A DNA stretch of 64,000 bases, from positions 4,032,001-4,096,000 of the forward strand of contig CBDETK010000013.1 in assembly GCA_965242865.1 (NCBI GenBank), in the 5' to 3' direction. The translations under genes and the position numbers were made by a program. Positions 1 through 64,000 of this stretch are shown in pieces. The notes beneath the pieces were generated by a model, which had not been told where the DNA came from, made no database searches, and worked only from the letters and a program-made list of their open reading frames with translations. Positions within the stretch are counted from its first letter, which is position 1. Every line of letters begins with the position of its first letter. Source of the DNA: Candidatus Latescibacterota bacterium (GTDB taxonomy: Bacteria > Latescibacterota > UBA2968 > UBA8231).

Positions 1-565
1 CGATGAGGTCAAAGGGCGCGGCGCTGCTAAGGGGAGCGAACAGATCGCCGCAGTGCCACTCGACGCGCTCGGCTAGCCCGCAGCGGAGGCCGTTGGCCTT
101 TGCTGCTGCTAACGCCGCGGCCGATACGTCGGCCGCGGCCACTTGGGCCGTGGCCGCCTCGTGGGCCAGCGACAGGGCGACCGCTCCTGAGCCGCAACAC
201 AGGTCGAGAACTCGGCCGCCCTCGGGCAACAGCTCCAAGGCCACCTCGACGAGCACTTCGGTCTCGGGGCGCGGGATCAACACCGCCGGCGTCACGGTCA
301 GCTCTAGGTGGCGAAAGGCCGCCACGCCCGTGATGTACTGCACCGGGACGCGCCGCAATCGCTGACGCACGTATTCTCGGTAGCGGTCCACTTCGCTGCG
401 GTGCAAGGGGCGTTCAAATTGCAGGTAGAGATCGAGGCGTTTGACGCCGAGCACGGCGGCGAGCAGCAGCTCGGCTTGGAGACGGGCGTTTTCCAGCCCC
501 TTTGACGCGAAGAACCGGCTCGTGTTTTCGAGGATGTCGAGCAGCCGCCAAGCGCGCCCGCTCAT
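1..565 (-). CDS. prmC: Release factor glutamine methyltransferase PrmC/HemK, truncated by the window edge
   Basis: My translation from ATG 565 (overlapping the prfA stop): [54 protein letters not shown]...; directly downstream of prfA. Confidence 0.92.
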   Translation of the reverse strand, partial: MSGRAWRLLDILENTSRFFASKGLENARLQAELLLAAVLGVKRLDLYLQFERPLHRSEVDRYREYVRQRLRRVPVQYITGVAAFRHLELTVTPAVLIPRPETEVLVEVALELLPEGGRVLDLCCGSGAVALSLAHEAATAQVAAADVSAAALAAAKANGLRCGLAERVEWHCGDLFAPLSSAAPFDLI

Positions 566-1629
566 CGGGCTGACGCCAGCGCGTCCTGCTGAGAGGCGTG
601 GGCCAATTGCTCGATGAATTTTTCAAAATCGCCGTCGAGGACTTCCTCTAGGCGATAGAGAGACAAACCAATGCGGTGATCGGTAACTCGGCCCTGCGGG
701 AAGTTGTACGTGCGAATTTTCGCGCTGCGGTCACCGGAGCCGATCTGACCGGCGCGGGCGGCGTCGCGCTCGGCCTTTTGCTCGGCCTGCAATTTGTCGT
801 AGAGCCGAGCGCGGAGAACCTTCAACGCCTTGTTCTTGTTCTTGAGCTGCGACTTCTCGTCTTGACAGGAGACGATAATGCCCGTTGGGATGTGGGTGAT
901 TTTCACCGCCGAGTCCGTGGTGTTGACGCTCTGGCCGCCCGGCCCACTGGAGCGGTACACTTCGATTTTCAAATCCTCGGGGGCGATTGCCACCTCCACC
1001 TCCTCGGCTTCGGACAAGACCGCCACCGACGCGGCCGACGTGTGAATCCGGCCCGAAGCCTCGGTTTTGGGGACCCGCTGCACGCGGTGTACGCCGCTTT
1101 CAAACTTGAGTTGGCCGAAGGCGTCCGCGCCCGACACCAAAAACACCACCTCCTTCAAGCCGCCGGCCGGGTTCTGACTTGAAGAAAGCTCCTCGGTTTT
1201 TAAGCCCTTGCGCTCGGCAAAGCGGTGGTACATGCGGTACAGATCACTGGCGAAAAGCCCGGCTTCGTCGCCGCCCGTGCCGGCGCGGATCTCGACGATG
1301 GCGTTGCGACCGTCGTTGGGATCTTTGGGGATCAGCAGCACTTTGAGGGTTTCTTCTAGCCGCGCCACTTTTCCTTGCAATGGGTCGCGTTCGGCTGCGG
1401 CCAATTCGACGAGCTCTGAGTCGCTGCCCTCGGCGATGATCTCCTCGGCCTCTACGAGCTGTTCCAGCGCGGCGCGGTACTGGCCCGCTAAATCCACCAC
1501 TTCCTGCAAGTCGCCCATGTCTCGCGCCAATTTTTGGTACTGGGCCGGGTTTTGGCTGGTGGACGGATCGGCCATGAGCGCACTGAGCTCTTCGTAGCGC
1601 TGCTCGTATTCGCTCAATTTGTCTAACAC
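562..1629 (-). CDS. prfA: Peptide chain release factor 1
   Basis: GGQ motif ([10 protein letters not shown]), PKT anticodon motif (VPKTE), [11 protein letters not shown]; GTG start at 1629 avoids overlap with rpmE. Confidence 0.97.
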
Positions 1630-1657
1630 GTTAGGGCGCGGCGCGCGAGGCGAATGG

Positions 1658-1915
1658 CTAGGCTTGCGTTTTGGTGCCGTAGCGGCGGTTGAACTGGTCA
1701 ATGCGCCCGCCGCGATCCATGATCTGCTGACGCTTGCCTGTGTAGAAAGGATGCGACGCCGAGCTGATTTCGACCCGAATCACCGGATAGGAATTCCCGT
1801 CTTCCCACTCCATCGTCTCTTTGGACTTCATCGTTGAACGCGATAGTATCTTGTAGTCGCAGCTAGTGTCGAGAAAAATAACCGTTTGGTACGGGGGATG
1901 CATGTCTTTTTGCAC
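1658..1915 (-). CDS. rpmE2: 50S ribosomal protein L31, type B (zinc-free)
   Basis: MQKDMHPPY...[12 protein letters not shown]...[11 protein letters not shown]; no CxC/CxxC zinc ribbon. Confidence 0.93.
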
Positions 1916-1964
1916 CGTTGCACTCCTCTCTTTTTGGGCGGTGACGAGTTAAAAAACAAGGCGG

Positions 1965-3284
1965 CTAGTCGTTCATGGCCTTGAGGAATTCCTCGTTGGA
2001 TTCCGTGCCCTGCATGCGCTCTTGGAGGAACTCCATGCCCTCAATGACTCCCATCTGATTGAGGATGCGGCGCAGTACCCACGAGCGATTCAATTCAAAC
2101 TCCGTGAGCAGGAGCTCTTCTTTGCGGGTGCTCGTCGCCGTCACATCTACGGCCGGATAGACGCGGCGGTTGCTCAACCGGCGGTCTAGCTGCACCTGCA
2201 TATTGCCCGTGCCTTTGAATTCCTCAAAGATCACCTCGTCCATGCGACTCCCGGTCTCGACCAAGGCCGTGGCGATAATCGTCAGGCTGCCGCCTTCTTC
2301 GAGGTTGCGGGCCGCAGCGAAAAAACGGCGCGGCCACTGCAAAGCCGTCGAGTCAACGCCGCCGGAGAGAATTCGGCCCGAGTGCGGCGTCACCGTATTG
2401 TAGGCCCGCGCCAAGCGCGTGATGCTGTCGAGCAGGACGACCACATCCCGCTTGTGCTCGACTAGACGCCGGGCTTTCTCGATCACCATGTCCGCCACCT
2501 GCACGTGCCGCGTAGCCGACTCGTCAAAGGTTGAACTGACGACTTCGCCTTGGACCGAACGCAGCATATCCGTGACTTCCTCGGGGCGTTCATCAATGAG
2601 TAAGACGATGAGAATCGCTTCGGGATGGTTGGTGGTAATGGCGTTGGCGACCTTTTGCAGAAGCATGGTTTTGCCGGTGAAAGGCGGCGCTACGATTAGG
2701 CCGCGCTGCCCCTTGCCGATGGGCGAGAGCAAGTCGAGAATCCGCGTCGTCATGTCCTTGGGATTGTGTTCCAACTTGAAGCGATCTGTGGGATGCAAGG
2801 CCGTCAGGTTCTCGAAGATCGTCTTGTTCTTGGTGACTTCTGGATCGTCGAAATTGATCGCCTCAACTCGCAGCAACGCAAAATACTTCTCGTCGTTTTT
2901 CGGCGGGCGGATCTGACCGGAGATCGTGTCGCCCGTGCGCAGGCTAAACCGCTTGATCTGCGAGTGGGAAACGTAGATGTCGTCGGGGCCGGGCAAGTAG
3001 TTATAGCTCGGCGAGCGGAGAAAGCCGAATCCCTCTTCTAGCACCTCCAAAGTGCCTTGGGCAAAGATCAGCCCACTGCGCTCGGTCTGGTGCTTGAGGA
3101 TGGAGAAGATCAGCTCCTGCTTGCGCAAAGAGGTGCAATCTACCACTTCCAATTTCTTGGCCAGCTCTTGGAGATCCAAGATGTTCATGCGCTGGAGTTC
3201 GACAATATTCATTTTCTGCGTTCTATTGGCAGGCGGCATCTTTTCCTTGCGACCTTTCTTGCGGTTAAAGTTGTAGGTTCTCAA
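1965..3284 (-). CDS. rho: Transcription termination factor Rho
   Basis: [46 protein letters not shown]; true start may be 3239. Confidence 0.97.
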
Positions 3285-3632
3285 AGCGGATATCTGGTTT
3301 GCGGCGGCACTAGAAGTACCATGGGCTATTGCGAGGATTGGATTGTTAAAAGCGGTAGTACCGCTAAAACACTAAAACCTAAGAGTATGCCGTATCTCGG
3401 CAAAATTCTTAATCGCTCAGGAGGTCTATCGCGAAGAATATATATCTAAAGGGAGAGTGGAATTTCAAGCGGGATAAACCGCTGAGGTATTTGCTTGGAA
3501 AAGATGAGGGGCGAAAGAGTTTAGAGGATACAGAGAACATCCTCGTTTGTCAAGACGTGATACCATAAAGATAGGACGCTCGCTCTTTGAGTGGGCGTCC
3601 TATCTTCGGCAACTTCTGCGATTTCTCGGCCC

Positions 3633-4322
3633 CTATCGATTGACACCGACGGTGATCGCCGTCCGGGATACATCTTCATTGGAAGCAAAAGGCGCGACAA
3701 CGCCCGTTTCGTTGTCGCCGTCAAAGGCTCTTACATCATAGACATAGGAAGAGCCGCTGACGACGTCGGCGTCGACAAATTCGGAGCTGCCCGGCCCCAG
3801 CGTGGCGATCAACTGTTCGCTGCCCTGTTCCTGAGTTACGGCCTTGCCAAAATCATCGGCGAAACGGAGAAAGTCATCGATGTCGATTTGGCCATTGGGC
3901 ACTATGTCGAAGAACAACTCAAAATCCGCATCGGCATCAGAAGTGCCGATGCGATCGGCCAAGAGGAAGAAGTCGTCAAAGTCAACTTTGGTCCCCTCGC
4001 GCGTAAACCAGCCGAGCACTACCTCGCCGCTATCGTCCGTGGGCAGAAAGAGATCCGTGCGATACACGCGATAGCCGTGTACGTCGCCCGTGGGCACCAC
4101 TTGGCTGCCAAAGGTCGTAAACGAACGAGCGTCGTCTGTTGATAGCGTCCAAGAGATCGACACGGATGGGTCGCCGCCGGAGGTAGCGAGCACTTGCAGG
4201 TCGGTCACAGGTGCCGGAGGAATATTATCGACGGAAGCTACGGGCCCGGAGGTGGTCAACTGAGCGGCCGCGGGAACAGCGCAAAAAGCGGCGAGCGCAA
4301 CGATGCGGAGATACTCTTTCAT
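3633..4322 (-). CDS. Secreted FN3-like protein with an internal dockerin/EF-hand-like module
   Basis: Signal peptide; SWTLS..GYRVYR..YVYDVRAFD FN3 pattern; VDFDDFFLLAD / NGQIDIDDFLRFADDFG pair; AGGAG RBS. Confidence 0.7.
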   Translation of the reverse strand: MKEYLRIVALAAFCAVPAAAQLTTSGPVASVDNIPPAPVTDLQVLATSGGDPSVSISWTLSTDDARSFTTFGSQVVPTGDVHGYRVYRTDLFLPTDDSGEVVLGWFTREGTKVDFDDFFLLADRIGTSDADADFELFFDIVPNGQIDIDDFLRFADDFGKAVTQEQGSEQLIATLGPGSSEFVDADVVSGSSYVYDVRAFDGDNETGVVAPFASNEDVSRTAITVGVNR

Positions 4323-4355
4323 CGAACTATACTCCTTTTGAAAGGATGGAATAAC

Positions 4356-5021
4356 CTAGTACAAGCTGGTGCCGAGGTTATCGGCCCAAAGGAAGAAGTC
4401 CTCGAGAGCAACCACGCCGTTGCCGTCGATGTCTGTGGCTGGATCGAATTCGGCTTGGCCGAAGTTGGCCTGAAAAATTCCGTAGTCGTCGAGGTCCACA
4501 TCGCCGTCGTAGTCAAAGTCGCCGAGGAGCAACATGTTCTTGACTTCGGCCGACTCGATGGGAGCGCTCTCGTTGCCGCTAGCATCAACAACCGAGACCA
4601 TGTAGAAATACCGCTTGCTCCCCTCCCCCACATCGATTGAGGCATCGACTAAGGACGTTACGCCAGCATTAGCAGTGCCGACTATGGCCAAGTTGCCGTC
4701 AGCGTCGTCGGCGAGACGACGCCATATATTGTAGCCTGCGACATCGTTGACGTTGGTAAAGGTGCCGCCCGACGTAAAGTCGCTGCTCGTCGGGGTCTGG
4801 CGCATGACATCGTCGCCGGACAAGGCCCAAGAGACGGTGATGCTCCGTCCGCCTTCGTCGAACTCAGCCTGTACTCCGCTGACGGGACTAGGTGCGAGAT
4901 CGTCTGTATCTGCCGCAGTCCCTGAGACCGCTAGCTGCGCTGCCGCCGGACTCGCGCACAGAAAAACGCTGAGGCCCAACAGGGCCAAATTCGCGATAGC
5001 TCTCTTTATGCCTTTCGACAT
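4356..5021 (-). CDS. Secreted FN3-like protein with a C-terminal dockerin/EF-hand-like module
   Basis: GAGGAGG RBS before ATG 5021; signal peptide; GYNIWRR..YFYMVSVVD; GDFDYDGDVDLDDY and DIDGNGVVALEDF Ca-loop repeats. Confidence 0.75.
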   Translation of the reverse strand: MSKGIKRAIANLALLGLSVFLCASPAAAQLAVSGTAADTDDLAPSPVSGVQAEFDEGGRSITVSWALSGDDVMRQTPTSSDFTSGGTFTNVNDVAGYNIWRRLADDADGNLAIVGTANAGVTSLVDASIDVGEGSKRYFYMVSVVDASGNESAPIESAEVKNMLLLGDFDYDGDVDLDDYGIFQANFGQAEFDPATDIDGNGVVALEDFFLWADNLGTSLY

Positions 5022-5135
5022 ATCTGATATCCTCCTCTTAATGCTCAATGGGTCAAAATTCTGAAATACCAAAATACCAATAGTTTGCTGTAAACTCAAG
5101 GAATTAACGCAAATTAGCGGTGCTAACGGACTTTC

Positions 5136-5164
5136 TTGACCCGGTTAATGGGCTGCCATATCTT
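5136..5164 (+). promoter_or_regulatory. Putative sigma70 promoter of dnaG
   Basis: TTGACC-17 bp-TATCTT, 45 bp upstream of the ATG. Confidence 0.45.
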
Positions 5165-5208
5165 GCTCAACGGCCCTGTTAATATAGAGAAAAAGCCCCC
5201 TGCTAGCA

Positions 5209-7011
5209 ATGCCACGCAACCACGAAGCGGAAGCCGTGCGCGAGCGCATCCGCGACGCCACCGACATCGTCGATCTGGTCTCCGAACACGTCCAACTCGT
5301 CAAGAAAGGCCGCAACTTTTCCGGCCTCTGCCCTTTTCACGACGAAAAAACCCCCTCTTTCAGCGTCAATCCCGACCGCCAATTCTACCACTGCTTCGGC
5401 TGCGGCGCCGGCGGCGATGTCTTCAGGTTCGTCCAAGAGATCGATCGCGTCACTTTTGCCGAAGCGATCAAGTTCCTCGCCGAGCGGGCCGGCATCGCCC
5501 TACCCGAGCGTTCAGGGGGGCCATCGCACGAGAAGGCTGCGGCCGAAGACGAGCTCTACCGCGCCAACGACCTAGCACAAAAGTACTTTCACCATCTATT
5601 GCTCAACGACGAGGTTGGCGCTGGTGCCCGCACGTATCTACAGGCGCGCGGCCTCGCCGGCGAAACCATCGCGCGCTTCGGCTTGGGGTACGCGCCGCCG
5701 GCGTGGGATGCCTTGCTCAAAGTAGCCGGTCGCCGAGGCTTGAGTCCCCAGATCTTGGAGCGGGCCGGGTTGGCGTTGCCGCGCTCCAACAGCAGCGGCC
5801 ACTACGACCGCTTTCGCGCCCGGGTCACTTTTCCCATTGCCAATCTCTCCAATCGGACCATTGCCTTCGGTGCCCGCGCACTCCAGCCCGACCAAAACCC
5901 TAAGTACCTGAACTCGCCCGAAACGCCCATCTACCACAAGGGCCGGGTGCTCTATGGGCTATCCAGTGCCCGCGACGCCATCCGCCGCCAAGATGCCGTG
6001 CTAGTCGTCGAAGGCTACACGGACCTACTCAGCCTAGCGCAGGCCGGCATCCAGCACGTAGTCGCAACGGCCGGCACGGCCCTAACTGAGGACCACGGCC
6101 GCTTGTTGGCTCGCTTTGCCCGCCGATTAGTACTGCTGTTCGACGGCGACGCGGCCGGTTCCACGGCCGCCATGCGCGCCCTCGAAGTCCTCCTCGGCAC
6201 GAGCTTAGACGTCCGCGTCGTCTCGCTGCCTTCCGAGCACGACCCCGATACCTTCGTCCAAGCGCACGGCCCCGAAGCCCTGCTCAACCAAGCCGAAAAC
6301 GCCCCGTTGGTCCTCGACTTTTACCTCGGGCGACTCGCCCAACAGCACGACCTCTCCAGCATTGAGGGCAAGAGCCGCGCCGTCGAAACGGTCAAGCCGC
6401 TCATAGCCAAGCTGAACAAGCCCCAAGATGCGGTCCGCCGCGACTTGCTGCTGCGAGAAGTCGCCCAGCGTCTAGCGGTTGACGAACAGGCCCTGCGCGA
6501 CGGGGTGCAAGCCTCCATGCGCCGGCCCCAACGGTCGCGTCAAGGCGTTGCCGACCCGCCGCCAACGGCCGCGCCCGACCCGCCGCGCCACGAACTCGAA
6601 TTCATCGGCCTGTTGATCCACTTTCCGCAGTTCATACCCGAAACGGCCCAGGAATTCGCCGCTGACTCGCTGAGCGACGCCCGCACCCAGACGCTGTGTC
6701 GCGCGCTCTTCAGCCTCCATGCCCGCGGCAAAGCCATCGACCTAGGCGCGATTCTCAGCGAGCTAGCGGACGACGCACTCGCCCGCCTAGCCGCCCAATG
6801 TGCAGCCCAAGGTTTCGACGAGGAGCAAGTCGAGCGGCAATGGCGCGACTACTTGCTTTACTTTCAGAAAAATGCGCTGCAAAAGCGCATCGCCAATGCA
6901 CGGCAAGCCCTCGCCGCGACATCCGACGACAGCGAAATTGTCCGCATCAGCACCGAGCTCGTCGCGCTCAACCAACAGCGCCAAGCCATCGCGGCCCAAC
7001 AAAGCTCTTGA
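5209..7011 (+). CDS. dnaG: DNA primase
   Basis: CPFH..CFGC zinc finger, KYLNSPET, VEGYTD, FDGDAAG TOPRIM motifs. Confidence 0.97.
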   Translation: MPRNHEAEAVRERIRDATDIVDLVSEHVQLVKKGRNFSGLCPFHDEKTPSFSVNPDRQFYHCFGCGAGGDVFRFVQEIDRVTFAEAIKFLAERAGIALPERSGGPSHEKAAAEDELYRANDLAQKYFHHLLLNDEVGAGARTYLQARGLAGETIARFGLGYAPPAWDALLKVAGRRGLSPQILERAGLALPRSNSSGHYDRFRARVTFPIANLSNRTIAFGARALQPDQNPKYLNSPETPIYHKGRVLYGLSSARDAIRRQDAVLVVEGYTDLLSLAQAGIQHVVATAGTALTEDHGRLLARFARRLVLLFDGDAAGSTAAMRALEVLLGTSLDVRVVSLPSEHDPDTFVQAHGPEALLNQAENAPLVLDFYLGRLAQQHDLSSIEGKSRAVETVKPLIAKLNKPQDAVRRDLLLREVAQRLAVDEQALRDGVQASMRRPQRSRQGVADPPPTAAPDPPRHELEFIGLLIHFPQFIPETAQEFAADSLSDARTQTLCRALFSLHARGKAIDLGAILSELADDALARLAAQCAAQGFDEEQVERQWRDYLLYFQKNALQKRIANARQALAATSDDSEIVRISTELVALNQQRQAIAAQQSS

Positions 7012-7051
7012 CCTGTTGGGGAAAAATCCTAGATTTTTAGCAGCGTTACAG

Positions 7052-7128
<77 letters not shown>

Positions 7129-7146
7129 TTACTTTTACTTTATGCG

Positions 7147-7189
7147 CGGTTACGAGGATTGGGGCCACCAATTTTTGTAGCCGTTTTTT
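7147..7189 (+). terminator. Intrinsic terminator after the tRNA
   Basis: CGGTTACGAGGATTGG/CCAATTTTTGTAGCCG stem (with GU pairs) followed by a T-run. Confidence 0.6.
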
Positions 7190-7259
7190 ATTTCTCAACC
7201 TATGTCCGCGCCCTTCCTTTGCGTCCGCATTGGATGGAAGGCGGGTGTGGGGGAGACGT

Positions 7260-9448
<2,189 letters not shown>

Positions 9449-9452
<4 letters not shown>

Positions 9453-9477
9453 CGCCGCAACCGTGGGGGGCTACCTT
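9449..9477 (+). promoter_or_regulatory. Putative sigma70 promoter of tRNA-Val
   Basis: TTGACG-17 bp-TACCTT, 13 bp before the tRNA. Confidence 0.45.
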
Positions 9478-9490
9478 AGAAAATGCTCTT

Positions 9491-9567
9491 GGGCGATTAG
9501 CTCAGTTGGTTAGAGCGCCGGTCTCACATACCGGAGGTCCGCAGTTCAAATCTGCGATCGCCCACCA
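9491..9567 (+). tRNA. tRNA-Val(CAC)
   Basis: GGGCGAT/ATCGCCC acceptor stem, anticodon arm CCGGT-CTCACAT-ACCGG, GTTCAA T-loop, CCA end. Confidence 0.93.
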
Positions 9568-9572
9568 TCGCC

Positions 9573-9616
9573 AAGGCCGTGCCAGCGCCTTTCAGCTCGC
9601 ACGGCCTTTCTCTTCT
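9573..9616 (+). terminator. Hairpin/terminator after tRNA-Val
   Basis: AAGGCCGTGC...GCACGGCCTT inverted repeat followed by a pyrimidine run. Confidence 0.5.
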
Positions 9617-9680
9617 GCCAAAGCAACAGGCATCTACCCGCAAGTAGATGCCTGTTGTTGGTTCTGCAATCCGCGCCGCG

Positions 9681-10355
9681 CTATGGATACAGCTGCTCTT
9701 TTACCACAGCCCAAGACAGCGGTAAAATAGTCGTTTTCAGGACGCGCTCGGGCGCTGTGCCCGCGTCCGGCCGCAAGTGCGTGGGAATGGATCCCGGGGT
9801 GCCCAGCTCGCGGGCGCCCGCGTCCCAGCCGCTTTGTTGGGTGGCTGTCGCCCAGCTTTCGGGCTGGTTGCCGGGCTGGTCAAAGGCAATGCGAACCATG
9901 GCGCTTTTGCTGGCCGAGTCGCCGGCGAAAGGAGCCCCCCGGCCATCGTCGGCCACGTCCACGAGTTGGCCACCGGCCTGCGGGTCCCCATCGTACAGAT
10001 GCAGGAGCAGCTTGGTGTTGGGCAGCGAAACAGCGGCGTCAACGCGCTGCGGTTCAACTGCGAGGAGGGATTTTTTGTGATCGGCCGCATAGTTGGCGAT
10101 GAGAAAGGTCTGCTTAGGGAGAATCGCAGCGGCTTCGAGGACGATCATCACCTTGTCCTCGTTGCCACTGCGGTAGGTTAGGGTCCAGCCGGCCAGGTCA
10201 ACCGGCGCGTCGCCGGGATTGTAGAGTTCGACCCACTCGTCGGCAGTTGATGCCGTACTACCCGGCCACATCAGTTCGGAGATGACGACCGGGCCGGGTT
10301 GGGCCGAGACAGCAGCCGCGAAAGCGAAAAAGACTAAGGAGATAAAGGGGCGCAT
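9681..10355 (-). CDS. Secreted lamin-tail-domain (LTD) protein
   Basis: Signal peptide; VVISELMW..DEWVELYN..VDLAGWTL..GTPG LTD motifs; GGAGG RBS. Confidence 0.85.
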   Translation of the reverse strand: MRPFISLVFFAFAAAVSAQPGPVVISELMWPGSTASTADEWVELYNPGDAPVDLAGWTLTYRSGNEDKVMIVLEAAAILPKQTFLIANYAADHKKSLLAVEPQRVDAAVSLPNTKLLLHLYDGDPQAGGQLVDVADDGRGAPFAGDSASKSAMVRIAFDQPGNQPESWATATQQSGWDAGARELGTPGSIPTHLRPDAGTAPERVLKTTILPLSWAVVKEQLYP

Positions 10356-10520
10356 GGCAGCCTCCAGGTTGGGGTGAGATGGCAATTACCATGCGCTTAA
10401 TGCAATATGCGTACCTAGGGGCGTTGCCTTTTATAACTTATTGTAAAACATATAAATATCGAATTTGCCCGGCGCGTCGCACCCGCGCTCAGCGCGTCTG
10501 ATAGGCCACAGTTCTGACAC

Positions 10521-11948
10521 CTAGCCGATACAGTCGGCGCGGGCAGCGAGTGCCGTGCATAGCTTCTGTTGCAGGCCGCCGAAACCGCCATTGCTCATAA
10601 AAACCACCAAATCGCCCGCCCGGGCTTCCGCAGCCAAAAAGGCGACCATGGCTTCGGCGTCGGGCAGGTAGTGCGCCGGTTTGCCGGTGGCGCACAAACG
10701 CGCCACCAAGCGCTCGGGCGAGAATGGCTCGTCGCCTCGGGCGCGTTCGGGACGCGGGACCGCGGTGGCCGCGAACACATCGGCCAAGGCAAACGCCTCG
10801 ACGTACCGGTCCGCAAACAGGGCGCGGGCGTTGGTCGCGCTGGCTGGCTCGAAAACCGCGAGGAGCCGGCGTCCGGGATGGGACCGCCGCAGCCCCGCTA
10901 GGGTGTGGGCTACCGCAGTGGGATGGTGGGCGAAGTCGTCGATCAGGAGCACATCGTCGATGAGGCCAATTTGCTCCTGCCGCCGCTTGACCCCGGCAAA
11001 GCGGGTCAGGGCCGCCCGCAGGTCGCCCGCCGTCAGGCCGGCGTGAAACCCAGCGGCCAAGCTGGCGAGCGCGTTGCAGACGTTGTAATCGCCGCTCAGG
11101 GGCAGGTCGAACACCCCGACCTCGCGGCCGGCCCGGCACAAGGTGAAGCGCGTACCCGCGGCACTCGCTTGAAGGTTGGCGGCGCGCCAAAAAGCCCCTT
11201 CTTCGAGGCCAAAGGTCTCCACCGGCGCCGGCGCGGCCGGGAGGAGTTCGGCGACATTGGGGTCGGCGTCATGGGCCAGAATCAGACCGTTTTGCGGCAC
11301 CATGTTGATGAGTTGGCCGAAGGCGTTGGCGATTTCGGCGAGGTCTTGGTAGATGTCGGCGTGGTCGAATTCAAGGTTGTTGACGATCAGCACCTCGGGG
11401 AGGTAGTAGAAGAATTTCGCCCACTTGGCAAAAAAGGCGCTGTCGTATTCGTCGCCTTCAACGATGAAGTGCGGGCCGCGACCCAGCCGGTAGGAGCGGT
11501 CGAAGTTTTGCGGCACCCCGGCCACTAGAAAGGAAGGGTCCAAGCCCCCGGCGGTGAAAAGGTGGGCGATGAGCGCGGTCGTGGTGGTCTTGCCGTGGGT
11601 TCCGGTCACCACCACCGAGTGCTTGCCGCGAATAAAAAAATCGCGCAGCACTTCCGGGAGCGACGCGTAGGGAATCCGCCGCGACAGCACGGCCTCGGCC
11701 TCGGGGTTGCCCCGCGAGACCGCATTGCCAATGACGACCAAATCCGGCGGCGGCTCCAAGTGCTCGGCCGAGAACCCGGCCCGCACGTCAATCCCCAAGT
11801 CCGCGAGCAAGGTGCTCATCGGCGGATAGACGTGGCTGTCCGACCCGGTGACGCGATACCCCCGCTCGCGCAACATGCTGGCCAAAGACCCCATGGCCGT
11901 GCCGCAGACGGCGATCAAGTGAATGTGGGCACTCAAGGGAAGCTGCAT
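10521..11948 (-). CDS. mpl: UDP-MurNAc:L-Ala-gamma-D-Glu-mDAP ligase (murein peptide ligase)
   Basis: HIHLIAVCGTAMGSLA, GTHGKTTT, EGDEYDSAFF, DDFAHHPTA, MSNGGFGG. Confidence 0.88.
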   Translation of the reverse strand: MQLPLSAHIHLIAVCGTAMGSLASMLRERGYRVTGSDSHVYPPMSTLLADLGIDVRAGFSAEHLEPPPDLVVIGNAVSRGNPEAEAVLSRRIPYASLPEVLRDFFIRGKHSVVVTGTHGKTTTTALIAHLFTAGGLDPSFLVAGVPQNFDRSYRLGRGPHFIVEGDEYDSAFFAKWAKFFYYLPEVLIVNNLEFDHADIYQDLAEIANAFGQLINMVPQNGLILAHDADPNVAELLPAAPAPVETFGLEEGAFWRAANLQASAAGTRFTLCRAGREVGVFDLPLSGDYNVCNALASLAAGFHAGLTAGDLRAALTRFAGVKRRQEQIGLIDDVLLIDDFAHHPTAVAHTLAGLRRSHPGRRLLAVFEPASATNARALFADRYVEAFALADVFAATAVPRPERARGDEPFSPERLVARLCATGKPAHYLPDAEAMVAFLAAEARAGDLVVFMSNGGFGGLQQKLCTALAARADCIG

Positions 11949-12066
11949 GGCCGTATATACCGCTGGAGAAATGCGGGTGTCAAGGGAAGCCGGCCGGTTT
12001 GTGCGCGGTCAGCGGCGATTGTTTTATTGTGAAGGCACTTGCTGGCAAGAGACAAGAGAGGAGATC

Positions 12067-13047
12067 ATGGGCCAAGAGAAAAAAGCGGCCGAGGAGATTT
12101 TTCTGTCCCTCGTCATCCCCGTCTTTAACGAAGCGGAAAGCCTGCCCCATCTGTGGCGTCAGATCGCGGAGGTGCTGGCGACCGCAGAATGGGCTTGGGA
12201 GGCCATTTTCGTAGACGACGGGAGCACGGACGCCTCGTTTGCGGTCTTGGGCGAGCTGGCCAACCAGCATCCGCAGGTGTGCGCCCTGCGCTTCCGCCGC
12301 AACTACCGCAAGGCCGCGGCCCTCGCGGCCGGCTTCAAGCAGGCCCGGGGCCAAGTCATCGTCACCCTGGACGCCGACCTGCAAGACGATCCCCGCGAAA
12401 TCCCGCGGCTGCTGGCCGAGCTAAACCGCGATTGCGACTTGGTCTCCGGCTGGAAGGCCAAGCGGCGCGACCCTTTGAGCAAGACCCTTCCCTCCCGCTT
12501 GTTCAACCGGATTACCTCGCTGGTCTCCGGCGTGCGCCTGCGCGATTTCAACTGCGGCCTCAAGGCGTATCGGCGCGAGGTGGCCGAAGACGCGCTGCCG
12601 TACCTCTATGGGGAATTGTATCGGTTTTTGCCCGCCATTGCCCACTGGCTGGGCTATCGGGTCGGCGAGATTCCAGTGCAGCACCATCCCCGCCGCTTCG
12701 GGCACTCCAAATTCGGCAGCAAGCGGCTGCTCAACGGGTTTTTGGACCTGCTGACCGTGACCTTCGTCCTGCGCTTTATGACCGCGCCCATGCACGTCTT
12801 CGGCAGCTTGGGGCTGGGGGCCACGCTTTGCGGGTCGGTCGTCTGCGCGTACGTGGCCTTGTTGCGCTACGAGCACGGCAACATCCAAAATCGCCATCCC
12901 CTGCTCATGCTGGGCATCCTGCTGATCATCGTGGGCATTCAGTGCTTTTCCATTGGCTTTTTGGGCGACATGATCGCCAGCATGCACCAGCGCGGCGGGC
13001 GCACCCCACCCATTGCCGAGCACCTAAACCGGGGCGAGCTCGGCTAG
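12067..13047 (+). CDS. GT2 polyprenyl-phosphate glycosyltransferase (ArnC/DPM-like)
   Basis: IPVFNE, VDDGSTD, DADLQDDP, DFNCGLK; two C-terminal TM helices. Confidence 0.9.
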   Translation: MGQEKKAAEEIFLSLVIPVFNEAESLPHLWRQIAEVLATAEWAWEAIFVDDGSTDASFAVLGELANQHPQVCALRFRRNYRKAAALAAGFKQARGQVIVTLDADLQDDPREIPRLLAELNRDCDLVSGWKAKRRDPLSKTLPSRLFNRITSLVSGVRLRDFNCGLKAYRREVAEDALPYLYGELYRFLPAIAHWLGYRVGEIPVQHHPRRFGHSKFGSKRLLNGFLDLLTVTFVLRFMTAPMHVFGSLGLGATLCGSVVCAYVALLRYEHGNIQNRHPLLMLGILLIIVGIQCFSIGFLGDMIASMHQRGGRTPPIAEHLNRGELG

Positions 13048-14088
13048 GGCTTGCAGCAGCGCGGCGATCTCGGCGTCTGTGCCCACCGAGATGCGCAGGC
13101 AGTCGGCCAAGCGCGGCGGCGCGGCAAAATAGCGCACCAAAATCCGGCGCTCCTTGAGCTGGGCGCAGAGTTCGGCCGCCGTGCTGCTCGCCCAGTGCGC
13201 CCCGAGCCGGGCCAGCACGAAATTGGCCTGTGAATCCCACACGTAAAAACCCAACGCCCGCAGCCGAGCGCTCAGGTGCGTGCGCGTCGCGCAGACCCGG
13301 GCGGCGTTGGCCCGCATCGCGTCGATGTCTTCTAGGGCCGCCTCGGCCGCGACCAAACTCAGCCGATTGAGGTTGTAGTGGTCCTTGACCTTCCACATGC
13401 CCTCGATCAGCGCGGCCGGCGCCAAGGCAAAGCCAATCCGCAGGCCGGCGAGGGAAAAGGACTTGGACATGGTGCGCACGACAATGGCATTGGGGTGGTC
13501 GGCGATGAGCTGCAGGCAGCCGCCCTGCGAAAAATCCACGTACGCTTCATCTACGACCAAGACGCCGTCGACCCGCGCACAGAGCGCGGCGACCTCGTCG
13601 TAGGGCACGAGGGTGCCCGAGGGCGCATTGGGATTGGCCAGAAAGGTGATGCGCGCCCCGGGCACGGCCAGCCCCTCGGGCAGGGAAAAATCCTCCCCGA
13701 ACTCAACCGGGGTGGCTGCGGCTCCTTGGATGTCGATTAGCGGTTGGTAGTAGCCGTAGGTGGGATGGGGATAGGCGATGGGGTCGCCCTCGCCGGCAAA
13801 GCTGCGGATGACGACGTTGAGCAACTCGTCCGAGCCATTGCCGACCATGATCTGCTCGGGAGCCACGGCGAACAGGTCGCCCAACTTGCGGCGCACGGCC
13901 CAAGCGTCCGGGTCGGGGTAGAGGCGCAGCTCCGCAGAGCAAGCGGCGCGCACCCGCGCCAGCACTAGGGGGGAGGGGGGATACGGGTTTTCGTTGGTAT
14001 TGAGCTTGATATAGCCCGGTTCGCGGGGCTGCTCCCCGGGGACGTACCCGCGCAGCCGGGCGATGTTGGGGCGAAACAGGTCCGACAC
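13024..14088 (-). CDS. hisC: Histidinol-phosphate aminotransferase
   Basis: YVPGEQP, KLNTNENPYPP, NGSDE, DEAYVDF, RTMSKSFSLAGLRIG. Confidence 0.93.
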   Translation of the reverse strand: MSDLFRPNIARLRGYVPGEQPREPGYIKLNTNENPYPPSPLVLARVRAACSAELRLYPDPDAWAVRRKLGDLFAVAPEQIMVGNGSDELLNVVIRSFAGEGDPIAYPHPTYGYYQPLIDIQGAAATPVEFGEDFSLPEGLAVPGARITFLANPNAPSGTLVPYDEVAALCARVDGVLVVDEAYVDFSQGGCLQLIADHPNAIVVRTMSKSFSLAGLRIGFALAPAALIEGMWKVKDHYNLNRLSLVAAEAALEDIDAMRANAARVCATRTHLSARLRALGFYVWDSQANFVLARLGAHWASSTAAELCAQLKERRILVRYFAAPPRLADCLRISVGTDAEIAALLQALAELAPV

Positions 14089-14090
14089 GA

Positions 14091-16280
14091 CTAACCGCTT
14101 GCCGGGTCATCCACGCGCAGCACTTCCAACACGCCCTCGATGTGCTCGATTTGGTCTATGGCTTGGCGCAGTTGTTGGGTGTCGGCCACGTCGATCCAGA
14201 AGTCCTGTTCGGCGATGTGGCCGTCGGTGCGGGTGGTGGAGTCGCGGATGTTGGAGCCGGCGTCGCTGATCGCCCGCGCAATATCCGCGAGCAAGTACGT
14301 GCGGTCCCAACTGCGGGTGCGGAGCTGCACGGTAAAGGCCGGTTCGTCCTCCAGCTCCCACTCAACCGCGAGGAGGCGGTCTGGCTCGGCGGAAATCCGG
14401 CCGATGTTGGGGCAGGCCGTGCGGTGCACCGTGACGCCGCGCCCGCGCGTGACCAAGCCGACAATCTCGTCGCCCGGGATGGGGCCGCAGCACTTGCCAA
14501 AGCGGATCATCAGGTTTTGCAGGCCTTGGATGCGAATGTCGCGGCGGTCTTGGGGCCTAAGTGCGCGCCGCTTGGGCTGGACCGGAGCTATTTTGCCGAC
14601 GACCTTGCCGATGGATAGATCGCCGTTGCCCAAGGCCGCATAGAGGTGCTCGGCGTCGCTGAACCCGAACTCGGCCGCCACGGCGTTGAGGTCCGGGGGC
14701 GCGTCCGCCCGGTAGGGCTTTAACCGCCGGTCAAGCCCCTCCTTGCCGAGGCGCACGTTGTGGTCGTATTGCTCCTCCCGCAGCCAGCGGCGGATGGCTT
14801 GGCGGGCCTTGGCGGTCTTGACTTGGTCCAACCAAGCCAACTTGGGCTTTTGCTGCGGGGACGTGACGATCTCCAAGGTTTCGCCGCTGCTCAACGGCGC
14901 GCTCAGCGGCACGACTTGATCGTTTACTTTGGCCGTGGCGCAGTGCAGCCCGATGTCCGTGTGAATGGCAAAGGCAAAGTCAATCGGCGTGGCGCCCTTG
15001 GGCAACTGGTGGAGGTCGCCCTTGGGGGTAAAGACAAAAATTTCGTCCTGAGCCGCGAGCTCGGTCTTTAGGCTTTCCATGAACTCGACCGGGTCCGTGG
15101 CCTCCTGTTGCCAGTCGATAACTTGGTGTAGCCAGCTCAGGTGTTGGTCGAGGTCGCCGGGCGTCTTGTCGTTGGATTTGTAGCGCCAGTGGGCGGCAAT
15201 GCCGATTTCGGCCGTGTGATGCATCTGCGCGGTGCGAATTTGCACTTCGACGTATTGCCCGTTGGGGCCAATGACCGAAGTGTGCAGCGACTGGTACATG
15301 TTGCTCTTGGGAGTCGAGATATAGTCTTTGATGCGCCCGGGGATGGGGGTGTAGATGTGGTGGACCCAGCCGAGGATTTGATAGCATTCGCGCACGGTGC
15401 CGGTAATGATGCGCACGGCCAGCAGATCGTAAATTTCCTCAAAGGGCTTACCGCGCGCCTTCATCTTGTTGTAGATGCTGTAGAAGTTTTTGGCGCGGCT
15501 GGCAAACTCGGCTTTAATGCTGTTGGCGTGGAGGCATTCCTCGATCGGGACCTTGAATTCCCTGATGTAGTCCTCGCGCTCTTGGCGCGTCATGGCCACA
15601 TTGTCGCGCAGCTCTTGGTACATTGCGGGTTCGAGGAACTTGAGGCTTTGGTCTTCTAGCTGCCAGCGGATCCGCGCCAGCCCAAAGCGGTGGGCCAGCG
15701 GCGCGTACACTTCGAGCGTTTCGCTCGCGGTCCGCTGCCGGGACTTGGGGCTTAGGTGCTGGAGCGTCCGCATGTTGTGTAGGCGGTCGGCCAGCTTGAT
15801 GAGCATGACGCGGATGTCCTTGACCATAGAGAGCAGCATCTTGCGGTAGGTCTCGGCTTGGCGCGCCTCGCGGCTTTCGTAGGTTATCTGATCGATTTTG
15901 GTCACGCCGGCGATCAGCTCGGCGATCTTGTCGCCGAATAGCGCGGCGACCTCGGCATGCGTGGCCGGTGTATCTTCGATGACATCGTGCAAAAGCCCGG
16001 CTGCAACCGTGGTGTGATCCAAGCCGAGCTGGGCGAGCAGCCGCGCCACTTCAACGCAGTGCGATAGGAACGGCTCGCCGGACTTGCGGATCTGGCCTTC
16101 GTGGTGCTCTTTGGCGAAGTGGTAGGCGCGGTTGATCAGCGCGAAATCGGCTTGGTCGTTGCAGGAGGAGACCTCAATGAGCAGCATCGACAGCCGCAGC
16201 TCGTCGCCCCCCTGCTCGACGAGTTCGTCCAAGTAGGTATTCGGCAGGGCCGACAGCGGCGCGGGAGTGGTTTCGACCAT
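14091..16280 (-). CDS. spoT: Bifunctional (p)ppGpp synthetase/hydrolase, RelA/SpoT family
   Basis: Intact HD motif (LLHDVIEDT), KLADRLHNMRTL, YQSLHT, EVQIRT, TGS and ACT domains. Confidence 0.93.
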   Translation of the reverse strand: MVETTPAPLSALPNTYLDELVEQGGDELRLSMLLIEVSSCNDQADFALINRAYHFAKEHHEGQIRKSGEPFLSHCVEVARLLAQLGLDHTTVAAGLLHDVIEDTPATHAEVAALFGDKIAELIAGVTKIDQITYESREARQAETYRKMLLSMVKDIRVMLIKLADRLHNMRTLQHLSPKSRQRTASETLEVYAPLAHRFGLARIRWQLEDQSLKFLEPAMYQELRDNVAMTRQEREDYIREFKVPIEECLHANSIKAEFASRAKNFYSIYNKMKARGKPFEEIYDLLAVRIITGTVRECYQILGWVHHIYTPIPGRIKDYISTPKSNMYQSLHTSVIGPNGQYVEVQIRTAQMHHTAEIGIAAHWRYKSNDKTPGDLDQHLSWLHQVIDWQQEATDPVEFMESLKTELAAQDEIFVFTPKGDLHQLPKGATPIDFAFAIHTDIGLHCATAKVNDQVVPLSAPLSSGETLEIVTSPQQKPKLAWLDQVKTAKARQAIRRWLREEQYDHNVRLGKEGLDRRLKPYRADAPPDLNAVAAEFGFSDAEHLYAALGNGDLSIGKVVGKIAPVQPKRRALRPQDRRDIRIQGLQNLMIRFGKCCGPIPGDEIVGLVTRGRGVTVHRTACPNIGRISAEPDRLLAVEWELEDEPAFTVQLRTRSWDRTYLLADIARAISDAGSNIRDSTTRTDGHIAEQDFWIDVADTQQLRQAIDQIEHIEGVLEVLRVDDPASG

Positions 16281-16388
16281 GGGAGCTTTCGTTCTCTAAG
16301 GCCCGTCAATATCGTCAATATAGAAAAAAAACAAGTACATACAAGCAGAATTCACCCACATGAAAAGAGGAAGAACCAAGGACGCAGA

Positions 16389-16778
16389 ATGGGGCGGCTA
16401 AAGACCCAAAACGCACCGGCGTTGACGGGCGCGGATAAAATCCTCGCCCTCGTCGTGGGGTTGAGTGCAATCGGGCTGGTGTTCTACGGTCGCTACACGG
16501 CCGAGGCCGGCGGTGTGCTCATCGTCGAGGCGACCGGGGCCGCACCGGCCCTGTACGACCTGTCCAACCACGGAGTCTGGTCGATTGCCGGGCCTTTGGG
16601 CGCGAGCGAGATCGAAATCGGCCCCCAGGGCGTGCGCGTGCTTTCCGCGCCCTGCGCCCGCAAAATCTGCATGCGGCCGGGCTGGCTGCAGCGAGCGGGC
16701 GACGTGACCGCGTGTGTGCCCAACGGCCTAGTGCTGCGGATCGCCGGCGTCGCCCCCCTAGACGCGCTGGTCCACTGA
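16389..16778 (+). CDS. NusG domain II (DUF1312) membrane-anchored protein
   Basis: N-terminal TM; GPLG.SEIEI..VRV..APCARKIC..GW....G..ACVPN. Confidence 0.8.
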   Translation: MGRLKTQNAPALTGADKILALVVGLSAIGLVFYGRYTAEAGGVLIVEATGAAPALYDLSNHGVWSIAGPLGASEIEIGPQGVRVLSAPCARKICMRPGWLQRAGDVTACVPNGLVLRIAGVAPLDALVH

Positions 16779-17299
16779 TGTTTACGCGCCCTAGCGACGT
16801 GACCCGGTTGGGGCTTATGGCCAGCGCGGCCATCGTGCTCTTTGCCTTTGAATCGCTGGTCCCCAAGCCCTTGCCGTGGATGAAGTTGGGGCTTGGCAAT
16901 CTGCCGGTCTTGGTCGCGCTGGTGAGCTTTGGCGGGGGACCGGCCTTGGCCGTTAGTGCCACCAAGCTCGTCGTCGGCGGGTTGCTCAGCGGGGGATTTG
17001 CCGGGCCGGCCTTTGTCATCGGCGGCGGGGCTGGTTTGGCGAGTTGGCTGGTCATGGCGGCGGTGCGCCGCGTGGGTGGGCGGCTTTTCAGCGTGGTCGG
17101 CCTGAGTATCTGGGGCGCGTTGGCGCACCAACTCAGCCAACTCGTGCTGGCCTCTATCTATATCGGCCACAGCGGGCTGTTCGCGCTGGTGCCGCTGGCT
17201 CTGTTCAGCGCTTTGGTCAGCGGGGGGGCGATTGGCCTGTTGGCGTGGTGGACCTTGGCCCAACTAGCGAAAATAGGCTGGTTGGACCAAGCTCCGTAG
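16778..17299 (+). CDS. Gx transporter / heptaprenyl diphosphate synthase component I family membrane protein
   Basis: FESLVPKPLPWMKLGLGN, S(I)WGALAHQLSQL; translationally coupled to the NusG-II gene, the usual pairing. Confidence 0.8.
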   Translation: MFTRPSDVTRLGLMASAAIVLFAFESLVPKPLPWMKLGLGNLPVLVALVSFGGGPALAVSATKLVVGGLLSGGFAGPAFVIGGGAGLASWLVMAAVRRVGGRLFSVVGLSIWGALAHQLSQLVLASIYIGHSGLFALVPLALFSALVSGGAIGLLAWWTLAQLAKIGWLDQAP

Positions 17300-17308
17300 T
17301 AAAAGGGG

Positions 17309-19003
17309 CTACCGAATACCCAACGCGATGAACGCTGGAAAACTCAATCCCATGTCCGCGGTGGTGAGGTCTTCGACGCCTGTGCCATCCAAGTTGGCCC
17401 GCTTTATCTTCTTAGTGCCCCCCCGGTCTGTCCAGTACATCTTTCCGAGTACCAAATCCAGCGCGATGCCCGTTGGATCAATCAATCCCATGTCCTCGGT
17501 GGTGAGGTCTCGGCGGCCTGTGCCATCTAAGTTGGCCCGCTGAATCCTATCCGTGCCAAATTCCGCCCAGTACATCTTTTCGTTCACCACATCCAGCGCG
17601 ATGGCCCCTGGATTCGTCAATGTGAGGTCTTGGGTGAGGTCTTGGACGTCTGTGCCATCTAAGTCGGCACGCTTTATCTTAGCCGGGGGTCCCCAGTCTG
17701 TCCAGTACATCTTTCTGTTCTCCACATCCAGCGCGATGCCAAATGGATTAATCAATCCCATGTCTGCGTTGGTGAGGTCTTGGACGCCTGTGCCATCTAA
17801 GTTGGCACACTTTATACTATCCGTGCCAGCGTCCACCCAGTACATCTTTCCGTTCTCCACGTCCAACGCGATGCCGTATGGCGTATTCAATCCCATGTCT
17901 GCGTTGGTGAGGTCTTCGGCGTCTGTGCCATCCAAGTTGGCCCGCTTAATTTTAGCCGATCCACTGACAGCGTGTGTCCAGTACATCTTTCTGCCCGCCA
18001 CATCCAGCGCGATGCCCGCTGGAAAATTCAATCCCATGTCTGGATTGGTGAGGTCTTCGACGCCTGTGCCATCCAAGTTGGCCCGCTTAATCGTATTATT
18101 GCCCCAGTCCGTCCAGTATAGGGTAGTCACTCGTACTGCGGGTGGTCCCGTCGGTTCCTCTAGTTCTGGTAGTTCTGGATAGACTTGGACGGTTTCGACG
18201 CGGGGGTATTTTTCTAGTACCGCTACGACGCGGAGGCCGCTTGTTATCGCGGCGGCGAGTTGTTGGTTGGCCGCATGCTGGCTGAGGGCGTTTTCCATCA
18301 CGCCCAGCCATTGCAGGTTGGTCAGGCTCGCCAAGGGACTGATATCCGCAATCGCGTTGTCTCCTAGCTGGAGAAATTGCAGGTTGGTTAGGCGAGCTAA
18401 CGGCTGCACATCGGTAATCGCGTTGCCCCACATATCCAGCTTGCGCAAGCGGATCAGGCTGGCCAGCGGACTCGCATCCGCCACCTTGTTCCCCCACAGC
18501 GACAGCGTGTGCAGATTGGTCAGACTGGCCAGCGGACTGACGTCGGTAATCTCGTTGCCCCGCAGATACAGCGTTGTCAGTGCTGTTGCGTATTCGAGGC
18601 CGGCCACGCTCTCAATGTCTTTATAGCTCGCGTCGAGTTCGGTCAGGGATGCCAAGTCCGCCGGGGTCAGTGCCCCTTGCGGGCGATCCAACGCCTCCCG
18701 CACCGCCTGCTCCAGATTGGCGTCGGCAAACTCCACGGTGGCCGATTGGGTGCTGTCGGCGTCAGCGTCAGCGTCGGTCTGGGTGCTATCGGCGTCGGTC
18801 TGGGTGGTGTCGGGGCTTTCGGGGGCGGGCAGCCCGTCGGTAGCGGTGTAGGTGTCGTCGCCCAAGAATTCGCATAGCGAACAGGTGGCTTTGCCGGCTG
18901 GCCGAGAGGCGACCGGCGCGGAGTCCGAGCAGCCCGTCCAAGCACTGACGACGCCCAAAAGGACGAACCCAAGCAGGGTTTTGAGAGATTTCAACGAAAG
19001 CAT
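17309..19003 (-). CDS. Lipoprotein with internalin-like LRRs and an LDL-receptor YWTD beta-propeller
   Basis: Lipobox-like WTGC; FADANLEQAVREAL cap plus LxxLxLxxNxIxDxxPL repeats; six (M/L)YW(T)D-type repeats; AAGGAG RBS. Confidence 0.88.
   Translation of the reverse strand: MLSLKSLKTLLGFVLLGVVSAWTGCSDSAPVASRPAGKATCSLCEFLGDDTYTATDGLPAPESPDTTQTDADSTQTDADADADSTQSATVEFADANLEQAVREALDRPQGALTPADLASLTELDASYKDIESVAGLEYATALTTLYLRGNEITDVSPLASLTNLHTLSLWGNKVADASPLASLIRLRKLDMWGNAITDVQPLARLTNLQFLQLGDNAIADISPLASLTNLQWLGVMENALSQHAANQQLAAAITSGLRVVAVLEKYPRVETVQVYPELPELEEPTGPPAVRVTTLYWTDWGNNTIKRANLDGTGVEDLTNPDMGLNFPAGIALDVAGRKMYWTHAVSGSAKIKRANLDGTDAEDLTNADMGLNTPYGIALDVENGKMYWVDAGTDSIKCANLDGTGVQDLTNADMGLINPFGIALDVENRKMYWTDWGPPAKIKRADLDGTDVQDLTQDLTLTNPGAIALDVVNEKMYWAEFGTDRIQRANLDGTGRRDLTTEDMGLIDPTGIALDLVLGKMYWTDRGGTKKIKRANLDGTGVEDLTTADMGLSFPAFIALGIR
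17340..18120. repeat. Intragenic ~135-bp tandem repeats (YWTD blades)
   Basis: Recurrent blocks GGTGAGGTCT..CCTGTGCCATC.AAGTTGGC and CCAGTACATCTTT..CATCCAGCGCGATGCC. Confidence 0.85.
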
Positions 19004-19365
19004 TTTTTGCTCCTTTGTATGGTTGGGGAAGAAATGGTATGGAGGTGTGGAAGAGGGACATGACGCCCCGAAAGAGGCGGAGTTAGCCCTAGGGCTAACG
19101 TGGAGTGCTCAGGACGCGCCCCTTGCTGTGGGTGCGCCTTTGCGAGTGTTCTCGCGGTGTTCGGGTTGCGGGGATTCCGCTCTCGGTCCTTGGCAGACGA
19201 GTTGCGGGGGTGGTGCAGGAAACGTGGATCAGCATAAAGGCCGCACGGCAGTGTGCGCTTGGGGCCACGCGGCCAGATCGACGCGACACCCAATGGCCGC
19301 GCACGAGCCGTCGGCCGATGCTGAGAAGTAGCGAGTTTAGTGCTTGGTGCTAGCGGAGAATTTTC

Positions 19366-19404
19366 GGGGGGGGGGGGGTAAGTCGTTGTTTTTCAAGGAC
19401 TTAC
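19366..19404. promoter_or_regulatory. G13 homopolymer abutting an inverted repeat in a divergent intergenic region
   Basis: G run 19366-19378; GTAAGTC-N13-GACTTAC at 19378-19404. Confidence 0.45.
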
Positions 19405-19667
19405 GACACATTAAATCCGACGATGAATCCAAGCACCCAACAGGGTTTTGCCCCACAGCAAGGCCCCTGCCTGATATGAAATGCTTAACCATCGTCTCGT
19501 TCATTTGCCAATCGGCGACGCCAAATTTGTCGCCAAAATGCGGTTTACAAGGCCACCACGAAACAACCGGACGCTGCGTTGTGGTACGGCCCTGATTTAG
19601 ATTTATTGTAAGCACCCAAATTAAACGCTAAAAAAAGCCCTCATGCAAGGGGCACTATCCCACAACC

Positions 19668-21638
19668 ATGCGTTCCTTCCATACGGCCAGCCCGATTAAG
19701 CCGGAACGAGCCGAGCCGGTCTTCAGCGTCAAAGCACTGGTGGGCGGCACCCTAGGGTCGCTGTGCATCGCCGTGGGTGCCCCATACGGCAACATGGTCA
19801 TCCGCGGCTCGTACATGTCCATTGATTTCAGCGCGGCGGGTGCTCTGTTCCTCTTCTTCCTGCTGACAGGCTTGGTCAACGCCTTGCTGACTCGCTTGGC
19901 CGCTCCCGTGGCCTTGGGCCGCTGCGAGCTCATCGTCGTGTACATCATGATGCTCGCGGCCTCGGCCATCCCCACGATGGGCCTCAGCGAGTACTGGCTG
20001 ACGATCATCACCGGCGCCCAGTACTACGCCACCCCGGAAAACGAGTGGGCCTTGCACATCCTGCCGCACCTGCCCGACTGGATCGCGCCGCAGAATCCCG
20101 AGGCGATCCAGTGGTTTTACGAAGGAGCACCGCGCACCGCTGGCATCCCTTGGGCGGTGTGGATCGGCCCGCTGTGCCATTGGGCCGTGCTGATCGCGGC
20201 ACTGTACTTGGTCATGATCTCGTCGATGGTCATTCTGCGCCGCCAGTGGGTGGAGCGAGAGCGGCTGGTCTATCCGCTGGTGCAAGTGCCCTTGGCCATG
20301 GTGGAGGGCAAAAGCCGCGGACAGGCCCTAGGGCCTTTCTTCAAAAACCCGATTCTCTGGATCGGATTTGCCCTGCCCGCCCTCGTCAGCAGCCTCAACG
20401 CCCTCCACGCGTACTTCAACTTCATCCCCGCCATCCCGCTCGTCGCCTCAGTGCCAGTCCTGCGCAACACCGTCAGCCTGATCTTCCGCCTGAGCTTTCC
20501 CATGGTCGGGTTCGCCTATCTAATCAACCTCGACATCGCCTTCAGCCTGTGGTTTTTCAACACCATCGCCAAGCTGATCCGAGGAGGGCTGGGGGTTTTA
20601 GGGGTCGGCAGCACCGAAAAGCTGGGCATTTACGGCGCACCGAGCGAGCCTATTCTCGCCCACCAAGGGCAGGGGGCGATGATCGTCTTGGTGCTCTTCG
20701 GCCTGTGGATTGGCCGCGAACACCTGCGCGACGTGCTCCGCAAGGCCCTCAAGGGCGACGACCGCATCGACGATAGCGGCGAGATGCTGTCCTATCGGGC
20801 CGCAGTTTTCACGTGGCTCGCCGGGGTGGCGGTGATGACGGTCTGGCTGTGGCAGTCCGGCTTGCCCCTGTGGGCGTCCTTTTTGACCCTGCTGTTGGCC
20901 CTTCTTATCTTCGTCGGCTTGACCCGAGTAGTCGTAGAAGGGGGCGTGGCCGCGGCGGTCGGGCCGATGATTTCTTCGTCGGCCTTAGTCTCGGCCGTTG
21001 GCTCTTCAGCGCTCGGGCCGGCCGGTATGGTGGGCCTTGCGTACACCTATGTATGGGCGGCGGACATCCGCACGTTTGTCATGGCTTCCTGCGCTCACGG
21101 ACTCAAGTTGGGCGAGGAGCTGGGGCCGCGGCTGCGGCCGCTTTTTTGGTACATGCTGCTGGCGATTTTTGTCAGCATCGTCGGCTCGGTCGCGGCGATT
21201 TTGTACCTCGCCTACGAATACGGCGGCATCAACCTCAACGGGTGGTTTTTTGGTGGTGGAACCCGCGCCCCTTTTGATTATATTACCACCAAGTTAAGTG
21301 CGCCCACCGAGCCGAATATAGACGGCTGGATTCACACGGTTGTCGGCGGGGGCATCATGGCCCTGCTCATGTGGGCGCGCCAGCAGCTCTTGTGGTGGCC
21401 CCTGCATCCCATCGGATACCCCATTGGTGCTGTATGGCTGATGGACCAATTGTGGTTTAGCATTGCCCTTGCTTGGCTCTTAAAGTTGGTGGCAATGAAA
21501 TACGGCGGCCCCGGCCTCTTTCGCCGGGCGCGGCCCTTCTTTTTGGGCCTAATCGTCGGTCAGTTTTTTATCGCCGGGCTTTGGTTGATTATCGACTTTT
21601 TTACCGGCATGACCGACAATGTGGTCTTCTGGATTTGA
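19668..21638 (+). CDS. DUF6785/DUF6784-type polytopic membrane protein (OPT-like)
   Basis: Multiple TM helices; LRRQWVERERLVYPL, WWPLHPIGY, KYGG....RARPFFLGLIVG motifs that I recognise from this family. Confidence 0.75.
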   Translation: MRSFHTASPIKPERAEPVFSVKALVGGTLGSLCIAVGAPYGNMVIRGSYMSIDFSAAGALFLFFLLTGLVNALLTRLAAPVALGRCELIVVYIMMLAASAIPTMGLSEYWLTIITGAQYYATPENEWALHILPHLPDWIAPQNPEAIQWFYEGAPRTAGIPWAVWIGPLCHWAVLIAALYLVMISSMVILRRQWVERERLVYPLVQVPLAMVEGKSRGQALGPFFKNPILWIGFALPALVSSLNALHAYFNFIPAIPLVASVPVLRNTVSLIFRLSFPMVGFAYLINLDIAFSLWFFNTIAKLIRGGLGVLGVGSTEKLGIYGAPSEPILAHQGQGAMIVLVLFGLWIGREHLRDVLRKALKGDDRIDDSGEMLSYRAAVFTWLAGVAVMTVWLWQSGLPLWASFLTLLLALLIFVGLTRVVVEGGVAAAVGPMISSSALVSAVGSSALGPAGMVGLAYTYVWAADIRTFVMASCAHGLKLGEELGPRLRPLFWYMLLAIFVSIVGSVAAILYLAYEYGGINLNGWFFGGGTRAPFDYITTKLSAPTEPNIDGWIHTVVGGGIMALLMWARQQLLWWPLHPIGYPIGAVWLMDQLWFSIALAWLLKLVAMKYGGPGLFRRARPFFLGLIVGQFFIAGLWLIIDFFTGMTDNVVFWI

Positions 21639-21654
21639 GAAAGGCACTACAATT

Positions 21655-24600
21655 ATGCCTAAGTTCGCGGTGAGGTGGATGGCCCTCGGCCTAATGTTGG
21701 CCAGCGCGGCCCCGGCTTGGACCGAGGTCGATTTTACCGAATTGGCGCGCACGACCCCAGTTGAGCGCGTGCAGCAGACGATGGACACTTTTGCTGGCTT
21801 GGGGTCTAGAGTGGCTGGCTATCGAGGGGCCGACCAAGCGGCCCAAATCGTGCAGGAACGCTTCCGCGCCATCGGCCTCGACGACGTCGCAGTCCACGAA
21901 TACGATGTCTCGATTCCCGTGGATAAGGGTGGGTTTTTGCAAGTCGTCGGCAGCGACCAACGAGTGCCCATCCACGGCCTCTGGCCCAACCTCGTCAAGA
22001 CCTCAACGCTGCCCGAAGGCGGGATGACCCAGCGCCTAATCGACGCCGGCGCCGGCGAGTACGCCGACATGGATGGCCAGCAAGTCGAAGGGGCCGTGGC
22101 CCTGATGGACTTCAATTCGGACGACGCTTGGCTCAATGCCGCGTACCTCGGGGCGCAGGCCATCGTCTTCATCGAGCCGGATTCCACCGTGTACTTGGAG
22201 GGCGAAAAGAAGTTTCTCACCATGCCGCTCGACCTGCCGCGGTTTTGGGTCAATCGCCAAGCCGGTCAGCTCTTGCGCCGCCAGTTGGCCACCGAGGGCG
22301 AGCAAACCCTGCACCTAGAGTACCGCATGGATTGGGAGCGGCGGCCCGCTTGGAACATCCTCGGCTCGATCCCCGGGTACGATCCTCTAATGAAAGAGGA
22401 CGTCATCGTGCTGGAGGCGTACTACGACGCCATGTCGGTCGTGCCGGCCCTCGCCCCGGGGGCCGAGCAGGCCTCCAGCATTACGGCGTTGTTGGAACTG
22501 GCGCGCTATTTCCGCGCCAACCCGCCGGCGCGCACCATCGTCTTTCTCGCCACTTCGGCCCACCACTTGGGCTTGCGCGGGGTCGATGATTTCATTCAGC
22601 GTTACCTACGCAAAGAGGACCCCTTTATCGAACACATGCTGGTCCGGCGGGTCGTCGATGCGGCCCTCGCGCAGGAGATGATCGCCCAAGACGGCATTCA
22701 CTACGCCATCGGCGAGGACAAATTCACCGGCAAGGAAGCCTTGGTGCGGGGCATTGCCGACGGGCGCACCAACTTGGCCGTGCGCGTTGCGGACGCCGCC
22801 CTCGCCGAAGGGCTGCTGGCCGAAGCCGAAGACCCGGCGCGCAGCTCGTGGGGCTTGTGGAAGAAGACCATAGAATGGGTCCGGAGGCTGCTGAGCCGCG
22901 AAGAAGGCTCCCTGCACCTCGCTGGCAAGCAATTCAAAGACCGCCATGAACTGGTCGAGCGGCTCGACGCGGACGACGACTTGCGCTTGGCCCTGTACAA
23001 GCGCTGGGCCGACCCCAAAATCGATTCGCTCGCGGTCAAGCTCTTTATCAGCCTCGACCTTTCGTCGCAGACCGACGAGCTCGGGGTGTGGAATAGCAAT
23101 ACCAGCTTTTACTACAAGCGTTACTTCGCGCCCTTCGGCAAAAACTTTATGGCCTATGCGCGCACGATCAGCCGCGAGCTGGGCTACCAGCAGCGCGATG
23201 TGCTGGTCAACGGCATCAGCCCCGAAGGCGGGATGAGCTGGCAGACCTTTGTCCCCGGCGAAATATCGGTCAACAGCGAATTGGTGTTGGCAACCGGCAC
23301 TCCGGCGTTGGCCTTTGTCACGGTCAACGACGCACGCTTCCTCGTCGATACGCCCCTAGACCGCGCCGAGCGCGTCAACCACGCCAATCTCGCCAAGCAG
23401 ATCCGGGTCTTGGCCGGCATGTTCGAGATGGCCTTTGAAGACCCCGAGCTGTTCCCAGACTTCAAGATGCGCCTGCGCGACAATCTGCGCTCGCTCCGCG
23501 GCCGGACCATGGTCTTTCCGCGCCGCAGCATCATCCCCGACCTGCCGCGGGCCGACGCCGTGGCCGTGGTGCGCAACGGCAAGAAAAAGTCGTATAAAGG
23601 CGTGCGCGGCGAGTACTACGAAGTCGTCGATGACAAGGGGGCCTTTTACGTCAATCGGGTGCGGGTCAACAACGTCCAGATCGAGGGCTACTACATGGAC
23701 CCGATCACCGGCCGCATCACCTACGCCCCGGACCGCGGTGTGCAAGGCGACGAGAGCTACCCCATGAAGGTCGCCATGGACTGGCGCGACAAGCAGTGGA
23801 TGGTCATTCTCTTCCCCTGCGTGCCTTACAACTTTTTCGACATCGTCGATCCGCGCTATCTCACCAAGCTGTCCAACGTGCAGGTCTTCGACGAGACTAA
23901 CAGCGCCCCGGTAGAATACGGTTACACCATTGGCGAAGGCCCCTCGGCCCAAAACGAGCCGGTCGGCGTGCTCTTTGCGCGGCCCGGCTCGCGCATCAAG
24001 ATGGGATTCGGCGCCGGCCTGCTCGGCTTCCGCTCGCTCCTGCTCAACGCCACCAGCGTAACCGACAAGGAAAAAGCCGAGGGCGAGGGCTTTGAGATTC
24101 GCCCCGGCACCTCCTTTGCCCGCACGACCTTCCAAGCTGCCCAAGACATGTGGAACCTCGACGAGTCGCGGATGCGCGAGTTGCGGAGCTTTGCCATTGA
24201 GAACCAGCGCCTCAACGACCTCCACTATCGGGCCGAAACCGAGTTGGACCAAGCGGCCGCGGCCGGCGCCGAGCAGCGCTGGGGCGATTTCGTGCGCCAC
24301 ACGCGCGCGGCCTTCGGCCTAGAATCGCGCGCCTATCCAGACGTCAAATCCACCCAAAACGACGTCATTCAGGGCATCATTTTCTTCATGGCCCTGGTCA
24401 TTCCCTGCGCCTTTTTCACCGAGCGGCTCCTGTTTACGGCCGCCACCATCCGCAATCAGATCATCGGGTTTGTCGGGGTTTTTGTCGCGATCTGGAGTGT
24501 GTTGTGGATGGTGCATCCGGCCTTTCAGTTGTCCAATCCCTTCGTCATTCTGCTCGCTTTTGTCATCATCGCGCTGGCCGTGCTCGTGATGTCGATCATC

Positions 24601-26481
24601 TCCGGCCGCTTCAACGAGCAGATGAAAAAGCTCCGCACCGAGGTGGCCGTGATCCACGACACGGACGTCAGCCGCTCTTCGGCCTCGCTAACGGCTTTCC
24701 AGCTCGGGATTTCCAACATGAAGCGGCGCAAGACGCGCACGGTCCTCACCTTTACCACGCTCTTGCTGCTGACCTTTACCGTCCTCTCCTTCACCTCCAT
24801 CCGCACGGGCCTGCGGTTCAATCAAATCAGCCGCGACAACGAGGGCCTCTACGAGGGCATCCTAATCCGCAGCAAGGCGTGGAACCCAATGGAGGATTCA
24901 GTCCTCGAATACGCGCGCAGCAATTTCGGCGATCGGGCCGCGGTCGCGCCGCGCAGTTGGTACAGCAACAAGGCCAAGGCGCACATCAAAATAAAAGCCG
25001 GGGAAAAAGCCCATAACGCGCTCGGCGTCTTGGGGTTGACCCCGGAGGAAACCGAGGTCACCGGGCTAGACCAAGCCCTCGTGGCCGGGCGGTGGTTCGC
25101 GCCGGGCGAGGACAAGGTCTGCATCCTGCCCATCGACATGGTCAAGGAGGCCCATCTCGACATTGATCTCGCCGAGGTCGGCCAAGCGCAGGTCCGCATC
25201 TTCGGCGACTTGTTCACGGTCGTTGGCGTCCTCGACTCCAAGCGGATGAAGGACCTCAAAGACCTCGACGACGAAATCCTGACCCCGGCCGACTTTGCCG
25301 TCACCGGCGGCCAAGCCGTGCAGGAAATCGCCGAGGAAGAAAAGCGCGAGAAGCAGGGCTTGGAGGACGCCAAGGTCGTCATCAAGCCCTTTGTCCATCT
25401 GGAGCCGGCCAACATCCTCATCGTGCCCTACCACACGCTGCGCAACGTCGGCAGCGGCAACCCCTTGCAGTCTGTGGCCGTGCGCTTTCCGGCCGGCAGC
25501 GATGTGCGCGGCGAGGTCGAGGAATTTCTCTCGCGCCTCGCGGTGACCCTGTTTGCTGGCATCAAGGAGCCCGGCGACGAATACATCAAGGTGGCGATTT
25601 ACTCATCGCTGGGGCTGACCTCCTTTTCCGGCATGAGCAACTTGTTCATTCCCATGCTGATTGCCTCGCTCATTGTGCTCAACACCATGATGGGCAGCGT
25701 GTACGAGCGCTTCCGCGAAATTGGCATCTACTCTTCGGTGGGCCTCGCCCCCGGCCATATCTCTTGGCTGTTTATCGCCGAGAGTTGCGTCTATTCGGTA
25801 TTGGGCGTCGTCGCCGGGTATCTCAGCGGCCAAGTGATCGCCAAGGTGCTCATCGAGTTCGACCTGCTGGGGGGCTTCACCCTCAACTACTCTTCCGTGG
25901 CCGCGGTGCTCTCCTGTATGCTGGTGATGGCCGTGGTCATGCTCTCGACGATTTACCCGGCGCGCAAGGCTTCGCAAATGGCCGTGCCGGACGTGACCCG
26001 CAAGTGGAAGCTGCCGCCGCCCGACGGCGACCAGTGGGATTTTGAGTTCCCCTTTACGGTGAGCGGCCACGAGGTTTTGGGCTTGAGCGTATTCCTCATC
26101 GGCTACTTTGATTCCTACAGCGAAGAGTCCATCGGCACCTTCTACACCGACGGCGCCCGACTACGCCGCGAAGAGACGCCCAACGGCGAAGGGTATCTCA
26201 TCGACATGAACATCTGGCTGGCTCCCTTCGACTTGGGCGTCAGCCAACACGTCACCGTGCGGGCCCTGCCCGAGGACGAGCACAACATCTACTCCGTCGG
26301 TCTGCAAATCAAGCGACTCAGCGGCGAGGACGCGTCGTGGCGTCGGGTCAACCAGCGCTTTATGAACGTCATCCGCAAACAGTTCCTTATATGGCGCACG
26401 GTGGATACCGAGGCCAAGGAAGGCTACCGCCAACAGGGCGCGGAAATTCTGCAAGGGCTGCGCAGCGAAGTGTCGGCGTAG
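21655..26481 (+). CDS. Giant membrane protein: M28-peptidase-like ectodomain fused to a MacB/FtsX-type permease
   Basis: Signal peptide; SRVAGY.GA, NILG, AYYD..PGAE..LLELAR..RTIVFL (M28 fold); ISNMKRRKTRTVLT TM1 and SVYERFREIGI FtsX signature. Confidence 0.8.
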   Translation: MPKFAVRWMALGLMLASAAPAWTEVDFTELARTTPVERVQQTMDTFAGLGSRVAGYRGADQAAQIVQERFRAIGLDDVAVHEYDVSIPVDKGGFLQVVGSDQRVPIHGLWPNLVKTSTLPEGGMTQRLIDAGAGEYADMDGQQVEGAVALMDFNSDDAWLNAAYLGAQAIVFIEPDSTVYLEGEKKFLTMPLDLPRFWVNRQAGQLLRRQLATEGEQTLHLEYRMDWERRPAWNILGSIPGYDPLMKEDVIVLEAYYDAMSVVPALAPGAEQASSITALLELARYFRANPPARTIVFLATSAHHLGLRGVDDFIQRYLRKEDPFIEHMLVRRVVDAALAQEMIAQDGIHYAIGEDKFTGKEALVRGIADGRTNLAVRVADAALAEGLLAEAEDPARSSWGLWKKTIEWVRRLLSREEGSLHLAGKQFKDRHELVERLDADDDLRLALYKRWADPKIDSLAVKLFISLDLSSQTDELGVWNSNTSFYYKRYFAPFGKNFMAYARTISRELGYQQRDVLVNGISPEGGMSWQTFVPGEISVNSELVLATGTPALAFVTVNDARFLVDTPLDRAERVNHANLAKQIRVLAGMFEMAFEDPELFPDFKMRLRDNLRSLRGRTMVFPRRSIIPDLPRADAVAVVRNGKKKSYKGVRGEYYEVVDDKGAFYVNRVRVNNVQIEGYYMDPITGRITYAPDRGVQGDESYPMKVAMDWRDKQWMVILFPCVPYNFFDIVDPRYLTKLSNVQVFDETNSAPVEYGYTIGEGPSAQNEPVGVLFARPGSRIKMGFGAGLLGFRSLLLNATSVTDKEKAEGEGFEIRPGTSFARTTFQAAQDMWNLDESRMRELRSFAIENQRLNDLHYRAETELDQAAAAGAEQRWGDFVRHTRAAFGLESRAYPDVKSTQNDVIQGIIFFMALVIPCAFFTERLLFTAATIRNQIIGFVGVFVAIWSVLWMVHPAFQLSNPFVILLAFVIIALAVLVMSIISGRFNEQMKKLRTEVAVIHDTDVSRSSASLTAFQLGISNMKRRKTRTVLTFTTLLLLTFTVLSFTSIRTGLRFNQISRDNEGLYEGILIRSKAWNPMEDSVLEYARSNFGDRAAVAPRSWYSNKAKAHIKIKAGEKAHNALGVLGLTPEETEVTGLDQALVAGRWFAPGEDKVCILPIDMVKEAHLDIDLAEVGQAQVRIFGDLFTVVGVLDSKRMKDLKDLDDEILTPADFAVTGGQAVQEIAEEEKREKQGLEDAKVVIKPFVHLEPANILIVPYHTLRNVGSGNPLQSVAVRFPAGSDVRGEVEEFLSRLAVTLFAGIKEPGDEYIKVAIYSSLGLTSFSGMSNLFIPMLIASLIVLNTMMGSVYERFREIGIYSSVGLAPGHISWLFIAESCVYSVLGVVAGYLSGQVIAKVLIEFDLLGGFTLNYSSVAAVLSCMLVMAVVMLSTIYPARKASQMAVPDVTRKWKLPPPDGDQWDFEFPFTVSGHEVLGLSVFLIGYFDSYSEESIGTFYTDGARLRREETPNGEGYLIDMNIWLAPFDLGVSQHVTVRALPEDEHNIYSVGLQIKRLSGEDASWRRVNQRFMNVIRKQFLIWRTVDTEAKEGYRQQGAEILQGLRSEVSA

Positions 26482-26737
26482 GTGCAGCCCAAGTAGATAG
26501 CCTAGCTGCCCGGCGGTAGCGGGTTTCTCTACAGCTCCATTTCCAGATCAACGGCTGCATGACAGCATCGGCCGACGCTCGTCGTGTGGTTCGTCCAGTT
26601 CCTTCTTTCTATGCTCAAATAGTGTGCTGAGGGGGATGCCGTCGGAGGCGCGTCCCGAACAATCGAGCGATACGCCGGGGTCTGGGGACATCCCCCGAAC
26701 TTGTGGGGCGCGTGGCAGACGCGGTGGAGGACACAAA

Positions 26738-27568
26738 ATGTGGACGTATCGAGTGATCATCATTGCGTTGTTCGCCCTATTGCGGATGGGGGATGCGTAT
26801 GCGGAAACGGAGCCAAAAGAAATCACGATTCACATCCGTGGAGAGTACAACAAGGCGGTGATTCCGGCTCTGTTGGCGGCGGCTGACGCGAAGACGACGA
26901 GGACCGGGATCGCCGAGTTGGATTCTCTTGCAGCCACTTATGGCCTGATGGGGATATATCACAAGTCTGGCTTTTATGGGTATCAGTTTCGGCTGACGTT
27001 TCCGCCGGGTGCGGATGGGGCCGCCATTGCCGGAGCTTATAGGAACGTATCCTATATACAGGCGGTCGTCGGAGAGGCCGAGAAACTCCCGGTTCTTTTA
27101 GATCATCGTACAGCGAATGGTCTCCGTTCTTTTACCATGGAAAACCCGAGATTCCGGTTGCTCGCAAAGGTGGGTGCTGGAACGGCTTCGGGAATCATTG
27201 TTACAGCCATGGCCGCTAGTGCTATAGCAAACGCGGATAACTTTATGGGAGGTCATATTTTAGCGGGATCAGTCTTCGGCTGTAGTGTCGGATTCCCGTT
27301 GGGTGTGAGCATGGTTGATCATTATGATTCTTTACTCATTACCCTACTCGGTGGTGTCATACCGCTATCGGCCGGCGCTTACTTAGTAGGACACGAGATC
27401 GAAAGTATTAGGGTACTAGGGGCAACGGCTATATTTGTCGGCCCTATTATTGGTTCGCTCTATGCTTCGGAGAAATGGCGCCAGCTTCCTCAAGCCCGCC
27501 GCGTCTCCTTCGCGTTATCCCCTACCCTCAACGGCGGCCTTTCTGCCGTAGCCCAACTGCGCTTTTGA
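26738..27568 (+). CDS. Mosaic array protein A: signal + S8-prodomain-like module + Gly-rich hydrophobic core + conserved C-terminal hairpin
   Basis: GGAGG RBS; ETEPKEITI module shared with 29205; ends RVSFALSPTLNGGLSAVAQLRF. Confidence 0.75.
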   Translation: MWTYRVIIIALFALLRMGDAYAETEPKEITIHIRGEYNKAVIPALLAAADAKTTRTGIAELDSLAATYGLMGIYHKSGFYGYQFRLTFPPGADGAAIAGAYRNVSYIQAVVGEAEKLPVLLDHRTANGLRSFTMENPRFRLLAKVGAGTASGIIVTAMAASAIANADNFMGGHILAGSVFGCSVGFPLGVSMVDHYDSLLITLLGGVIPLSAGAYLVGHEIESIRVLGATAIFVGPIIGSLYASEKWRQLPQARRVSFALSPTLNGGLSAVAQLRF

Positions 27569-27589
27569 CCTTGCAACAAGAGAAAGGCT
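27475..27589 (+). repeat. 115-bp direct repeat, copy 1 (3' end of gene plus intergenic/RBS)
   Basis: Matches 28164-28278 except one base by my alignment; diverged third copy at ~30690-30810. Confidence 0.92.
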
Positions 27590-27594
27590 CCCCG

Positions 27595-28257
27595 ATGCCC
27601 ATTGCCATTGTGCTCACTGTGCTCACATTGCTCATCGGCATGGTCTCGCCCCTTTTCGCCAACTCCCCAGCGCAGTCTCCCTACTGGACGGGTCGGCTCG
27701 AACAGGACGCGACGTGGCGCGACACGGTGTCTGTCGGCGGCGATGTGACGATTGCAGCCGCGGCGACGGTGGCTAGCGACAGTGTGCAGATGGATACTGG
27801 CCGCGCCATTGGTGGATCCAGAGAGAATCCAGATGGTCTTGGGCCGAGATTGGGGAGAACTGCCCGAAAGTTGATTTTCGGTACTCTTGGAGGCATTGCT
27901 TTAGGGATTGTGGTGGGTGCCAGTGCCAGTGGAGGCTACAGCGGTGACGCTATCGGTGGATATAACAGTGCATTGGCAGGCTTCTTTTTGGGATATGGAG
28001 CCGGAACGGTGCTTAGCGTGTACTTAAGCGATCGACAGGCTCGTTTTAGCGGGGTACTGGCTGGCGGTACGGTGGGGATATGGGTAGGTGCTAAGACGAT
28101 AAGTAAGACCGAAGTGCCCATGTTAATCTGTCCTGTTGCCTTTGCGACAATTGCGTCTGAACTATGGCGCCAGCTTCCTCAAGCCCGCCGCGTCTCCTTC
28201 GCGTTATCCCCTACCCTCAACGGCGGCCTTTCCGCCGTAGCCCAACTGCGCTTTTGA
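27595..28257 (+). CDS. Mosaic array protein B: signal + truncated beta-helix module + Gly-rich core + conserved C-terminal hairpin
   Basis: YWTGRLEQDATWRDTVSVGGDVTIAA shared with 30027 and 31470; C-terminus identical to protein A. Confidence 0.75.
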   Translation: MPIAIVLTVLTLLIGMVSPLFANSPAQSPYWTGRLEQDATWRDTVSVGGDVTIAAAATVASDSVQMDTGRAIGGSRENPDGLGPRLGRTARKLIFGTLGGIALGIVVGASASGGYSGDAIGGYNSALAGFFLGYGAGTVLSVYLSDRQARFSGVLAGGTVGIWVGAKTISKTEVPMLICPVAFATIASELWRQLPQARRVSFALSPTLNGGLSAVAQLRF

Positions 28258-28278
28258 CCTTGCAACAAGAGAAAGGCT
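28164..28278 (+). repeat. 115-bp direct repeat, copy 2
   Basis: See 27475-27589. Confidence 0.92.
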
Positions 28279-28299
28279 TGAAACAGAAAGGACTGTGAG

Positions 28300-28983
28300 A
28301 TGCGCTTTATTTTGCTGGTCTTATGGCTACTGCTCGCCCTTTGGGAGCCAGTGGCGGCTCGGACGATTCGGGTCTCAGAAAAGGAATCAGAACACGGGCA
28401 CTTGGCCTTGTTTTGGGCTCTGATAGAGGCGGCTCCGCACGATACGTTGCTCGTCGCTGCCGGGGATTATGAGGGGGGTCGCATCGATAAACCCCTGACG
28501 CTCATTGGGGCCGGAGCCGATAGCACTAGAGTGGTAAGTTGCGGCGGCGGGGGATTCGGGATAGGAGCCGAAGGGGTAACCATTGAAGGATTTTATATAC
28601 AGAGCCACTTTGATAAATGTCGTGGGGCGAGAGCTATTGTGTGTAATAATTGTTCTGCGACACTCAAGCACAACATTCTCGAAGGGTGTTACTCGGCGAT
28701 TACCACCCTTGATAATGCTCGACTAACCGTCAACTACAACCAACTAATAGGCAACTTCGCCTTTGAGATTTTCCTCTCTGACCCTCCGAGCACTATTGAC
28801 GCTCGCTTCAACTGGTGGGGGACGACGGTTGAACAGGAGATACAGGCCAAGATAGCCGCGACGATGGACCAGGTGGTGTTGGTGTATCGGCCTTGGCTGC
28901 GAGGTCCCGAGGAAATCTTCCGTGATTTCCCTACCTTTATATCCCTGCTCAGTTGGGGTCAATTGAAACAGAAAGGACGATGA
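28300..28983 (+). CDS. Secreted right-handed beta-helix (pectin-lyase-like) protein
   Basis: Signal peptide; DTLLVAAGDY..IDKPLTLIGAG..VTIEGFYI..IDARFNWWG; C-terminal SWGQLK tail. Confidence 0.75.
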   Translation: MRFILLVLWLLLALWEPVAARTIRVSEKESEHGHLALFWALIEAAPHDTLLVAAGDYEGGRIDKPLTLIGAGADSTRVVSCGGGGFGIGAEGVTIEGFYIQSHFDKCRGARAIVCNNCSATLKHNILEGCYSAITTLDNARLTVNYNQLIGNFAFEIFLSDPPSTIDARFNWWGTTVEQEIQAKIAATMDQVVLVYRPWLRGPEEIFRDFPTFISLLSWGQLKQKGR

Positions 28984-28984
28984 C

Positions 28985-29122
28985 ATGCGCTTGGTCCTCC
29001 TGCTCTTTCTGTTGGGAGTCGGCTTTGCGGCCAGCGACGCCACCGAGGCGGGCTACGTTACGGGTCTAATTGTCGTCTTTTATATGTTCTCTGGGGTCTT
29101 TCTGGGTGTTCCAGGAATGTAG
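28985..29122 (+). pseudogene. Cassette stub: signal peptide + YVTG, then unrelated sequence (45 aa)
   Basis: MRLVLLLFLLGVGFAASDATEAGYVTGLIVVF...; CTACGTTACGGGTC is identical to the start of the module in 31470. Confidence 0.5.
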
Positions 29123-29204
29123 CTTATCCTGAGCTCGGCACCAAGGTTTGTCGGCTGTCGCCATGCTGTGCTTTTAATCCCTCAATAACGGGAGGATACG
29201 CTTT

Positions 29205-29969
29205 ATGCCGCTTATGATCGTTGCTACCCTGTTCGCCATACTCATGGTAGAGGGGGCAGAAGCAGAGACGGAGCCAAAAGAAATCACGATCCGCATCCGT
29301 GGCGAGCACAAAGCGGTGATTTCGGGTCTGTTGGCGGCTGTTGACGAGGGGACGACGGTTACGGGGATCGCCGAGTTGGATTCTCTTGCAGCCACTTATG
29401 GTCTGATAGAGTATGGTACGGGTCGATCCTCTGTCTTTTATGGGTATCGGTTTCGGCTGACGTTTCCGCCGGGTGCGGATGGGGCCGCCATTGCCGGAGA
29501 TTATGGGAACGTACCCTATATACAATTGGTTCGTCAACGCGCCAATTTGGGTAAGCGAGTTACGGGTAAGTTACTCGTTGGCACTCTTACTGGTAGCGTT
29601 GTCCTTGTGGGGGTGGGTGTTCCTCTGAGAACATTGACTTCTGATAGCGTCGCTACCATCGCTTGGGTTGGCTATCCGATTGGAGTGGGGCTCGGGACCA
29701 GTTTATTGGATAGACACGATTATTATCGATCCTTGGTATTTTCAATAGGTGGCAGCTTCTTAGGGGCTGGGATTGGCCTTGCACTAATCCCCATAGATCC
29801 ATGGAGGAATCCCATCAGTGCCGTTGGGCTCATTATGATCATGCAGTCTATCACGGCCACGTTGGTGTCCGAGTTGTTTCGCAAGCCCCCAGAGTCTGAC
29901 CGCTTCTCGGTAGGTCTGGTGCCAGACATCGGAGGGAACTGGTCGGCCGTAGCTACCCTGCGGTTTTGA
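29205..29969 (+). CDS. Mosaic array protein E: signal + S8-prodomain-like module + Gly-rich core + C-terminal hairpin
   Basis: GGAGG RBS; N-module DNA 29265-29524 similar to 26804-27060; ends RFSVGLVPDIGGNWSAVATLRF. Confidence 0.75.
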   Translation: MPLMIVATLFAILMVEGAEAETEPKEITIRIRGEHKAVISGLLAAVDEGTTVTGIAELDSLAATYGLIEYGTGRSSVFYGYRFRLTFPPGADGAAIAGDYGNVPYIQLVRQRANLGKRVTGKLLVGTLTGSVVLVGVGVPLRTLTSDSVATIAWVGYPIGVGLGTSLLDRHDYYRSLVFSIGGSFLGAGIGLALIPIDPWRNPISAVGLIMIMQSITATLVSELFRKPPESDRFSVGLVPDIGGNWSAVATLRF

Positions 29970-30026
29970 ACCGAGCCGCAAGATAGGCTCTAAACACCTA
30001 ACTGTTGGAAAGTCAACGTCTCACGG

Positions 30027-30788
30027 ATGGAGAGTACAAAGATAAAATATAGCCGACACACATGGCACTCTATCCAATATCGGCGGTATCGAGTGCTGTG
30101 GTTTGTCTTGATCCTGCTGGGAATTGGCTCTGCGGCCGAGGCCAGTGCTCCGGTTCCCTCGCGGTCCTACTGGACGGGTCGGATCAAACAGGCCACCACG
30201 TGGCGCGACACGGTGTATGTCGGCGGCGACGCGACCAAGCGGGGTGGGCGCGTCATGGTGGACTCGACTGGTGATTCAGGAAGCGGCGCGATGTCGGATA
30301 GTCTTGCGGAGAGTAAGAGTAATATGAGTACTGGTAAGCGAGTTGCTCTCAAGTTAATCGCTGGTACTCTTGGGGGAGTGGTAGGATTCGCGATGGTCAT
30401 CTCCAGCTTACCTTGCTTTCCCGACGACTATCCAGACGGTTACGATCCCATCTTTTGTAAATCAGCAGAAGCAGCTCTTCGATACGGCTATCCGGTCGGA
30501 ATTGCTATTGGTGTCAGTTTGGTTGGTCCACGCGACCGCCCTATCACATCCTTCATCAGGCCCCTAGTCCTATCCCTAGGCGGCAGTGCAGTAGGATTAA
30601 TCGGAGGTATTTGGTTGACAAATGTTGATAGCGAGGTGTTCTGGCCATCCATCCCTGTCTTTCCTATCGTCGGTGCGACGCTGGCGTCTGAACTATGGTG
30701 CCAGCCTCCTCAAGACCGCCGCTTCTTTTTCTTTTTAGCTCCCACCCTCAACGGCGGCCTCTCCGCCGTTACCACGTTACGCTTTTGA
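30027..30788 (+). CDS. Mosaic array protein F: signal + internally deleted beta-helix module + Gly-rich core + C-terminal hairpin
   Basis: YWTGRIKQATTWRDTVYVGGD joined directly to KRGG; ends LAPTLNGGLSAVTTLRF; start uncertain. Confidence 0.7.
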   Translation: MESTKIKYSRHTWHSIQYRRYRVLWFVLILLGIGSAAEASAPVPSRSYWTGRIKQATTWRDTVYVGGDATKRGGRVMVDSTGDSGSGAMSDSLAESKSNMSTGKRVALKLIAGTLGGVVGFAMVISSLPCFPDDYPDGYDPIFCKSAEAALRYGYPVGIAIGVSLVGPRDRPITSFIRPLVLSLGGSAVGLIGGIWLTNVDSEVFWPSIPVFPIVGATLASELWCQPPQDRRFFFFLAPTLNGGLSAVTTLRF

Positions 30789-30814
30789 CCCTTCAATGAG
30801 AGAAAGACTCCCCT

Positions 30815-31450
30815 ATGCCCATTTTGATCGCGGTAATCGCGTCGTCTTTGGCTTTCGTTCTGATGATTTTTTCGCTGAGTTCCACAAGTAATTCATCGTT
30901 GTCGCGGTCGAAGCAGCCATGTCTTTGGCCGCGTTGTGTCGTACTCAGTCTTCTTATGACGGTAGCTGCTCTTTGGGCTGGCTGTGGAAATGAAAAAGTC
31001 ACCGCACTAAGAGACGGGGCGATTGTTGTAATGGGGGCGATCAGAGATAAGGAGACCTTGGAACCGCTGAACAAGACTCTTGTGGGAGTCGTGTACTCGG
31101 GAATACCAGATAGTGTACTCATCGACTCATCGGCATTTTTGATTGTAACGCCTGAGCAGAAAGAAACCGGACGTCATCCACAAACCGCCTTGTGGACAAT
31201 TGAACAACCTCTGGTCCTCAACTATGAAGTTATGGAGTTTTTCACGGAAACCAGCGAGAACGGACTTTTTGAAATATATGAGTTTCCAAGTACCTGCGGC
31301 TCACACTATGACTGCGCTATAGAGCGTATCAGCAGATTGGTTGCTTGGAGGTCCGGCTACAGGTTATGGAAATACGACGTCCGGCGTGATACGGTCTCGA
31401 ATAATACCCCTCTTAATGTCTCTATTTACATGGAAAAAATCGAGAACTAA
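30815..31450 (+). CDS. Lower-GC exported hypothetical protein, possible lipoprotein
   Basis: Start context (GAGAAAG.CTCCCC.ATGCCCATT) matches gene B; internal LWAGC lipobox-like motif. Confidence 0.55.
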   Translation: MPILIAVIASSLAFVLMIFSLSSTSNSSLSRSKQPCLWPRCVVLSLLMTVAALWAGCGNEKVTALRDGAIVVMGAIRDKETLEPLNKTLVGVVYSGIPDSVLIDSSAFLIVTPEQKETGRHPQTALWTIEQPLVLNYEVMEFFTETSENGLFEIYEFPSTCGSHYDCAIERISRLVAWRSGYRLWKYDVRRDTVSNNTPLNVSIYMEKIEN

Positions 31451-31469
31451 CGCGATGGAAGTACACACC

Positions 31470-32534
31470 ATGAAGAGATCATTCGTTTCCACGGCCTTGT
31501 TGCTCCTCGGCATGGCCTCGCCTCTTTTCGCCAGTTCCCCAGCGCAGCAACCCTACGTTACGGGTCGGCTCGAACAGGCCACCACGTGGCGCGACACGGT
31601 GTATGTCGGCGGCGACGTGACGATTGCAGCGGGAGCGACGCTGACGCTGGACCCCAACACGCAGGTTTTCTTTCTGCCCTACCGCGATGAGACCCGAGGC
31701 GGCTTGGACACCACCCGTGCGGAACTGATCGTCAAGGGGCGACTGCATGCCCACGCCGGCGGCATCGTCTTTCGTTCCGCGGATGCGGCTTCGTTGGGAG
31801 CCGATTGGTATGGCCTCGTCGTCGAGCGGGGCGGGCGAGCCGATGTATCCTACGCTGCGATTCGCGATGGGCTGCGTTGCGTGTATGCCAAGCGGGGTGG
31901 GTTCGTCAGGATGGACGCTGTCGCCTTTGCCAACTGCGGAAAGCCGACCGCGCCAGCGGGTAGGGACAGTACGCTGACCGCAGGGGGCGTTGAGTTGGTG
32001 AACTCGTTGTCCATAGAGGCCGAGCCGGTAGATGCGTACTCCCTAAACGATAGGGCGATTACGAGGATTCCGACAAAGATAGGCGTAGGTGCGCTGACGA
32101 CGTTAGCGACAACAGTCATACTAGCCGAAACAATATTTCAACCAAAAGATAACTTTACAGAAGAAAATGCTCTGTTTTCAAAGGAAGACGAAGCCTACCT
32201 TATATCCCTCTCTTTCGGACTACTTGTCGGATACCCTCTTGGCGTGTACTTGGCCGATCCGGTGGAGAGCTCCTGCTGGATGACATTCGTGGGGGGGTAT
32301 GGTCTGGCTCTGGGAGGGTGGGCGACCGGAAGCGATCTGATCGCTGGGGTGGTTGTTTCTGGGGCTCCAATAATGGCGTCGGAGCTATCCCGGCTACTGC
32401 CCAAGCCGTTTCGCAATCCCAACCCATTCAAATGGCTATTCGGAACGTTTGGTCAGCCTAGCCCCCGCGTATCTTTCGGGTTGGCGCCGCAGCCCCAAAG
32501 GGGCCTGTCGGCCAGAGCCACGCTCCGCTTCTAA
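31470..32534 (+). CDS. Mosaic array protein H: signal + full beta-helix module + Gly-rich core + C-terminal hairpin
   Basis: TTWRDTVYVGGDVTIAAGATLTL..ELIVKGRL..WYGL; ends RVSFGLAPQPQRGLSARATLRF. Confidence 0.75.
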   Translation: MKRSFVSTALLLLGMASPLFASSPAQQPYVTGRLEQATTWRDTVYVGGDVTIAAGATLTLDPNTQVFFLPYRDETRGGLDTTRAELIVKGRLHAHAGGIVFRSADAASLGADWYGLVVERGGRADVSYAAIRDGLRCVYAKRGGFVRMDAVAFANCGKPTAPAGRDSTLTAGGVELVNSLSIEAEPVDAYSLNDRAITRIPTKIGVGALTTLATTVILAETIFQPKDNFTEENALFSKEDEAYLISLSFGLLVGYPLGVYLADPVESSCWMTFVGGYGLALGGWATGSDLIAGVVVSGAPIMASELSRLLPKPFRNPNPFKWLFGTFGQPSPRVSFGLAPQPQRGLSARATLRF

Positions 32535-32539
32535 TTCCC

Positions 32540-32600
32540 ATGAGGCTAATGACCGCTGCCACGACCCTGTTTGCCGTAAGCACGGTAGAGGAGGCGTCGC
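32540..32600 (+). pseudogene. Cassette stub homologous to the signal peptide of array gene E
   Basis: MRLMTAATTLFAVSTVEEA vs MPLMIVATLFAILMVEGA; DNA ACCCTGTT.GCC.TA..CA.GGTAGAGG shared. Confidence 0.45.
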
Positions 32601-32868
32601 TGACCGCACCGCCCGCGCCGACGCTGGTATGCCGCTGGCGTCTGAGTTATATTATACCGCTTGAGGAGGCCACGGCGGCCAAATCACCTTGCTGCGCTGG
32701 CGAAAGCCAGCCACAGAACGCGCCTAATACAGGGGTATTATATAATGTATAGTCAATCGTCGGCGAGCAGATCGCAATGCACCCGACCCCCTTGCTGCGC
32801 TGAAGGATAAGGGGCCGCGAGGTGGCGGTATGAAGACGATCCAAGCAAAAAGCGGAGGTCCATAGCGA

Positions 32869-35283
32869 ATGCTCGGAAGAAAAAATAGGAACCCGAACCA
32901 AGAGATCGAAGAGTATCGGGATTTAATGCAGGTCCCGGACCGCTTTGAGAACGGCTTTACGATCAAGGCCGTCCTCGGCGTGTTCTTCGTCGCCTTTATC
33001 ATGGTGCCGGGCAATATGTACCTGAGCCTGATGATCGGCGGCTCTTTGGGGGCGGCGGCCGAGTGGGTGACGATCATCCTCTTCGCCGAAATCACCAAAC
33101 GCTCCTTTTCCTCCCTTCGTCGCCAAGAAGTCTATGTGCTGTTCTACGTGGCCGCCTCCCTGATCGCGGCTGAGACCGGTGCCTTTGAGGGCTTGCTCTA
33201 CAACCAGTACTTGGTGCAATCGCCGGCCGCCAAGCAGTTCGGCATCACCAAGCTGATTCCCACCTGGGTAGCGCCGCAGCCCGACTCCCTCGCGATCATC
33301 GAGCGCACCTTCCTGCACTCGGATTGGGCGATGCCGATCGTGCTCCTCGTCTTGGGGATGATCATCTCGCGCGTCAACTGGTTCACCATGTCGTACGCGC
33401 TCTTCCGGCTCAGCTCCGACTACGAGCGCCTGCCCTTCCCCTTCGCGCCCGTCAACGCGCAAGGCGCGACAGCACTGGCCGAGACGACCCAAGGACTTGA
33501 GACGTGGCGCTGGCGAGTATTTTCGGCCGGGGCGATGATCGGCTTGGTCTTTGGCACGATTTACGTGGCCCTGCCGGCCATTACCGGCGCGCTGCTGACC
33601 GAGCCGATCCAACTCATCCCCATCCCCTTTGTTGACTTCACCCAAGTCACCGGCAACTTCATCCCAGCCACCCCGCTCGGATTTACCGCGCACTTGGGGC
33701 CGATCTTTACCGGGTTGGTGGTGCCGTTCTGGGGCGTGGTCGGCACCTTTATCGGCGTGGTCGTCGCCTCAATTGCCAATCCGCTGCTTTACACTTGGAC
33801 GCCGCCGTGGCGCGAGGAGCCGTACCTGAACTTGTGGCAGCAAGGCATGGGCACGGTCGAGACCTTCTTCGTCAACAACGTGGATTTCTGGATGAGCTTT
33901 GGCATTGGCACCACCGTCGCCATCGCCATCATTGGCATCTATCAGGTCGTTCAGAGCATCCGCGGGGCTAGGGCCAACGCCAGCGACGACAGCCCCCGCA
34001 GCTTTGCCGCTCCCGCCGGCCGCGGCGATTTCCCGATATGGTTGGCACTGGCCCTCTACGCCTTGGCCACGGCTGGGCTGATCGGCATCGCCGCTTGGCT
34101 GCTGCCGGGCATTGCCCAATTTATATGGTTCTTCCTCTTCTTTGGTTTCGTCTTCACGCCCTTTCAGTCCTTTGTCAACGCCCGCCTAGTGGGGATGGTG
34201 GGGCAGACAGTGGACATCCCCTTCGTGCGCGAGGCCACGATCATCCTGTCGGGGTATCGCGGCGTTGACATCTGGTTCATTCCGTTTCCTTTGGGCAACT
34301 ACGGCGCCCAAACCATGAAGTTCCGCGAAATCGAGCTGACCGGCACCCAGTTTACCAGCATCATCCGCGCCGAGATTTTCATGGTGCCCATCGTGCTGTT
34401 CACCAGCTTTCTCTACGGCTCCTACATCTGGAAACTGGCACCGATCCCGTCGGCCTCCTACCCCTATGCCCAGCTAATCTGGCGGCTGCGCGCCTACCAG
34501 CAATGCCTCTTTATCACCGGGACCATGCGCAGCGAACTGGCCATCGATAAGGACCGGGCCGGCTGGACGCCGGCCAATCTAATCGAGAACGAGTGGTGGT
34601 ACTGGCGCGTGCGGCTGGTGGATCAAGAGTGGCTCGACTCCAGCGGCAAGCGCGGCCAAGTCGGCCCGTGGATGCCGACCCAAGTGTTCTACTCGTACTT
34701 TGAGCAGGGCGCGCCCGACATTGTCGCCGAGCGCTACCTGCGCGACGCCCGGCAGGCCGACGAGGAAATTGTCGAGGGCCTGCCGGGCATTGCCCCGGTC
34801 GGGCCGGCCATGGACACCATCATTCGCGATCCCCGCCCGACCCTCGAAGTGCAGATCGAGCGCGCCGTGCCGGCCGGCTGGTCCTTTTACTTTGAGGTCG
34901 ATACCGATCCGCTCTTTACCAGCTCTTGGATCCAGCGATCCACGGACGTGCCTTGGCTCTTTAGGGCGCTGAAAACAGAGGTCATCGCCTTTGGGGCTGG
35001 CTTTGGGCTGGTGAGTTTCATTCTGCTGTCCATTCTCGGGCTGCCGATCCTGCTGATCTTTGGCTTTGTGCGCTCGCTGACGTCGCTGCCGCACTTCGTG
35101 GTGACCGAGATCATCGGCGCCTTCTTGGCCCGCTACTACTTCTGGAACAAGTACGGGCGGCAAGAGTGGCGGCAGTTTGCCCCGATTCTGGCGGTGGGCT
35201 TTTCCTGCGGCATGGCCTTGATGGGCATGGCGTCCGTGGGAATCGCCCTGATCCAGAAGTCGGTCTCCGTGCTGATCTTCTAG
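32869..35283 (+). CDS. OPT-superfamily-like peptide transporter with an inserted soluble domain
   Basis: GGAGG RBS; multiple TM helices; AAEWVTIILF, ERLPFPFAPV.A.GATALAE, WKLAPIPSASYP. Confidence 0.72.
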   Translation: MLGRKNRNPNQEIEEYRDLMQVPDRFENGFTIKAVLGVFFVAFIMVPGNMYLSLMIGGSLGAAAEWVTIILFAEITKRSFSSLRRQEVYVLFYVAASLIAAETGAFEGLLYNQYLVQSPAAKQFGITKLIPTWVAPQPDSLAIIERTFLHSDWAMPIVLLVLGMIISRVNWFTMSYALFRLSSDYERLPFPFAPVNAQGATALAETTQGLETWRWRVFSAGAMIGLVFGTIYVALPAITGALLTEPIQLIPIPFVDFTQVTGNFIPATPLGFTAHLGPIFTGLVVPFWGVVGTFIGVVVASIANPLLYTWTPPWREEPYLNLWQQGMGTVETFFVNNVDFWMSFGIGTTVAIAIIGIYQVVQSIRGARANASDDSPRSFAAPAGRGDFPIWLALALYALATAGLIGIAAWLLPGIAQFIWFFLFFGFVFTPFQSFVNARLVGMVGQTVDIPFVREATIILSGYRGVDIWFIPFPLGNYGAQTMKFREIELTGTQFTSIIRAEIFMVPIVLFTSFLYGSYIWKLAPIPSASYPYAQLIWRLRAYQQCLFITGTMRSELAIDKDRAGWTPANLIENEWWYWRVRLVDQEWLDSSGKRGQVGPWMPTQVFYSYFEQGAPDIVAERYLRDARQADEEIVEGLPGIAPVGPAMDTIIRDPRPTLEVQIERAVPAGWSFYFEVDTDPLFTSSWIQRSTDVPWLFRALKTEVIAFGAGFGLVSFILLSILGLPILLIFGFVRSLTSLPHFVVTEIIGAFLARYYFWNKYGRQEWRQFAPILAVGFSCGMALMGMASVGIALIQKSVSVLIF

Positions 35284-35284
35284 C

Positions 35285-36277
35285 ATGGGCGATTGGGTGG
35301 ATTTCGCGTGGCAGGGGCTGCGGTTGTCCGTGCCGGGCGACTGGAATCTCGGCCGGGTTGACGGCGACTTTGAAAAGGGCTACGCCCGGCTCGACGACGC
35401 CGAGATCGTGCGCGCCGAGATCGAATGGCGGCGTCTCAGAAGCCGCGGCGAGGCCCTGCGCCTGACCGAGCTGGTCGACCGCTACTTGGCCAACCTGCAA
35501 AAGAAGGCCCAAAAGGCCGATGCCCCCTTTGAAGTCCAGCGCCGCGCCCGGTTCCTCAAAAACAAGCAATTCCTCCAAGGCCGCGAGTACGAGGTCTTTA
35601 TATGGGAGGCCGATTTCCGCGCGTACAACCTCGCGCTGGCCTTGGAGTCTGGGCGGGTTGTGCTCCTGCGCGTGCTGGCCCGGCTCGATGAGTTTTTGCC
35701 CGACCAAGCCGAGGCCGTGTTCAGCTCGCTCGCCGACCAAGAAGCCGAGGCCGCGCACCTGTGGAGCGTGTACGGCTTGCGGTTTTTCGCCCCCAGCGAC
35801 CTCAAGCTGCAAAGCCATTCCCTCAAGTCGGGGCACCTCCAGTTGGAGTTTACCCGCGGCAAACAGACGCTGCGGGTCCATCGGTTGAGCATGGCCCGAA
35901 TCATGCTCAAAGGCGCGGCCATCCAAGACTGGTATCCGGTCTTTTTTAAGAAGCCGTTGCGCGACTTGGTGGTGGATGTCGTGCCAGAAGCCGTGCAAGG
36001 CTGCGAGGGCATTCGCGTCGAGGGGCGGCCGCGCAGCCGCTGGCGTCAACTGCTGCGTCCCCTGCCCTTTATGAACCCGAGGCCGCGCCTGTATCTTCGG
36101 GGGCGCGTCTGGCGCGATGCCAGCCTCGACAAAATCGCCATCGTCGAGCACCTCTACCGCAAGAAAGACCTACAAGACGATCTCGTCGCCAAGGTAGTAG
36201 ATGGGCATTTTATCGAAAAACAAGGGACCCAAGCTGAGCCGGGCCGCCATGCTGGCGTCGCGGCCAACGCGCAATGA
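35285..36277 (+). CDS. Hypothetical protein of the transporter cluster
   Basis: Starts 2 bp after the OPT-like stop; two similar segments (FAWQGLRLSVP / WSVYGLRFFAP). Confidence 0.65.
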   Translation: MGDWVDFAWQGLRLSVPGDWNLGRVDGDFEKGYARLDDAEIVRAEIEWRRLRSRGEALRLTELVDRYLANLQKKAQKADAPFEVQRRARFLKNKQFLQGREYEVFIWEADFRAYNLALALESGRVVLLRVLARLDEFLPDQAEAVFSSLADQEAEAAHLWSVYGLRFFAPSDLKLQSHSLKSGHLQLEFTRGKQTLRVHRLSMARIMLKGAAIQDWYPVFFKKPLRDLVVDVVPEAVQGCEGIRVEGRPRSRWRQLLRPLPFMNPRPRLYLRGRVWRDASLDKIAIVEHLYRKKDLQDDLVAKVVDGHFIEKQGTQAEPGRHAGVAANAQ

Positions 36278-36632
36278 CTCCCTGCGCTGGGAACCCAACG
36301 ACAACGGCGAAATCCAGGTCTTTATAACGCGCCAAGAGACCTGGAAGGTGCGGCTGCTGTCCAAGTTTTTCTACATCCCCAAACAGCGCAAAATCACCCT
36401 CGACGAGGTCGGCAGCGAGGTCTGGCGGATGTGCAACGGCCGCAACTCAGTCGGCAAGATGATCGACCTGCTCAGCGACCAGTACCAGCTCAACCGCAAG
36501 GAGGCCGAAGTCTCCCTGCTCCAGTATTTGAAAACCCTCGGGCAGAAGCGCTTTATCGGCTTTGTGCTAGAGGGCGACGACAGGCCGCCCAACCGCGGCG
36601 CGGCCAGCGGAAAGAAATGGCAAAAGAAATAA
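36201..36632 (+). CDS. PqqD-family (RiPP recognition element-like) protein
   Basis: LDEVGSEVWRMCNGRNSVGKMIDLL..Y.L...EAE..L..YL..L..K..I pattern. Confidence 0.85.
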   Translation: MGILSKNKGPKLSRAAMLASRPTRNDSLRWEPNDNGEIQVFITRQETWKVRLLSKFFYIPKQRKITLDEVGSEVWRMCNGRNSVGKMIDLLSDQYQLNRKEAEVSLLQYLKTLGQKRFIGFVLEGDDRPPNRGAASGKKWQKK

Positions 36633-37237
36633 AGAGGGGCGAGCGCTGGGCTCGTCCCTCTTTTCGTCGGCACTCGCACCGGGCCGCCCGCTTCCTCTCG
36701 CACGCGCTCAATCCCGCGCTGTTGGCGCTGTTGGTATTCGGCGTTCAAGCACACGGGCAGGACGCTTGGCTCGCCGGCGCGGTGGCGATCGGGGCCTTCT
36801 CCTTGATCCCCGGGTTGCTCCTCTGGCGCTTGGTGCGGTCGGGCTATCTCGACCAAGCCTATACAGACGACCTCAGCAAGCGCGCCACCCTGCTCTTGTT
36901 GGGTGCGCTGTGCTATGCGTTGGGGACGGCCGCCCTCTGGGGAATCGACGCCCCGCCGCTAATGCGAGTCACGGCCGCGGCTTGCGTGGTCAGTACGCTC
37001 TTGGTTTGGTGGATCAATCGCTCCTACAAAATCAGCATTCACGCGGCTGGTGTTGGGGGGGCAACCTGCGTACTGTTGATCAGCAGCGGCAGCGCGGCGT
37101 GGCCCTGTTTATTGAGTTGGCCGGCCGTTGCTTGGGCGCGGCTTTACCTGCGGGCGCATACGCCCATGCAGCTCGGAGCCGGCGGTGCGCTGGGCGCGGG
37201 GAGCATGGCCCTGCTGTACAGTGCTTTCATACCGTGA
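36617..37237 (+). CDS. PAP2-like membrane protein
   Basis: Hydrophobic; KISIHAAG and WARLYLRAHT motifs. Confidence 0.65.
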   Translation: MAKEIKRGERWARPSFRRHSHRAARFLSHALNPALLALLVFGVQAHGQDAWLAGAVAIGAFSLIPGLLLWRLVRSGYLDQAYTDDLSKRATLLLLGALCYALGTAALWGIDAPPLMRVTAAACVVSTLLVWWINRSYKISIHAAGVGGATCVLLISSGSAAWPCLLSWPAVAWARLYLRAHTPMQLGAGGALGAGSMALLYSAFIP

Positions 37238-37251
37238 CGCGAGCGCGGCAG

Positions 37252-39420
37252 ATGGACCAATCGTACAAAGGCTTTATCGATCGCCTGACTTACCACAACC
37301 CGGAAAACGGCTATACCATTGCGCGCTTAGTCGTAGAGGGCCAGCGCGAGCGGATCGCAATCGTGGGGACGCTGGCCTCCGTCCAAGAGGGCGAGAGCGT
37401 CGAAGTGGCCGGCGCGTGGACCAATCATCCCAAATACGGCAAGCAATTCAAGGTCGAGCACTACAAGGCCGTTTATCCCTCGACCCTTGAAGGGATGCAA
37501 AAGTACCTCGGGTCCGGTCTGATCAAAGGCGTCGGGGCAAAATCGGCCAAGCGCATCGTCGAGCACTTTGGCGCGGAAACGCTCGACATCATCGACGCAG
37601 ATCCCCGTCGGCTAGCGGAAGTGCCCAAGCTGGGCCAAAAGAGAGTCGAGCTGATTGCCGCGGCTTGGGACGAGCAGCGGCAGATCAAGGACGTGATGGT
37701 CTTTTTGCAGTCGCACGGGATTACCACCGGCTACGCAGTGAAAATTTTTAAGACCTACGGTCAGCAGGCCATTCAAAAGGTCCGCCGCGATCCCTATCGC
37801 TTGGAGCGCGATGTGGATGGAATCGGCTTCCGCATCGCCGACCGCATTGCCCAGCGCTTGGGACTCGGCCGCGACGCCCCCGAGCGCGTACAGGCCGGCA
37901 TCCGCTACCTGCTCTCCCAAGCAGCCGACGAGGGCCACGTGTACCTGCCGGCCGTCCAAATGATGGAGCGGGCTGTCGAAATTTTGGCCATTGACGCCGA
38001 GCTGTTGCCGCCGGCCTTAGAGGCTCTGCGCGCCGACGACGGCGTGGTCACCGAAGATATGCACTACTATCTGCCGCCGCTCCACCGCGCCGAAGTGGGC
38101 GCGGCCTCGTCGCTAAAGCGGCTTTTGCGCACGCCGGCCCAAGAGTTGACCGTGCCGGCAGAAGACGAGGACGAGCTGACGTTGGCCCCGGCGCAAAAAC
38201 AGGCGGTGGCATGGGTTGCCACGAGCAAAGTGCTGGTGCTGACCGGCGGCCCGGGCACGGGCAAGACGACGGTCACGCGGCGCATCTTGCGCCTGTTGGA
38301 GGAAGGCGGCCTCGCGGTTGGGTTGTGCTCGCCTACGGGCCGAGCGGCCAAGCGGCTGAGCGAAGCCAGCGGGCGCACGGCCAAGACCATTCACCGGCTG
38401 CTGGAGTTTCAGCCGGGCGAGCGGCAATTCAAAAGAGGCTACGACAACCGCCTCGAGCTCGACGCGCTGATCGTCGATGAGGCTTCCATGATCGACGTGG
38501 TGCTGATGAACGCGCTCCTGCGCGCCTTGCCCGACCGCGCTCGGGTGGTGCTCGTCGGCGACATTGACCAGCTGCCCTCGGTCGGGCCGGGCAACGTGCT
38601 CCGCGACATCATCGACTCCGCAGAAGTGCCGGTGGTGCGCCTGACGCAGATTTTTCGCCAAGCCCAAAAAAGCCACATCATCCGCAACGCGCACCGCATC
38701 AACAGCGGCGAAATGCCCATCGTCGAGAACCAGGCGGGCGCGGATTTCTACTTTATCCAAGAAGGCGACCCAGAGCGGGTGGTCGAGCTGGTGGAAGAGC
38801 TGTGCGCCACGCGCCTGCCCAGCTATCGGGGGTGGGACCGACGCGCCGACATCCAAGTGCTCGCGCCCATGTACCGCGGCGAGACCGGCGCACTCAACCT
38901 CAACCAACGCCTGCAACAGCGTCTCAACCCGCACGGCCCAGTGCATCGCCATCGCGGGGGCGAGTTCCGGGTGGGGGATAAGGTCATGCAGGTCAAAAAC
39001 GACTACGACAAGGGCGTTTTTAACGGCGACATCGGCACGGTCGAGCGGCTCGACGCAGAAAAGCAGGTGCTCTACGTGCTCTTTGACCACACCTTGGAAT
39101 ACGATCAAGTGGATCTCGACCAGCTGACCCTCGCCTACGCCATCAGCATCCACCGCTCGCAGGGGTCGGAATTTCCCGTGGTGGTCCTGCCGCTGACGAC
39201 CCAGCACTACGTGATGCTCCAGCGCAACCTGCTCTACACGGCCATTACCCGCGCCAAGCAGATGATCGTCATCGTCGGCACTTCCAAGGCCCTCAAGCTG
39301 GCCATTGCAAACGACCAAGTGGCCCAGCGGTACACCACGCTCAAAGAACGGCTGTGCGACGAGGTCGGCGCGGTGCTGCAAGCGGGGCAAGCACCCGAGA
39401 AAGGCCAAAACCATCTATGA
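37252..39420 (+). CDS. recD2: RecD2-type SF1B DNA helicase
   Basis: N-terminal HhH region (YLGSGLIKGVG), GGPGTGKT, DEASM, QLPSVGPG, AISIHRSQGSE, LLYTAITRAK. Confidence 0.93.
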   Translation: MDQSYKGFIDRLTYHNPENGYTIARLVVEGQRERIAIVGTLASVQEGESVEVAGAWTNHPKYGKQFKVEHYKAVYPSTLEGMQKYLGSGLIKGVGAKSAKRIVEHFGAETLDIIDADPRRLAEVPKLGQKRVELIAAAWDEQRQIKDVMVFLQSHGITTGYAVKIFKTYGQQAIQKVRRDPYRLERDVDGIGFRIADRIAQRLGLGRDAPERVQAGIRYLLSQAADEGHVYLPAVQMMERAVEILAIDAELLPPALEALRADDGVVTEDMHYYLPPLHRAEVGAASSLKRLLRTPAQELTVPAEDEDELTLAPAQKQAVAWVATSKVLVLTGGPGTGKTTVTRRILRLLEEGGLAVGLCSPTGRAAKRLSEASGRTAKTIHRLLEFQPGERQFKRGYDNRLELDALIVDEASMIDVVLMNALLRALPDRARVVLVGDIDQLPSVGPGNVLRDIIDSAEVPVVRLTQIFRQAQKSHIIRNAHRINSGEMPIVENQAGADFYFIQEGDPERVVELVEELCATRLPSYRGWDRRADIQVLAPMYRGETGALNLNQRLQQRLNPHGPVHRHRGGEFRVGDKVMQVKNDYDKGVFNGDIGTVERLDAEKQVLYVLFDHTLEYDQVDLDQLTLAYAISIHRSQGSEFPVVVLPLTTQHYVMLQRNLLYTAITRAKQMIVIVGTSKALKLAIANDQVAQRYTTLKERLCDEVGAVLQAGQAPEKGQNHL

Positions 39421-40187
39421 ACGAGTACCACATTGCCAACGAGAACCGCTGGAATCGGGCCGCGCCTCAGTACGCGGAAAAGCACGACAAAAAAGGGACG
39501 TGGCGGATTGCCCACCAGCAGCGAGAAGTCGTCTTCTGCGAGCGAGAATTGGAACTGATGGGGCCGGTTCGCAATCGAGACGTTTGCGTTCTCGGCAGCG
39601 GCGATAACCTCGCGGTGTTCGCCTTGGCGGGCATGGGCGCTCGCGTGACCTCGGTCGATATTTCCCGCGAACAGCTAAAAGTGGCGCGGCAGCGGTCCGC
39701 CGAACTCGGCTTGCGCGTCCAGTACGTCAAAGCGGACGTAACCAACCTCAGCGGCTTGGCGAGTGCGGCCTTTGATCTGGTGTACACGGGCGGTCACGTC
39801 GCAGTCTGGGTGGCCGATCTGCGTGCGTACTACCGCGAGGCCATTCGCATTCTGCGCCCCAGCGGCCTGCTCTTGATCAACGAATACCACCCCTTCAGAA
39901 GGATATGGAAGGACCAAAAGACGGCCTTAGAGGTTGGGTATAGCTACTTTGACCATGGACCTCACCAGTACAACACCTCCGCAGAGCTGCTGTCCGACCG
40001 GTCTGCTGGCGACACCGTGCAGTACGAATTTCACTGGACGGTCGCTCAGTATCTCAAGGCGGTTATCGAGCAAGGCGTGGAATTGGTCGAGTTTGAGGAG
40101 CTGGGGGACGAGGCCGAAGGCTGGGAGTATGCTCCACTGGCGGGGCTGCCGCAAATGCTGTTGATCGCCGGCCGAAAGCGGCCCTAG
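39417..40187 (+). CDS. Class I SAM-dependent methyltransferase
   Basis: VCVLGSGD, VTSVDIS, FDLVYTG, LRPSG..EYHP. Confidence 0.85.
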   Translation: MNEYHIANENRWNRAAPQYAEKHDKKGTWRIAHQQREVVFCERELELMGPVRNRDVCVLGSGDNLAVFALAGMGARVTSVDISREQLKVARQRSAELGLRVQYVKADVTNLSGLASAAFDLVYTGGHVAVWVADLRAYYREAIRILRPSGLLLINEYHPFRRIWKDQKTALEVGYSYFDHGPHQYNTSAELLSDRSAGDTVQYEFHWTVAQYLKAVIEQGVELVEFEELGDEAEGWEYAPLAGLPQMLLIAGRKRP

Positions 40188-40999
40188 CCGTCGCGCTCCT
40201 CGACGAGGAGGGTATGCACCCCGGCCTCGTCCCAGCGTTGCTGGTCTTGCGGCTGGATGCGATAGCCGATCACAACCGCCAACGCATCCTGCAAAAACAC
40301 CGCGTTTAAGGCATCGGCCGCTTGTCGCGCCCGCTCCAAGTCGCGTTGGCTGATGGCGTTAGATACCTCAACGGCGACCCACACGGGCGTGCGATTTGCC
40401 TTGCGCTGCGCCCGGACGATGAGGTCGGTCGCGTTAATGCGGGTTTCCTGCCCGTCGTCAATGACGCCCGCATCAAAGGCTTCTTCCACCGGCTGGAACA
40501 GTTCGGGATGGGTGTCTTGGACCGGACTTTGCAGAACCTGCGCCCGGCGCAACCCCAGCCGCTGGCTGATCAGCGGTCGAATCCGCCGATGGAGCTTCAC
40601 TTCCAACATGTCGCCCTTGAGTATGGCTAAGTCGGTTTCTACCCGCGTCACACGGGCTTTGAGTTCAGCCACGTCGGCTTCTATCCGCGTCATGCGAGTT
40701 TTAAGTTCAGCCACGTCGGCTTCTATCCGCGTCATGCGGGTATTGAGTTCAGCCACGTCGGCTTCTATCCGCGTCATGCGGGTATTGAGTTCAGCCATGT
40801 CGGTTTCTACCCGCGTCATGCGAGTTTTGAATTCAGCCACGTCGGCTTCTATCCGCTCCAAGCGGATGGGCATGCCGAGGAATTCGTTGGTCAGCAAGGC
40901 CCGCAACAACAGGGTCTGGGCGTTGGGGTTGGCTTGCAATTCGGCGATGATGCGAGCTACCAAGGACTCGGAGTCAAGGGAAGAGGGTATCGTAGTCAT
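40184..40999 (-). CDS. Coiled-coil repeat protein with a C-terminal PD-(D/E)XK-like domain
   Basis: 14-aa repeats TRIEADVAELNTRM; TDLIVRA..VAVEVS..DLERA..A..L pattern; AGAGG RBS. Confidence 0.7.
   Translation of the reverse strand: MTTIPSSLDSESLVARIIAELQANPNAQTLLLRALLTNEFLGMPIRLERIEADVAEFKTRMTRVETDMAELNTRMTRIEADVAELNTRMTRIEADVAELKTRMTRIEADVAELKARVTRVETDLAILKGDMLEVKLHRRIRPLISQRLGLRRAQVLQSPVQDTHPELFQPVEEAFDAGVIDDGQETRINATDLIVRAQRKANRTPVWVAVEVSNAISQRDLERARQAADALNAVFLQDALAVVIGYRIQPQDQQRWDEAGVHTLLVEERDG
40631..40856. repeat. 42-bp tandem repeat, 5 full units plus a partial
   Basis: Units start at 40631, 40673, 40715, 40757, 40799 and 40841 (GTCGGCTTCTATCCGCGTCATGCG...). Confidence 0.95.
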
Positions 41000-41074
41000 G
41001 GCTTACCTCTGTTGCATGGTTGGCGGTCTCTGCATTTGACCGCGGTGCTTTCGGGGCACTAGAAAATAATATAG

Positions 41075-41102
41075 ACAAAGCGAAACAAAGCGAAACAAAG
41101 CG
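41075..41102. repeat. 10-bp direct repeat (ACAAAGCGAA) x~2.8
   Basis: ACAAAGCGAAACAAAGCGAAACAAAGCG, ~75 bp upstream of the 40999 start. Confidence 0.8.
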
Positions 41103-41253
41103 CGAGGCCCCACTCAAGTTAAAGCAATATACGTGCCAGTGCCGACGGTCGGGGGAGCGGTGGCTTGTGGGCGGCGCACACTGTGTCGGAAAGCACCCAC
41201 CGCTGGGTTGTTTACGCGCCGCTGGGCGTCGTGGGGCAAGCGGTCCGGCAAGC

Positions 41254-44200
41254 TCAAGCGACCGCCACCTCGTCGTCCTCAACCGTTACCGCGCCGTCCT
41301 GCACCAGCGTTCTCAGGGCGGCTCCCACCTTCTGCTTCGCTTTGGCCGTTGCGCGGCGAAAGCCCAGCAGCGAGAGGGCCTCAGCAATGGCCGCTTCTTC
41401 CGACAGGCTAAAGGCCGCCCGGATTACCTCGATCAAGGCCACGCAGATTTCCTCGTCGGGCACCAGCTCGATGTTTCTCGCGGTGGAGGGCAGGTCCGAG
41501 CGGTCGCGCACCCGGACCGGCTTGTCGCTGTCGGCAAACAGGAAGTCGCCTGCTAAGTGGAGGAGGCCGTTCTGGTGACCGAATTCGGCGGCCCGCTTTA
41601 TGTGCCCTAGCATTCTCGACCCCACGCGGGCAAAGCCGGCCGATTCAGCGAGCCGCCGCGCCGCCTCGGTCAGGTGAACGGGGCCTTCAATGTCGATCAC
41701 CTGGCGCATGGCTTGAGCGACATCGGCTAGGGGCAACTCGTGGATCTCGGCTGCAATGCCCAAATCGCCCGTGGCCAACACATAGAGGTCGGCCTGTAAG
41801 TTGTTGTCCGTCGGCTCGTCGCGATTGATGGGCTGGGGCGGCGCTGGGGTGGGAGATGCGGGAGGTTCTTCGGCCACGCGCAGGGCCTGAGCAATGGAAT
41901 CGGCGAGGCGGGCGCTTTCTCTGTGGGGATCCCGGAACCAGTCGGTGCTCCAAATGCGATGGAAGCGCCAGCCCAAGCCCTCCAGCACGCTTTGCCGCAA
42001 ACGGTCGCGGTCGCGGGCTGTTGCTGAGCTGTGATAACTCGCGCCGTCGCACTCTACGGCCAAAACGTAGCGGCCGGGCTCCTGGGGGTCGCGCACGGCA
42101 ATGTCAATATAAAAGCCCGCGGAACCCACTTGCGGCTCAATGTCGTAGCCTAGCCGGCGAATGGCGTCGATCACGGCCTCTTCAAACGGCGAATCCGGTG
42201 CCTTTCCGGTCTCGTCCGGGCGGTCCTCTAGTTCCCCGGTCTGGGCGTAGTGCAAGAAGCTCTTCAAGGCGCGCACCCCAAACGGCGAATGGCCCTCGGT
42301 TTTCATGTCGTCGGCCGTAAAATTGCTAAAGACCTCCATGGCCAAGCGGGCGCGCGTGATCAGCACATTCAAGCGGCGCTCGCCTCCCTCGCGGTTCACC
42401 GGACCAAAACTCGCGCTCATATTGCCGTGGGCCGTGCGGCCATAGCCAATGCTGATGAAGATCACGTCGCGCTCATCCCCCTGCACGTTCTCCAAGTTCT
42501 TGACAAAAAAGCCCTCTAGCGCACCGGTCGCGAAAAACTCCTCGCAGCTCGGATCTAAGCGGCGCAACCGCTCGATTTCCAGCAAAATGCAGTCGCGTTG
42601 AGCGGTCGAAAACGCGACCACGCCTAAGGTCGCATCCGGGTGTGTTTGGGCGTGGCGCATGACCGCCTCGGCTACGGCGCGCGCCTCCACTGGGTTGGTG
42701 CGCGAGCTACCGCGCTCGTACACCGCCTCGGGCAGGTGATTGAACGTCAACCCCTTAGCGCGGGCATTCACCCCGGGACTGGGAAAGATCATCAAGCGGT
42801 CGCGGTAAAATTCCCGATTGGAAACGGCGATCAGGGAATCGTGTCGGCTCCGATAGTGCCAGCGCAACATGGACTCTGGGGCTCCTTGCGACACGAACAT
42901 GCTCAAAATGCTCTCAATGTCGGCGGTCTGGCTTTCTTCGTCGTCTAGCTCCAAGGCTTTGGTAAAGAAGTCGGTCGGCGGCATCTGGCGCGTGTCCCCG
43001 ACCACCACCACCTGTTTGCCGCGCAGAATCGGGCCGATTGCATCCACCACTTTCACCTGACTGGCTTCGTCAAACACCACCAAGTCAAAGTCCAACGCGC
43101 CCTGTTCCAAGTAGGTCGCCACCGACATGGGGCTCATCATAAACACGGGCTTTATTTGCTGAATCGCCCGGCCGGCTTGGGCGATGAGCTGGCGAATCGG
43201 CATATAGCGGCGCTTCTTGTTGATCTCGCGGCGAATAAGCGCCATCTGGCCGGCAGCGTTGGCGGCCGGCAAGCGGTGGTAGTGCTTTAAGACCAATGCT
43301 TCGCGGGCGTGGTGCAGCAGTTCCTCGTCCAAGCGTCTAAATTCAGCGATGGCGCTTTCGTGGCTCGCCCGATTAAACCGCTTGATCGTCTCGCTCGTGC
43401 TGTATGCCTCGTGTACCAAGCCCTCGTAATAGGCTTTCTTCAGGGAGGTCAGCAGCAGGGCTGGGGGTGCTGTCCAGTCGTAAGACAGTCGATCGATCTG
43501 TTCCAACTCGTTGGCACACAGTTTTTTTCTCAGGTGGTTGTAGTGCGCCATCGGTGCTAAGGCACCGATTTGGTCGCGCCAACGATTGAGCTCGGCTGCC
43601 AGCTCACCCAACGGCCGCTCTTCAATGGGTCGCGTTTTTATTTTTAGCCGCTGGCTCACTTCGTCAACTCGCTCTTTTAGCTCGCCCGCGGTGCGCTCGA
43701 GCGCCGCCAACGGTTCCTCGCACCCCGCGAGTTTCCCACCGCCCTGCAAGAATGTTAGCAAGCCTTCCGGCACCGCGCCCTCGCTTACTTCTCGGTGCAA
43801 CGCGCCGATCCAAGCACTGAGCGCCTTCAAGACGCCCCAATCGCTGCTCGACCCCTTCCATTGCATCCCCAACAGGCTTTCGCCCAAGGGCTCGTGCTCG
43901 GCATACAACGCGCGCCGGGCTTGGTACTTGAGGATGTCGTCGATGAGAGCCACGCATGCGTTGGCATCGGCGGGCAAGTCGCCTTTCACCAAACCTTGCA
44001 GGGTGCGGCGGGCGCGACCAAAGCTGGGAAAGATAAAGCGCCACCAGTGCCGGCCGGTGGTGGCCCACGCTTGGCGCACGCTCAACAGGTCGGCCTGCCA
44101 AGCCTGCTCGATCAATTGCGCGCGCCGCTTGTCTTGCAGGGCCGTCATTTCTTGGCCGGCTTGGAGCAGGGCCTCGATTTGCTCGCTGCGGTGTTGCCAG

Positions 44201-45882
44201 TCCGCCGCGGTCAGCGGCACGCCCGCTAAGGGCGGCGCATTCCGCACGCGCTCGCCAGCGCGGCATACAGCCCGCAGCGCGGCGAGGGTTTCCGGGCCGT
44301 CTAGACCCATCCTTTCAGATAGGGCGTCGCCCAACTTCCGGCCCTTGTCGAGGGATGCGAGTGCCTTGGTCAAGCAAGCAACGATCTCGTTTTGCTCAAT
44401 CGGCGAAACGTGCTCTAGCGTCGATTGGGCAAAGGGGCTGTGGGCCGGGGTACCCATCGTCGCTAAGTGCTCAACCAGTTCGCGCACCTGCGCGCAGGCG
44501 TTTGCAAAGCTGTCTTCGTCCCAATGGCGCAACCCGGCAAAGTCCAGCGTCGGCAGTTCGCGCCCACCGGCTTCTTGGCTCAGCTTGAGGAGGTGCCCTT
44601 GGGCATTTATATAGCTCGTTCCCGAAGTCAGGATGGGATGGTTCACCGCGCGGCAATACGCATCGAGTTGTTGGCGCAACTGGGCGTGGCGGCGTTTTTT
44701 GGCCGCGTGATTCGCCACGGCCGGCGGGCCGAGTTCGAGTGTGCGCCTCAGTTCTTGCAGGACGGCACTCTTATTGCTCTTGTGGCTGTGCAGCTCCAGC
44801 ACGGCGTCGCCCAAGTGGCACTCGTCGAGGCGGCGTTTTACCACCTCTAAGGCCGCCATCTTTTCGGCGACAAAGAGCACGGTTTTTTCGTCGGATAGGG
44901 CCTCGGCGATGATATTGGTAATGGTCTGGGATTTGCCCGTGCCCGGCGGGCCTTGGATGACCAAGTTGGAGTCTTGCTTCACCGCCAAGACCGCTTGCGT
45001 CTGGCTGGAGTCCGCGTCCAACACAAAGTGGAGATCCGCGGGCTCGACCTCGGCGCGAGGCATTGAGGGCAACCCAGTGCCGCCGCCGCCAAATCCGTCG
45101 GCGAGCAGGTTTTGCAACACCTCGTGGTCGTAGGGCTTGTGGCCTGCGGGCCAATTATCCGGGTCTAAATCCTGATACATCTGGAACTTGCCAAAGGAAA
45201 AAAACCCGAGCGCGATTTCATCGGCCTGCACCTGCCAGCGCGGCAGGTGCGCCACGCCAGCGGCCACTTCGTTTAAGTACTCATCCAGATCGAGCTCTTC
45301 CTCGAACTCCGGCAGCGTTATCTCGAACTCGCTTTTTAGCTTGTTGGCGAGCGTCAGATTCGGCCCGAGGTCGGCCTCGGTGTACGCCACCTTGTAGCGC
45401 GCTCTCGCGCTGCCGCGCTGCAAAGAAACCGGCACCAATACGAGCGGTGCTTTGCGGGGTATGGAGGAGCTTTCGGCTTCGTACCAAGTCAGAAAGCCCA
45501 AGGCCAAATACAACAGATCCACGCCCTGCTCTTGGTAGTAGCTCTCGGCCTCCGCGCTGATCTTGAGGAGGCTTTTGTCGAGCGCGTCCGCCGAGAGTTT
45601 GGTTTGCAGGCGGTTGTCGGTGTGGCGGCGGTCTGCGTCCTCGTCCTCCAAAATGCTGGGCAGTGCTTGCGGGTCGCTTTCTTCCGCTGGCGACGCCGGC
45701 ACCGGGACAAACGCCATCTGCTTTTGCTCGGCCACCAATATCCGAAACACTTCCCGCGACTTCTCGTGGATTACTGCGAGCGTTTTCGCGCCGGGACGAA
45801 AGTTGAGCAGGGTGTTGCCGCGCAAGCCCATATCCAATAATTCCGACCGGCTGACTGCGAGTTTTTCTGCTAAAGATGGCAT
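41254..45882 (-). CDS. DUF4011-SF1 helicase-Vsr/REase-like-DUF3320 protein (Hhe-like anti-phage candidate)
   Basis: LLDMGLRGNTLLNF, LYLALGFL, QGPPGTGKSQTITN, FDEASQ, VQGDERD, RLNVLITRAR, DSPFEE..VECDG..GW.FHRIWSTDW. Confidence 0.88.
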   Translation of the reverse strand: MPSLAEKLAVSRSELLDMGLRGNTLLNFRPGAKTLAVIHEKSREVFRILVAEQKQMAFVPVPASPAEESDPQALPSILEDEDADRRHTDNRLQTKLSADALDKSLLKISAEAESYYQEQGVDLLYLALGFLTWYEAESSSIPRKAPLVLVPVSLQRGSARARYKVAYTEADLGPNLTLANKLKSEFEITLPEFEEELDLDEYLNEVAAGVAHLPRWQVQADEIALGFFSFGKFQMYQDLDPDNWPAGHKPYDHEVLQNLLADGFGGGGTGLPSMPRAEVEPADLHFVLDADSSQTQAVLAVKQDSNLVIQGPPGTGKSQTITNIIAEALSDEKTVLFVAEKMAALEVVKRRLDECHLGDAVLELHSHKSNKSAVLQELRRTLELGPPAVANHAAKKRRHAQLRQQLDAYCRAVNHPILTSGTSYINAQGHLLKLSQEAGGRELPTLDFAGLRHWDEDSFANACAQVRELVEHLATMGTPAHSPFAQSTLEHVSPIEQNEIVACLTKALASLDKGRKLGDALSERMGLDGPETLAALRAVCRAGERVRNAPPLAGVPLTAADWQHRSEQIEALLQAGQEMTALQDKRRAQLIEQAWQADLLSVRQAWATTGRHWWRFIFPSFGRARRTLQGLVKGDLPADANACVALIDDILKYQARRALYAEHEPLGESLLGMQWKGSSSDWGVLKALSAWIGALHREVSEGAVPEGLLTFLQGGGKLAGCEEPLAALERTAGELKERVDEVSQRLKIKTRPIEERPLGELAAELNRWRDQIGALAPMAHYNHLRKKLCANELEQIDRLSYDWTAPPALLLTSLKKAYYEGLVHEAYSTSETIKRFNRASHESAIAEFRRLDEELLHHAREALVLKHYHRLPAANAAGQMALIRREINKKRRYMPIRQLIAQAGRAIQQIKPVFMMSPMSVATYLEQGALDFDLVVFDEASQVKVVDAIGPILRGKQVVVVGDTRQMPPTDFFTKALELDDEESQTADIESILSMFVSQGAPESMLRWHYRSRHDSLIAVSNREFYRDRLMIFPSPGVNARAKGLTFNHLPEAVYERGSSRTNPVEARAVAEAVMRHAQTHPDATLGVVAFSTAQRDCILLEIERLRRLDPSCEEFFATGALEGFFVKNLENVQGDERDVIFISIGYGRTAHGNMSASFGPVNREGGERRLNVLITRARLAMEVFSNFTADDMKTEGHSPFGVRALKSFLHYAQTGELEDRPDETGKAPDSPFEEAVIDAIRRLGYDIEPQVGSAGFYIDIAVRDPQEPGRYVLAVECDGASYHSSATARDRDRLRQSVLEGLGWRFHRIWSTDWFRDPHRESARLADSIAQALRVAEEPPASPTPAPPQPINRDEPTDNNLQADLYVLATGDLGIAAEIHELPLADVAQAMRQVIDIEGPVHLTEAARRLAESAGFARVGSRMLGHIKRAAEFGHQNGLLHLAGDFLFADSDKPVRVRDRSDLPSTARNIELVPDEEICVALIEVIRAAFSLSEEAAIAEALSLLGFRRATAKAKQKVGAALRTLVQDGAVTVEDDEVAVA

Positions 45883-45932
45883 GTTGGTCGATTCGTCCGT
45901 CTTAAATGCACTCGGCGTAGCGCGCCCGCCCG

Positions 45933-46661
45933 TCATTCGCTGTCGCGCAACAGCCAGCGCACGGCGTTTTGCTGCAACTTCTCGTAGGCCGGGTTCCAAA
46001 GGGCGGCGATGGTGTGTCCCGGGGATACATAGCACACGCGGCCCGCGCCGTACTCGTACGCCCAAGCCGCCTCGCACGTGGTGCCCAAGTCCTGCCAAGT
46101 GTGCCCGTCGTCGTTGACGCTGACGGCCAAGATGTGGGCGGGGTCTTTGTCGTAGTGCATAAAGTGCTGCTCGTCCTCGACGACAAAGTCCGCCACGCCG
46201 CGCGTTATGGGGTGGTCGGTGCGCGTGATGTGGACGCGATAGGGACGCACCGGCGGGTGTCCTTGGGTCGCGGCGCCCAACACGTGGCGAAAGTCGCGGC
46301 TGCCCGGGGCGATGTACGTGGAATTGTGGTAGAAAAGAGCCGCCCCACCTGCCTCCACAAAGCTCCGCACGGCGCGGCCTTGGGCCTCGGTAATCCACTG
46401 CACGGGATGGGATTTTGCGGCCTCAACGGGTGGCTCGCTGACGGGCGCGGCCTCTAGGCCGTAGCCATTGGGCCAGATCATGCCGTCGCGAAAGACTATC
46501 AGCAGCCGATAGCCCGACAGGTGTTGGGCGTTGAGTAGGGAAAGCTCGTCGGTAAAATCAATGGACAATCCCGCGCCTTGGACCAAGGTGCGGCCCAAAG
46601 CCGTGCGGATGTAATCCGACGTGTGATAGCGGTCGCCCACTAGGGCAAAGGCCGTAGCCAT
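45933..46661 (-). CDS. ThuA-like (class I GATase-fold) protein
   Basis: GDRYH, FVEAGG..FYHN, HPP, DHPITRGV.DF..DEQH, YGAGRVCY..PGH. Confidence 0.8.
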   Translation of the reverse strand: MATAFALVGDRYHTSDYIRTALGRTLVQGAGLSIDFTDELSLLNAQHLSGYRLLIVFRDGMIWPNGYGLEAAPVSEPPVEAAKSHPVQWITEAQGRAVRSFVEAGGAALFYHNSTYIAPGSRDFRHVLGAATQGHPPVRPYRVHITRTDHPITRGVADFVVEDEQHFMHYDKDPAHILAVSVNDDGHTWQDLGTTCEAAWAYEYGAGRVCYVSPGHTIAALWNPAYEKLQQNAVRWLLRDSE

Positions 46662-46674
46662 AAATCGTCTCCTC

Positions 46675-46816
46675 TGTGATTGGGTGGTTGCGATGGGCGC
46701 GGGCAACCATGATTGCCGGGTGGTTGGGTGGTTGCAATGGGCGGGGGCGACCACGATTGCCATGTGTGATTGGGCGTCCGCAATGGGCGCGGGCAACCAC
46801 GGAGGGTTGCCCCTAC
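46675..46816. repeat. GTAG-type REP element with degenerate tandem copies
   Basis: Minus strand GTAG-GGGCAACC-CTCCGT-GGTTGCCC at 46791-46816; related ATGGGCG.GGGC.ACCA units at ~46693 and ~46737. Confidence 0.7.
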
Positions 46817-48304
46817 CTAGAACCGTTCCAAATGGGGGAATTTTTCTTTGCCGCTATGGACGTGCATGGCGCCGCCTTCGGCGCATCGACGCAGGGTGGG
46901 AAACACCTTGCCCGGGTTTAATACCTGCTGTGGGTCAAATTCGGCCTTGATTTGCTCTTGGGCGTCCAAATCGGCGTCCTTGAACATGCACGGCATTAAA
47001 TCTCGCTTCTCAATGCCCACTCCGTGCTCTCCGCTCAACACGCCGCCCACCTCGACGCAGAGCTTCAAGATCTCGGCCCCCAACGCCTCGGCCTTTTCCA
47101 GATCGCCCTCGACATTGCTGTCGTACAGCACGAGCGGATGTAGGTTGCCGTCGCCGGCGTGGAAAACGTTGGCTACCCGCAGGCCATAAAGGGCCGACAG
47201 TTCGCCGATTCGCTGGAGCACCTGCGGCAGCGCACCGCGCGGGATGGTCCCGTCCATGCAGTAGTAGTCGGGACTAATCCGGCCCATCGCCGGAAAGGCC
47301 GCTTTGCGGCCGGCCCACAGCTTTTGCCGCTCGGCCTCGGTTGTGGCGCGAGAAAGCGCGGTCGCGCCGGTCTGCCGCAAGAGCGATTCCAGCGCTTGGC
47401 TGTGGCACTCGACCTCGCTTTGCGGCCCGTCCAATTCAACCAGCAAGAGGGCGGCCACTCCGAGCGGATAGCCGGCGCCGACAAAGCCCTCGACCGCTTC
47501 AACCGAGAGCTGATCCATGATTTCCATGCCGGCCGGGACCATGCCGGCGGCGATGATCTCGGCCACGGCCTGCCCGGCCGCTTCAACCGAATCGTACACG
47601 GCCATCATGGCTTGGGCCACTTCCGGCTTGGGCAAGATCCGCAGGGTGGCCTCCGTGGTAATGGCCAACAGCCCTTCCGAGCCGGTCAGCAGCCCGAGCA
47701 AGTCGTACCCCGCTTGGTCCATGCCCTTCCCGCCGACTCGCACGATCTCGCCGTCGGCCAACACCACCTCTAGGCCGAGGAGGTTGTTGGTCGTCGTGCC
47801 GTACTTGAGGCAGTGGACGCCGCCGGAGTTTTCGGCGATGTTGCCGCCGATTGAGCAGGCGATCTGGCTCGACGGGTCGGGCGCGTAGTAGAAGCCGCTT
47901 TGCTCTACCGCTTGGGTCACGCTTAGGTTGGTCGCGCCCGGCTGCACGGTTACGGTGCGGTTTGCCAAGTCGATGTCGAGCACCGCTCGCATCCGCGCCG
48001 TGCTCAACACTACCCCGTCTTCTCTCGGCAAGGCTCCTCCCGAAAGCCCGGTGCCGGCGCCCCAAGGGACGATGGGAATGTCGAATTGGGAGCACGACCG
48101 GAGGACGGCTGCGACCTGCTCGGTGCTATCCGGTAAGGCGACCAGCATGGGCCGCTGGCGATACGCCGACAGGCCGTCGCACTCGTAGGCTATTACGTCC
48201 TCGCGGTGGTGAATGATCTGATCGGCGCGCAAGTGCTCGCGCAGGCCGCCGATGAGGGCTTCGCGCCGCTCAAAGCGGGTAGGGTCGGGCGTGGGAAGGT
48301 TCAT
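46817..48304 (-). CDS. glcD: Glycolate oxidase FAD subunit GlcD
   Basis: YECDGL, GAGTGLSGG, APDPSSQIAC, GGVHCLKYG, FHAGDGNLHP, GEHGVG. Confidence 0.88.
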   Translation of the reverse strand: MNLPTPDPTRFERREALIGGLREHLRADQIIHHREDVIAYECDGLSAYRQRPMLVALPDSTEQVAAVLRSCSQFDIPIVPWGAGTGLSGGALPREDGVVLSTARMRAVLDIDLANRTVTVQPGATNLSVTQAVEQSGFYYAPDPSSQIACSIGGNIAENSGGVHCLKYGTTTNNLLGLEVVLADGEIVRVGGKGMDQAGYDLLGLLTGSEGLLAITTEATLRILPKPEVAQAMMAVYDSVEAAGQAVAEIIAAGMVPAGMEIMDQLSVEAVEGFVGAGYPLGVAALLLVELDGPQSEVECHSQALESLLRQTGATALSRATTEAERQKLWAGRKAAFPAMGRISPDYYCMDGTIPRGALPQVLQRIGELSALYGLRVANVFHAGDGNLHPLVLYDSNVEGDLEKAEALGAEILKLCVEVGGVLSGEHGVGIEKRDLMPCMFKDADLDAQEQIKAEFDPQQVLNPGKVFPTLRRCAEGGAMHVHSGKEKFPHLERF

Positions 48305-48586
48305 TGTCGTTTTCTTCTAGCAGTTTTGAGCTTTTGTGGTTCCTTACGAACTGAGTGGATTAGGGCCAGCGCGACAAGATCAGCGTACCCAGCGCCAGCA
48401 AGCTGGCGACTTGCATGCCAACCAACCAGCGCGTTAGTGCGTCTTTTGTCCATACCTGCAAGATAACCGAAAATTTTTACTCCGCGACACCAGCCCCTAG
48501 CCTTTTCTTGCCCTGGCCGAGGGCGGGACGCCAAGTAAGGGGCGCGTACTTAGCTGAAAATGATATGCTGCGTACCGTCCAGTAGC

Positions 48587-48627
48587 AAAATGGGGCCTCT
48601 CTTAAAATACAAGAGAGGCCCCATTTT
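48587..48627. terminator. Perfect 17-bp inverted repeat, bidirectional-terminator shape
   Basis: AAAATGGGGCCTCTCTT-N7-AAGAGAGGCCCCATTTT. Confidence 0.55.
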
Positions 48628-48739
48628 ACGAACTCTCGGTTGGGCAAACGCCTCGCGTGTTGACGTTGCTCGCGCCATGGGTCAATTTTGAGATAATTCG
48701 GCCACTTTTTACTGCACAGTTCCAACGAGGAGCGTTCCC

Positions 48740-49603
48740 ATGCGGCTCGGCGTCGTCGGCATGTTGCCCCCGGACTTTCGCGCAATCAGCGACCAACACC
48801 TCGCGGCAATCAAGGCACTCAATCTCACGGGCGCGGCCTTTCACGCCCCTGGAGAAGCACTGTTTGCCGTCACGCCCGCAGAATGCCACAAGGTGCGCGA
48901 TACTATTGCGGCCGCGGGCATGGATTTGCCCCAATTCGGCATTGGCTTTTCCGAGTGCCTGTTCGATCCCAATCCCGCCGTGCGCGACCAAGTCGTCGGC
49001 AAAATCGAGCGCGGCATTGAGGTCGCCCGCGACTTAGCTGCTCACACGTGCCTAATCCGCACCGGCAGCCTCAACCCATCCGGTTCGTACGCGCCGTCGC
49101 CGCTCAATCTCACGCCCGAGGCCCGCGCCCGACTCGTCGAGACCCTCAAGCGCGTGGCCGCCAAAGCCGAGGCCGCAGCCGTCACCATGGTCATTGAGAC
49201 CCATCTGCTCACCATCATGGGGTCGCCGGAGGTAAACCGCGATGTGCTGCAAGCGGTTGGGTCCGAGCGCATGACCGTGGTCATGGATTACGTCAACCAC
49301 TTCCAGAATTTGCACCAAGTGTACAACAGCACTGAGCGGCTGCAGCACATATTTGAAATTATGAACCCCATCTCGGTCGTCGGGCATTGCAAGGACATCA
49401 AGCTGTCCAATGGCTTGGTGCTCCACATCGACGAGGAGATCCCCGGCGATGGCGAGCTCGACCTCTTTACCGCCCTCGAGCGGTGGCACGACGCCCATCC
49501 CGACGGCTACATGCTCCTAGAGCATCTGCCCAACGAGAAATACCCCAGAGCCGCGGCCAATGTTCACAGCATTCTCGCCGAAGCCGGCATTCCCGTGCAT
49601 TAA
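48740..49603 (+). CDS. Sugar phosphate isomerase/epimerase (xylose-isomerase-like TIM barrel)
   Basis: IETH, MDYVN, GHCKD, PGDGELD, LLEH metal-ligand pattern; GAGGAG RBS. Confidence 0.82.
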   Translation: MRLGVVGMLPPDFRAISDQHLAAIKALNLTGAAFHAPGEALFAVTPAECHKVRDTIAAAGMDLPQFGIGFSECLFDPNPAVRDQVVGKIERGIEVARDLAAHTCLIRTGSLNPSGSYAPSPLNLTPEARARLVETLKRVAAKAEAAAVTMVIETHLLTIMGSPEVNRDVLQAVGSERMTVVMDYVNHFQNLHQVYNSTERLQHIFEIMNPISVVGHCKDIKLSNGLVLHIDEEIPGDGELDLFTALERWHDAHPDGYMLLEHLPNEKYPRAAANVHSILAEAGIPVH

Positions 49604-49615
49604 GCACTCTAACCA

Positions 49616-50818
49616 ATGGAGCATACCGTGATTAAACCCCATGGCGCAGAAGAACTCAAGCCGCTCTATGTCGAAGACGACGCCGTGCGTACCCAACTTC
49701 TAGAAGAAGCCGCTAGCCTGCCCTCCATCGTCGTCTCTTCGGCCGCAGCGTCCTCGGCCGTCATGCTCGGCTCAGGGTACTTTACCCCGCTCACCGGCTT
49801 TATGGACGCGGGCGAGGCCAAGAGCGTAGCGGCCAATATGCACACGACCGACGGCCTGCTGTGGCCGACTCCGGTCATCAACCTCGTCCCCGGCGATCAG
49901 GTGCCCGCGGACCTCGCCCCCGGTAGCCGCAGCGCCCTGTTGGACCCCAATGTAGCAGGCAATCCCGCCCTTGCCATCCAAACAGTAACCGCGGTTGAAC
50001 CGCTCTCGGACGAGGAGCGCGCCGCCATCGTCGCCCAAGTCTTTGGCACGGACGACGAGGCGCACCCCGGGGTCGCCGCTTTTAAGGCCGCGGGCGACAC
50101 CCTCATTGCCGGGCCGATTGAGGTGCTCAACTTCTCGTACTTCCCCGGCGACTTTCCCCAGACCTTCCGCACCGCGGTTGAGTTGCGCGCCGAGATCGCC
50201 GAGCGCGGTTGGCATCGGGTCGTGGCCTTCCAGACCCGCAACCCCATGCACCGCGCCCACGAAGAGCTGTGTCGCATGGCGCAGCAGGCCGTTGAGGCCG
50301 ATGGGATCCTCATCCACATGTTGTTGGGCAAGCTCAAGGCCGGCGACATCCCAGCCAACGTGCGCGACGCGTCCATCCGCAAGATGGTCGAGTGCTACTT
50401 CCCAGAAAACACCGTGCTGATCGCCGGCTATGGCTTTGACATGCTCTACGCCGGCCCGCGCGAGGCCGTGCTCCACGCCATCTTTCGCCAGAACAGCGGC
50501 TGTACGCATCTGATCGTGGGGCGCGACCACGCGGGCGTGGGCGATTACTACGGAGCATTTGACGCACAGACCATTTTCGACGGCATCAACGACGCCCTTG
50601 AAATCGAAATTTTCCGCGGCGATCACACGGTCTGGTGCAAGGAGTGCAAGGAGGTGGTGATGATGCGCGACTGCCCGCACGCTGGCGACGCGTACCTGTT
50701 CCTGTCGGGAACCCAAGTCCGCGAAAAGCTGGCCGCGGGCGAGGCCCTGCCGCCGGAGTTTGCGCGGCCAGAAGTAGCCGAGATTCTCGCGGCGCACTAT
50801 CAGCGAGAAGCTGTTTAA
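49616..50818 (+). CDS. sat: Sulfate adenylyltransferase (ATP sulfurylase)
   Basis: VAFQTRNPMHRAHE, YAGPREA, IVGRDHAGVG, LSGT. Confidence 0.95.
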   Translation: MEHTVIKPHGAEELKPLYVEDDAVRTQLLEEAASLPSIVVSSAAASSAVMLGSGYFTPLTGFMDAGEAKSVAANMHTTDGLLWPTPVINLVPGDQVPADLAPGSRSALLDPNVAGNPALAIQTVTAVEPLSDEERAAIVAQVFGTDDEAHPGVAAFKAAGDTLIAGPIEVLNFSYFPGDFPQTFRTAVELRAEIAERGWHRVVAFQTRNPMHRAHEELCRMAQQAVEADGILIHMLLGKLKAGDIPANVRDASIRKMVECYFPENTVLIAGYGFDMLYAGPREAVLHAIFRQNSGCTHLIVGRDHAGVGDYYGAFDAQTIFDGINDALEIEIFRGDHTVWCKECKEVVMMRDCPHAGDAYLFLSGTQVREKLAAGEALPPEFARPEVAEILAAHYQREAV

Positions 50819-51061
50819 CCAGCAGGGGCCGATGGCTGCACCTACTGTATTGCGCGCGGCGATCCCCAAGCAGGCGGCGCTAAACATGGCCAACGCGGTC
50901 GAGATCCACCTGTGGCTATGCGACGACAAAAACATCCCCGAAAAAACCGCCTGCCGCGTCGCGGTGGAAAACATGTGGAAGTAGGACTGCCTATGGCAGC
51001 CCGCGTTGACGAGTCGGTAGTGAGAAGGACGCTAGATCGGGTGCTAGTTGAACCGCCGCGG

Positions 51062-52843
51062 CTAGCCCTGTACCGGCTGCAAGTTGAGCAACACCAACAG
51101 CCACACCCGGTGCCAATAGGCGCTGTTGATGTACGGGCTGTATTCCGAGGGCCAGTTGCGCCAGTAGGTTTGGTTGTGCGGAATGCGGTGATACCACTGT
51201 AAAATCGGGATCGACGGCAGCTCGGCGAGCCAGATTTCCATGGCTTGGCGGTACAATTGCACTAGCTGGGGATCGCGCGGCGCGACGGCCGCCATTTGAT
51301 CGACGATCCGGTCGAATTCCTCGTTCTGCCAGCGCCAGAAGTACTCGGCCGGCTGGCCGGTGGGCTGCACGAAGCGGCTGTGGTAGAGCCGCAGCGTAAA
51401 GTATGGGTCGCGCACGCTGCCGCCGTGCCCATTGATAAAGGCGCGGGCCGTGCCGTGCGACATGCGGGTATAGCTATCTGGGGTGTTGCGGAAGTCCGCG
51501 TTAAAACCCGCGCGCTCTAGTTGCGCGACTAGGACCGGCGTGATGTCTTGGAAAATCGGGAAGATGTTGATGACCATCTTGAATGGCTCGCCATCTTTGG
51601 TCCAATAGCCGCCTTCGGGCCGCTGCCAGCCCATTTTCTTCATCAGGGCCGCGCTCTTGGCCAAGTCAAAAACCCCGATCTCGTACTGCTCCAACAAATC
51701 TTCAACCTCGCTGAAGTACGGCCGGAGCGCGGGATACGCGGGAAAGGGCAAGAGCGTTGAGGTGCCCGCGCCCTGCCAGCCGACCTCCACGAGTTGGTCG
51801 CGGTCAATGGCAAAGTTGATCGCGCGGCGCACGTTCACGTCTGAAAAGGGGGCCTCTAGGTTGTTAAAGCCCAGCGAAATGGGCCAGAAGTCAATGTAGC
51901 CGTATGGCGGCGTGCGCCCGGTCCACGTGGTCACGCGGGGGTTGCGGTCGAGCACGGTCAGGATGTTGGGCGGTCGGAGATCCAGGGCGGTGTCTATGTC
52001 GTTGGCGATTAGACTCTGGACGCGCTTGGCTTCCTCCATATAAGGCAGGTAGATGATGCGCTCGACTTTGGGCAGGGATTGGAAGCCAATGGCCGCGGCC
52101 CACCACTCGGGACGCAAGTCCCATATCCGCTGCTGCGGCGTGGATAACACCAGCTTGTAAGGCCCGGAAGACACGGGCCAGCCCTTTTGCGGGTCGAAGT
52201 TTTCAAAGGTGTCAGGCACCTGCCCTTCCCACACGTGCTTGGGCACAATCGGCACCCCATTGCCGAAGTTGTGGGTGAAATACGAAAATACAAAGCGCGG
52301 GTTGGGCGCCGTCAGCGCAAGGCGCGCCGTCAGGCTATCGACCGCCACGGCCTCCTGAACCCAATTTTTTATGTCGGTCGAATAGGACAAAAGGGGCGCG
52401 TTGTCCTTGAGCATGTTGATCGTAAAGACCAAATCGTGCGCTGTCCACGGCATGCCGTCGCTCCACGTGACCCCCGGGCGAATGGCGATTTCCACTTCGG
52501 TATAGGCGTCGTTGAAGCGGTGCTTGGTGGCGATCCAAGGAATCAGCTTGCCGTCGAAGGCATTGTAAAAGTACAGCGGCTCAAAAACGAAATTGTACCC
52601 GGTGCGCGAAGTGGTTTCCACCAGATAGGGGTTGAACGAGTTATAGTCTTTGATTTGCCCGGCGCACGTGCTGTTGTCCGCGCAATCCATGATCAAGGTC
52701 CGGTTCCGCGGAACCTCCACAAACGCCGATTGCTCGGCGTCCGCTGGCTGGCTGGCCGAGTCCGAAGGCTCTTGGTCGGAGGGGCTGTCGCCGCAGCCGC
52801 TGAGCAGCCACGCGCTGATCAATGTGCAAATGCTGCGTTTCAT
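51062..52843 (-). CDS. Family 5 ABC solute-binding lipoprotein
   Basis: Lipobox LSGC; FEPLYFYN, IRPGVTWSDG.PWTAHD.VFT, VRRAINFAIDR. Confidence 0.88.
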   Translation of the reverse strand: MKRSICTLISAWLLSGCGDSPSDQEPSDSASQPADAEQSAFVEVPRNRTLIMDCADNSTCAGQIKDYNSFNPYLVETTSRTGYNFVFEPLYFYNAFDGKLIPWIATKHRFNDAYTEVEIAIRPGVTWSDGMPWTAHDLVFTINMLKDNAPLLSYSTDIKNWVQEAVAVDSLTARLALTAPNPRFVFSYFTHNFGNGVPIVPKHVWEGQVPDTFENFDPQKGWPVSSGPYKLVLSTPQQRIWDLRPEWWAAAIGFQSLPKVERIIYLPYMEEAKRVQSLIANDIDTALDLRPPNILTVLDRNPRVTTWTGRTPPYGYIDFWPISLGFNNLEAPFSDVNVRRAINFAIDRDQLVEVGWQGAGTSTLLPFPAYPALRPYFSEVEDLLEQYEIGVFDLAKSAALMKKMGWQRPEGGYWTKDGEPFKMVINIFPIFQDITPVLVAQLERAGFNADFRNTPDSYTRMSHGTARAFINGHGGSVRDPYFTLRLYHSRFVQPTGQPAEYFWRWQNEEFDRIVDQMAAVAPRDPQLVQLYRQAMEIWLAELPSIPILQWYHRIPHNQTYWRNWPSEYSPYINSAYWHRVWLLVLLNLQPVQG

Positions 52844-53033
52844 AGGAGACCTCGCATCGATTTTGGGTGAGAGGATACCGACCGCGCCGATTGAGCGCGA
52901 TCAAATCGCCTCATGTTGGCCGCCAAAACGTATCAACATGTGTTGCAAGGGTCAACTAGCTTGAGCGAAGCCGCCCCCCCGCCTATACTACCCTTCATCC
53001 AATTCCAATGCTATTAACCTCCCGGAAAAGACC

Positions 53034-54644
53034 ATGTACGATCTCCTGATCCGCAACGCCGCGCTCCTCGATGGCAGTGGCCGGCCGGCCTTCCGCGGCG
53101 ATCTCGCCGTTGAGCAGGGCCGCATCGTGGCCATTGGCGACCTTGCCGTGGCCACGGCCCAACACGTCCTCAGCGCCGAGGGCCGCATCGCCTGCCCCGG
53201 CTTTATCGACATCCACACGCATTCGGACCTGACTATCGCGCTCGACGGCCGCGCCCTCAGCTCCTTAGCGCAGGGCATTACGACCCAAGTCATGGGCAAC
53301 TGCGGCGTCTCGGCCGCACCCACCCGCGACTACGAGCCGTACTACGGCCCGCTCGACCCGGCGATGACCCGGGGCTTGGAGTGCGACTGGACTCACTTCG
53401 GTGCCTATTTCCAGCGGCTTGAAGCCAGTGGGTTGGGCACGAATGCCGCGACCTTGGTCGGCCACGGCAATGTGCGCGTCGCCGCCATGGGCTACGACGA
53501 CCGGCCGCCGACTGCGGCTGAAATGGAGCAAATGAAGGCGCTGGTCGCCCGCGCCATGGAAGATGGCGCGATGGGGCTTTCGTCGGGCTTGGCCTACGCG
53601 CCCGGGCCGTATTCGACGCTCGAAGAACTGGTCGAATTGGGGAAGGTCGTCTCGGAATACGGCGGCATCTACACCTCGCACATCCGCAACCAAACCGAGT
53701 CGATTGCCCAAGCGGTCGGCGAGGTCATTGCCGTCGGGGAGCAAGCCGCGGTCGCAGCCCACGTCTCGCACATGCAGCCCGGTGCGCCGATGATCGGCGC
53801 GACCCGCGAGCTGCTCGCCGCGATGGATCAGAAGCGCCGGGCGGGCTGCGACCTTAGCTGCGACGCCATTCCCTATACAATCGGCAGCACCACCCTCAAG
53901 TCGCTGCTGCCCCCTTGGGCCTTAGCCGGCGGCGACGCGGCCCTGCTGAGCCGGCTTCAAGACCCGGCGGTCCGCGCCAAAATTGAACAGGACACCATGC
54001 AGCACGGGGCCGAGAGCGGCGGCAGCCGCAAGCGCAACTTGGCGCGGGCTGGGCAATGGGACAAAATTTGGCTGGGCAGTGCCGAGCGCAACGCCGACCT
54101 AGTCGGCCTGAGCTTTGCCGAGATCGGTCGGCGGCGCGGTCAGCCTCCTCACGACGCAGTCTGCGACCTGCTCGTCGAAGAAGGGGCACGGCCGTGGATG
54201 CTGGCCGAGGACGTGTCCGAAGAAGACTTCCTCAACATCGCTCGGCACCCGGCCGGCGGCGTCATCTCCGATGGCTTCTCGCTGGTGCCCGAAGGAACGC
54301 TGGCCGAGGGCAAGCACCATCCCCGGTCTTATGGGGCCTTCCCTTACTTCTTGCGTCGCTTCGTCCGCGAGCAAGGCGCGCTGCGCTGGGAAGCGGCCAT
54401 CCACAAGCTCACGGGCCATCCCGCCGCCCGCTTCCGCTTGCGCGAGCGCGGCCTCTTGCGCGAAGGCTACTGGGCCGACCTCGTGGTTTTCGATCCCCAA
54501 GCCATCGGCGAGTGCGCCGACTTTGCCGATCCCTACCGCTATCCGCAGGGCATTGACTGCGTAATCGTCAACGGACGAATCGCCATTGAACAAGGCGAAA
54601 TAGCCGACAGCCGCGCCGGCCAGATCGTCCGGGCCGCGCCTTGA
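53034..54644 (+). CDS. N-acyl-D-amino-acid deacylase (D-aminoacylase family)
   Basis: PGFIDIHTHSD, GNCG, GLSSGLAYAPG, HPRSYGAFP, RGLLREGYWAD. Confidence 0.9.
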   Translation: MYDLLIRNAALLDGSGRPAFRGDLAVEQGRIVAIGDLAVATAQHVLSAEGRIACPGFIDIHTHSDLTIALDGRALSSLAQGITTQVMGNCGVSAAPTRDYEPYYGPLDPAMTRGLECDWTHFGAYFQRLEASGLGTNAATLVGHGNVRVAAMGYDDRPPTAAEMEQMKALVARAMEDGAMGLSSGLAYAPGPYSTLEELVELGKVVSEYGGIYTSHIRNQTESIAQAVGEVIAVGEQAAVAAHVSHMQPGAPMIGATRELLAAMDQKRRAGCDLSCDAIPYTIGSTTLKSLLPPWALAGGDAALLSRLQDPAVRAKIEQDTMQHGAESGGSRKRNLARAGQWDKIWLGSAERNADLVGLSFAEIGRRRGQPPHDAVCDLLVEEGARPWMLAEDVSEEDFLNIARHPAGGVISDGFSLVPEGTLAEGKHHPRSYGAFPYFLRRFVREQGALRWEAAIHKLTGHPAARFRLRERGLLREGYWADLVVFDPQAIGECADFADPYRYPQGIDCVIVNGRIAIEQGEIADSRAGQIVRAAP

Positions 54645-54750
54645 GTTGCGCTTCACAAGAAGGAAAAGACCTGCGGGAACCCCTTCGTGTCTGTCTCTCC
54701 ACTTGTGCATGTATGTGAAAGAAATGGGGACCGGGGTGCCAGTAGTCGCT

Positions 54751-56316
54751 TCACGTACTCTCCACCTCAAAGGCGGCTACGGAGCGGGTCTCTCGGCTGA
54801 ACTCCACTCCAATCAGGAAGATCTCCTCGCCGCGCCCGCGATACTTGGCCGCATAGTCCCGCTCCTTCAATTGCTGGATCGCCGCCCCCGCCGACGCCTG
54901 CTCCATCACCTTGAACTCGAACAGGTACACGTTTCCATTGAACTCCACCGCCATGTCGAGGCGTCCCTCCCGGCTGCTGTCCTCCACCGTGATCGACAGC
55001 CCCAACGACGCAAAGTAGGAATAGAAGACGCTGGCGTAATAGCCCTCGTAGTGGGCGATCTCATTATTCGTATGCCACTGATAGGGAATGCTGGCAAAGA
55101 ACGCCTCGAACAGCGTTTCCAAGCCGTCAAAGTCGTTGACCAGCAGCAGGTCGTACAACCGCGCATTGTGCTCAACTTGGCGCGACGGGTTGCCCGTCAG
55201 GTGACTCAGCAAGCTATCGTTCAGGCTTTGCTGCACCTCCCGGTTGGGGTAGCCCAGCCGGTAGTACATCCGCCCGCCGCGCAACTCGGCGCACCGAATG
55301 GTCAGGTAGCCGGTCTGGAACAACAACGCCTCGGTCGCAATGTGGTCCACGTCAAACGCCGACAGCAATCCCTCGCTGCTGAGCAGGCCATCCAACGACA
55401 AGGCACTGACTCCTCGTTCCAACAACATCTCCAGCAGAAACGTCGGCGTACCCGTCTCAAACCAGTAGGCCCCGAATCGACGGTTGTAGAACAGTAGCAA
55501 CACGTCAAAGGGGTTGTACACGGCTTCCTCGCCGAGCCAGTTGTAGCCGTTGTACCACGTGCGTATTTCATCTCGGTCCAGGCCGGGCAGTTCTGAGGCG
55601 AACACCGCGTCCAAGTCCGACTCGGTGTAGCCGCAAATGGCCGAGTAGTGCGGGTTTAGGGTGATGTCGATGAGGTTGTTGAGGCCGGAAAACAGGCTGA
55701 CCTTGGAGAATTTGCTCACTCCAGTGAGGAAGGTAAACGCGATGTGTGCGTCGCAGTCCTTAATGGTCGCGTACAAGTTGCGCAAGTAGTCGCGGTTGGC
55801 GCGAGCGACTTCTGGTTCCTCCAGCGCGTCTAGAATGGGCTTGTCGTACTCGTCAATTAGCACCGCCACCGGCTGGCCAGTCTGTTGATGCAGCGTCCGA
55901 AGCAAATGCCGGAAGTAAGCCGGGGCAGTGTCGCAGCTGTCCACTTTCTCCATCGTGCCTAACTGGGCCATCGCTTCCTTGTGCAGATTGCCCGGCTCCT
56001 TGAAATGGCCGCTGCCAAAGCTCAGCCGCAGCACCGGATGGCGCACCGACCAATCCCACTGCGGATAAATGGCCAGCCCCTTAAATAAAGGCTCGTTGCC
56101 CTCGAACAGTTCCTTGAGCGTATCGAGAAACAGGCTCTTGCCAAACCGACGGGGGCGCGACAGAAAGTAGTGCTTGCCTTCGGCGACTAGCCGCGCCATG
56201 TAAGCGGTCTTATCGACGTAATAGCAATTTTCTTCCCGAATCGTGCGAAAGGTCTGAATGCCGATGGGCAGTTTGCGCTTGGCGGTCCGGGACGAACCGG
56301 GTTTTACCTTTAGCAT
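54751..56316 (-). CDS. AAA-ATPase-like + PD-(D/E)XK nuclease (DUF1703-type) protein
   Basis: LPIGIQTF, YYVDKT, RPRRFGKSL, LIDEYDKP, YNPFDV, GRLDM..YLFEFK. Confidence 0.9.
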   Translation of the reverse strand: MLKVKPGSSRTAKRKLPIGIQTFRTIREENCYYVDKTAYMARLVAEGKHYFLSRPRRFGKSLFLDTLKELFEGNEPLFKGLAIYPQWDWSVRHPVLRLSFGSGHFKEPGNLHKEAMAQLGTMEKVDSCDTAPAYFRHLLRTLHQQTGQPVAVLIDEYDKPILDALEEPEVARANRDYLRNLYATIKDCDAHIAFTFLTGVSKFSKVSLFSGLNNLIDITLNPHYSAICGYTESDLDAVFASELPGLDRDEIRTWYNGYNWLGEEAVYNPFDVLLLFYNRRFGAYWFETGTPTFLLEMLLERGVSALSLDGLLSSEGLLSAFDVDHIATEALLFQTGYLTIRCAELRGGRMYYRLGYPNREVQQSLNDSLLSHLTGNPSRQVEHNARLYDLLLVNDFDGLETLFEAFFASIPYQWHTNNEIAHYEGYYASVFYSYFASLGLSITVEDSSREGRLDMAVEFNGNVYLFEFKVMEQASAGAAIQQLKERDYAAKYRGRGEEIFLIGVEFSRETRSVAAFEVEST

Positions 56317-56659
56317 GGTCTTGCTCCACATCCCGGCCAGCGGATAAAGTGCCGGGGACGTATGGGACTTACAGCCGACAAGATAGACTACCAGACCTAC
56401 CCGTGCAAAGCGATGCGATGCGCTTCGTTGAGGCGAAGTGAGCCGCTCGGTGGCAATAGATCAATCGGTGCTATCGCCGCCGAGCCGGGAGCCGAGGTTG
56501 TTGTTCAGCAACACGCGCTAGGCAGGGGTGTTGGAACCTGTGAGATGGAGGCATGGCCCGACGCCCTTACAAGTCCTTCTATGTGGTAAAAGAGAACTTA
56601 CCTAAGAGGTGCGACAGATCACGTCGCAGGCAGAATTTTTCTGAAGGGATCGATTCTGC

Positions 56660-56737
56660 CAAGGGCGACTAGCTGACCGCGAATATCTGGAGCCGACAGA
56701 GCCGGTAGCTGAAGAGGACTGGGAACTGTTGAAGTGA
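56660..56737 (+). pseudogene. Possible antitoxin 3' remnant
   Basis: Frame reads ..EYLEPTEPVAEEDWELLK* with an overlapping GTG-ATT-TTG, resembling antitoxin/PIN-toxin junctions; no intact ORF. Confidence 0.3.
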
Positions 56738-56772
56738 TTTTGGCTAGATTGGGCACCTCTCACGCTTCGCCT

Positions 56773-57258
56773 TCATCCTGTATAACGCGCATGTATAACC
56801 ATGTATAACTGGTCGCTCACGTGGAACCCGGCGATGTCGCGCAAACGGTTTAGATGTCCTTTTACCGAATCTATGCAGCCCTTGCTCTTGGCCTCGATCA
56901 GTACTCCGACTAGCCCTGTATAGCGCAAGCCCAGATGTAGGGCTGTTTGTCGGCCTCGATGTTCGTCAAGCAAAAGTAATTCCGCCTCTGTTTCCAAAGC
57001 TAGGGCAATGGCTTCGGCTTCTCCTGAGCCTAAGTTTTCCTGTAGTACCCGAATCAAATGCTTGTTAGAAACGGTCCGCGTTTTAATCCAAGCCGCTTTT
57101 CTGACTTCGTTGGCGGCCGGCAATTCTGCGCCTTCTACGACAACTTCATGCTCTACAGCTTCTGGGATGACGAGTTCTCGGTAGAGTTGGTGTAGAAGTT
57201 CTAGTTCGCCTATCCGGGCCAAGCCGATGAGTGGAGAAGCGTTGCTCACCACACTCAC
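56773..57258 (-). CDS. DUF3368 PIN-domain putative toxin
   Basis: VVSNASPLI.L, IPEAV..E, LGSGEAEAIALA, LLLDE..GR, TGLVGVL. Confidence 0.85.
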   Translation of the reverse strand: MSVVSNASPLIGLARIGELELLHQLYRELVIPEAVEHEVVVEGAELPAANEVRKAAWIKTRTVSNKHLIRVLQENLGSGEAEAIALALETEAELLLLDEHRGRQTALHLGLRYTGLVGVLIEAKSKGCIDSVKGHLNRLRDIAGFHVSDQLYMVIHARYTG

Positions 57259-58016
57259 AGACGACCAAGCTCCTTTAAGGTCGCCCGATCTTCCTCGTAA
57301 TCCTCCACGTCATAGTGGACAGGGATATTTCTGCTCCCGAGCATGAACTGGAAATCCCATGTGCGCATGTCGGCCATTTCTCGCGCTTTGCCGAAAGACA
57401 ACTTGCCTTGCTGAAACAGATAGACTGCTAGCTCTCGCTTCAATTCCTCTGGTGTCATATGCGTTGTATTGAGTACTTCACGCTGTATTTCTATGGGTAC
57501 AGTGGAAGGCATTATCTTGTAAGAGAAAAATTTAAGTGCGTCTGGCCAAAGCAATGCACCGTTGACCCCGCCAACACTTCCCCAATTCCATGTCCCGGAA
57601 CCTGTTCCACCTTGTAAATATAAAAACTCATGTACCTGCTCTCTATCACCGTTATGGATAAAGCTTTTCTTGAAATTTTTGGGATTAGGGACTTTATAAT
57701 CTACAAAAAGGATTTCTAGCCTGAGAGCGACAGGAGTCCAAGCATAATAGGAAAATCCCCAGACATCTTTCAATTCATAGAGTGATACATTGTTTGTCTC
57801 ACTTGGCTTTAGGTCAATTACGATAGTGTGCTGATCGGGCGATTTATTAGCTGCATTAAGCAAATCGGCAGCACTCAAATGCCACCCCCATTGCTCTTGC
57901 CCATTTAAGTGATCCTTTAAGGATCTAAAGATGAGGCCATTTTTATGACCTGCAATATGGATGTTCTGTAGATATGTATATTTATGGATGTTTTTTTTGT
58001 ATAGACGTAATGCCAT
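57255..58016 (-). CDS. UPF0175 antitoxin (57255-57512) in frame with an AT-rich unknown N-terminal domain
   Basis: C-terminal ELAVYLFQQGKLSFGKAREMA..HYDVEDYEED; AAAGGAG RBS before ATG 58016; no stop between the two parts. Confidence 0.7.
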   Translation of the reverse strand: MALRLYKKNIHKYTYLQNIHIAGHKNGLIFRSLKDHLNGQEQWGWHLSAADLLNAANKSPDQHTIVIDLKPSETNNVSLYELKDVWGFSYYAWTPVALRLEILFVDYKVPNPKNFKKSFIHNGDREQVHEFLYLQGGTGSGTWNWGSVGGVNGALLWPDALKFFSYKIMPSTVPIEIQREVLNTTHMTPEELKRELAVYLFQQGKLSFGKAREMADMRTWDFQFMLGSRNIPVHYDVEDYEEDRATLKELGRL

Positions 58017-58118
58017 TTTAATATCTCCTTTAACGTGAGTTCGGGAATGATCCATGCGAAGACACTAGACGCCCCTTGATGCAGCCCGACGATAGTTATG
58101 AAACCGCTTCACCCGGAT

Positions 58119-58260
58119 TTAGAATAGATATCCAATTCCTAAAGTGAATTCATTGGAACCCACGGTAGTAGCCTCTCCTTCTGCCCCAAAGACTTCGGCG
58201 ATGTCGAGGGCGTTGTCTTGAGACCAAGAGACGCCGTGCCGAATAAAGGCTATTTTATTC
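58119..58260 (-). pseudogene. Possible fragment of an outer-membrane beta-barrel gene
   Basis: Ends ..NEFTLGIGYLF*, a beta-signal-like terminus; no credible N-terminus. Confidence 0.3.
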
Positions 58261-58442
58261 AACAGATAACCCGACGTGGCGCGGGTACTCTGTTTTGATG
58301 AAGGCAGAAGCAAAAATGTGTAAACCATTTTTAATGTCAAGAGTTTCTTGTCTCGTAACTAAAAAAAAGCTACCTGTTCTCAAAAGCAGACAGATCAGAA
58401 AAACCGCCTTTTGGACAAGCGCGAGCTAGCCCCTGCACCGCC

Positions 58443-58471
58443 TTGACAGCTATACTTATGTTCAGTATATT
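58443..58471 (+). promoter_or_regulatory. Sigma70 promoter with an overlapping palindromic operator
   Basis: TTGACA-17 bp-TATATT; TATACT-N7-AGTATA at 58451-58469. Confidence 0.65.
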
Positions 58472-58510
58472 TTGTGCCGCGTACACGTTGATTTCCGCAC
58501 GGGAACCGCC

Positions 58511-59437
58511 ATGCAGGTCGTCCAAAAACGCTATCGCCGGGCACTTGACGCCTTGACCCAAAAGCTCCAGCAAGACCGCACGGTCTTGGCCGCCATCGTC
58601 TATGGCTCCTACTCGTACGATCAAGTTTGGGAGAAATCCGACATTGACTTGTGGATCGTCATGGCCGACGACCCCAAGGTGCGGCACTACAAGGACCACT
58701 GCCTCACCGAGGAAGGCGTCATCATCCACGCCAACCTCATCCCGCGAAAGCGGTTCCAACTAAACATAGAAGGCTCGCGTCAAGGCGGTTGGCTCGACTT
58801 TACCTTCGCGCACAGCAAACTCCTGTTCTCCAAAGACGAGTCCATTGCCGCGTGGTACAGAGACGCCGAGCGCATCGGCGCACGCGACCGCGACTACCAG
58901 TTGCTGCGGCGCGCCCTCCCGCTGTTGGCCACCTTGAACAAAGCCCAGAAGTGGTATCAGGTGAAGAAGGACTACGATTACAGCTTCCTGTGGCTGCTCA
59001 ATGTGGCCGACCAACTCGCCAGCGTCGAGTGCATCCTCAACGGCCAAGCCCCGGGCCGCGAGGTCATTCACCAAGCCCTCGCCTTTAACCCCGAGTTCTT
59101 CAACGCCATCTACACGGAGCTCATCGCCGCTCCCAAAAACGCCCGCACCCTCGCGGCAGCCCTCCAGCGCGTAGAGACTTACCTCGACGACCGCCTCTGG
59201 GACCTGTTCCGGCCCCTACTTGGCTATTTGGAGGAGGCCGAGGCCCTGCGCACCGTGTCGGAAATAGAGGAGCACTTCAAGCTGGAAGGCGCGGACTTTG
59301 CCTGCGAGTGGTTGGTTGAAAAGGGCTTGTTGCAAAAGATGTCGGCGCCGTTGCGCCTCACCGAAAAGAGCCGCACCGAGCTACAGGAAGCGGCCTATCA
59401 CTACGATGGCAACGGGTCCGATTGGGGCCTGCACTAG
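58511..59437 (+). CDS. Nucleotidyltransferase-domain protein
   Basis: YGS...SDIDL Pol-beta-superfamily motif followed by a helical domain. Confidence 0.75.
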
Positions 59438-59447
59438 CGAGGGTACT

Positions 59448-62321
<2,874 letters not shown>

Positions 62322-62329
62322 GCTCCGGC

Positions 62330-62845
62330 TCAAGTTTCAGACAATCGCGGCATCAGATCGACGAGGTTGCAGGGCTGGTTGGTGGAGTCTAGCTGCGGCC
62401 CGATGAGCTTATCCCAGCCGGTGGCACACGCCCCGGACGAGCCGGGCAGGCAGAAGATGTACGTGCCATTGGCCACGCCGGCCACACAGCGCGACTGCAA
62501 GGTCGCGGTGCCGATCTCCTCGTAGGAAAGCACGCGAAAAACCTCGCCAAACCCCTCGATTTCCTTGTCGAAGAGTACGCTGACGGCCTCGGGCGTGCCA
62601 TCGCGGCCGGTGAGGCCGGTGCCGCCGGTGGTGATGATGGCTTGGACGCGGGGCGCGGCGATCCACTGCGAGACTTGGGCGCGGAGCTGATAGATGTCGT
62701 CGGGCAGGATTTGCTTTTCGTGCAGGATGTGGCCAGCCGCTTCGAGGTGCTCGACTAGCAGCGTACCGGACTTGTCGGTTGCTTCGTCGCGGGTGTCGGA
62801 GACCGTGAGCACGGCGATGCACACGGGGATGCGGTCTTGGGTCAT
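62330..62845 (-). CDS. moaB: Molybdenum cofactor biosynthesis protein B
   Basis: IAVLTVSDTR..DKSG, TTGGTG..RDGTPEA, LPGS, PCN. Confidence 0.9.
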   Translation of the reverse strand: MTQDRIPVCIAVLTVSDTRDEATDKSGTLLVEHLEAAGHILHEKQILPDDIYQLRAQVSQWIAAPRVQAIITTGGTGLTGRDGTPEAVSVLFDKEIEGFGEVFRVLSYEEIGTATLQSRCVAGVANGTYIFCLPGSSGACATGWDKLIGPQLDSTNQPCNLVDLMPRLSET

Positions 62846-63678
62846 GGTGTACCTTTCGGTGAAGGGGCGATGAGTTCGATTTGGTAGAGCTTGGGCCACC
62901 GCTTGCCGGTGACGAAGAGCCGCTCGCCTTTGGGGTCGTAGGCGATTCCATTGAGCACCTCGGCGTTGGAACCGCGCCGGTCCTCGGCGCTTAACAGCCC
63001 GGTCAGGTCTATCCATCCCGCGACTTGGCCGCTCGTCGGGTCGATGCGGGCGATGGTGTCGGTCTGCCAGATATTGGCAAAGACTTCGCCGGCGATCCAT
63101 TCGAGTTCGTTGAGCCGAGCTACGGGGCGGCCCTGGGCTGCAACGGCAACCCGGCCCACCTCGGCAAAGGTAAATGGATCGCGGAAGTACAGGGTCGCGC
63201 TGCCATCGCTCATGATGAGTCGTTCGCCGTCGTACGTCAGCCCCCAGCCCTCGGTGGGATAGGTGAATTCCGCTAGCGGCGCGAACGAATCGAGCCGGTA
63301 GGCAAAGCCCTTGTTGGCCCGCCAAGTTAGCTGGAGGAGGCGATTGCCAAACAGGGCGAGCCCCTCGGCGAAGAAGCGGTCGTCTAGCTGGTGGACCTGC
63401 ACGACAGCCCCTGTTTCGAGCGCGACCTTGCGCAGGGACGACTGGCCGTACTGGCCGGTGCTTTCGTAGAGAAAGCCATCGTCGTAGAGCAGCCCTTGGG
63501 TAAAGGCCGCTGGATCGTGTGGAAAGGCGCGGACTACTCGGTAGGAATACGTGGGGATTTCAGCGGGCGGTTGCGGCTGGAGGGCCGCAGGTTTAGTGCC
63601 GTCGTCAGACGGCGCCAGACAACTGGCATGGGTCGCCAAGAGCAAAGCAATGGCCGTGGACTGTACCTCGCGGATCAT
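62842..63678 (-). CDS. Glutaminyl-peptide cyclotransferase (bacterial QC)
   Basis: PHDPAAFTQGL, YESTG, FAEG, QLTW, EGWGL, LNELE, LNGIA, TGK.W. Confidence 0.92.
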   Translation of the reverse strand: MIREVQSTAIALLLATHASCLAPSDDGTKPAALQPQPPAEIPTYSYRVVRAFPHDPAAFTQGLLYDDGFLYESTGQYGQSSLRKVALETGAVVQVHQLDDRFFAEGLALFGNRLLQLTWRANKGFAYRLDSFAPLAEFTYPTEGWGLTYDGERLIMSDGSATLYFRDPFTFAEVGRVAVAAQGRPVARLNELEWIAGEVFANIWQTDTIARIDPTSGQVAGWIDLTGLLSAEDRRGSNAEVLNGIAYDPKGERLFVTGKRWPKLYQIELIAPSPKGTP

Positions 63679-63925
63679 GTAGGGTAAAATACGGGGCGCG
63701 GTAGAGAGGGCAAGACGCGGGCGATTTGCTTGTCGGGGGGTGAGGCGTCGGTTAGAATTACGCAGGGAAAACGAGGAGACGGAGGTAGCGGACTTGACGA
63801 CGGATACAGGGGAGTTCGGCGCGGCAAGCGGTTTAGCCTGAGCCTGACCGCATCACCTGACGAATTTGGCTGAACCTACTTCTCAGAGATGAAATTATCG
63901 CAATATAAGCCTACCAAGAGGTCGT

Positions 63926-64000
63926 ATGACCGTTTCTACCGATGAGCTCCAAACTTGGATGAATGCCAAGGAAGACGAGCGTCTAGAGTTCAAAGCGGCA
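63926..64000 (+). CDS. AlbA_2/Schlafen-domain protein, N-terminus only (window edge)
   Basis: MTVSTDELQTWMNAKEDERLEFKAA with the E..LEFK motif; AGAGG RBS. Confidence 0.6.
   Translation, partial: MTVSTDELQTWMNAKEDERLEFKAA

Follow-up and report, generated by a model that had tools for sequence, protein, structure and literature searches.

The DNA at 22390..22590 (forward strand) encodes what appears to have been the active site of a domain with the PA/M28 aminopeptidase fold, which sits as a head on the periplasmic side of a giant MacB/FtsX-type (type VII ABC) permease. At the six classical positions, this domain has Tyr, Glu, His-His, Asp and Asp, in contrast to the His, Asp, Glu-Glu, Asp and His of the classical enzymes. 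Going by the alignments, the domain has lost both the catalytic Glu and the classical set of co-catalytic zinc ligands, yet the remodelled pocket is strongly conserved (D270, E/D283, H315, D480, D571, R573, D577 and D581) and thus has not decayed. We tentatively propose, with slightly more doubt than confidence, that this pocket is the substrate-capture head of an ATP-driven uptake module and not a two-zinc aminopeptidase. The giant protein belongs to an unstudied bacterial membrane system; those parts of the literature on bacterial M28/FtsX, nicastrin/nicalin-like or M28/OPT proteins that were available to us contained nothing on its family, and a literature search returned nothing on DUF6785, a domain of the protein encoded directly upstream.

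The giant ORF P0001 (21619..26481, 1620 amino acids) lies, like all features described here, on the forward strand of the window, i.e. the entire 64-kb stretch of DNA that was analysed. In many homologues the start is at M13 (21655), which would leave a short spacer in place of the 20-nt overlap with the upstream gene. A signal-peptide-like N-terminus (21655..21723, residues 13-35), suggested by reading of the sequence and lying under the hydropathy threshold used, precedes the N-terminal part of the M28 fold (21724..21978, residues 36-120, with approximate borders taken from the AF2 model and alignments). Inserted into this fold is a PA-type domain (21979..22353, approximately residues 121-245), which received no Pfam call and was recognized by its alignment to BSAP and 2EK8 as well as by conservation, with K198, P203, P207-R208-F-W and W239 being highly conserved; the structural alignment of BSAP and 2EK8 to the ectodomain model comprises 388-392 of their 406-412 residues. 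The M28 core with its altered ligand positions (22354..22623, residues 246-335), defined by Pfam PF04389 and alignments, includes the stretch under study with Y268-Y269-D270, E283-Q284 and H315-H316 (codons of Y268 at 22420-22422, E283 at 22465-22467, H315 at 22561-22563 and H316 at 22564-22566). A helical insertion (22624..23028, residues 336-470; pLDDT 53-87), which in the alignment is confined to the closest clade and missing in homologues below about 60% identity, separates the core from the C-terminal part of the M28 fold (23029..23478, residues 471-620), where D480 (23056-23058), D571, R573 (23335-23337), D577 (23347-23349) and D581 are found.

Towards the membrane, the ectodomain continues with a beta-rich periplasmic domain (23479..24123, residues 621-835; DSSP of the AF2 model) and a long helical stalk seen in the models (24124..24363, residues 836-915). 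Three extra transmembrane helices (24364..24606, approximately residues 916-938, 946-966 and 974-996; hydropathy scan and models) are followed by a cytoplasmic linker, FtsX TM1 (residues 1043-1061) and a MacB-like periplasmic core domain (24607..25623; Pfam PF12704, Foldseek), FtsX TM2-TM4 (25624..25983; Pfam PF02687, hydropathy scan, Foldseek) and a conserved cytoplasmic C-terminal domain predicted by the model (25984..26478, residues 1456-1620), which had no Pfam match at E up to 10 and no Walker A in a motif scan.

By sequence comparison, the M28 homology of this protein exceeds what chance would produce. Pfam Peptidase_M28 matches residues 246-364 with 35.7 bits (cut-off 21.3; E 9.3e-9), a match that spans just the first 104 of the 193 profile positions, and a phmmer search with the single sequence against PDB sequences found BSAP/YwaD (6hc6) at E 5e-11 and nicalin at E 0.014. 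With the family profile, PDB sequences ranked as 2EK8 (E 5e-26), BSAP (3e-21), the E151H mutant of AAP (1e-10), nicalin (2.3e-10, profile positions 240-519), AAP (2e-9), TfR1 (6e-7) and nicastrin (1.8e-4). The AF2 model of residues 36-950 (pLDDT 91.3, pTM 0.89), whose fold-search matches come mainly from the M28 part and not from the beta-rich domain 621-835, superimposes on AAP (1amp) with Z 28.5-28.7 and an rmsd of 2.4-2.5 A over 266 of 291 residues, and on 2EK8 and BSAP with Z 27.8-28.3 over about 390 residues. Glutaminyl cyclases follow at Z 24-26 and the GPI-transamidase chain 7w72_A, presumably GPAA1 judged by its length, at Z 19.2. Nicalin and nicastrin were absent among the best 50 matches listed in each of three fold searches (Foldseek against pdb and two VIA searches), with the lowest Z among the matches listed in the VIA searches being 24.9, and 17.5 for the wide search of 48,161 chains, where matches down to this value included M20 and M42 peptidases. 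By profile as well as by fold, the nearest proteins of solved structure among the matches listed are bacterial PA-M28 aminopeptidases that are active as enzymes (2EK8, BSAP and AAP).

Active M28 peptidases carry H-x-D, GADDN and EE at the positions that read YYD, GAEQA and HH in the stretch. In the alignments, 'AHYDSV' of BSAP corresponds to 'AYYDAM' of the giant protein, with Y268 at the first His ligand of the H-x-D motif, and profile alignments to 2EK8 and BSAP place E283 on the bridging Asp ligand of 'PGAnDD/PGAnDN', where a Glu could still bridge metals. 'TSAHHLGLRG' of the giant protein aligns with 'YAAEEVGLRG' of AAP and with 'YAAHEVGLRG' of its E151H mutant (2anp), reportedly the subject of a paper by Bzymek et al. 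from 2005, so that H315-H316 replace the catalytic Glu and the ligand Glu. The mapping of the remaining two ligands combines motifs, strand and loop order in the model and a weak profile alignment: D480 closes strand 473-480 of the AF2 model at the Asp-ligand position by motif and strand/loop order, and a low-scoring profile alignment (i-E-value about 1e3) pairs D577 in 'vDtplD' (VDTPLD) with the His of 'YHTPND' in 2EK8. When just the C-terminal half of the M28 fold was compared with PDB sequences, all matches were at chance level and none was an M28 enzyme. An M28 domain with substituted ligands, as put forward in the original prediction, is therefore borne out by the peptide in frame at 22390-22590 (+), by Pfam and phmmer, by the AF2 fold and by these alignments.

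Conservation was evaluated with 151 representatives sharing no more than 50% identity, and not one of them carries the canonical zinc ligand set. Position 268 is Tyr in 111, Phe in 11 and His in 10, position 270 is Asp in 147, position 283 is Glu in 109 and Asp in 18, and position 315 is His in 145 and never Glu. Position 316, by contrast, is Phe in 77, His in 17, Tyr in 15, Gly in 14 and Cys in 11. The idea of a conserved His-His metal site had to be given up because its second His is mostly Phe. In the C-terminal part, Asp or Glu occupy position 480 (121 and 7 representatives, respectively), Arg is found at 573 in 144, Asp at 577 in 123, with His not among the commonest residues there, and Asp at 581 in 143. 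Ranked among the 915 ectodomain positions, whose median conservation is 0.32, D270 comes first, H315 fifth, R573 12th, D581 14th and D571 18th. Five paralogues within the same genome show the same substitution pattern. The family is large: at E up to 1e-30, a library clustered at 50% identity yields 848 of its representatives, and the ectodomain is present in 138 of 151 sampled genomes of the phylum, often in multiple copies.

The assignment of the domain to a prokaryotic membrane protein is likewise supported, by its fusion to a MacB_PCD/FtsX permease in Pfam and Foldseek. The ORF contains matches to PF02687 (FtsX, 56.7 bits) and PF12704 (MacB_PCD, 35.9 bits), the C-terminal half finds MacB (5gko) at E 3.3e-10 in Foldseek, along with LolCDE, YtrEF and HrtBA, and the protein has the FtsX four-helix module, in which TM1 and TM2 are separated by a periplasmic core domain. 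Hydropathy scan and Pfam place seven transmembrane helices, including the FtsX module, after the ectodomain. An ABC ATPase gene was found neither in the 64-kb window nor next to the five paralogues elsewhere in the genome. Among related loci, 10 of 59 have an ABC ATPase of the LolD/FtsE/MacB type upstream on the same strand, and in these ten the giant protein is the sole FtsX-bearing frame. Candidate genes for an ATPase acting in trans are located at C13:2149234-2149983 and 228796-229530 of the same genome.

The gene context, drawn from 71 related loci with many near-identical orthologues, so that the locus counts are not independent, links the giant protein to two polytopic membrane proteins. 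Directly upstream lies a gene for a protein with DUF6785 and DUF6784 (19668..21638; Pfam E 1.4e-126 and 1.8e-30), which adjoins the giant gene in 46 of 64 testable related loci. A third membrane protein of 804 amino acids (32869..35283), a distant paralogue of DUF6785 (hhalign of the two families: probability 93.5%, E 2.3e-7), is encoded 6.4 kb downstream here and directly downstream in 48 of 62 testable related loci. Weak sequence signals at most hint at a distant OPT kinship of both flanking families: Pfam OPT matches of the flanking proteins were sub-threshold (E 2.6e-4, and 0.004 for the third protein) and Atlas leads to OPT were at 0.77-0.79; a Pfam scan of the DUF6785 protein at E up to 10 gave no OPT match, the profiles of both families had no useful match to PDB sequences, and hhalign against the OPT protein of the same genome yielded probabilities of 14% and 4%.

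Starting from the directly observed fold, substitutions, their conservation, fusion and gene neighbourhood, a mechanism can be outlined in which the remodelled pocket together with basic residues of the PA domain would form a putative capture site, with a peptide-like molecule or another amine as its ligand. The FtsX module may then move this head, driven by a LolD/MacB-type ATPase that would act in trans here and is encoded nearby in sister lineages, and the ligand might be handed over to the two flanking, distantly OPT-like permeases.

With three or four carboxylates besides an Arg and a conserved His, the pocket would suit catalysis no less than binding. The site might still be catalytic, either as a re-wired mono- or dinuclear metal site (Glu283, Asp480, Asp577 and His315), where the wealth of carboxylates would make Mn, Fe or Co preferable to Zn, or as a His-based hydrolase trimming peptides before uptake, and we consider this rather unlikely but take it seriously. 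FtsEX switches on cell-wall hydrolases, and a His-based hydrolase could perhaps be switched on by the FtsX module in a similar manner. Catalysis would be in line with the old ligand positions being among the most conserved of the ectodomain, with a similar or identical carboxylate at two of the five ligand positions (E283 and D480), with the closest solved proteins among the matches listed all being active aminopeptidases, and with a tolerance of AAP for His at the catalytic-Glu position, as far as the title of PDB entry 2anp ('Functional Glutamate 151 to Histidine mutant') conveys it. It is less easily reconciled with a family in which the canonical set occurs in no representative, the zinc-holding His has become Tyr or Phe in 122 of 151, the Glu ligand Phe in 77 and the second His Asp in 123, and in which the invariant R573 near the site could replace the charge of a metal.

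TfR1, a non-catalytic dimeric receptor, matches the ectodomain closely in two fold searches (Z 26.2 and 25.1 over about 400 residues), and MacB-type permeases work as dimers, so that the domain could also be a structural scaffold or dimerization platform of the transferrin receptor kind, with R573 and several Asp and Glu residues possibly forming a buried cluster of internal salt bridges. Conservation centred on the old active-site positions and on PA residues (K198 and R208), however, speaks more for a ligand pocket than for a scaffold, and while dead sites usually drift, 145 of the 151 representatives retain H315; this makes a purely structural role improbable. It is highly improbable that the domain belongs to the nicalin/nicastrin lineage, as a prokaryotic member or as its ancestor, and gates substrate for an intramembrane partner: against the long family-profile match to nicalin and the appearance of the GPI-transamidase chain, a non-catalytic M28-like subunit of a membrane complex, stand the better matches to 2EK8 and BSAP by 11 to 16 orders of magnitude, the lack of both proteins among matches listed where even M20/M42 peptidases appear (Z at least 17.5), a PA insertion typical of bacterial PA-M28 enzymes and the seven transmembrane helices of a MacB-type permease in place of the single anchor that nicalin and nicastrin have, with NOMO/TMEM147 and presenilin/APH-1/PEN-2, respectively, as their partner subunits. 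In the sequence ranking, nicalin did no better than AAP and nicastrin far worse, so that no closer affinity to them than to other M28 proteins emerged, and on this ground the resemblance noted in the original prediction was rejected as a sign of kinship; what is left is an apt functional analogy, i.e. an ectodomain on a multi-pass membrane complex.

To our knowledge, non-catalytic M28 ectodomains on receptors or membrane complexes, such as those of the transferrin receptor, nicastrin and nicalin, are eukaryotic inventions. A large prokaryotic family seems to have done something comparable on a MacB/FtsX motor, and since its pocket is remodelled and at the same time tightly conserved, it should still have a specific task. 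Knowing the ligand would assign a function to DUF6785/DUF6784 and to a multi-copy membrane system that is widespread in the uncultured Latescibacterota and neighbouring phyla; it would also put to the test the idea that transporters of another class can be served by type VII ABC motors. In its most far-reaching and doubtful form, the pocket would work as an ATP-gated site of capture, or as an unorthodox single-metal or His hydrolase, on a MacB-type motor that feeds two OPT-like permeases. If so, this would be a new uptake machine—an ABC 'mechanotransmitter' serving secondary transporters—and, in prokaryotes, a convergent equivalent of the eukaryotic substrate-gating M28 ectodomains.

How does this protein compare with known systems? 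The Aneurinibacillus aminopeptidase 2EK8 and Bacillus subtilis BSAP/YwaD (6HC6/6HC7) share with the head of the giant the two-domain PA and M28 fold and a common motif frame (xHYD, PGAxD, GAEE, YHTPxD), but both are secreted as soluble enzymes and have an intact two-zinc site, whereas the giant has four of six key positions changed and its M28 domain is fused to a 700-residue membrane module. AAP from Aeromonas/Vibrio proteolytica (1AMP/1RTQ), which superimposes best on the M28 core, has the full set of five zinc ligands and no PA domain, in contrast to the PA-containing head with its altered ligands, and its E151H mutant (2ANP) has a His where the giant's family has the near-invariant H315. 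As in the giant, the M28 fold has been re-used with an altered metal site in TfR1, glutaminyl cyclases, nicalin, nicastrin and the GPI-transamidase subunit, several of which are likewise ectodomains of membrane complexes; the giant differs by another membrane partner and by a pocket that is strongly conserved rather than drifted. With the type VII ABC 'mechanotransmission' systems (MacB, LolCDE, FtsEX, YtrEF, HrtBA and YbbAP), finally, it has in common the FtsX four-helix module with the TM1-TM2 periplasmic core and, in some sister lineages, a LolD/MacB-type ATPase in the locus, which the window lacks. Unlike these systems, however, it adds a 900-residue N-terminal ectodomain, three transmembrane helices and a 165-residue cytoplasmic tail, and is constantly paired with two polytopic membrane proteins.

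P0001, the 1620-residue product of the ORF 21619..26481 (+), carries a PA/M28-fold head that lacks the classical zinc site, keeps the old site strongly conserved and is fused to a MacB/FtsX module; genes for two polytopic membrane proteins, related to one another, accompany its gene, as does one for a LolD-type ATPase in some lineages. The peptide at 22390-22590 (+) from which the original prediction started lies in frame within this ORF and matches its translation letter for letter. Pfam detects a Peptidase_M28 domain (residues 246-364; 35.7 bits, cut-off 21.3; a match limited to positions 1-104 of the 193-position profile), a MacB_PCD domain (1041-1227) and an FtsX domain (1343-1454). What was noted as an M28 domain is thus the outer portion of a membrane protein of very large size, in line with the predicted location on a prokaryotic membrane complex. 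By hydropathy and two structure models, a signal-like N-terminus (before residue 36) is followed by an ectodomain (36-915) made up of the M28/PA unit with a helical insertion, a beta-rich domain (621-835) and a helical stalk, then by three transmembrane helices (916-996), a basic cytoplasmic linker, FtsX TM1, a MacB-like periplasmic core domain, TM2-4 and a conserved cytoplasmic tail of 165 residues, in which Pfam and a motif scan found neither a domain match nor a Walker A motif. The model of residues 836-1620 (pLDDT 86.4) matches MacB (E 3.3e-10) and also LolCDE, YtrEF, HrtBA and YbbAP.

Directly upstream lies the gene of a DUF6785 + DUF6784 membrane protein (19668..21638; Pfam E 1.4e-126 and 1.8e-30), whose 3' end the giant gene overlaps by 20 nt when read from M1 (21619); a second possible start, M13 (21655), is used by many homologues. 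We surveyed 71 related loci from public genomes, labelled mostly Latescibacterota, with some Gemmatimonadota, two Omnitrophota, one Desantisbacteria and one Planctomycetota, and scored neighbours by HMMs from this genome's own copies. In 46 of the 64 loci whose sequence extends far enough upstream, DUF6785 directly precedes the giant gene; a third polytopic family directly follows it in 48/62, and 10/59 have a same-strand ABC ATPase gene upstream. These counts are not independent, since many of the loci are near-identical orthologues. hhalign identifies the third family as a distant DUF6785 paralogue (probability 93.5%, E 2.3e-7). Its gene in the window (32869..35283, +; 804 aa) stands 6.4 kb downstream of the giant gene, its usual direct neighbour, from which it is separated by an insertion encoding small exported paralogues, and the closest related locus (L065) has a similar gap. 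The inserted block (26624..32534, +), absent from most orthologous loci, holds seven ORFs without a Pfam match. Five of them are paralogous (30-54% identity): each begins with a signal-like N-terminus, continues through a Gly-rich hydrophobic middle and closes with a common C-terminus in '...LRF', which resembles an outer-membrane beta-signal. The genome as a whole contains 29 DUF6785 copies as against five giant and five third-family genes, so the majority of DUF6785 proteins must have partners other than the giant. On the reverse strand, 17309..19003 encodes a 564-aa exported protein that joins leucine-rich repeats to five YWTD repeats of LDL-receptor class B (Pfam E 9e-46 and 1e-37), which gives this bacterium a beta-propeller of eukaryotic style. 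A full-length RelA/SpoT (14091..16280, -; HD, RelA_SpoT, TGS, ACT) and a RecD2-type helicase (36766..39420, +) are ordinary neighbours.

The ATPase at one of the ten ATPase-carrying loci (L060) is of the LolD/FtsE/MacB type (LolD model E 9.5e-69, under the equivalog cut-off). No frame in these ten loci other than the giant gene bears FtsX, which makes the giant the likely partner of the ATPase there. At a locus in the Desantisbacteria record (L084, 7882-9409), an ATPase gene lies downstream of the module, just after a small second FtsX-bearing frame, and may belong to a separate permease. ABC_tran was found neither in the 64-kb window nor beside any of the five paralogues. Two LolD-like ATPase genes elsewhere in the genome, on contig C13 at 2149234-2149983 and 228796-229530, lack a full permease neighbour; just ahead of the latter, a 242-aa open frame encodes no more than an FtsX C-terminal domain. 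Both are candidates, and only candidates, for motors acting in trans on the giant permeases. Kinship of the flanking membrane proteins with OPT transporters is a lead from sub-threshold Pfam OPT matches at the C-termini of two third-family genes (E 2.6e-4 and 0.004) and from Atlas clusters named 'peptide transporter' and OPT (0.77-0.79, lead level); an hhalign comparison with the single clear OPT protein of this genome was not significant, and profile searches of PDB sequences yielded nothing for this link.

The AF2 model of residues 36-950, built from 55 sequences (mean pLDDT 91.3, pTM 0.89), places 2EK8, BSAP and PaAP on top in Foldseek against the PDB, with TfR1 and GCPII next among the matches listed. 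In the VIA second look, AAP aligns with Z 28.7 (rmsd 2.5 A, 266/291 residues), followed by its E151H mutant (28.6), BSAP (28.3, 388 residues), 2EK8 (27.8), glutaminyl cyclase (26.4) and TfR1 (26.2). A wide search of 48,161 representative chains left this order unchanged and continued, among the matches listed, with peptidases of the M20 and M42 families, the lowest at Z 17.5, as well as a GPI-transamidase chain (Z 19.2); all these searches were filled by matches to the M28 part and bear on that part, not on the beta-rich domain 621-835. The M28 part is a two-domain unit, PA + M28, of the type seen in bacterial aminopeptidases, TfR and GCPII.

The predicted substitutions of metal ligands are real in phmmer and family-profile alignments to BSAP, AAP and 2EK8. 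In the phmmer alignments, 'AHYDSV' of BSAP lies opposite 'AYYDAM' (Y268-Y269-D270, codons 22420-22428, +) and 'YAAEEVGLRG' of AAP opposite 'TSAHHLGLRG' (H315-H316, 22561-22566, +), and the His of the AAP mutant E151H (2anp, 'YAAHEVGLRG') falls exactly at H315. The family profile aligns E283 (22465-22467, +) with the ligand Asp of 'PGAnDD' / 'PGAnDN' in 2EK8 and BSAP; the single-sequence alignment wavers between E283 and Q284 owing to a one-residue deletion, and only position 283 is conserved. Outside 22390-22590, D480 closes the modelled core strand 473-480 and would take the place of the Asp ligand of M28 enzymes, and in 'VDTPLD' (576-581), the probable counterpart of their 'YHTPxD', D577 would replace the last His, mappings based on motif, order of modelled secondary structure and a weak profile alignment of this second stretch; the C-terminal half of the M28 domain as sole query matched no enzyme in PDB sequences. 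Between the 'HH' and D480 strands lies the clade-specific helical insertion of about 135 residues (336-470; 22624..23028, +), seen only in homologues above ~60% identity and modelled with lower confidence, which may cover the pocket like a lid.

The ectodomain retrieves 2687 proteins at E <= 0.001 and 848 at E <= 1e-30 from a library clustered at 50% identity. When the best 150 matches and P0001 (n=151) were aligned to the HMM of the P0001 homologues, the conservation of YYD/EQ/HH, proposed earlier as a check, held at 268 (Y111, F11, H10), 270 (D147), 283 (E109, D18) and 315 (H145, with no Glu in any of the 151), and failed at 284, which is variable, and at 316 (F77, H17, Y15, G14, C11). Beyond these, positions 480 (D121, E7), 571 (D141), 573 (R144), 577 (D123) and 581 (D143) are conserved. 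The commonest seven-position pattern is Y-D-E-H-F-D-D (33/151), P0001's own Y-D-E-H-H-D-D occurring in 9/151. The five paralogues in the same genome show the matching pattern and keep the first His alone ('SAHH', 'GAHF', 'SGHF', 'PGHF', 'AGHF'), two of them retaining His at 268. A conserved His-His site is thus rejected, and, because paralogues and representatives keep the first His while the second varies, 'HH' is peculiar to P0001's clade; the family signature is a single His replacing the catalytic Glu in an acidic pocket with an invariant Arg. Among 915 ectodomain positions (median conservation 0.32), D270 ranks 1st, S273 3rd, H315 5th, R573 12th, D581 14th and D571 18th, and the top 20 include K198, P203, P207 and R208 of the PA domain. 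Relic sites are expected to drift, and the old M28 site has not done so.

Our tentatively preferred reading is that the head captures a peptide-like or amine-bearing ligand in the acidic pocket with its His and Arg, opposite basic PA residues, that ATP hydrolysis at the FtsX module would move the head, by analogy with MacB, LolCDE and FtsEX, and that the ligand would then be handed to the flanking permeases. The main alternative, that the site is still catalytic with a re-wired metal or His centre, is favoured by the conservation and by AAP, whose E151H mutant is functional, but disfavoured by the loss of three classical ligands in most members, and we consider it less probable. A pure scaffold role, set beside a site so well conserved, seems unlikely. 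True kinship with nicalin or nicastrin, which the original prediction had likened to this stretch, is highly improbable, and the comparison proposed with that prediction lends no support to a special affinity: the family profile matches 2EK8 (E 5e-26), BSAP (3e-21) and AAP-E151H (1e-10) ahead of nicalin (2.3e-10), then AAP (2e-9), TfR1 (6e-7) and nicastrin (1.8e-4), the single sequence gives nicalin E 0.014 over 38 residues vs 5e-11 for BSAP (phmmer, PDB sequences), and neither protein is among the best 50 matches listed in each of three fold searches.

With the ectodomain in 138 of the 151 genomes sampled across the phylum (13/14 families, the remaining one at 0/13), this M28-FtsX system is widespread, multi-copy and experimentally tractable; literature searches found no work on this giant family. 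What remains of the link to nicalin and nicastrin is an analogy between M28-fold ectodomains that lack the classical site and sit on multi-pass membrane assemblies. The finding combines known kinds, a non-canonical M28 ectodomain and a type VII ABC permease on which it sits.

Follow-up and report, generated by a model that had tools for sequence, protein, structure and literature searches.

Envelope multigene families such as msp2/p44 of Anaplasma and opa and pil of Neisseria are varied by gene conversion. Known polymorphic toxins have their conserved part at the N-terminus, the opposite of the proteins described here. To our knowledge, Latescibacterota have no cultured, genetically tractable members, and we know of no account of how they build and vary their envelopes. 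A recent preprint describes SlyB and YfgH as helical outer-membrane glycine-zipper proteins that form oligomeric rings (10.64898/2025.12.22.696046). In the present study, we analyzed a tandem gene array in a Candidatus Latescibacterota genome; the window is the whole 64,000-nt stretch of DNA that was analyzed. The best reading of the array, to which we give a probability of roughly 0.55, is a recombination-shuffled family of exported, membrane-anchored display proteins.

The first-pass annotation of this DNA had described five genes that share an orientation and a design (A, B, E, F, and H; Table 1), and all five were recovered as plus-strand ORFs at the starts that it gave. Each ORF was intact, with its own start, an upstream ribosome-binding stretch, and the signal peptide claimed for it, recognizable as a hydrophobic N-terminal segment followed by a small-x-small site. 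The intergenic gaps in the array were 19–57 nt. Gene C gave below-cutoff matches to Beta_helix (E 3.8e-4) and a NosD family (E 8e-9), and its counterpart occupied the matching place in L001, a related Candidatus Latescibacterota genome and the one used for the synteny comparison. Gene G had no family match in Pfam, NCBIfam, or PHROGs. Five further C-like genes and one family copy, P0294, appeared to lie at loci outside the window.

Table 1. Features of the array and its flanks (positions in the window).
Feature	Coordinates	Strand	Description	Basis
DUF6785 protein	19668-21638		Weakly similar to the 804-aa right-flank membrane protein	
M28 peptidase / MacB-FtsX fusion, 1620 aa	21619..26481	+	Left flank; 94% nt identity with L001	Pfam
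Gene A, 276 aa	26738..27568	+	Signal peptide, EITI head, anchor core 27155-27466, tail 27467-27565	ORF and C-domain profile
Junction repeat, copy 1	27475..27589	+	Tail, stop codon, ribosome-binding stretch; abrupt borders	
Gene B, 220 aa	27595..28257	+	Signal peptide, shortened TWRDTV head, anchor core 27856-28155, tail 28156-28254	ORF and AlphaFold2
Junction repeat, copy 2	28164-28278	+	As copy 1	
Gene C, 227 aa	28300..28983	+	Exported, beta-helix-like; outside the anchor family; array resident	
Stub	28985..29122	+	Twice-degraded remnant of a TWRDTV-type gene	Aligns with P0053, P0004, and the beginning of a 449-aa gene of L001
Gene E, 254 aa	29205..29969	+	Signal peptide, EITI head, anchor core 29556-29867, divergent tail 29868-29966	
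Gene F, 253 aa	30027..30788	+	Signal peptide, truncated TWRDTV head, anchor core 30339-30686, tail 30687-30785	
Gene G, 211 aa	30815..31450	+	Small, lipoprotein-like N-terminus; unrelated to the anchor family; array resident	
Gene H, 354 aa	31470..32534	+	Signal peptide, full TWRDTV head, anchor core 32064-32378, long tail 32379-32531	
Tail-start relic	32625..32660	+	36 nt, repeat D7; 97% identical to L001 18299-18335	
Polytopic membrane protein, 804 aa	32869..35283	+	Right flank, no Pfam match; 95% nt identity with L001	

The lower GC that had been noted in the cores was evident at third codon positions, where GC3 was 0.43–0.51 in the cores compared with 0.56–0.73 in the heads and 0.61–0.71 in the tails. 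Across the array, GC3 was 0.51–0.66 versus 0.76–0.83 in the flanking genes, and the non-family genes C and G were also low (0.51 in gene G). The difference from the flanks suggests insertion into an unrelated operon. This weighs against an improbable alternative, in which the family members are clients of the flanking machinery and the DUF6785/DUF6784 protein, the M28/MacB-FtsX fusion, and the 804-aa protein recognize the tail and extract, process, or sort its carriers. In both genomes, the array is bordered by the same three large membrane proteins, conservation within the family proteins is highest in the tail, and permeases of the MacB/LolCE type draw their substrates out of the inner membrane or the periplasm. 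However, this adjacency was seen in two closely related genomes only, P0294 and the five C-like genes appear to lie elsewhere, and Pfam scans found no ATPase partner beside the permease.

The first-pass annotation had called the cores unique. We found instead that all five matched one profile over its full length (E 1e-39 to 1e-55; 1e-54 for gene A) and aligned end to end, as diverged, fast-evolving paralogous copies of one domain. That annotation had itself named end-to-end alignable cores, as in ordinary diverged paralogues, as evidence against its reading, and in part this is what was observed. The shared C-terminal domain is about 140 aa long, and a profile search returned 452 cluster representatives (50% identity clusters) at E<=1e-3, with 307 at E<=1e-10. 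Their source names were only "hypothetical protein", and no significant match to the domain was found in Pfam, NCBIfam, PADLOC, PHROGs, PDB, or BFVD (viral folds). Of 219 proteins, 216 had no more than 3 aa beyond the end of the domain and 213 had Phe as the last residue, and an N-terminal hydrophobic run was present in 183 of 201 members. The tail claimed for all five array proteins was likewise recovered, with 24 invariant columns lying mostly within the last 35 residues. From sequence evidence, this is a real, unannotated family of exported proteins with a previously undescribed, putative membrane-anchor tail.

The Gly-rich, hydrophobic, multi-helix character reported for the cores agreed with AlphaFold2 models of two different targets, both of which gave four charge-free glycine-zipper helices followed by a beta-hairpin. 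The anchor helices had a pLDDT of about 85–95 in both models; in gene B, they spanned residues 83-112, 119-145, 151-168, and 178-190, with the hairpin at 201-206/212-217. These two strands were the only ones predicted (pLDDT 64–70). In the profile of 208 sequences, K, R, D, and E were absent within the helices, Gly occupied positions 44, 48, 52, and 56 of a G-x3-G-x3-G-x3-G zipper in 65–99% of cases, and R1, K5, S112, E113, and F144 were invariant. An Arg-rich linker joined the four helices to the hairpin, in which hydrophobic residues alternated at positions 136, 138, 140, 142, and 144. The conserved charges formed three groups, in which R-x3-K precedes helix 1, D-P-x-D links helices 2 and 3, and S-E-x-x-R follows helix 4, and entropy was 3.3 bits in the acidic loops versus 1.2 bits in the hairpin. 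Mapped onto the predicted fold, the conserved charged residues were all shown to sit at the end of the helices where the two chain termini are, and the two loops at the opposite end were acidic and hypervariable.

Inner-membrane placement of such a bundle behind an exported head would break the positive-inside rule. The modelled charge pattern thus argues against a simple inner-membrane model, without showing an outer-membrane one. No NCBIfam or Pfam model of a sorting signal (PEP-CTERM, LPXTG, T9SS CTD, and others) matched the five proteins. One tentative and rather doubtful proposal is that the anchor is a new envelope anchor or sorting module, an outer-membrane four-helix bundle whose hairpin mimics the barrel beta-signal. 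The charged cap and the termini would then be periplasmic, and the acidic hypervariable loops would face the surface under diversifying selection. Such an anchor would have a porin-like topology, with termini in and variable loops out, built from helices.

Both reused heads of the earlier description were recovered as DNA repeats. The EITI head common to A and E corresponded to repeats D4–D6 (87%, 95%, and 73% identity), and the TWRDTV head common to B, F, and H to D3, three copies of 70 nt that were 89–91% identical; repeat D2 (144 nt, 86% identity) additionally joined B and H. Both heads were modelled with pLDDT <50. An in-frame deletion has shortened the head of gene B, whose core is preceded by a full-length head in a relative, P0002; gene F has an ortholog-like relative, P0010. 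Three independent in-frame head deletions were counted. Heads other than these two occur in relatives. The N-regions of family members were 1–617 aa long, and the only Pfam matches among 80 longer members were LRR, Big_9, and cadherin, in one member each.

Independent assortment of these modules, also claimed earlier, was observed in the window, in L001, and among relatives. Beside unalignable cores, the 3' ends of A and B were identical at 114 of 115 nt, with the match continuing for 21 nt of non-coding sequence after the stop codon, and the same junction was kept after other copies. Genes that carry both heads in tandem occur in L001, whose array has been rebuilt in gene order and junctions between flanks that are 94% identical to those of the window. 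One core cluster of 46 proteins carried 25 beta-helix heads, 15 EITI heads, 2 with both, and 4 with another or none, together with two tail types (26 and 20), and P0294 combined an A-like head with an H-like core and tail. Synonymous divergence differed between adjacent modules of the same gene pairs: for L1-L4, it was 25/77 in the EITI head versus 7/85 in the core (p=1.3e-4); for A-E, 14/69 versus 59/80 (p=5e-11); and for L2-L3, 30/85 in the EITI head versus 0/26 in the tail (p=9e-5; Fisher tests uncorrected for multiple comparisons). The incongruence of head and core trees was borderline and non-significant (AU p = 0.050, 0.10, 0.14, and 0.17). As judged from these modules, heads, cores, and tails are shown to have different histories. 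Independent assortment, unfixed gene order, and discordant synonymous divergence together bore out the earlier view of a recombination-diversified exported envelope family. Its members may be variable surface antigens, one of the roles suggested in the first-pass annotation.

The first-pass annotation had noted the absence of integrase, invertase, and reverse transcriptase genes; Pfam scans of 43 window ORFs likewise gave no match to these or to a transposase, and no dedicated diversifier was found in the window. A diversity-generating retroelement would require a reverse transcriptase with a template/variable repeat pair, and the repeats found reflect whole-module paralogy. Against an invertase or shufflon, there was no recombinase gene and just three weak inverted pairs (24–28 nt, 70–83% complementarity). 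Two stubs had been taken for recombination leftovers. That at 28985-29122 is a real remnant: it joins the first 29 residues of a truncated relative of 135 aa to the last 16. That relative aligns with the start of a full-length family member, and the 5' junction of the stub repeats that of gene C (repeat D8). The ORF at 32540 is probably no gene. Frameshifted relatives (P0017 and P0021) were also observed. Together with the stubs and the head deletions, they show that copies have decayed as well as diversified.

In uncorrected pairwise counts on these recombining genes, pN/pS was 0.12–0.6 in the tails, 0.44–0.9 in the EITI head, and 0.8–2.35 in the cores. By these counts, the tail is clearly under purifying selection. 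In the cores, 11 of 12 pairs gave 0.8–1.2 and the pair L1-L4 gave 2.35 (p=0.036, likewise uncorrected). A ratio near 1 also fits plain relaxation, and on a neutral birth-and-death account, which we regard as rather unlikely, the genes are weakly constrained, lineage-specific paralogues changed by unequal crossing-over and deletion, with variation of no adaptive value. The core ratios, the island-wide low GC3, the signs of decay listed above, and the absence of dedicated machinery from the window are all consistent with it. Against it stand the constrained tail, the domain residues invariant across 208 sequences, the five window copies that all remain intact ORFs with their own signal peptides, the one close pair at 2.35, and a family of hundreds of diverged clusters.

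The first-pass annotation had also offered toxin and immunity readings, and these found no support. No partner gene lay beside any copy, no toxin, immunity, or defence family matched in Pfam, NCBIfam, PADLOC, or PHROGs, and tblastn against phage and plasmid collections gave no match. By these searches, the family is not a known toxin or defence system. Polymorphic membrane-active toxins, with cores that form pores in competitors, heads that serve delivery or receptor binding, and variation that evades immunity, are decidedly improbable. Glycine zippers are common in pore-forming effectors, one T7SS effector reportedly among them; the array proteins also have a hypervariable central region and are predicted from their signal peptides to be exported. 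However, the short intergenic gaps leave no room for immunity genes, and export without immunity into the producer's own envelope would be self-harming. Heads were lost repeatedly while the anchors stayed, the conserved part is C-terminal, and the domain had no PDB or viral fold match. It is very improbable that the array serves immunity or exclusion, each multi-helix membrane copy blocking a different pore-former or phage. Four predicted membrane-type helices, variable loops, and many diverged copies in a row would suit that role. On the other hand, we know of no immunity proteins built from a signal peptide and a sizeable exported head such as the LRR, cadherin-like, and Ig-like ones of relatives, the same database searches gave no match, and no cognate toxin genes occurred in the window.

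For the preferred reading of shuffled display proteins, we propose the following model. The region would be a recombination-prone chromosomal island carrying tandem paralogues of a family that occurs in Latescibacterota-type genomes. Each protein would comprise a Sec-type signal peptide, an optional exchangeable head (predicted to be small and beta-helix-like for TWRDTV and alpha/beta for EITI), and the C-terminal anchor of four charge-free helices, Arg-rich linker, and hairpin with the invariant final Phe. The helices would sit in an envelope membrane and tether the head there; the outer membrane is favoured, where the terminal hairpin would act as the last-strand signal does in outer-membrane proteins. 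Ordinary homologous recombination between tandem copies, together with gene conversion, would generate new variants. Crossovers would fall in the heads and in the conserved junction of tail, stop codon, ribosome-binding site, and next signal-peptide start, and in-frame deletions would remove heads. The cores may be too diverged to recombine, taking up replacement changes at no less than the synonymous rate and drifting to lower GC3.

The locus defines a sizeable family without annotation or a solved or matched fold, in which diverse heads, adhesion-type repeats among them, are borne by one conserved C-terminal module. It also offers a clean natural example of modules shuffled without a dedicated enzyme, by what would be plain homologous recombination at a junction of coding and non-coding sequence. 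If the anchor is indeed an outer-membrane helical one with a barrel-type terminal signal, it would represent a new attachment route to a Gram-negative-type envelope and a handle for finding the Latescibacterota surface proteome.

The array resembles several known systems in part. Like CDI/Rhs polymorphic toxins, it is a tandem array with modules exchanged at conserved junctions and leftover stubs; unlike them, it has its conserved part at the C-terminus and no immunity genes or toxin domains. The glycine-zipper outer-membrane lipoproteins SlyB, YfgH, OsmB, and YiaD are likewise exported and have hydrophobic GxxxG helices, the membrane location of the array proteins being predicted. However, A, B, E, F, and H lack a lipobox Cys at +1, with signal peptides of the signal peptidase I type, and their domain has four helices rather than two, plus the terminal beta-hairpin. 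The Pfam glycine-zipper models gave no match at E<=1 on whole proteins, the best being Gly-zipper_YMGG at E = 1.5 in 1 of 11 isolated domains. Autotransporters and T9SS cargo are likewise built from a signal peptide, an N-terminal passenger that varies, and a C-terminal module that is conserved and has an aromatic last residue, and in the array family, too, one C-terminal module serves many heads; that module is, however, predicted to consist of helices and only two strands, unlike a beta-barrel or beta-sandwich. With outer-membrane beta-barrels, the family shares a terminal aromatic residue on an alternating hydrophobic strand, but AlphaFold2 gave no barrel of at least eight strands. As in Anaplasma msp2/p44 and Neisseria opa/pil, conserved ends enclose a variable middle and the copies have mosaic histories, without need of a dedicated recombinase. 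In contrast to these gene-conversion families, which use a single expression site and silent partial cassettes, the array holds five complete copies and two short relics, and its variable part consists largely of predicted membrane helices and two short loops.

The ORF analysis revealed eight tightly packed ORFs on the + strand at 26.7-32.6 kb, and the array was identified as a family of exported proteins that recombination has shuffled and that have in common a new, unannotated C-terminal domain, predicted to anchor them in a membrane. Genes A, B, E, F and H all began with a hydrophobic signal-peptide-like segment ending in a small-x-small site and closed with a Gly-rich hydrophobic stretch (the core) followed by a conserved tail that terminated in Phe. 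The sharing of modules was confirmed by DNA repeats: D4-D6 linked the modules of A and E (73-95% identity), D2 and D3 linked those of B, F and H (86-91% identity), and D1 was common to A, B and F at their 3' ends. Between A and B, this end (27475-27589 and 28164-28278) was identical at 114 of 115 bases, with abrupt borders, and the match extended 21 nt beyond the stop codon. These results indicated that the first-pass annotation had described the five-gene design accurately, including its 115-bp figure for the shared 3' end.

Genes of the array in the window and selected genes of the related locus L001
Locus	Feature	Coordinates	Strand	Description
Window	Gene A	26738-27568	+	Family design, EITI head
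Window	Gene B	27595-28257	+	Family design, TWRDTV head, not full length
Window	Gene C	28300-28983	+	Unrelated small exported protein
Window	Stub	28985-29122	+	45 codons
Window	Gene E	29205-29969	+	Family design, EITI head
Window	Gene F	30027-30788	+	Family design, TWRDTV head, not full length
Window	Gene G	30815-31450	+	Unrelated small exported protein
Window	Gene H	31470-32534	+	Family design, TWRDTV head, the only full-length one of B, F and H
L001	449-aa gene	13761-15110		Both heads in tandem
L001	180-aa gene	15276-15818		Unrelated, absent from the window
L001	306-aa gene	17008-17928		Unrelated, absent from the window

The C-terminal parts of 11 genes, five in the window and six in L001, a related locus on a Candidatus Latescibacterota chromosome, were used to build a domain profile of 144 positions. 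The profile matched every copy across all 144 positions (E of 1e-39 to 1e-59) and found nothing beyond the family copies when the window was translated in all six frames. The window cores were mutually 18-35% identical and kept their Gly, Asp, Pro, Ser and Glu positions. The cores, previously described as unique, are diverged paralogues of one domain rather than unique inserts. Searching 1.84 billion cluster representatives, we found 452 family proteins with E ≤ 1e-3, of which 307 reached E ≤ 1e-10 and 48 reached E ≤ 1e-30. From the 11 window and locus genes and the search matches, we compiled a set of 223 proteins, leaving out one duplicate and one repetitive protein of 3413 aa. The domain was matched at E ≤ 1e-10 in 219 of the 223 proteins; it ended within three residues of the C-terminus in 216 of these 219, and Phe was the last residue in 213. 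The region ahead of the domain ranged from 1 to 617 aa (median 134), and an N-terminal hydrophobic run was present in 183 of 201 full-domain proteins.

The five window proteins had no significant match in Pfam, NCBIfam, PADLOC or PHROGs. Among 120 of the 247 gene A relatives, two carried source names, both 'hypothetical protein', and they came from MAGs labelled Candidatus Latescibacteria and Gemmatimonadota, one each. A Pfam scan of 80 longer members found only LRR, Big_9 and cadherin domains, in one member each, and a 769-aa member gave weak matches to zinc-peptidase motifs (E = 0.02-0.9). The C-terminal domain is therefore a common module placed behind many, mostly undescribed heads. The sequence search of the PDB with the domain profile returned two rows, both at chance level (E = 0.37 and 1.8).

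The AlphaFold2 model of gene B, based on a 79-row alignment, contained four predicted helices (residues 83-112, 119-145, 151-168 and 178-190) followed by a hairpin (201-206/212-217). The pLDDT was 81-93 in 9 of 11 10-residue blocks across the helices, 78 and 68 in the blocks containing the loop between helices 3 and 4, and 64-70 in the hairpin. A second model, of the 449-aa two-head protein of L001, was based on a different 49-row alignment and reproduced the four helices and the hairpin; both of its heads had pLDDT below 50. The Foldseek search with the gene B model gave no match at E ≤ 0.001, the best hits being at E = 1.3 in the PDB and E = 0.6 in BFVD. In the ESM Atlas, the core lay near unnamed clusters (0.90-0.91), one of which carried Gly-zipper_YMGG on 18% of its members and offers a lead; the EITI head lay near subtilase-propeptide-like clusters (0.77-0.78), a weak lead. 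A fold prediction of four copies of the anchor domain, run with no controls, scored 0.00 against a mark of 0.42.

The domain anatomy was further described using a profile of 208 sequences. Charged residues were essentially absent from the four helices, which were 17-24 profile positions long and, in the gene B model, 13-30 residues long. Helix 2 contained the zipper G-x3-G-x3-G-x3-G, whose Gly residues were present in 65-99% of the sequences. Invariant or nearly invariant elements were the R-x3-K-x3-G start, the D-P-x-D turn that joins helix 2 to helix 3, the S-E-x-x-R motif ending helix 4, an Arg-rich linker and the final Phe. The conserved charges were all located at helix ends, on the same side of the bundle as the two termini of the chain, and the loops on the opposite side (between helices 1 and 2 and helices 3 and 4) were acidic and the most variable, with 3.3 bits compared with 1.2 for the hairpin. 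Four charge-free helices of this length argue for a membrane-embedded bundle rather than a soluble one. If the inner membrane held this bundle, with an exported head in front of it, its positive charges would be periplasmic and its acidic loops cytoplasmic, against the positive-inside rule; we therefore lean towards the outer membrane as its location. Helical glycine-zipper proteins, namely SlyB and YfgH, are known in the outer membrane, according to a preprint (10.64898/2025.12.22.696046).

The locus search, which used narrow tail patterns and a 12-row alignment, returned L001 as its single locus. The array of the window is flanked by an unusual trio of membrane proteins (19668-26481 and 32869-35283), and the same three flank L001: a 656-aa DUF6785+DUF6784 membrane protein, a 1620-aa fusion of M28 peptidase, MacB periplasmic core and FtsX permease, and an 804-aa polytopic protein. 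The membrane part of the fusion also matched PADLOC 'CARF_LolE_TM' (3e-55). The 804-aa protein had no Pfam match and was weakly similar to the DUF6785 protein (E 0.038), and DUF6785 was not mentioned in the literature search. The flanks of the two loci were 94-95% identical in nucleotide sequence. Between them, the L001 array differed from that of the window, with four EITI-type genes, a C-like gene, the 449-aa two-head gene, a 351-aa gene and two unrelated genes; the array DNA could be aligned only patchily, at 68-95% identity, and L001 lacked counterparts to the B, E and F cores. These results indicated that gene order and junctions were not fixed between the two genomes and that the array had been rebuilt between nearly constant flanks.

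The head, core and tail types were tallied in 81 proteins, after 4 of 85 had been dropped as tail-less (two frameshifted, one truncated and one divergent), with cores clustered by single linkage at ≥55% identity. In one 46-member core cluster, the heads were beta-helix in 25, EITI in 15, both in 2 and other or none in 4, and the tails were of one type in 26 and of another in 20. Individual relatives were mosaic as well. P0294, which lies on a contig equal in length to that of gene A, had an A-like signal peptide and head fused to an H-like core and tail; P0001 started with the signal peptide of H, yet was 94% identical to B; and P0002 combined the core of B with a full-length head in front and a different tail. 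Heads had been lost repeatedly with the anchors kept, since the head deletions in B, F and the 351-aa gene of L001, whose first head was removed by an in-frame deletion, each had a different junction. A conserved junction, consisting of the tail, stop codon, ribosome-binding stretch and start of the next gene, was reused even ahead of gene C (repeat D8). Unequal exchange between tandem copies could generate such arrays, and the conserved junction would be its obvious crossover site.

The synonymous divergence was compared between modules within gene pairs. In the L1-L4 pair, 25 of 77 synonymous sites differed in the EITI head versus 7 of 85 in the core (p = 1.3e-4), and in the L2-L3 pair, 30 of 85 differed in the EITI head versus 0 of 26 in the tail (p = 9e-5). 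In the A-E pair, the values were 14 of 69 in the EITI head and 59 of 80 in the core (p = 5e-11), a contrast that is partly an alignment effect because the cores of A and E align poorly; no such effect bears on the contrasts in L1-L4 and L2-L3. These comparisons showed that adjacent modules of one gene pair differ in synonymous divergence. The head and core trees also had different topologies, but AU tests of their incongruence fell short of significance (p = 0.050-0.17), so the formal phylogenetic case is weaker than the case from divergence depth. Pairwise pN/pS was 0.12-0.6 in the tails, 0.44-0.9 in the EITI head and 0.8-2.35 in the cores, the highest value being that of the closest pair, L1-L4 (p = 0.036, uncorrected). 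Replacements in close pairs clustered in helix 1 and the first loop, and helix 3 was nearly unchanged.

The base composition also set the array apart. GC3 was 0.51-0.66 in all array genes (26738-32534), including the non-family genes C and G, and 0.76-0.83 in the flanking genes (19668-26481 and 32869-39420); within the family genes, it was 0.43-0.51 in the cores, 0.56-0.73 in the heads and 0.61-0.71 in the tails. The array is a sharp compositional island without mobile-element genes. Since amino-acid usage has little influence on GC3, the island has had a distinct mutational or recombinational history, its cores most of all. On the reading that we favour, segments that still recombine would retain higher GC3, and cores too diverged to recombine would drift lower; the cores might also be of foreign origin.

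A dedicated diversification machine was also considered. Among the 43 window ORFs scanned, no integrase, invertase, transposase or reverse transcriptase was found, as the first-pass annotation had noted for integrase, invertase and RT genes. The tRNA scan found only two tRNAs in the window (7052 and 9491) and none near the array. The tandem-repeat search gave three trivial rows and no meaningful tandem or inverted repeat, and Rfam had no match over 19000-37000. Promoter and terminator scans found 1 and 7 sites, compared with 4.3 and 6.9 in shuffles. Neither a mobile element nor a switch was indicated by the tRNA, tandem-repeat, promoter or terminator scans. The lack of recombinase or RT genes, repeats, a tRNA and an Rfam element weighs against such a machine. 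A toxin or immunity system, the other role proposed earlier, found nothing in its support: there was no family match, the spaces between copies left no room for immunity genes, heads were lost with anchors kept, and tblastn against phage and plasmid collections did not find the family. Thus the original observation was confirmed and its interpretation proved right in part: of the proposed recombination-diversified envelope family, the shuffling was borne out by the mosaic relatives, the L001 array and the divergence by module, the cores were not unique, and the toxin and immunity readings gained no support.

Gene C encoded an exported, beta-helix-like protein of 227 aa with a multi-copy family of its own, of which 29 relatives were found. 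Five of these, on a contig equal in length to that of gene A, were 68-85% identical, with near-identical N-terminal halves. The last codons of gene C overlapped the junction that is found ahead of family genes. These features suggested further arrays elsewhere in the genome. The array also showed decay. The stub behind gene C, correctly taken for a leftover in the earlier annotation, was a twice-shortened remnant, and a 36-nt tail relic closed the array in both the window and L001. In the relatives P0017 and P0021, the C-terminal end came from the junction of the beta-helix and EITI heads read out of frame, a junction that is intact in the 449-aa gene of L001, indicating that frameshifted copies circulate. 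Gene G was absent from L001, and with the two unrelated L001 genes this difference indicated that the island also gains and loses non-family genes.

In the wider neighbourhood, adhesion-type or eukaryote-like repeat proteins lay close by at 17309-19003 (-), 9681-10385 (-) and 7230-9452 (+), carrying, respectively, LRR with LDL-receptor class B repeats, a domain of the lamin tail type, and FG-GAP/ASPIC domains. A 1714-aa protein at 41254-46398 (-), with DUF4011, AAA_11/AAA_12 helicase, REase_MTES_1575 nuclease and DUF3320 domains, looks like a large defence-type helicase-nuclease. The genes at 54751-56331 (-), 57255-58055 (-) and 58472-59437 (+), with AAA-ATPase_like and PDDEXK_9 domains, a UPF0175 domain and a Polbeta-type nucleotidyltransferase, may be of toxin-antitoxin or defence type.

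The literature search gave no description of the family. What is new here is the anchor domain with its combination of a helical zipper and a terminal hairpin, which is undescribed in the searched libraries and literature. The array as a whole is of an already known kind, in which tandemly arranged, modular envelope proteins of one family vary through gene conversion.
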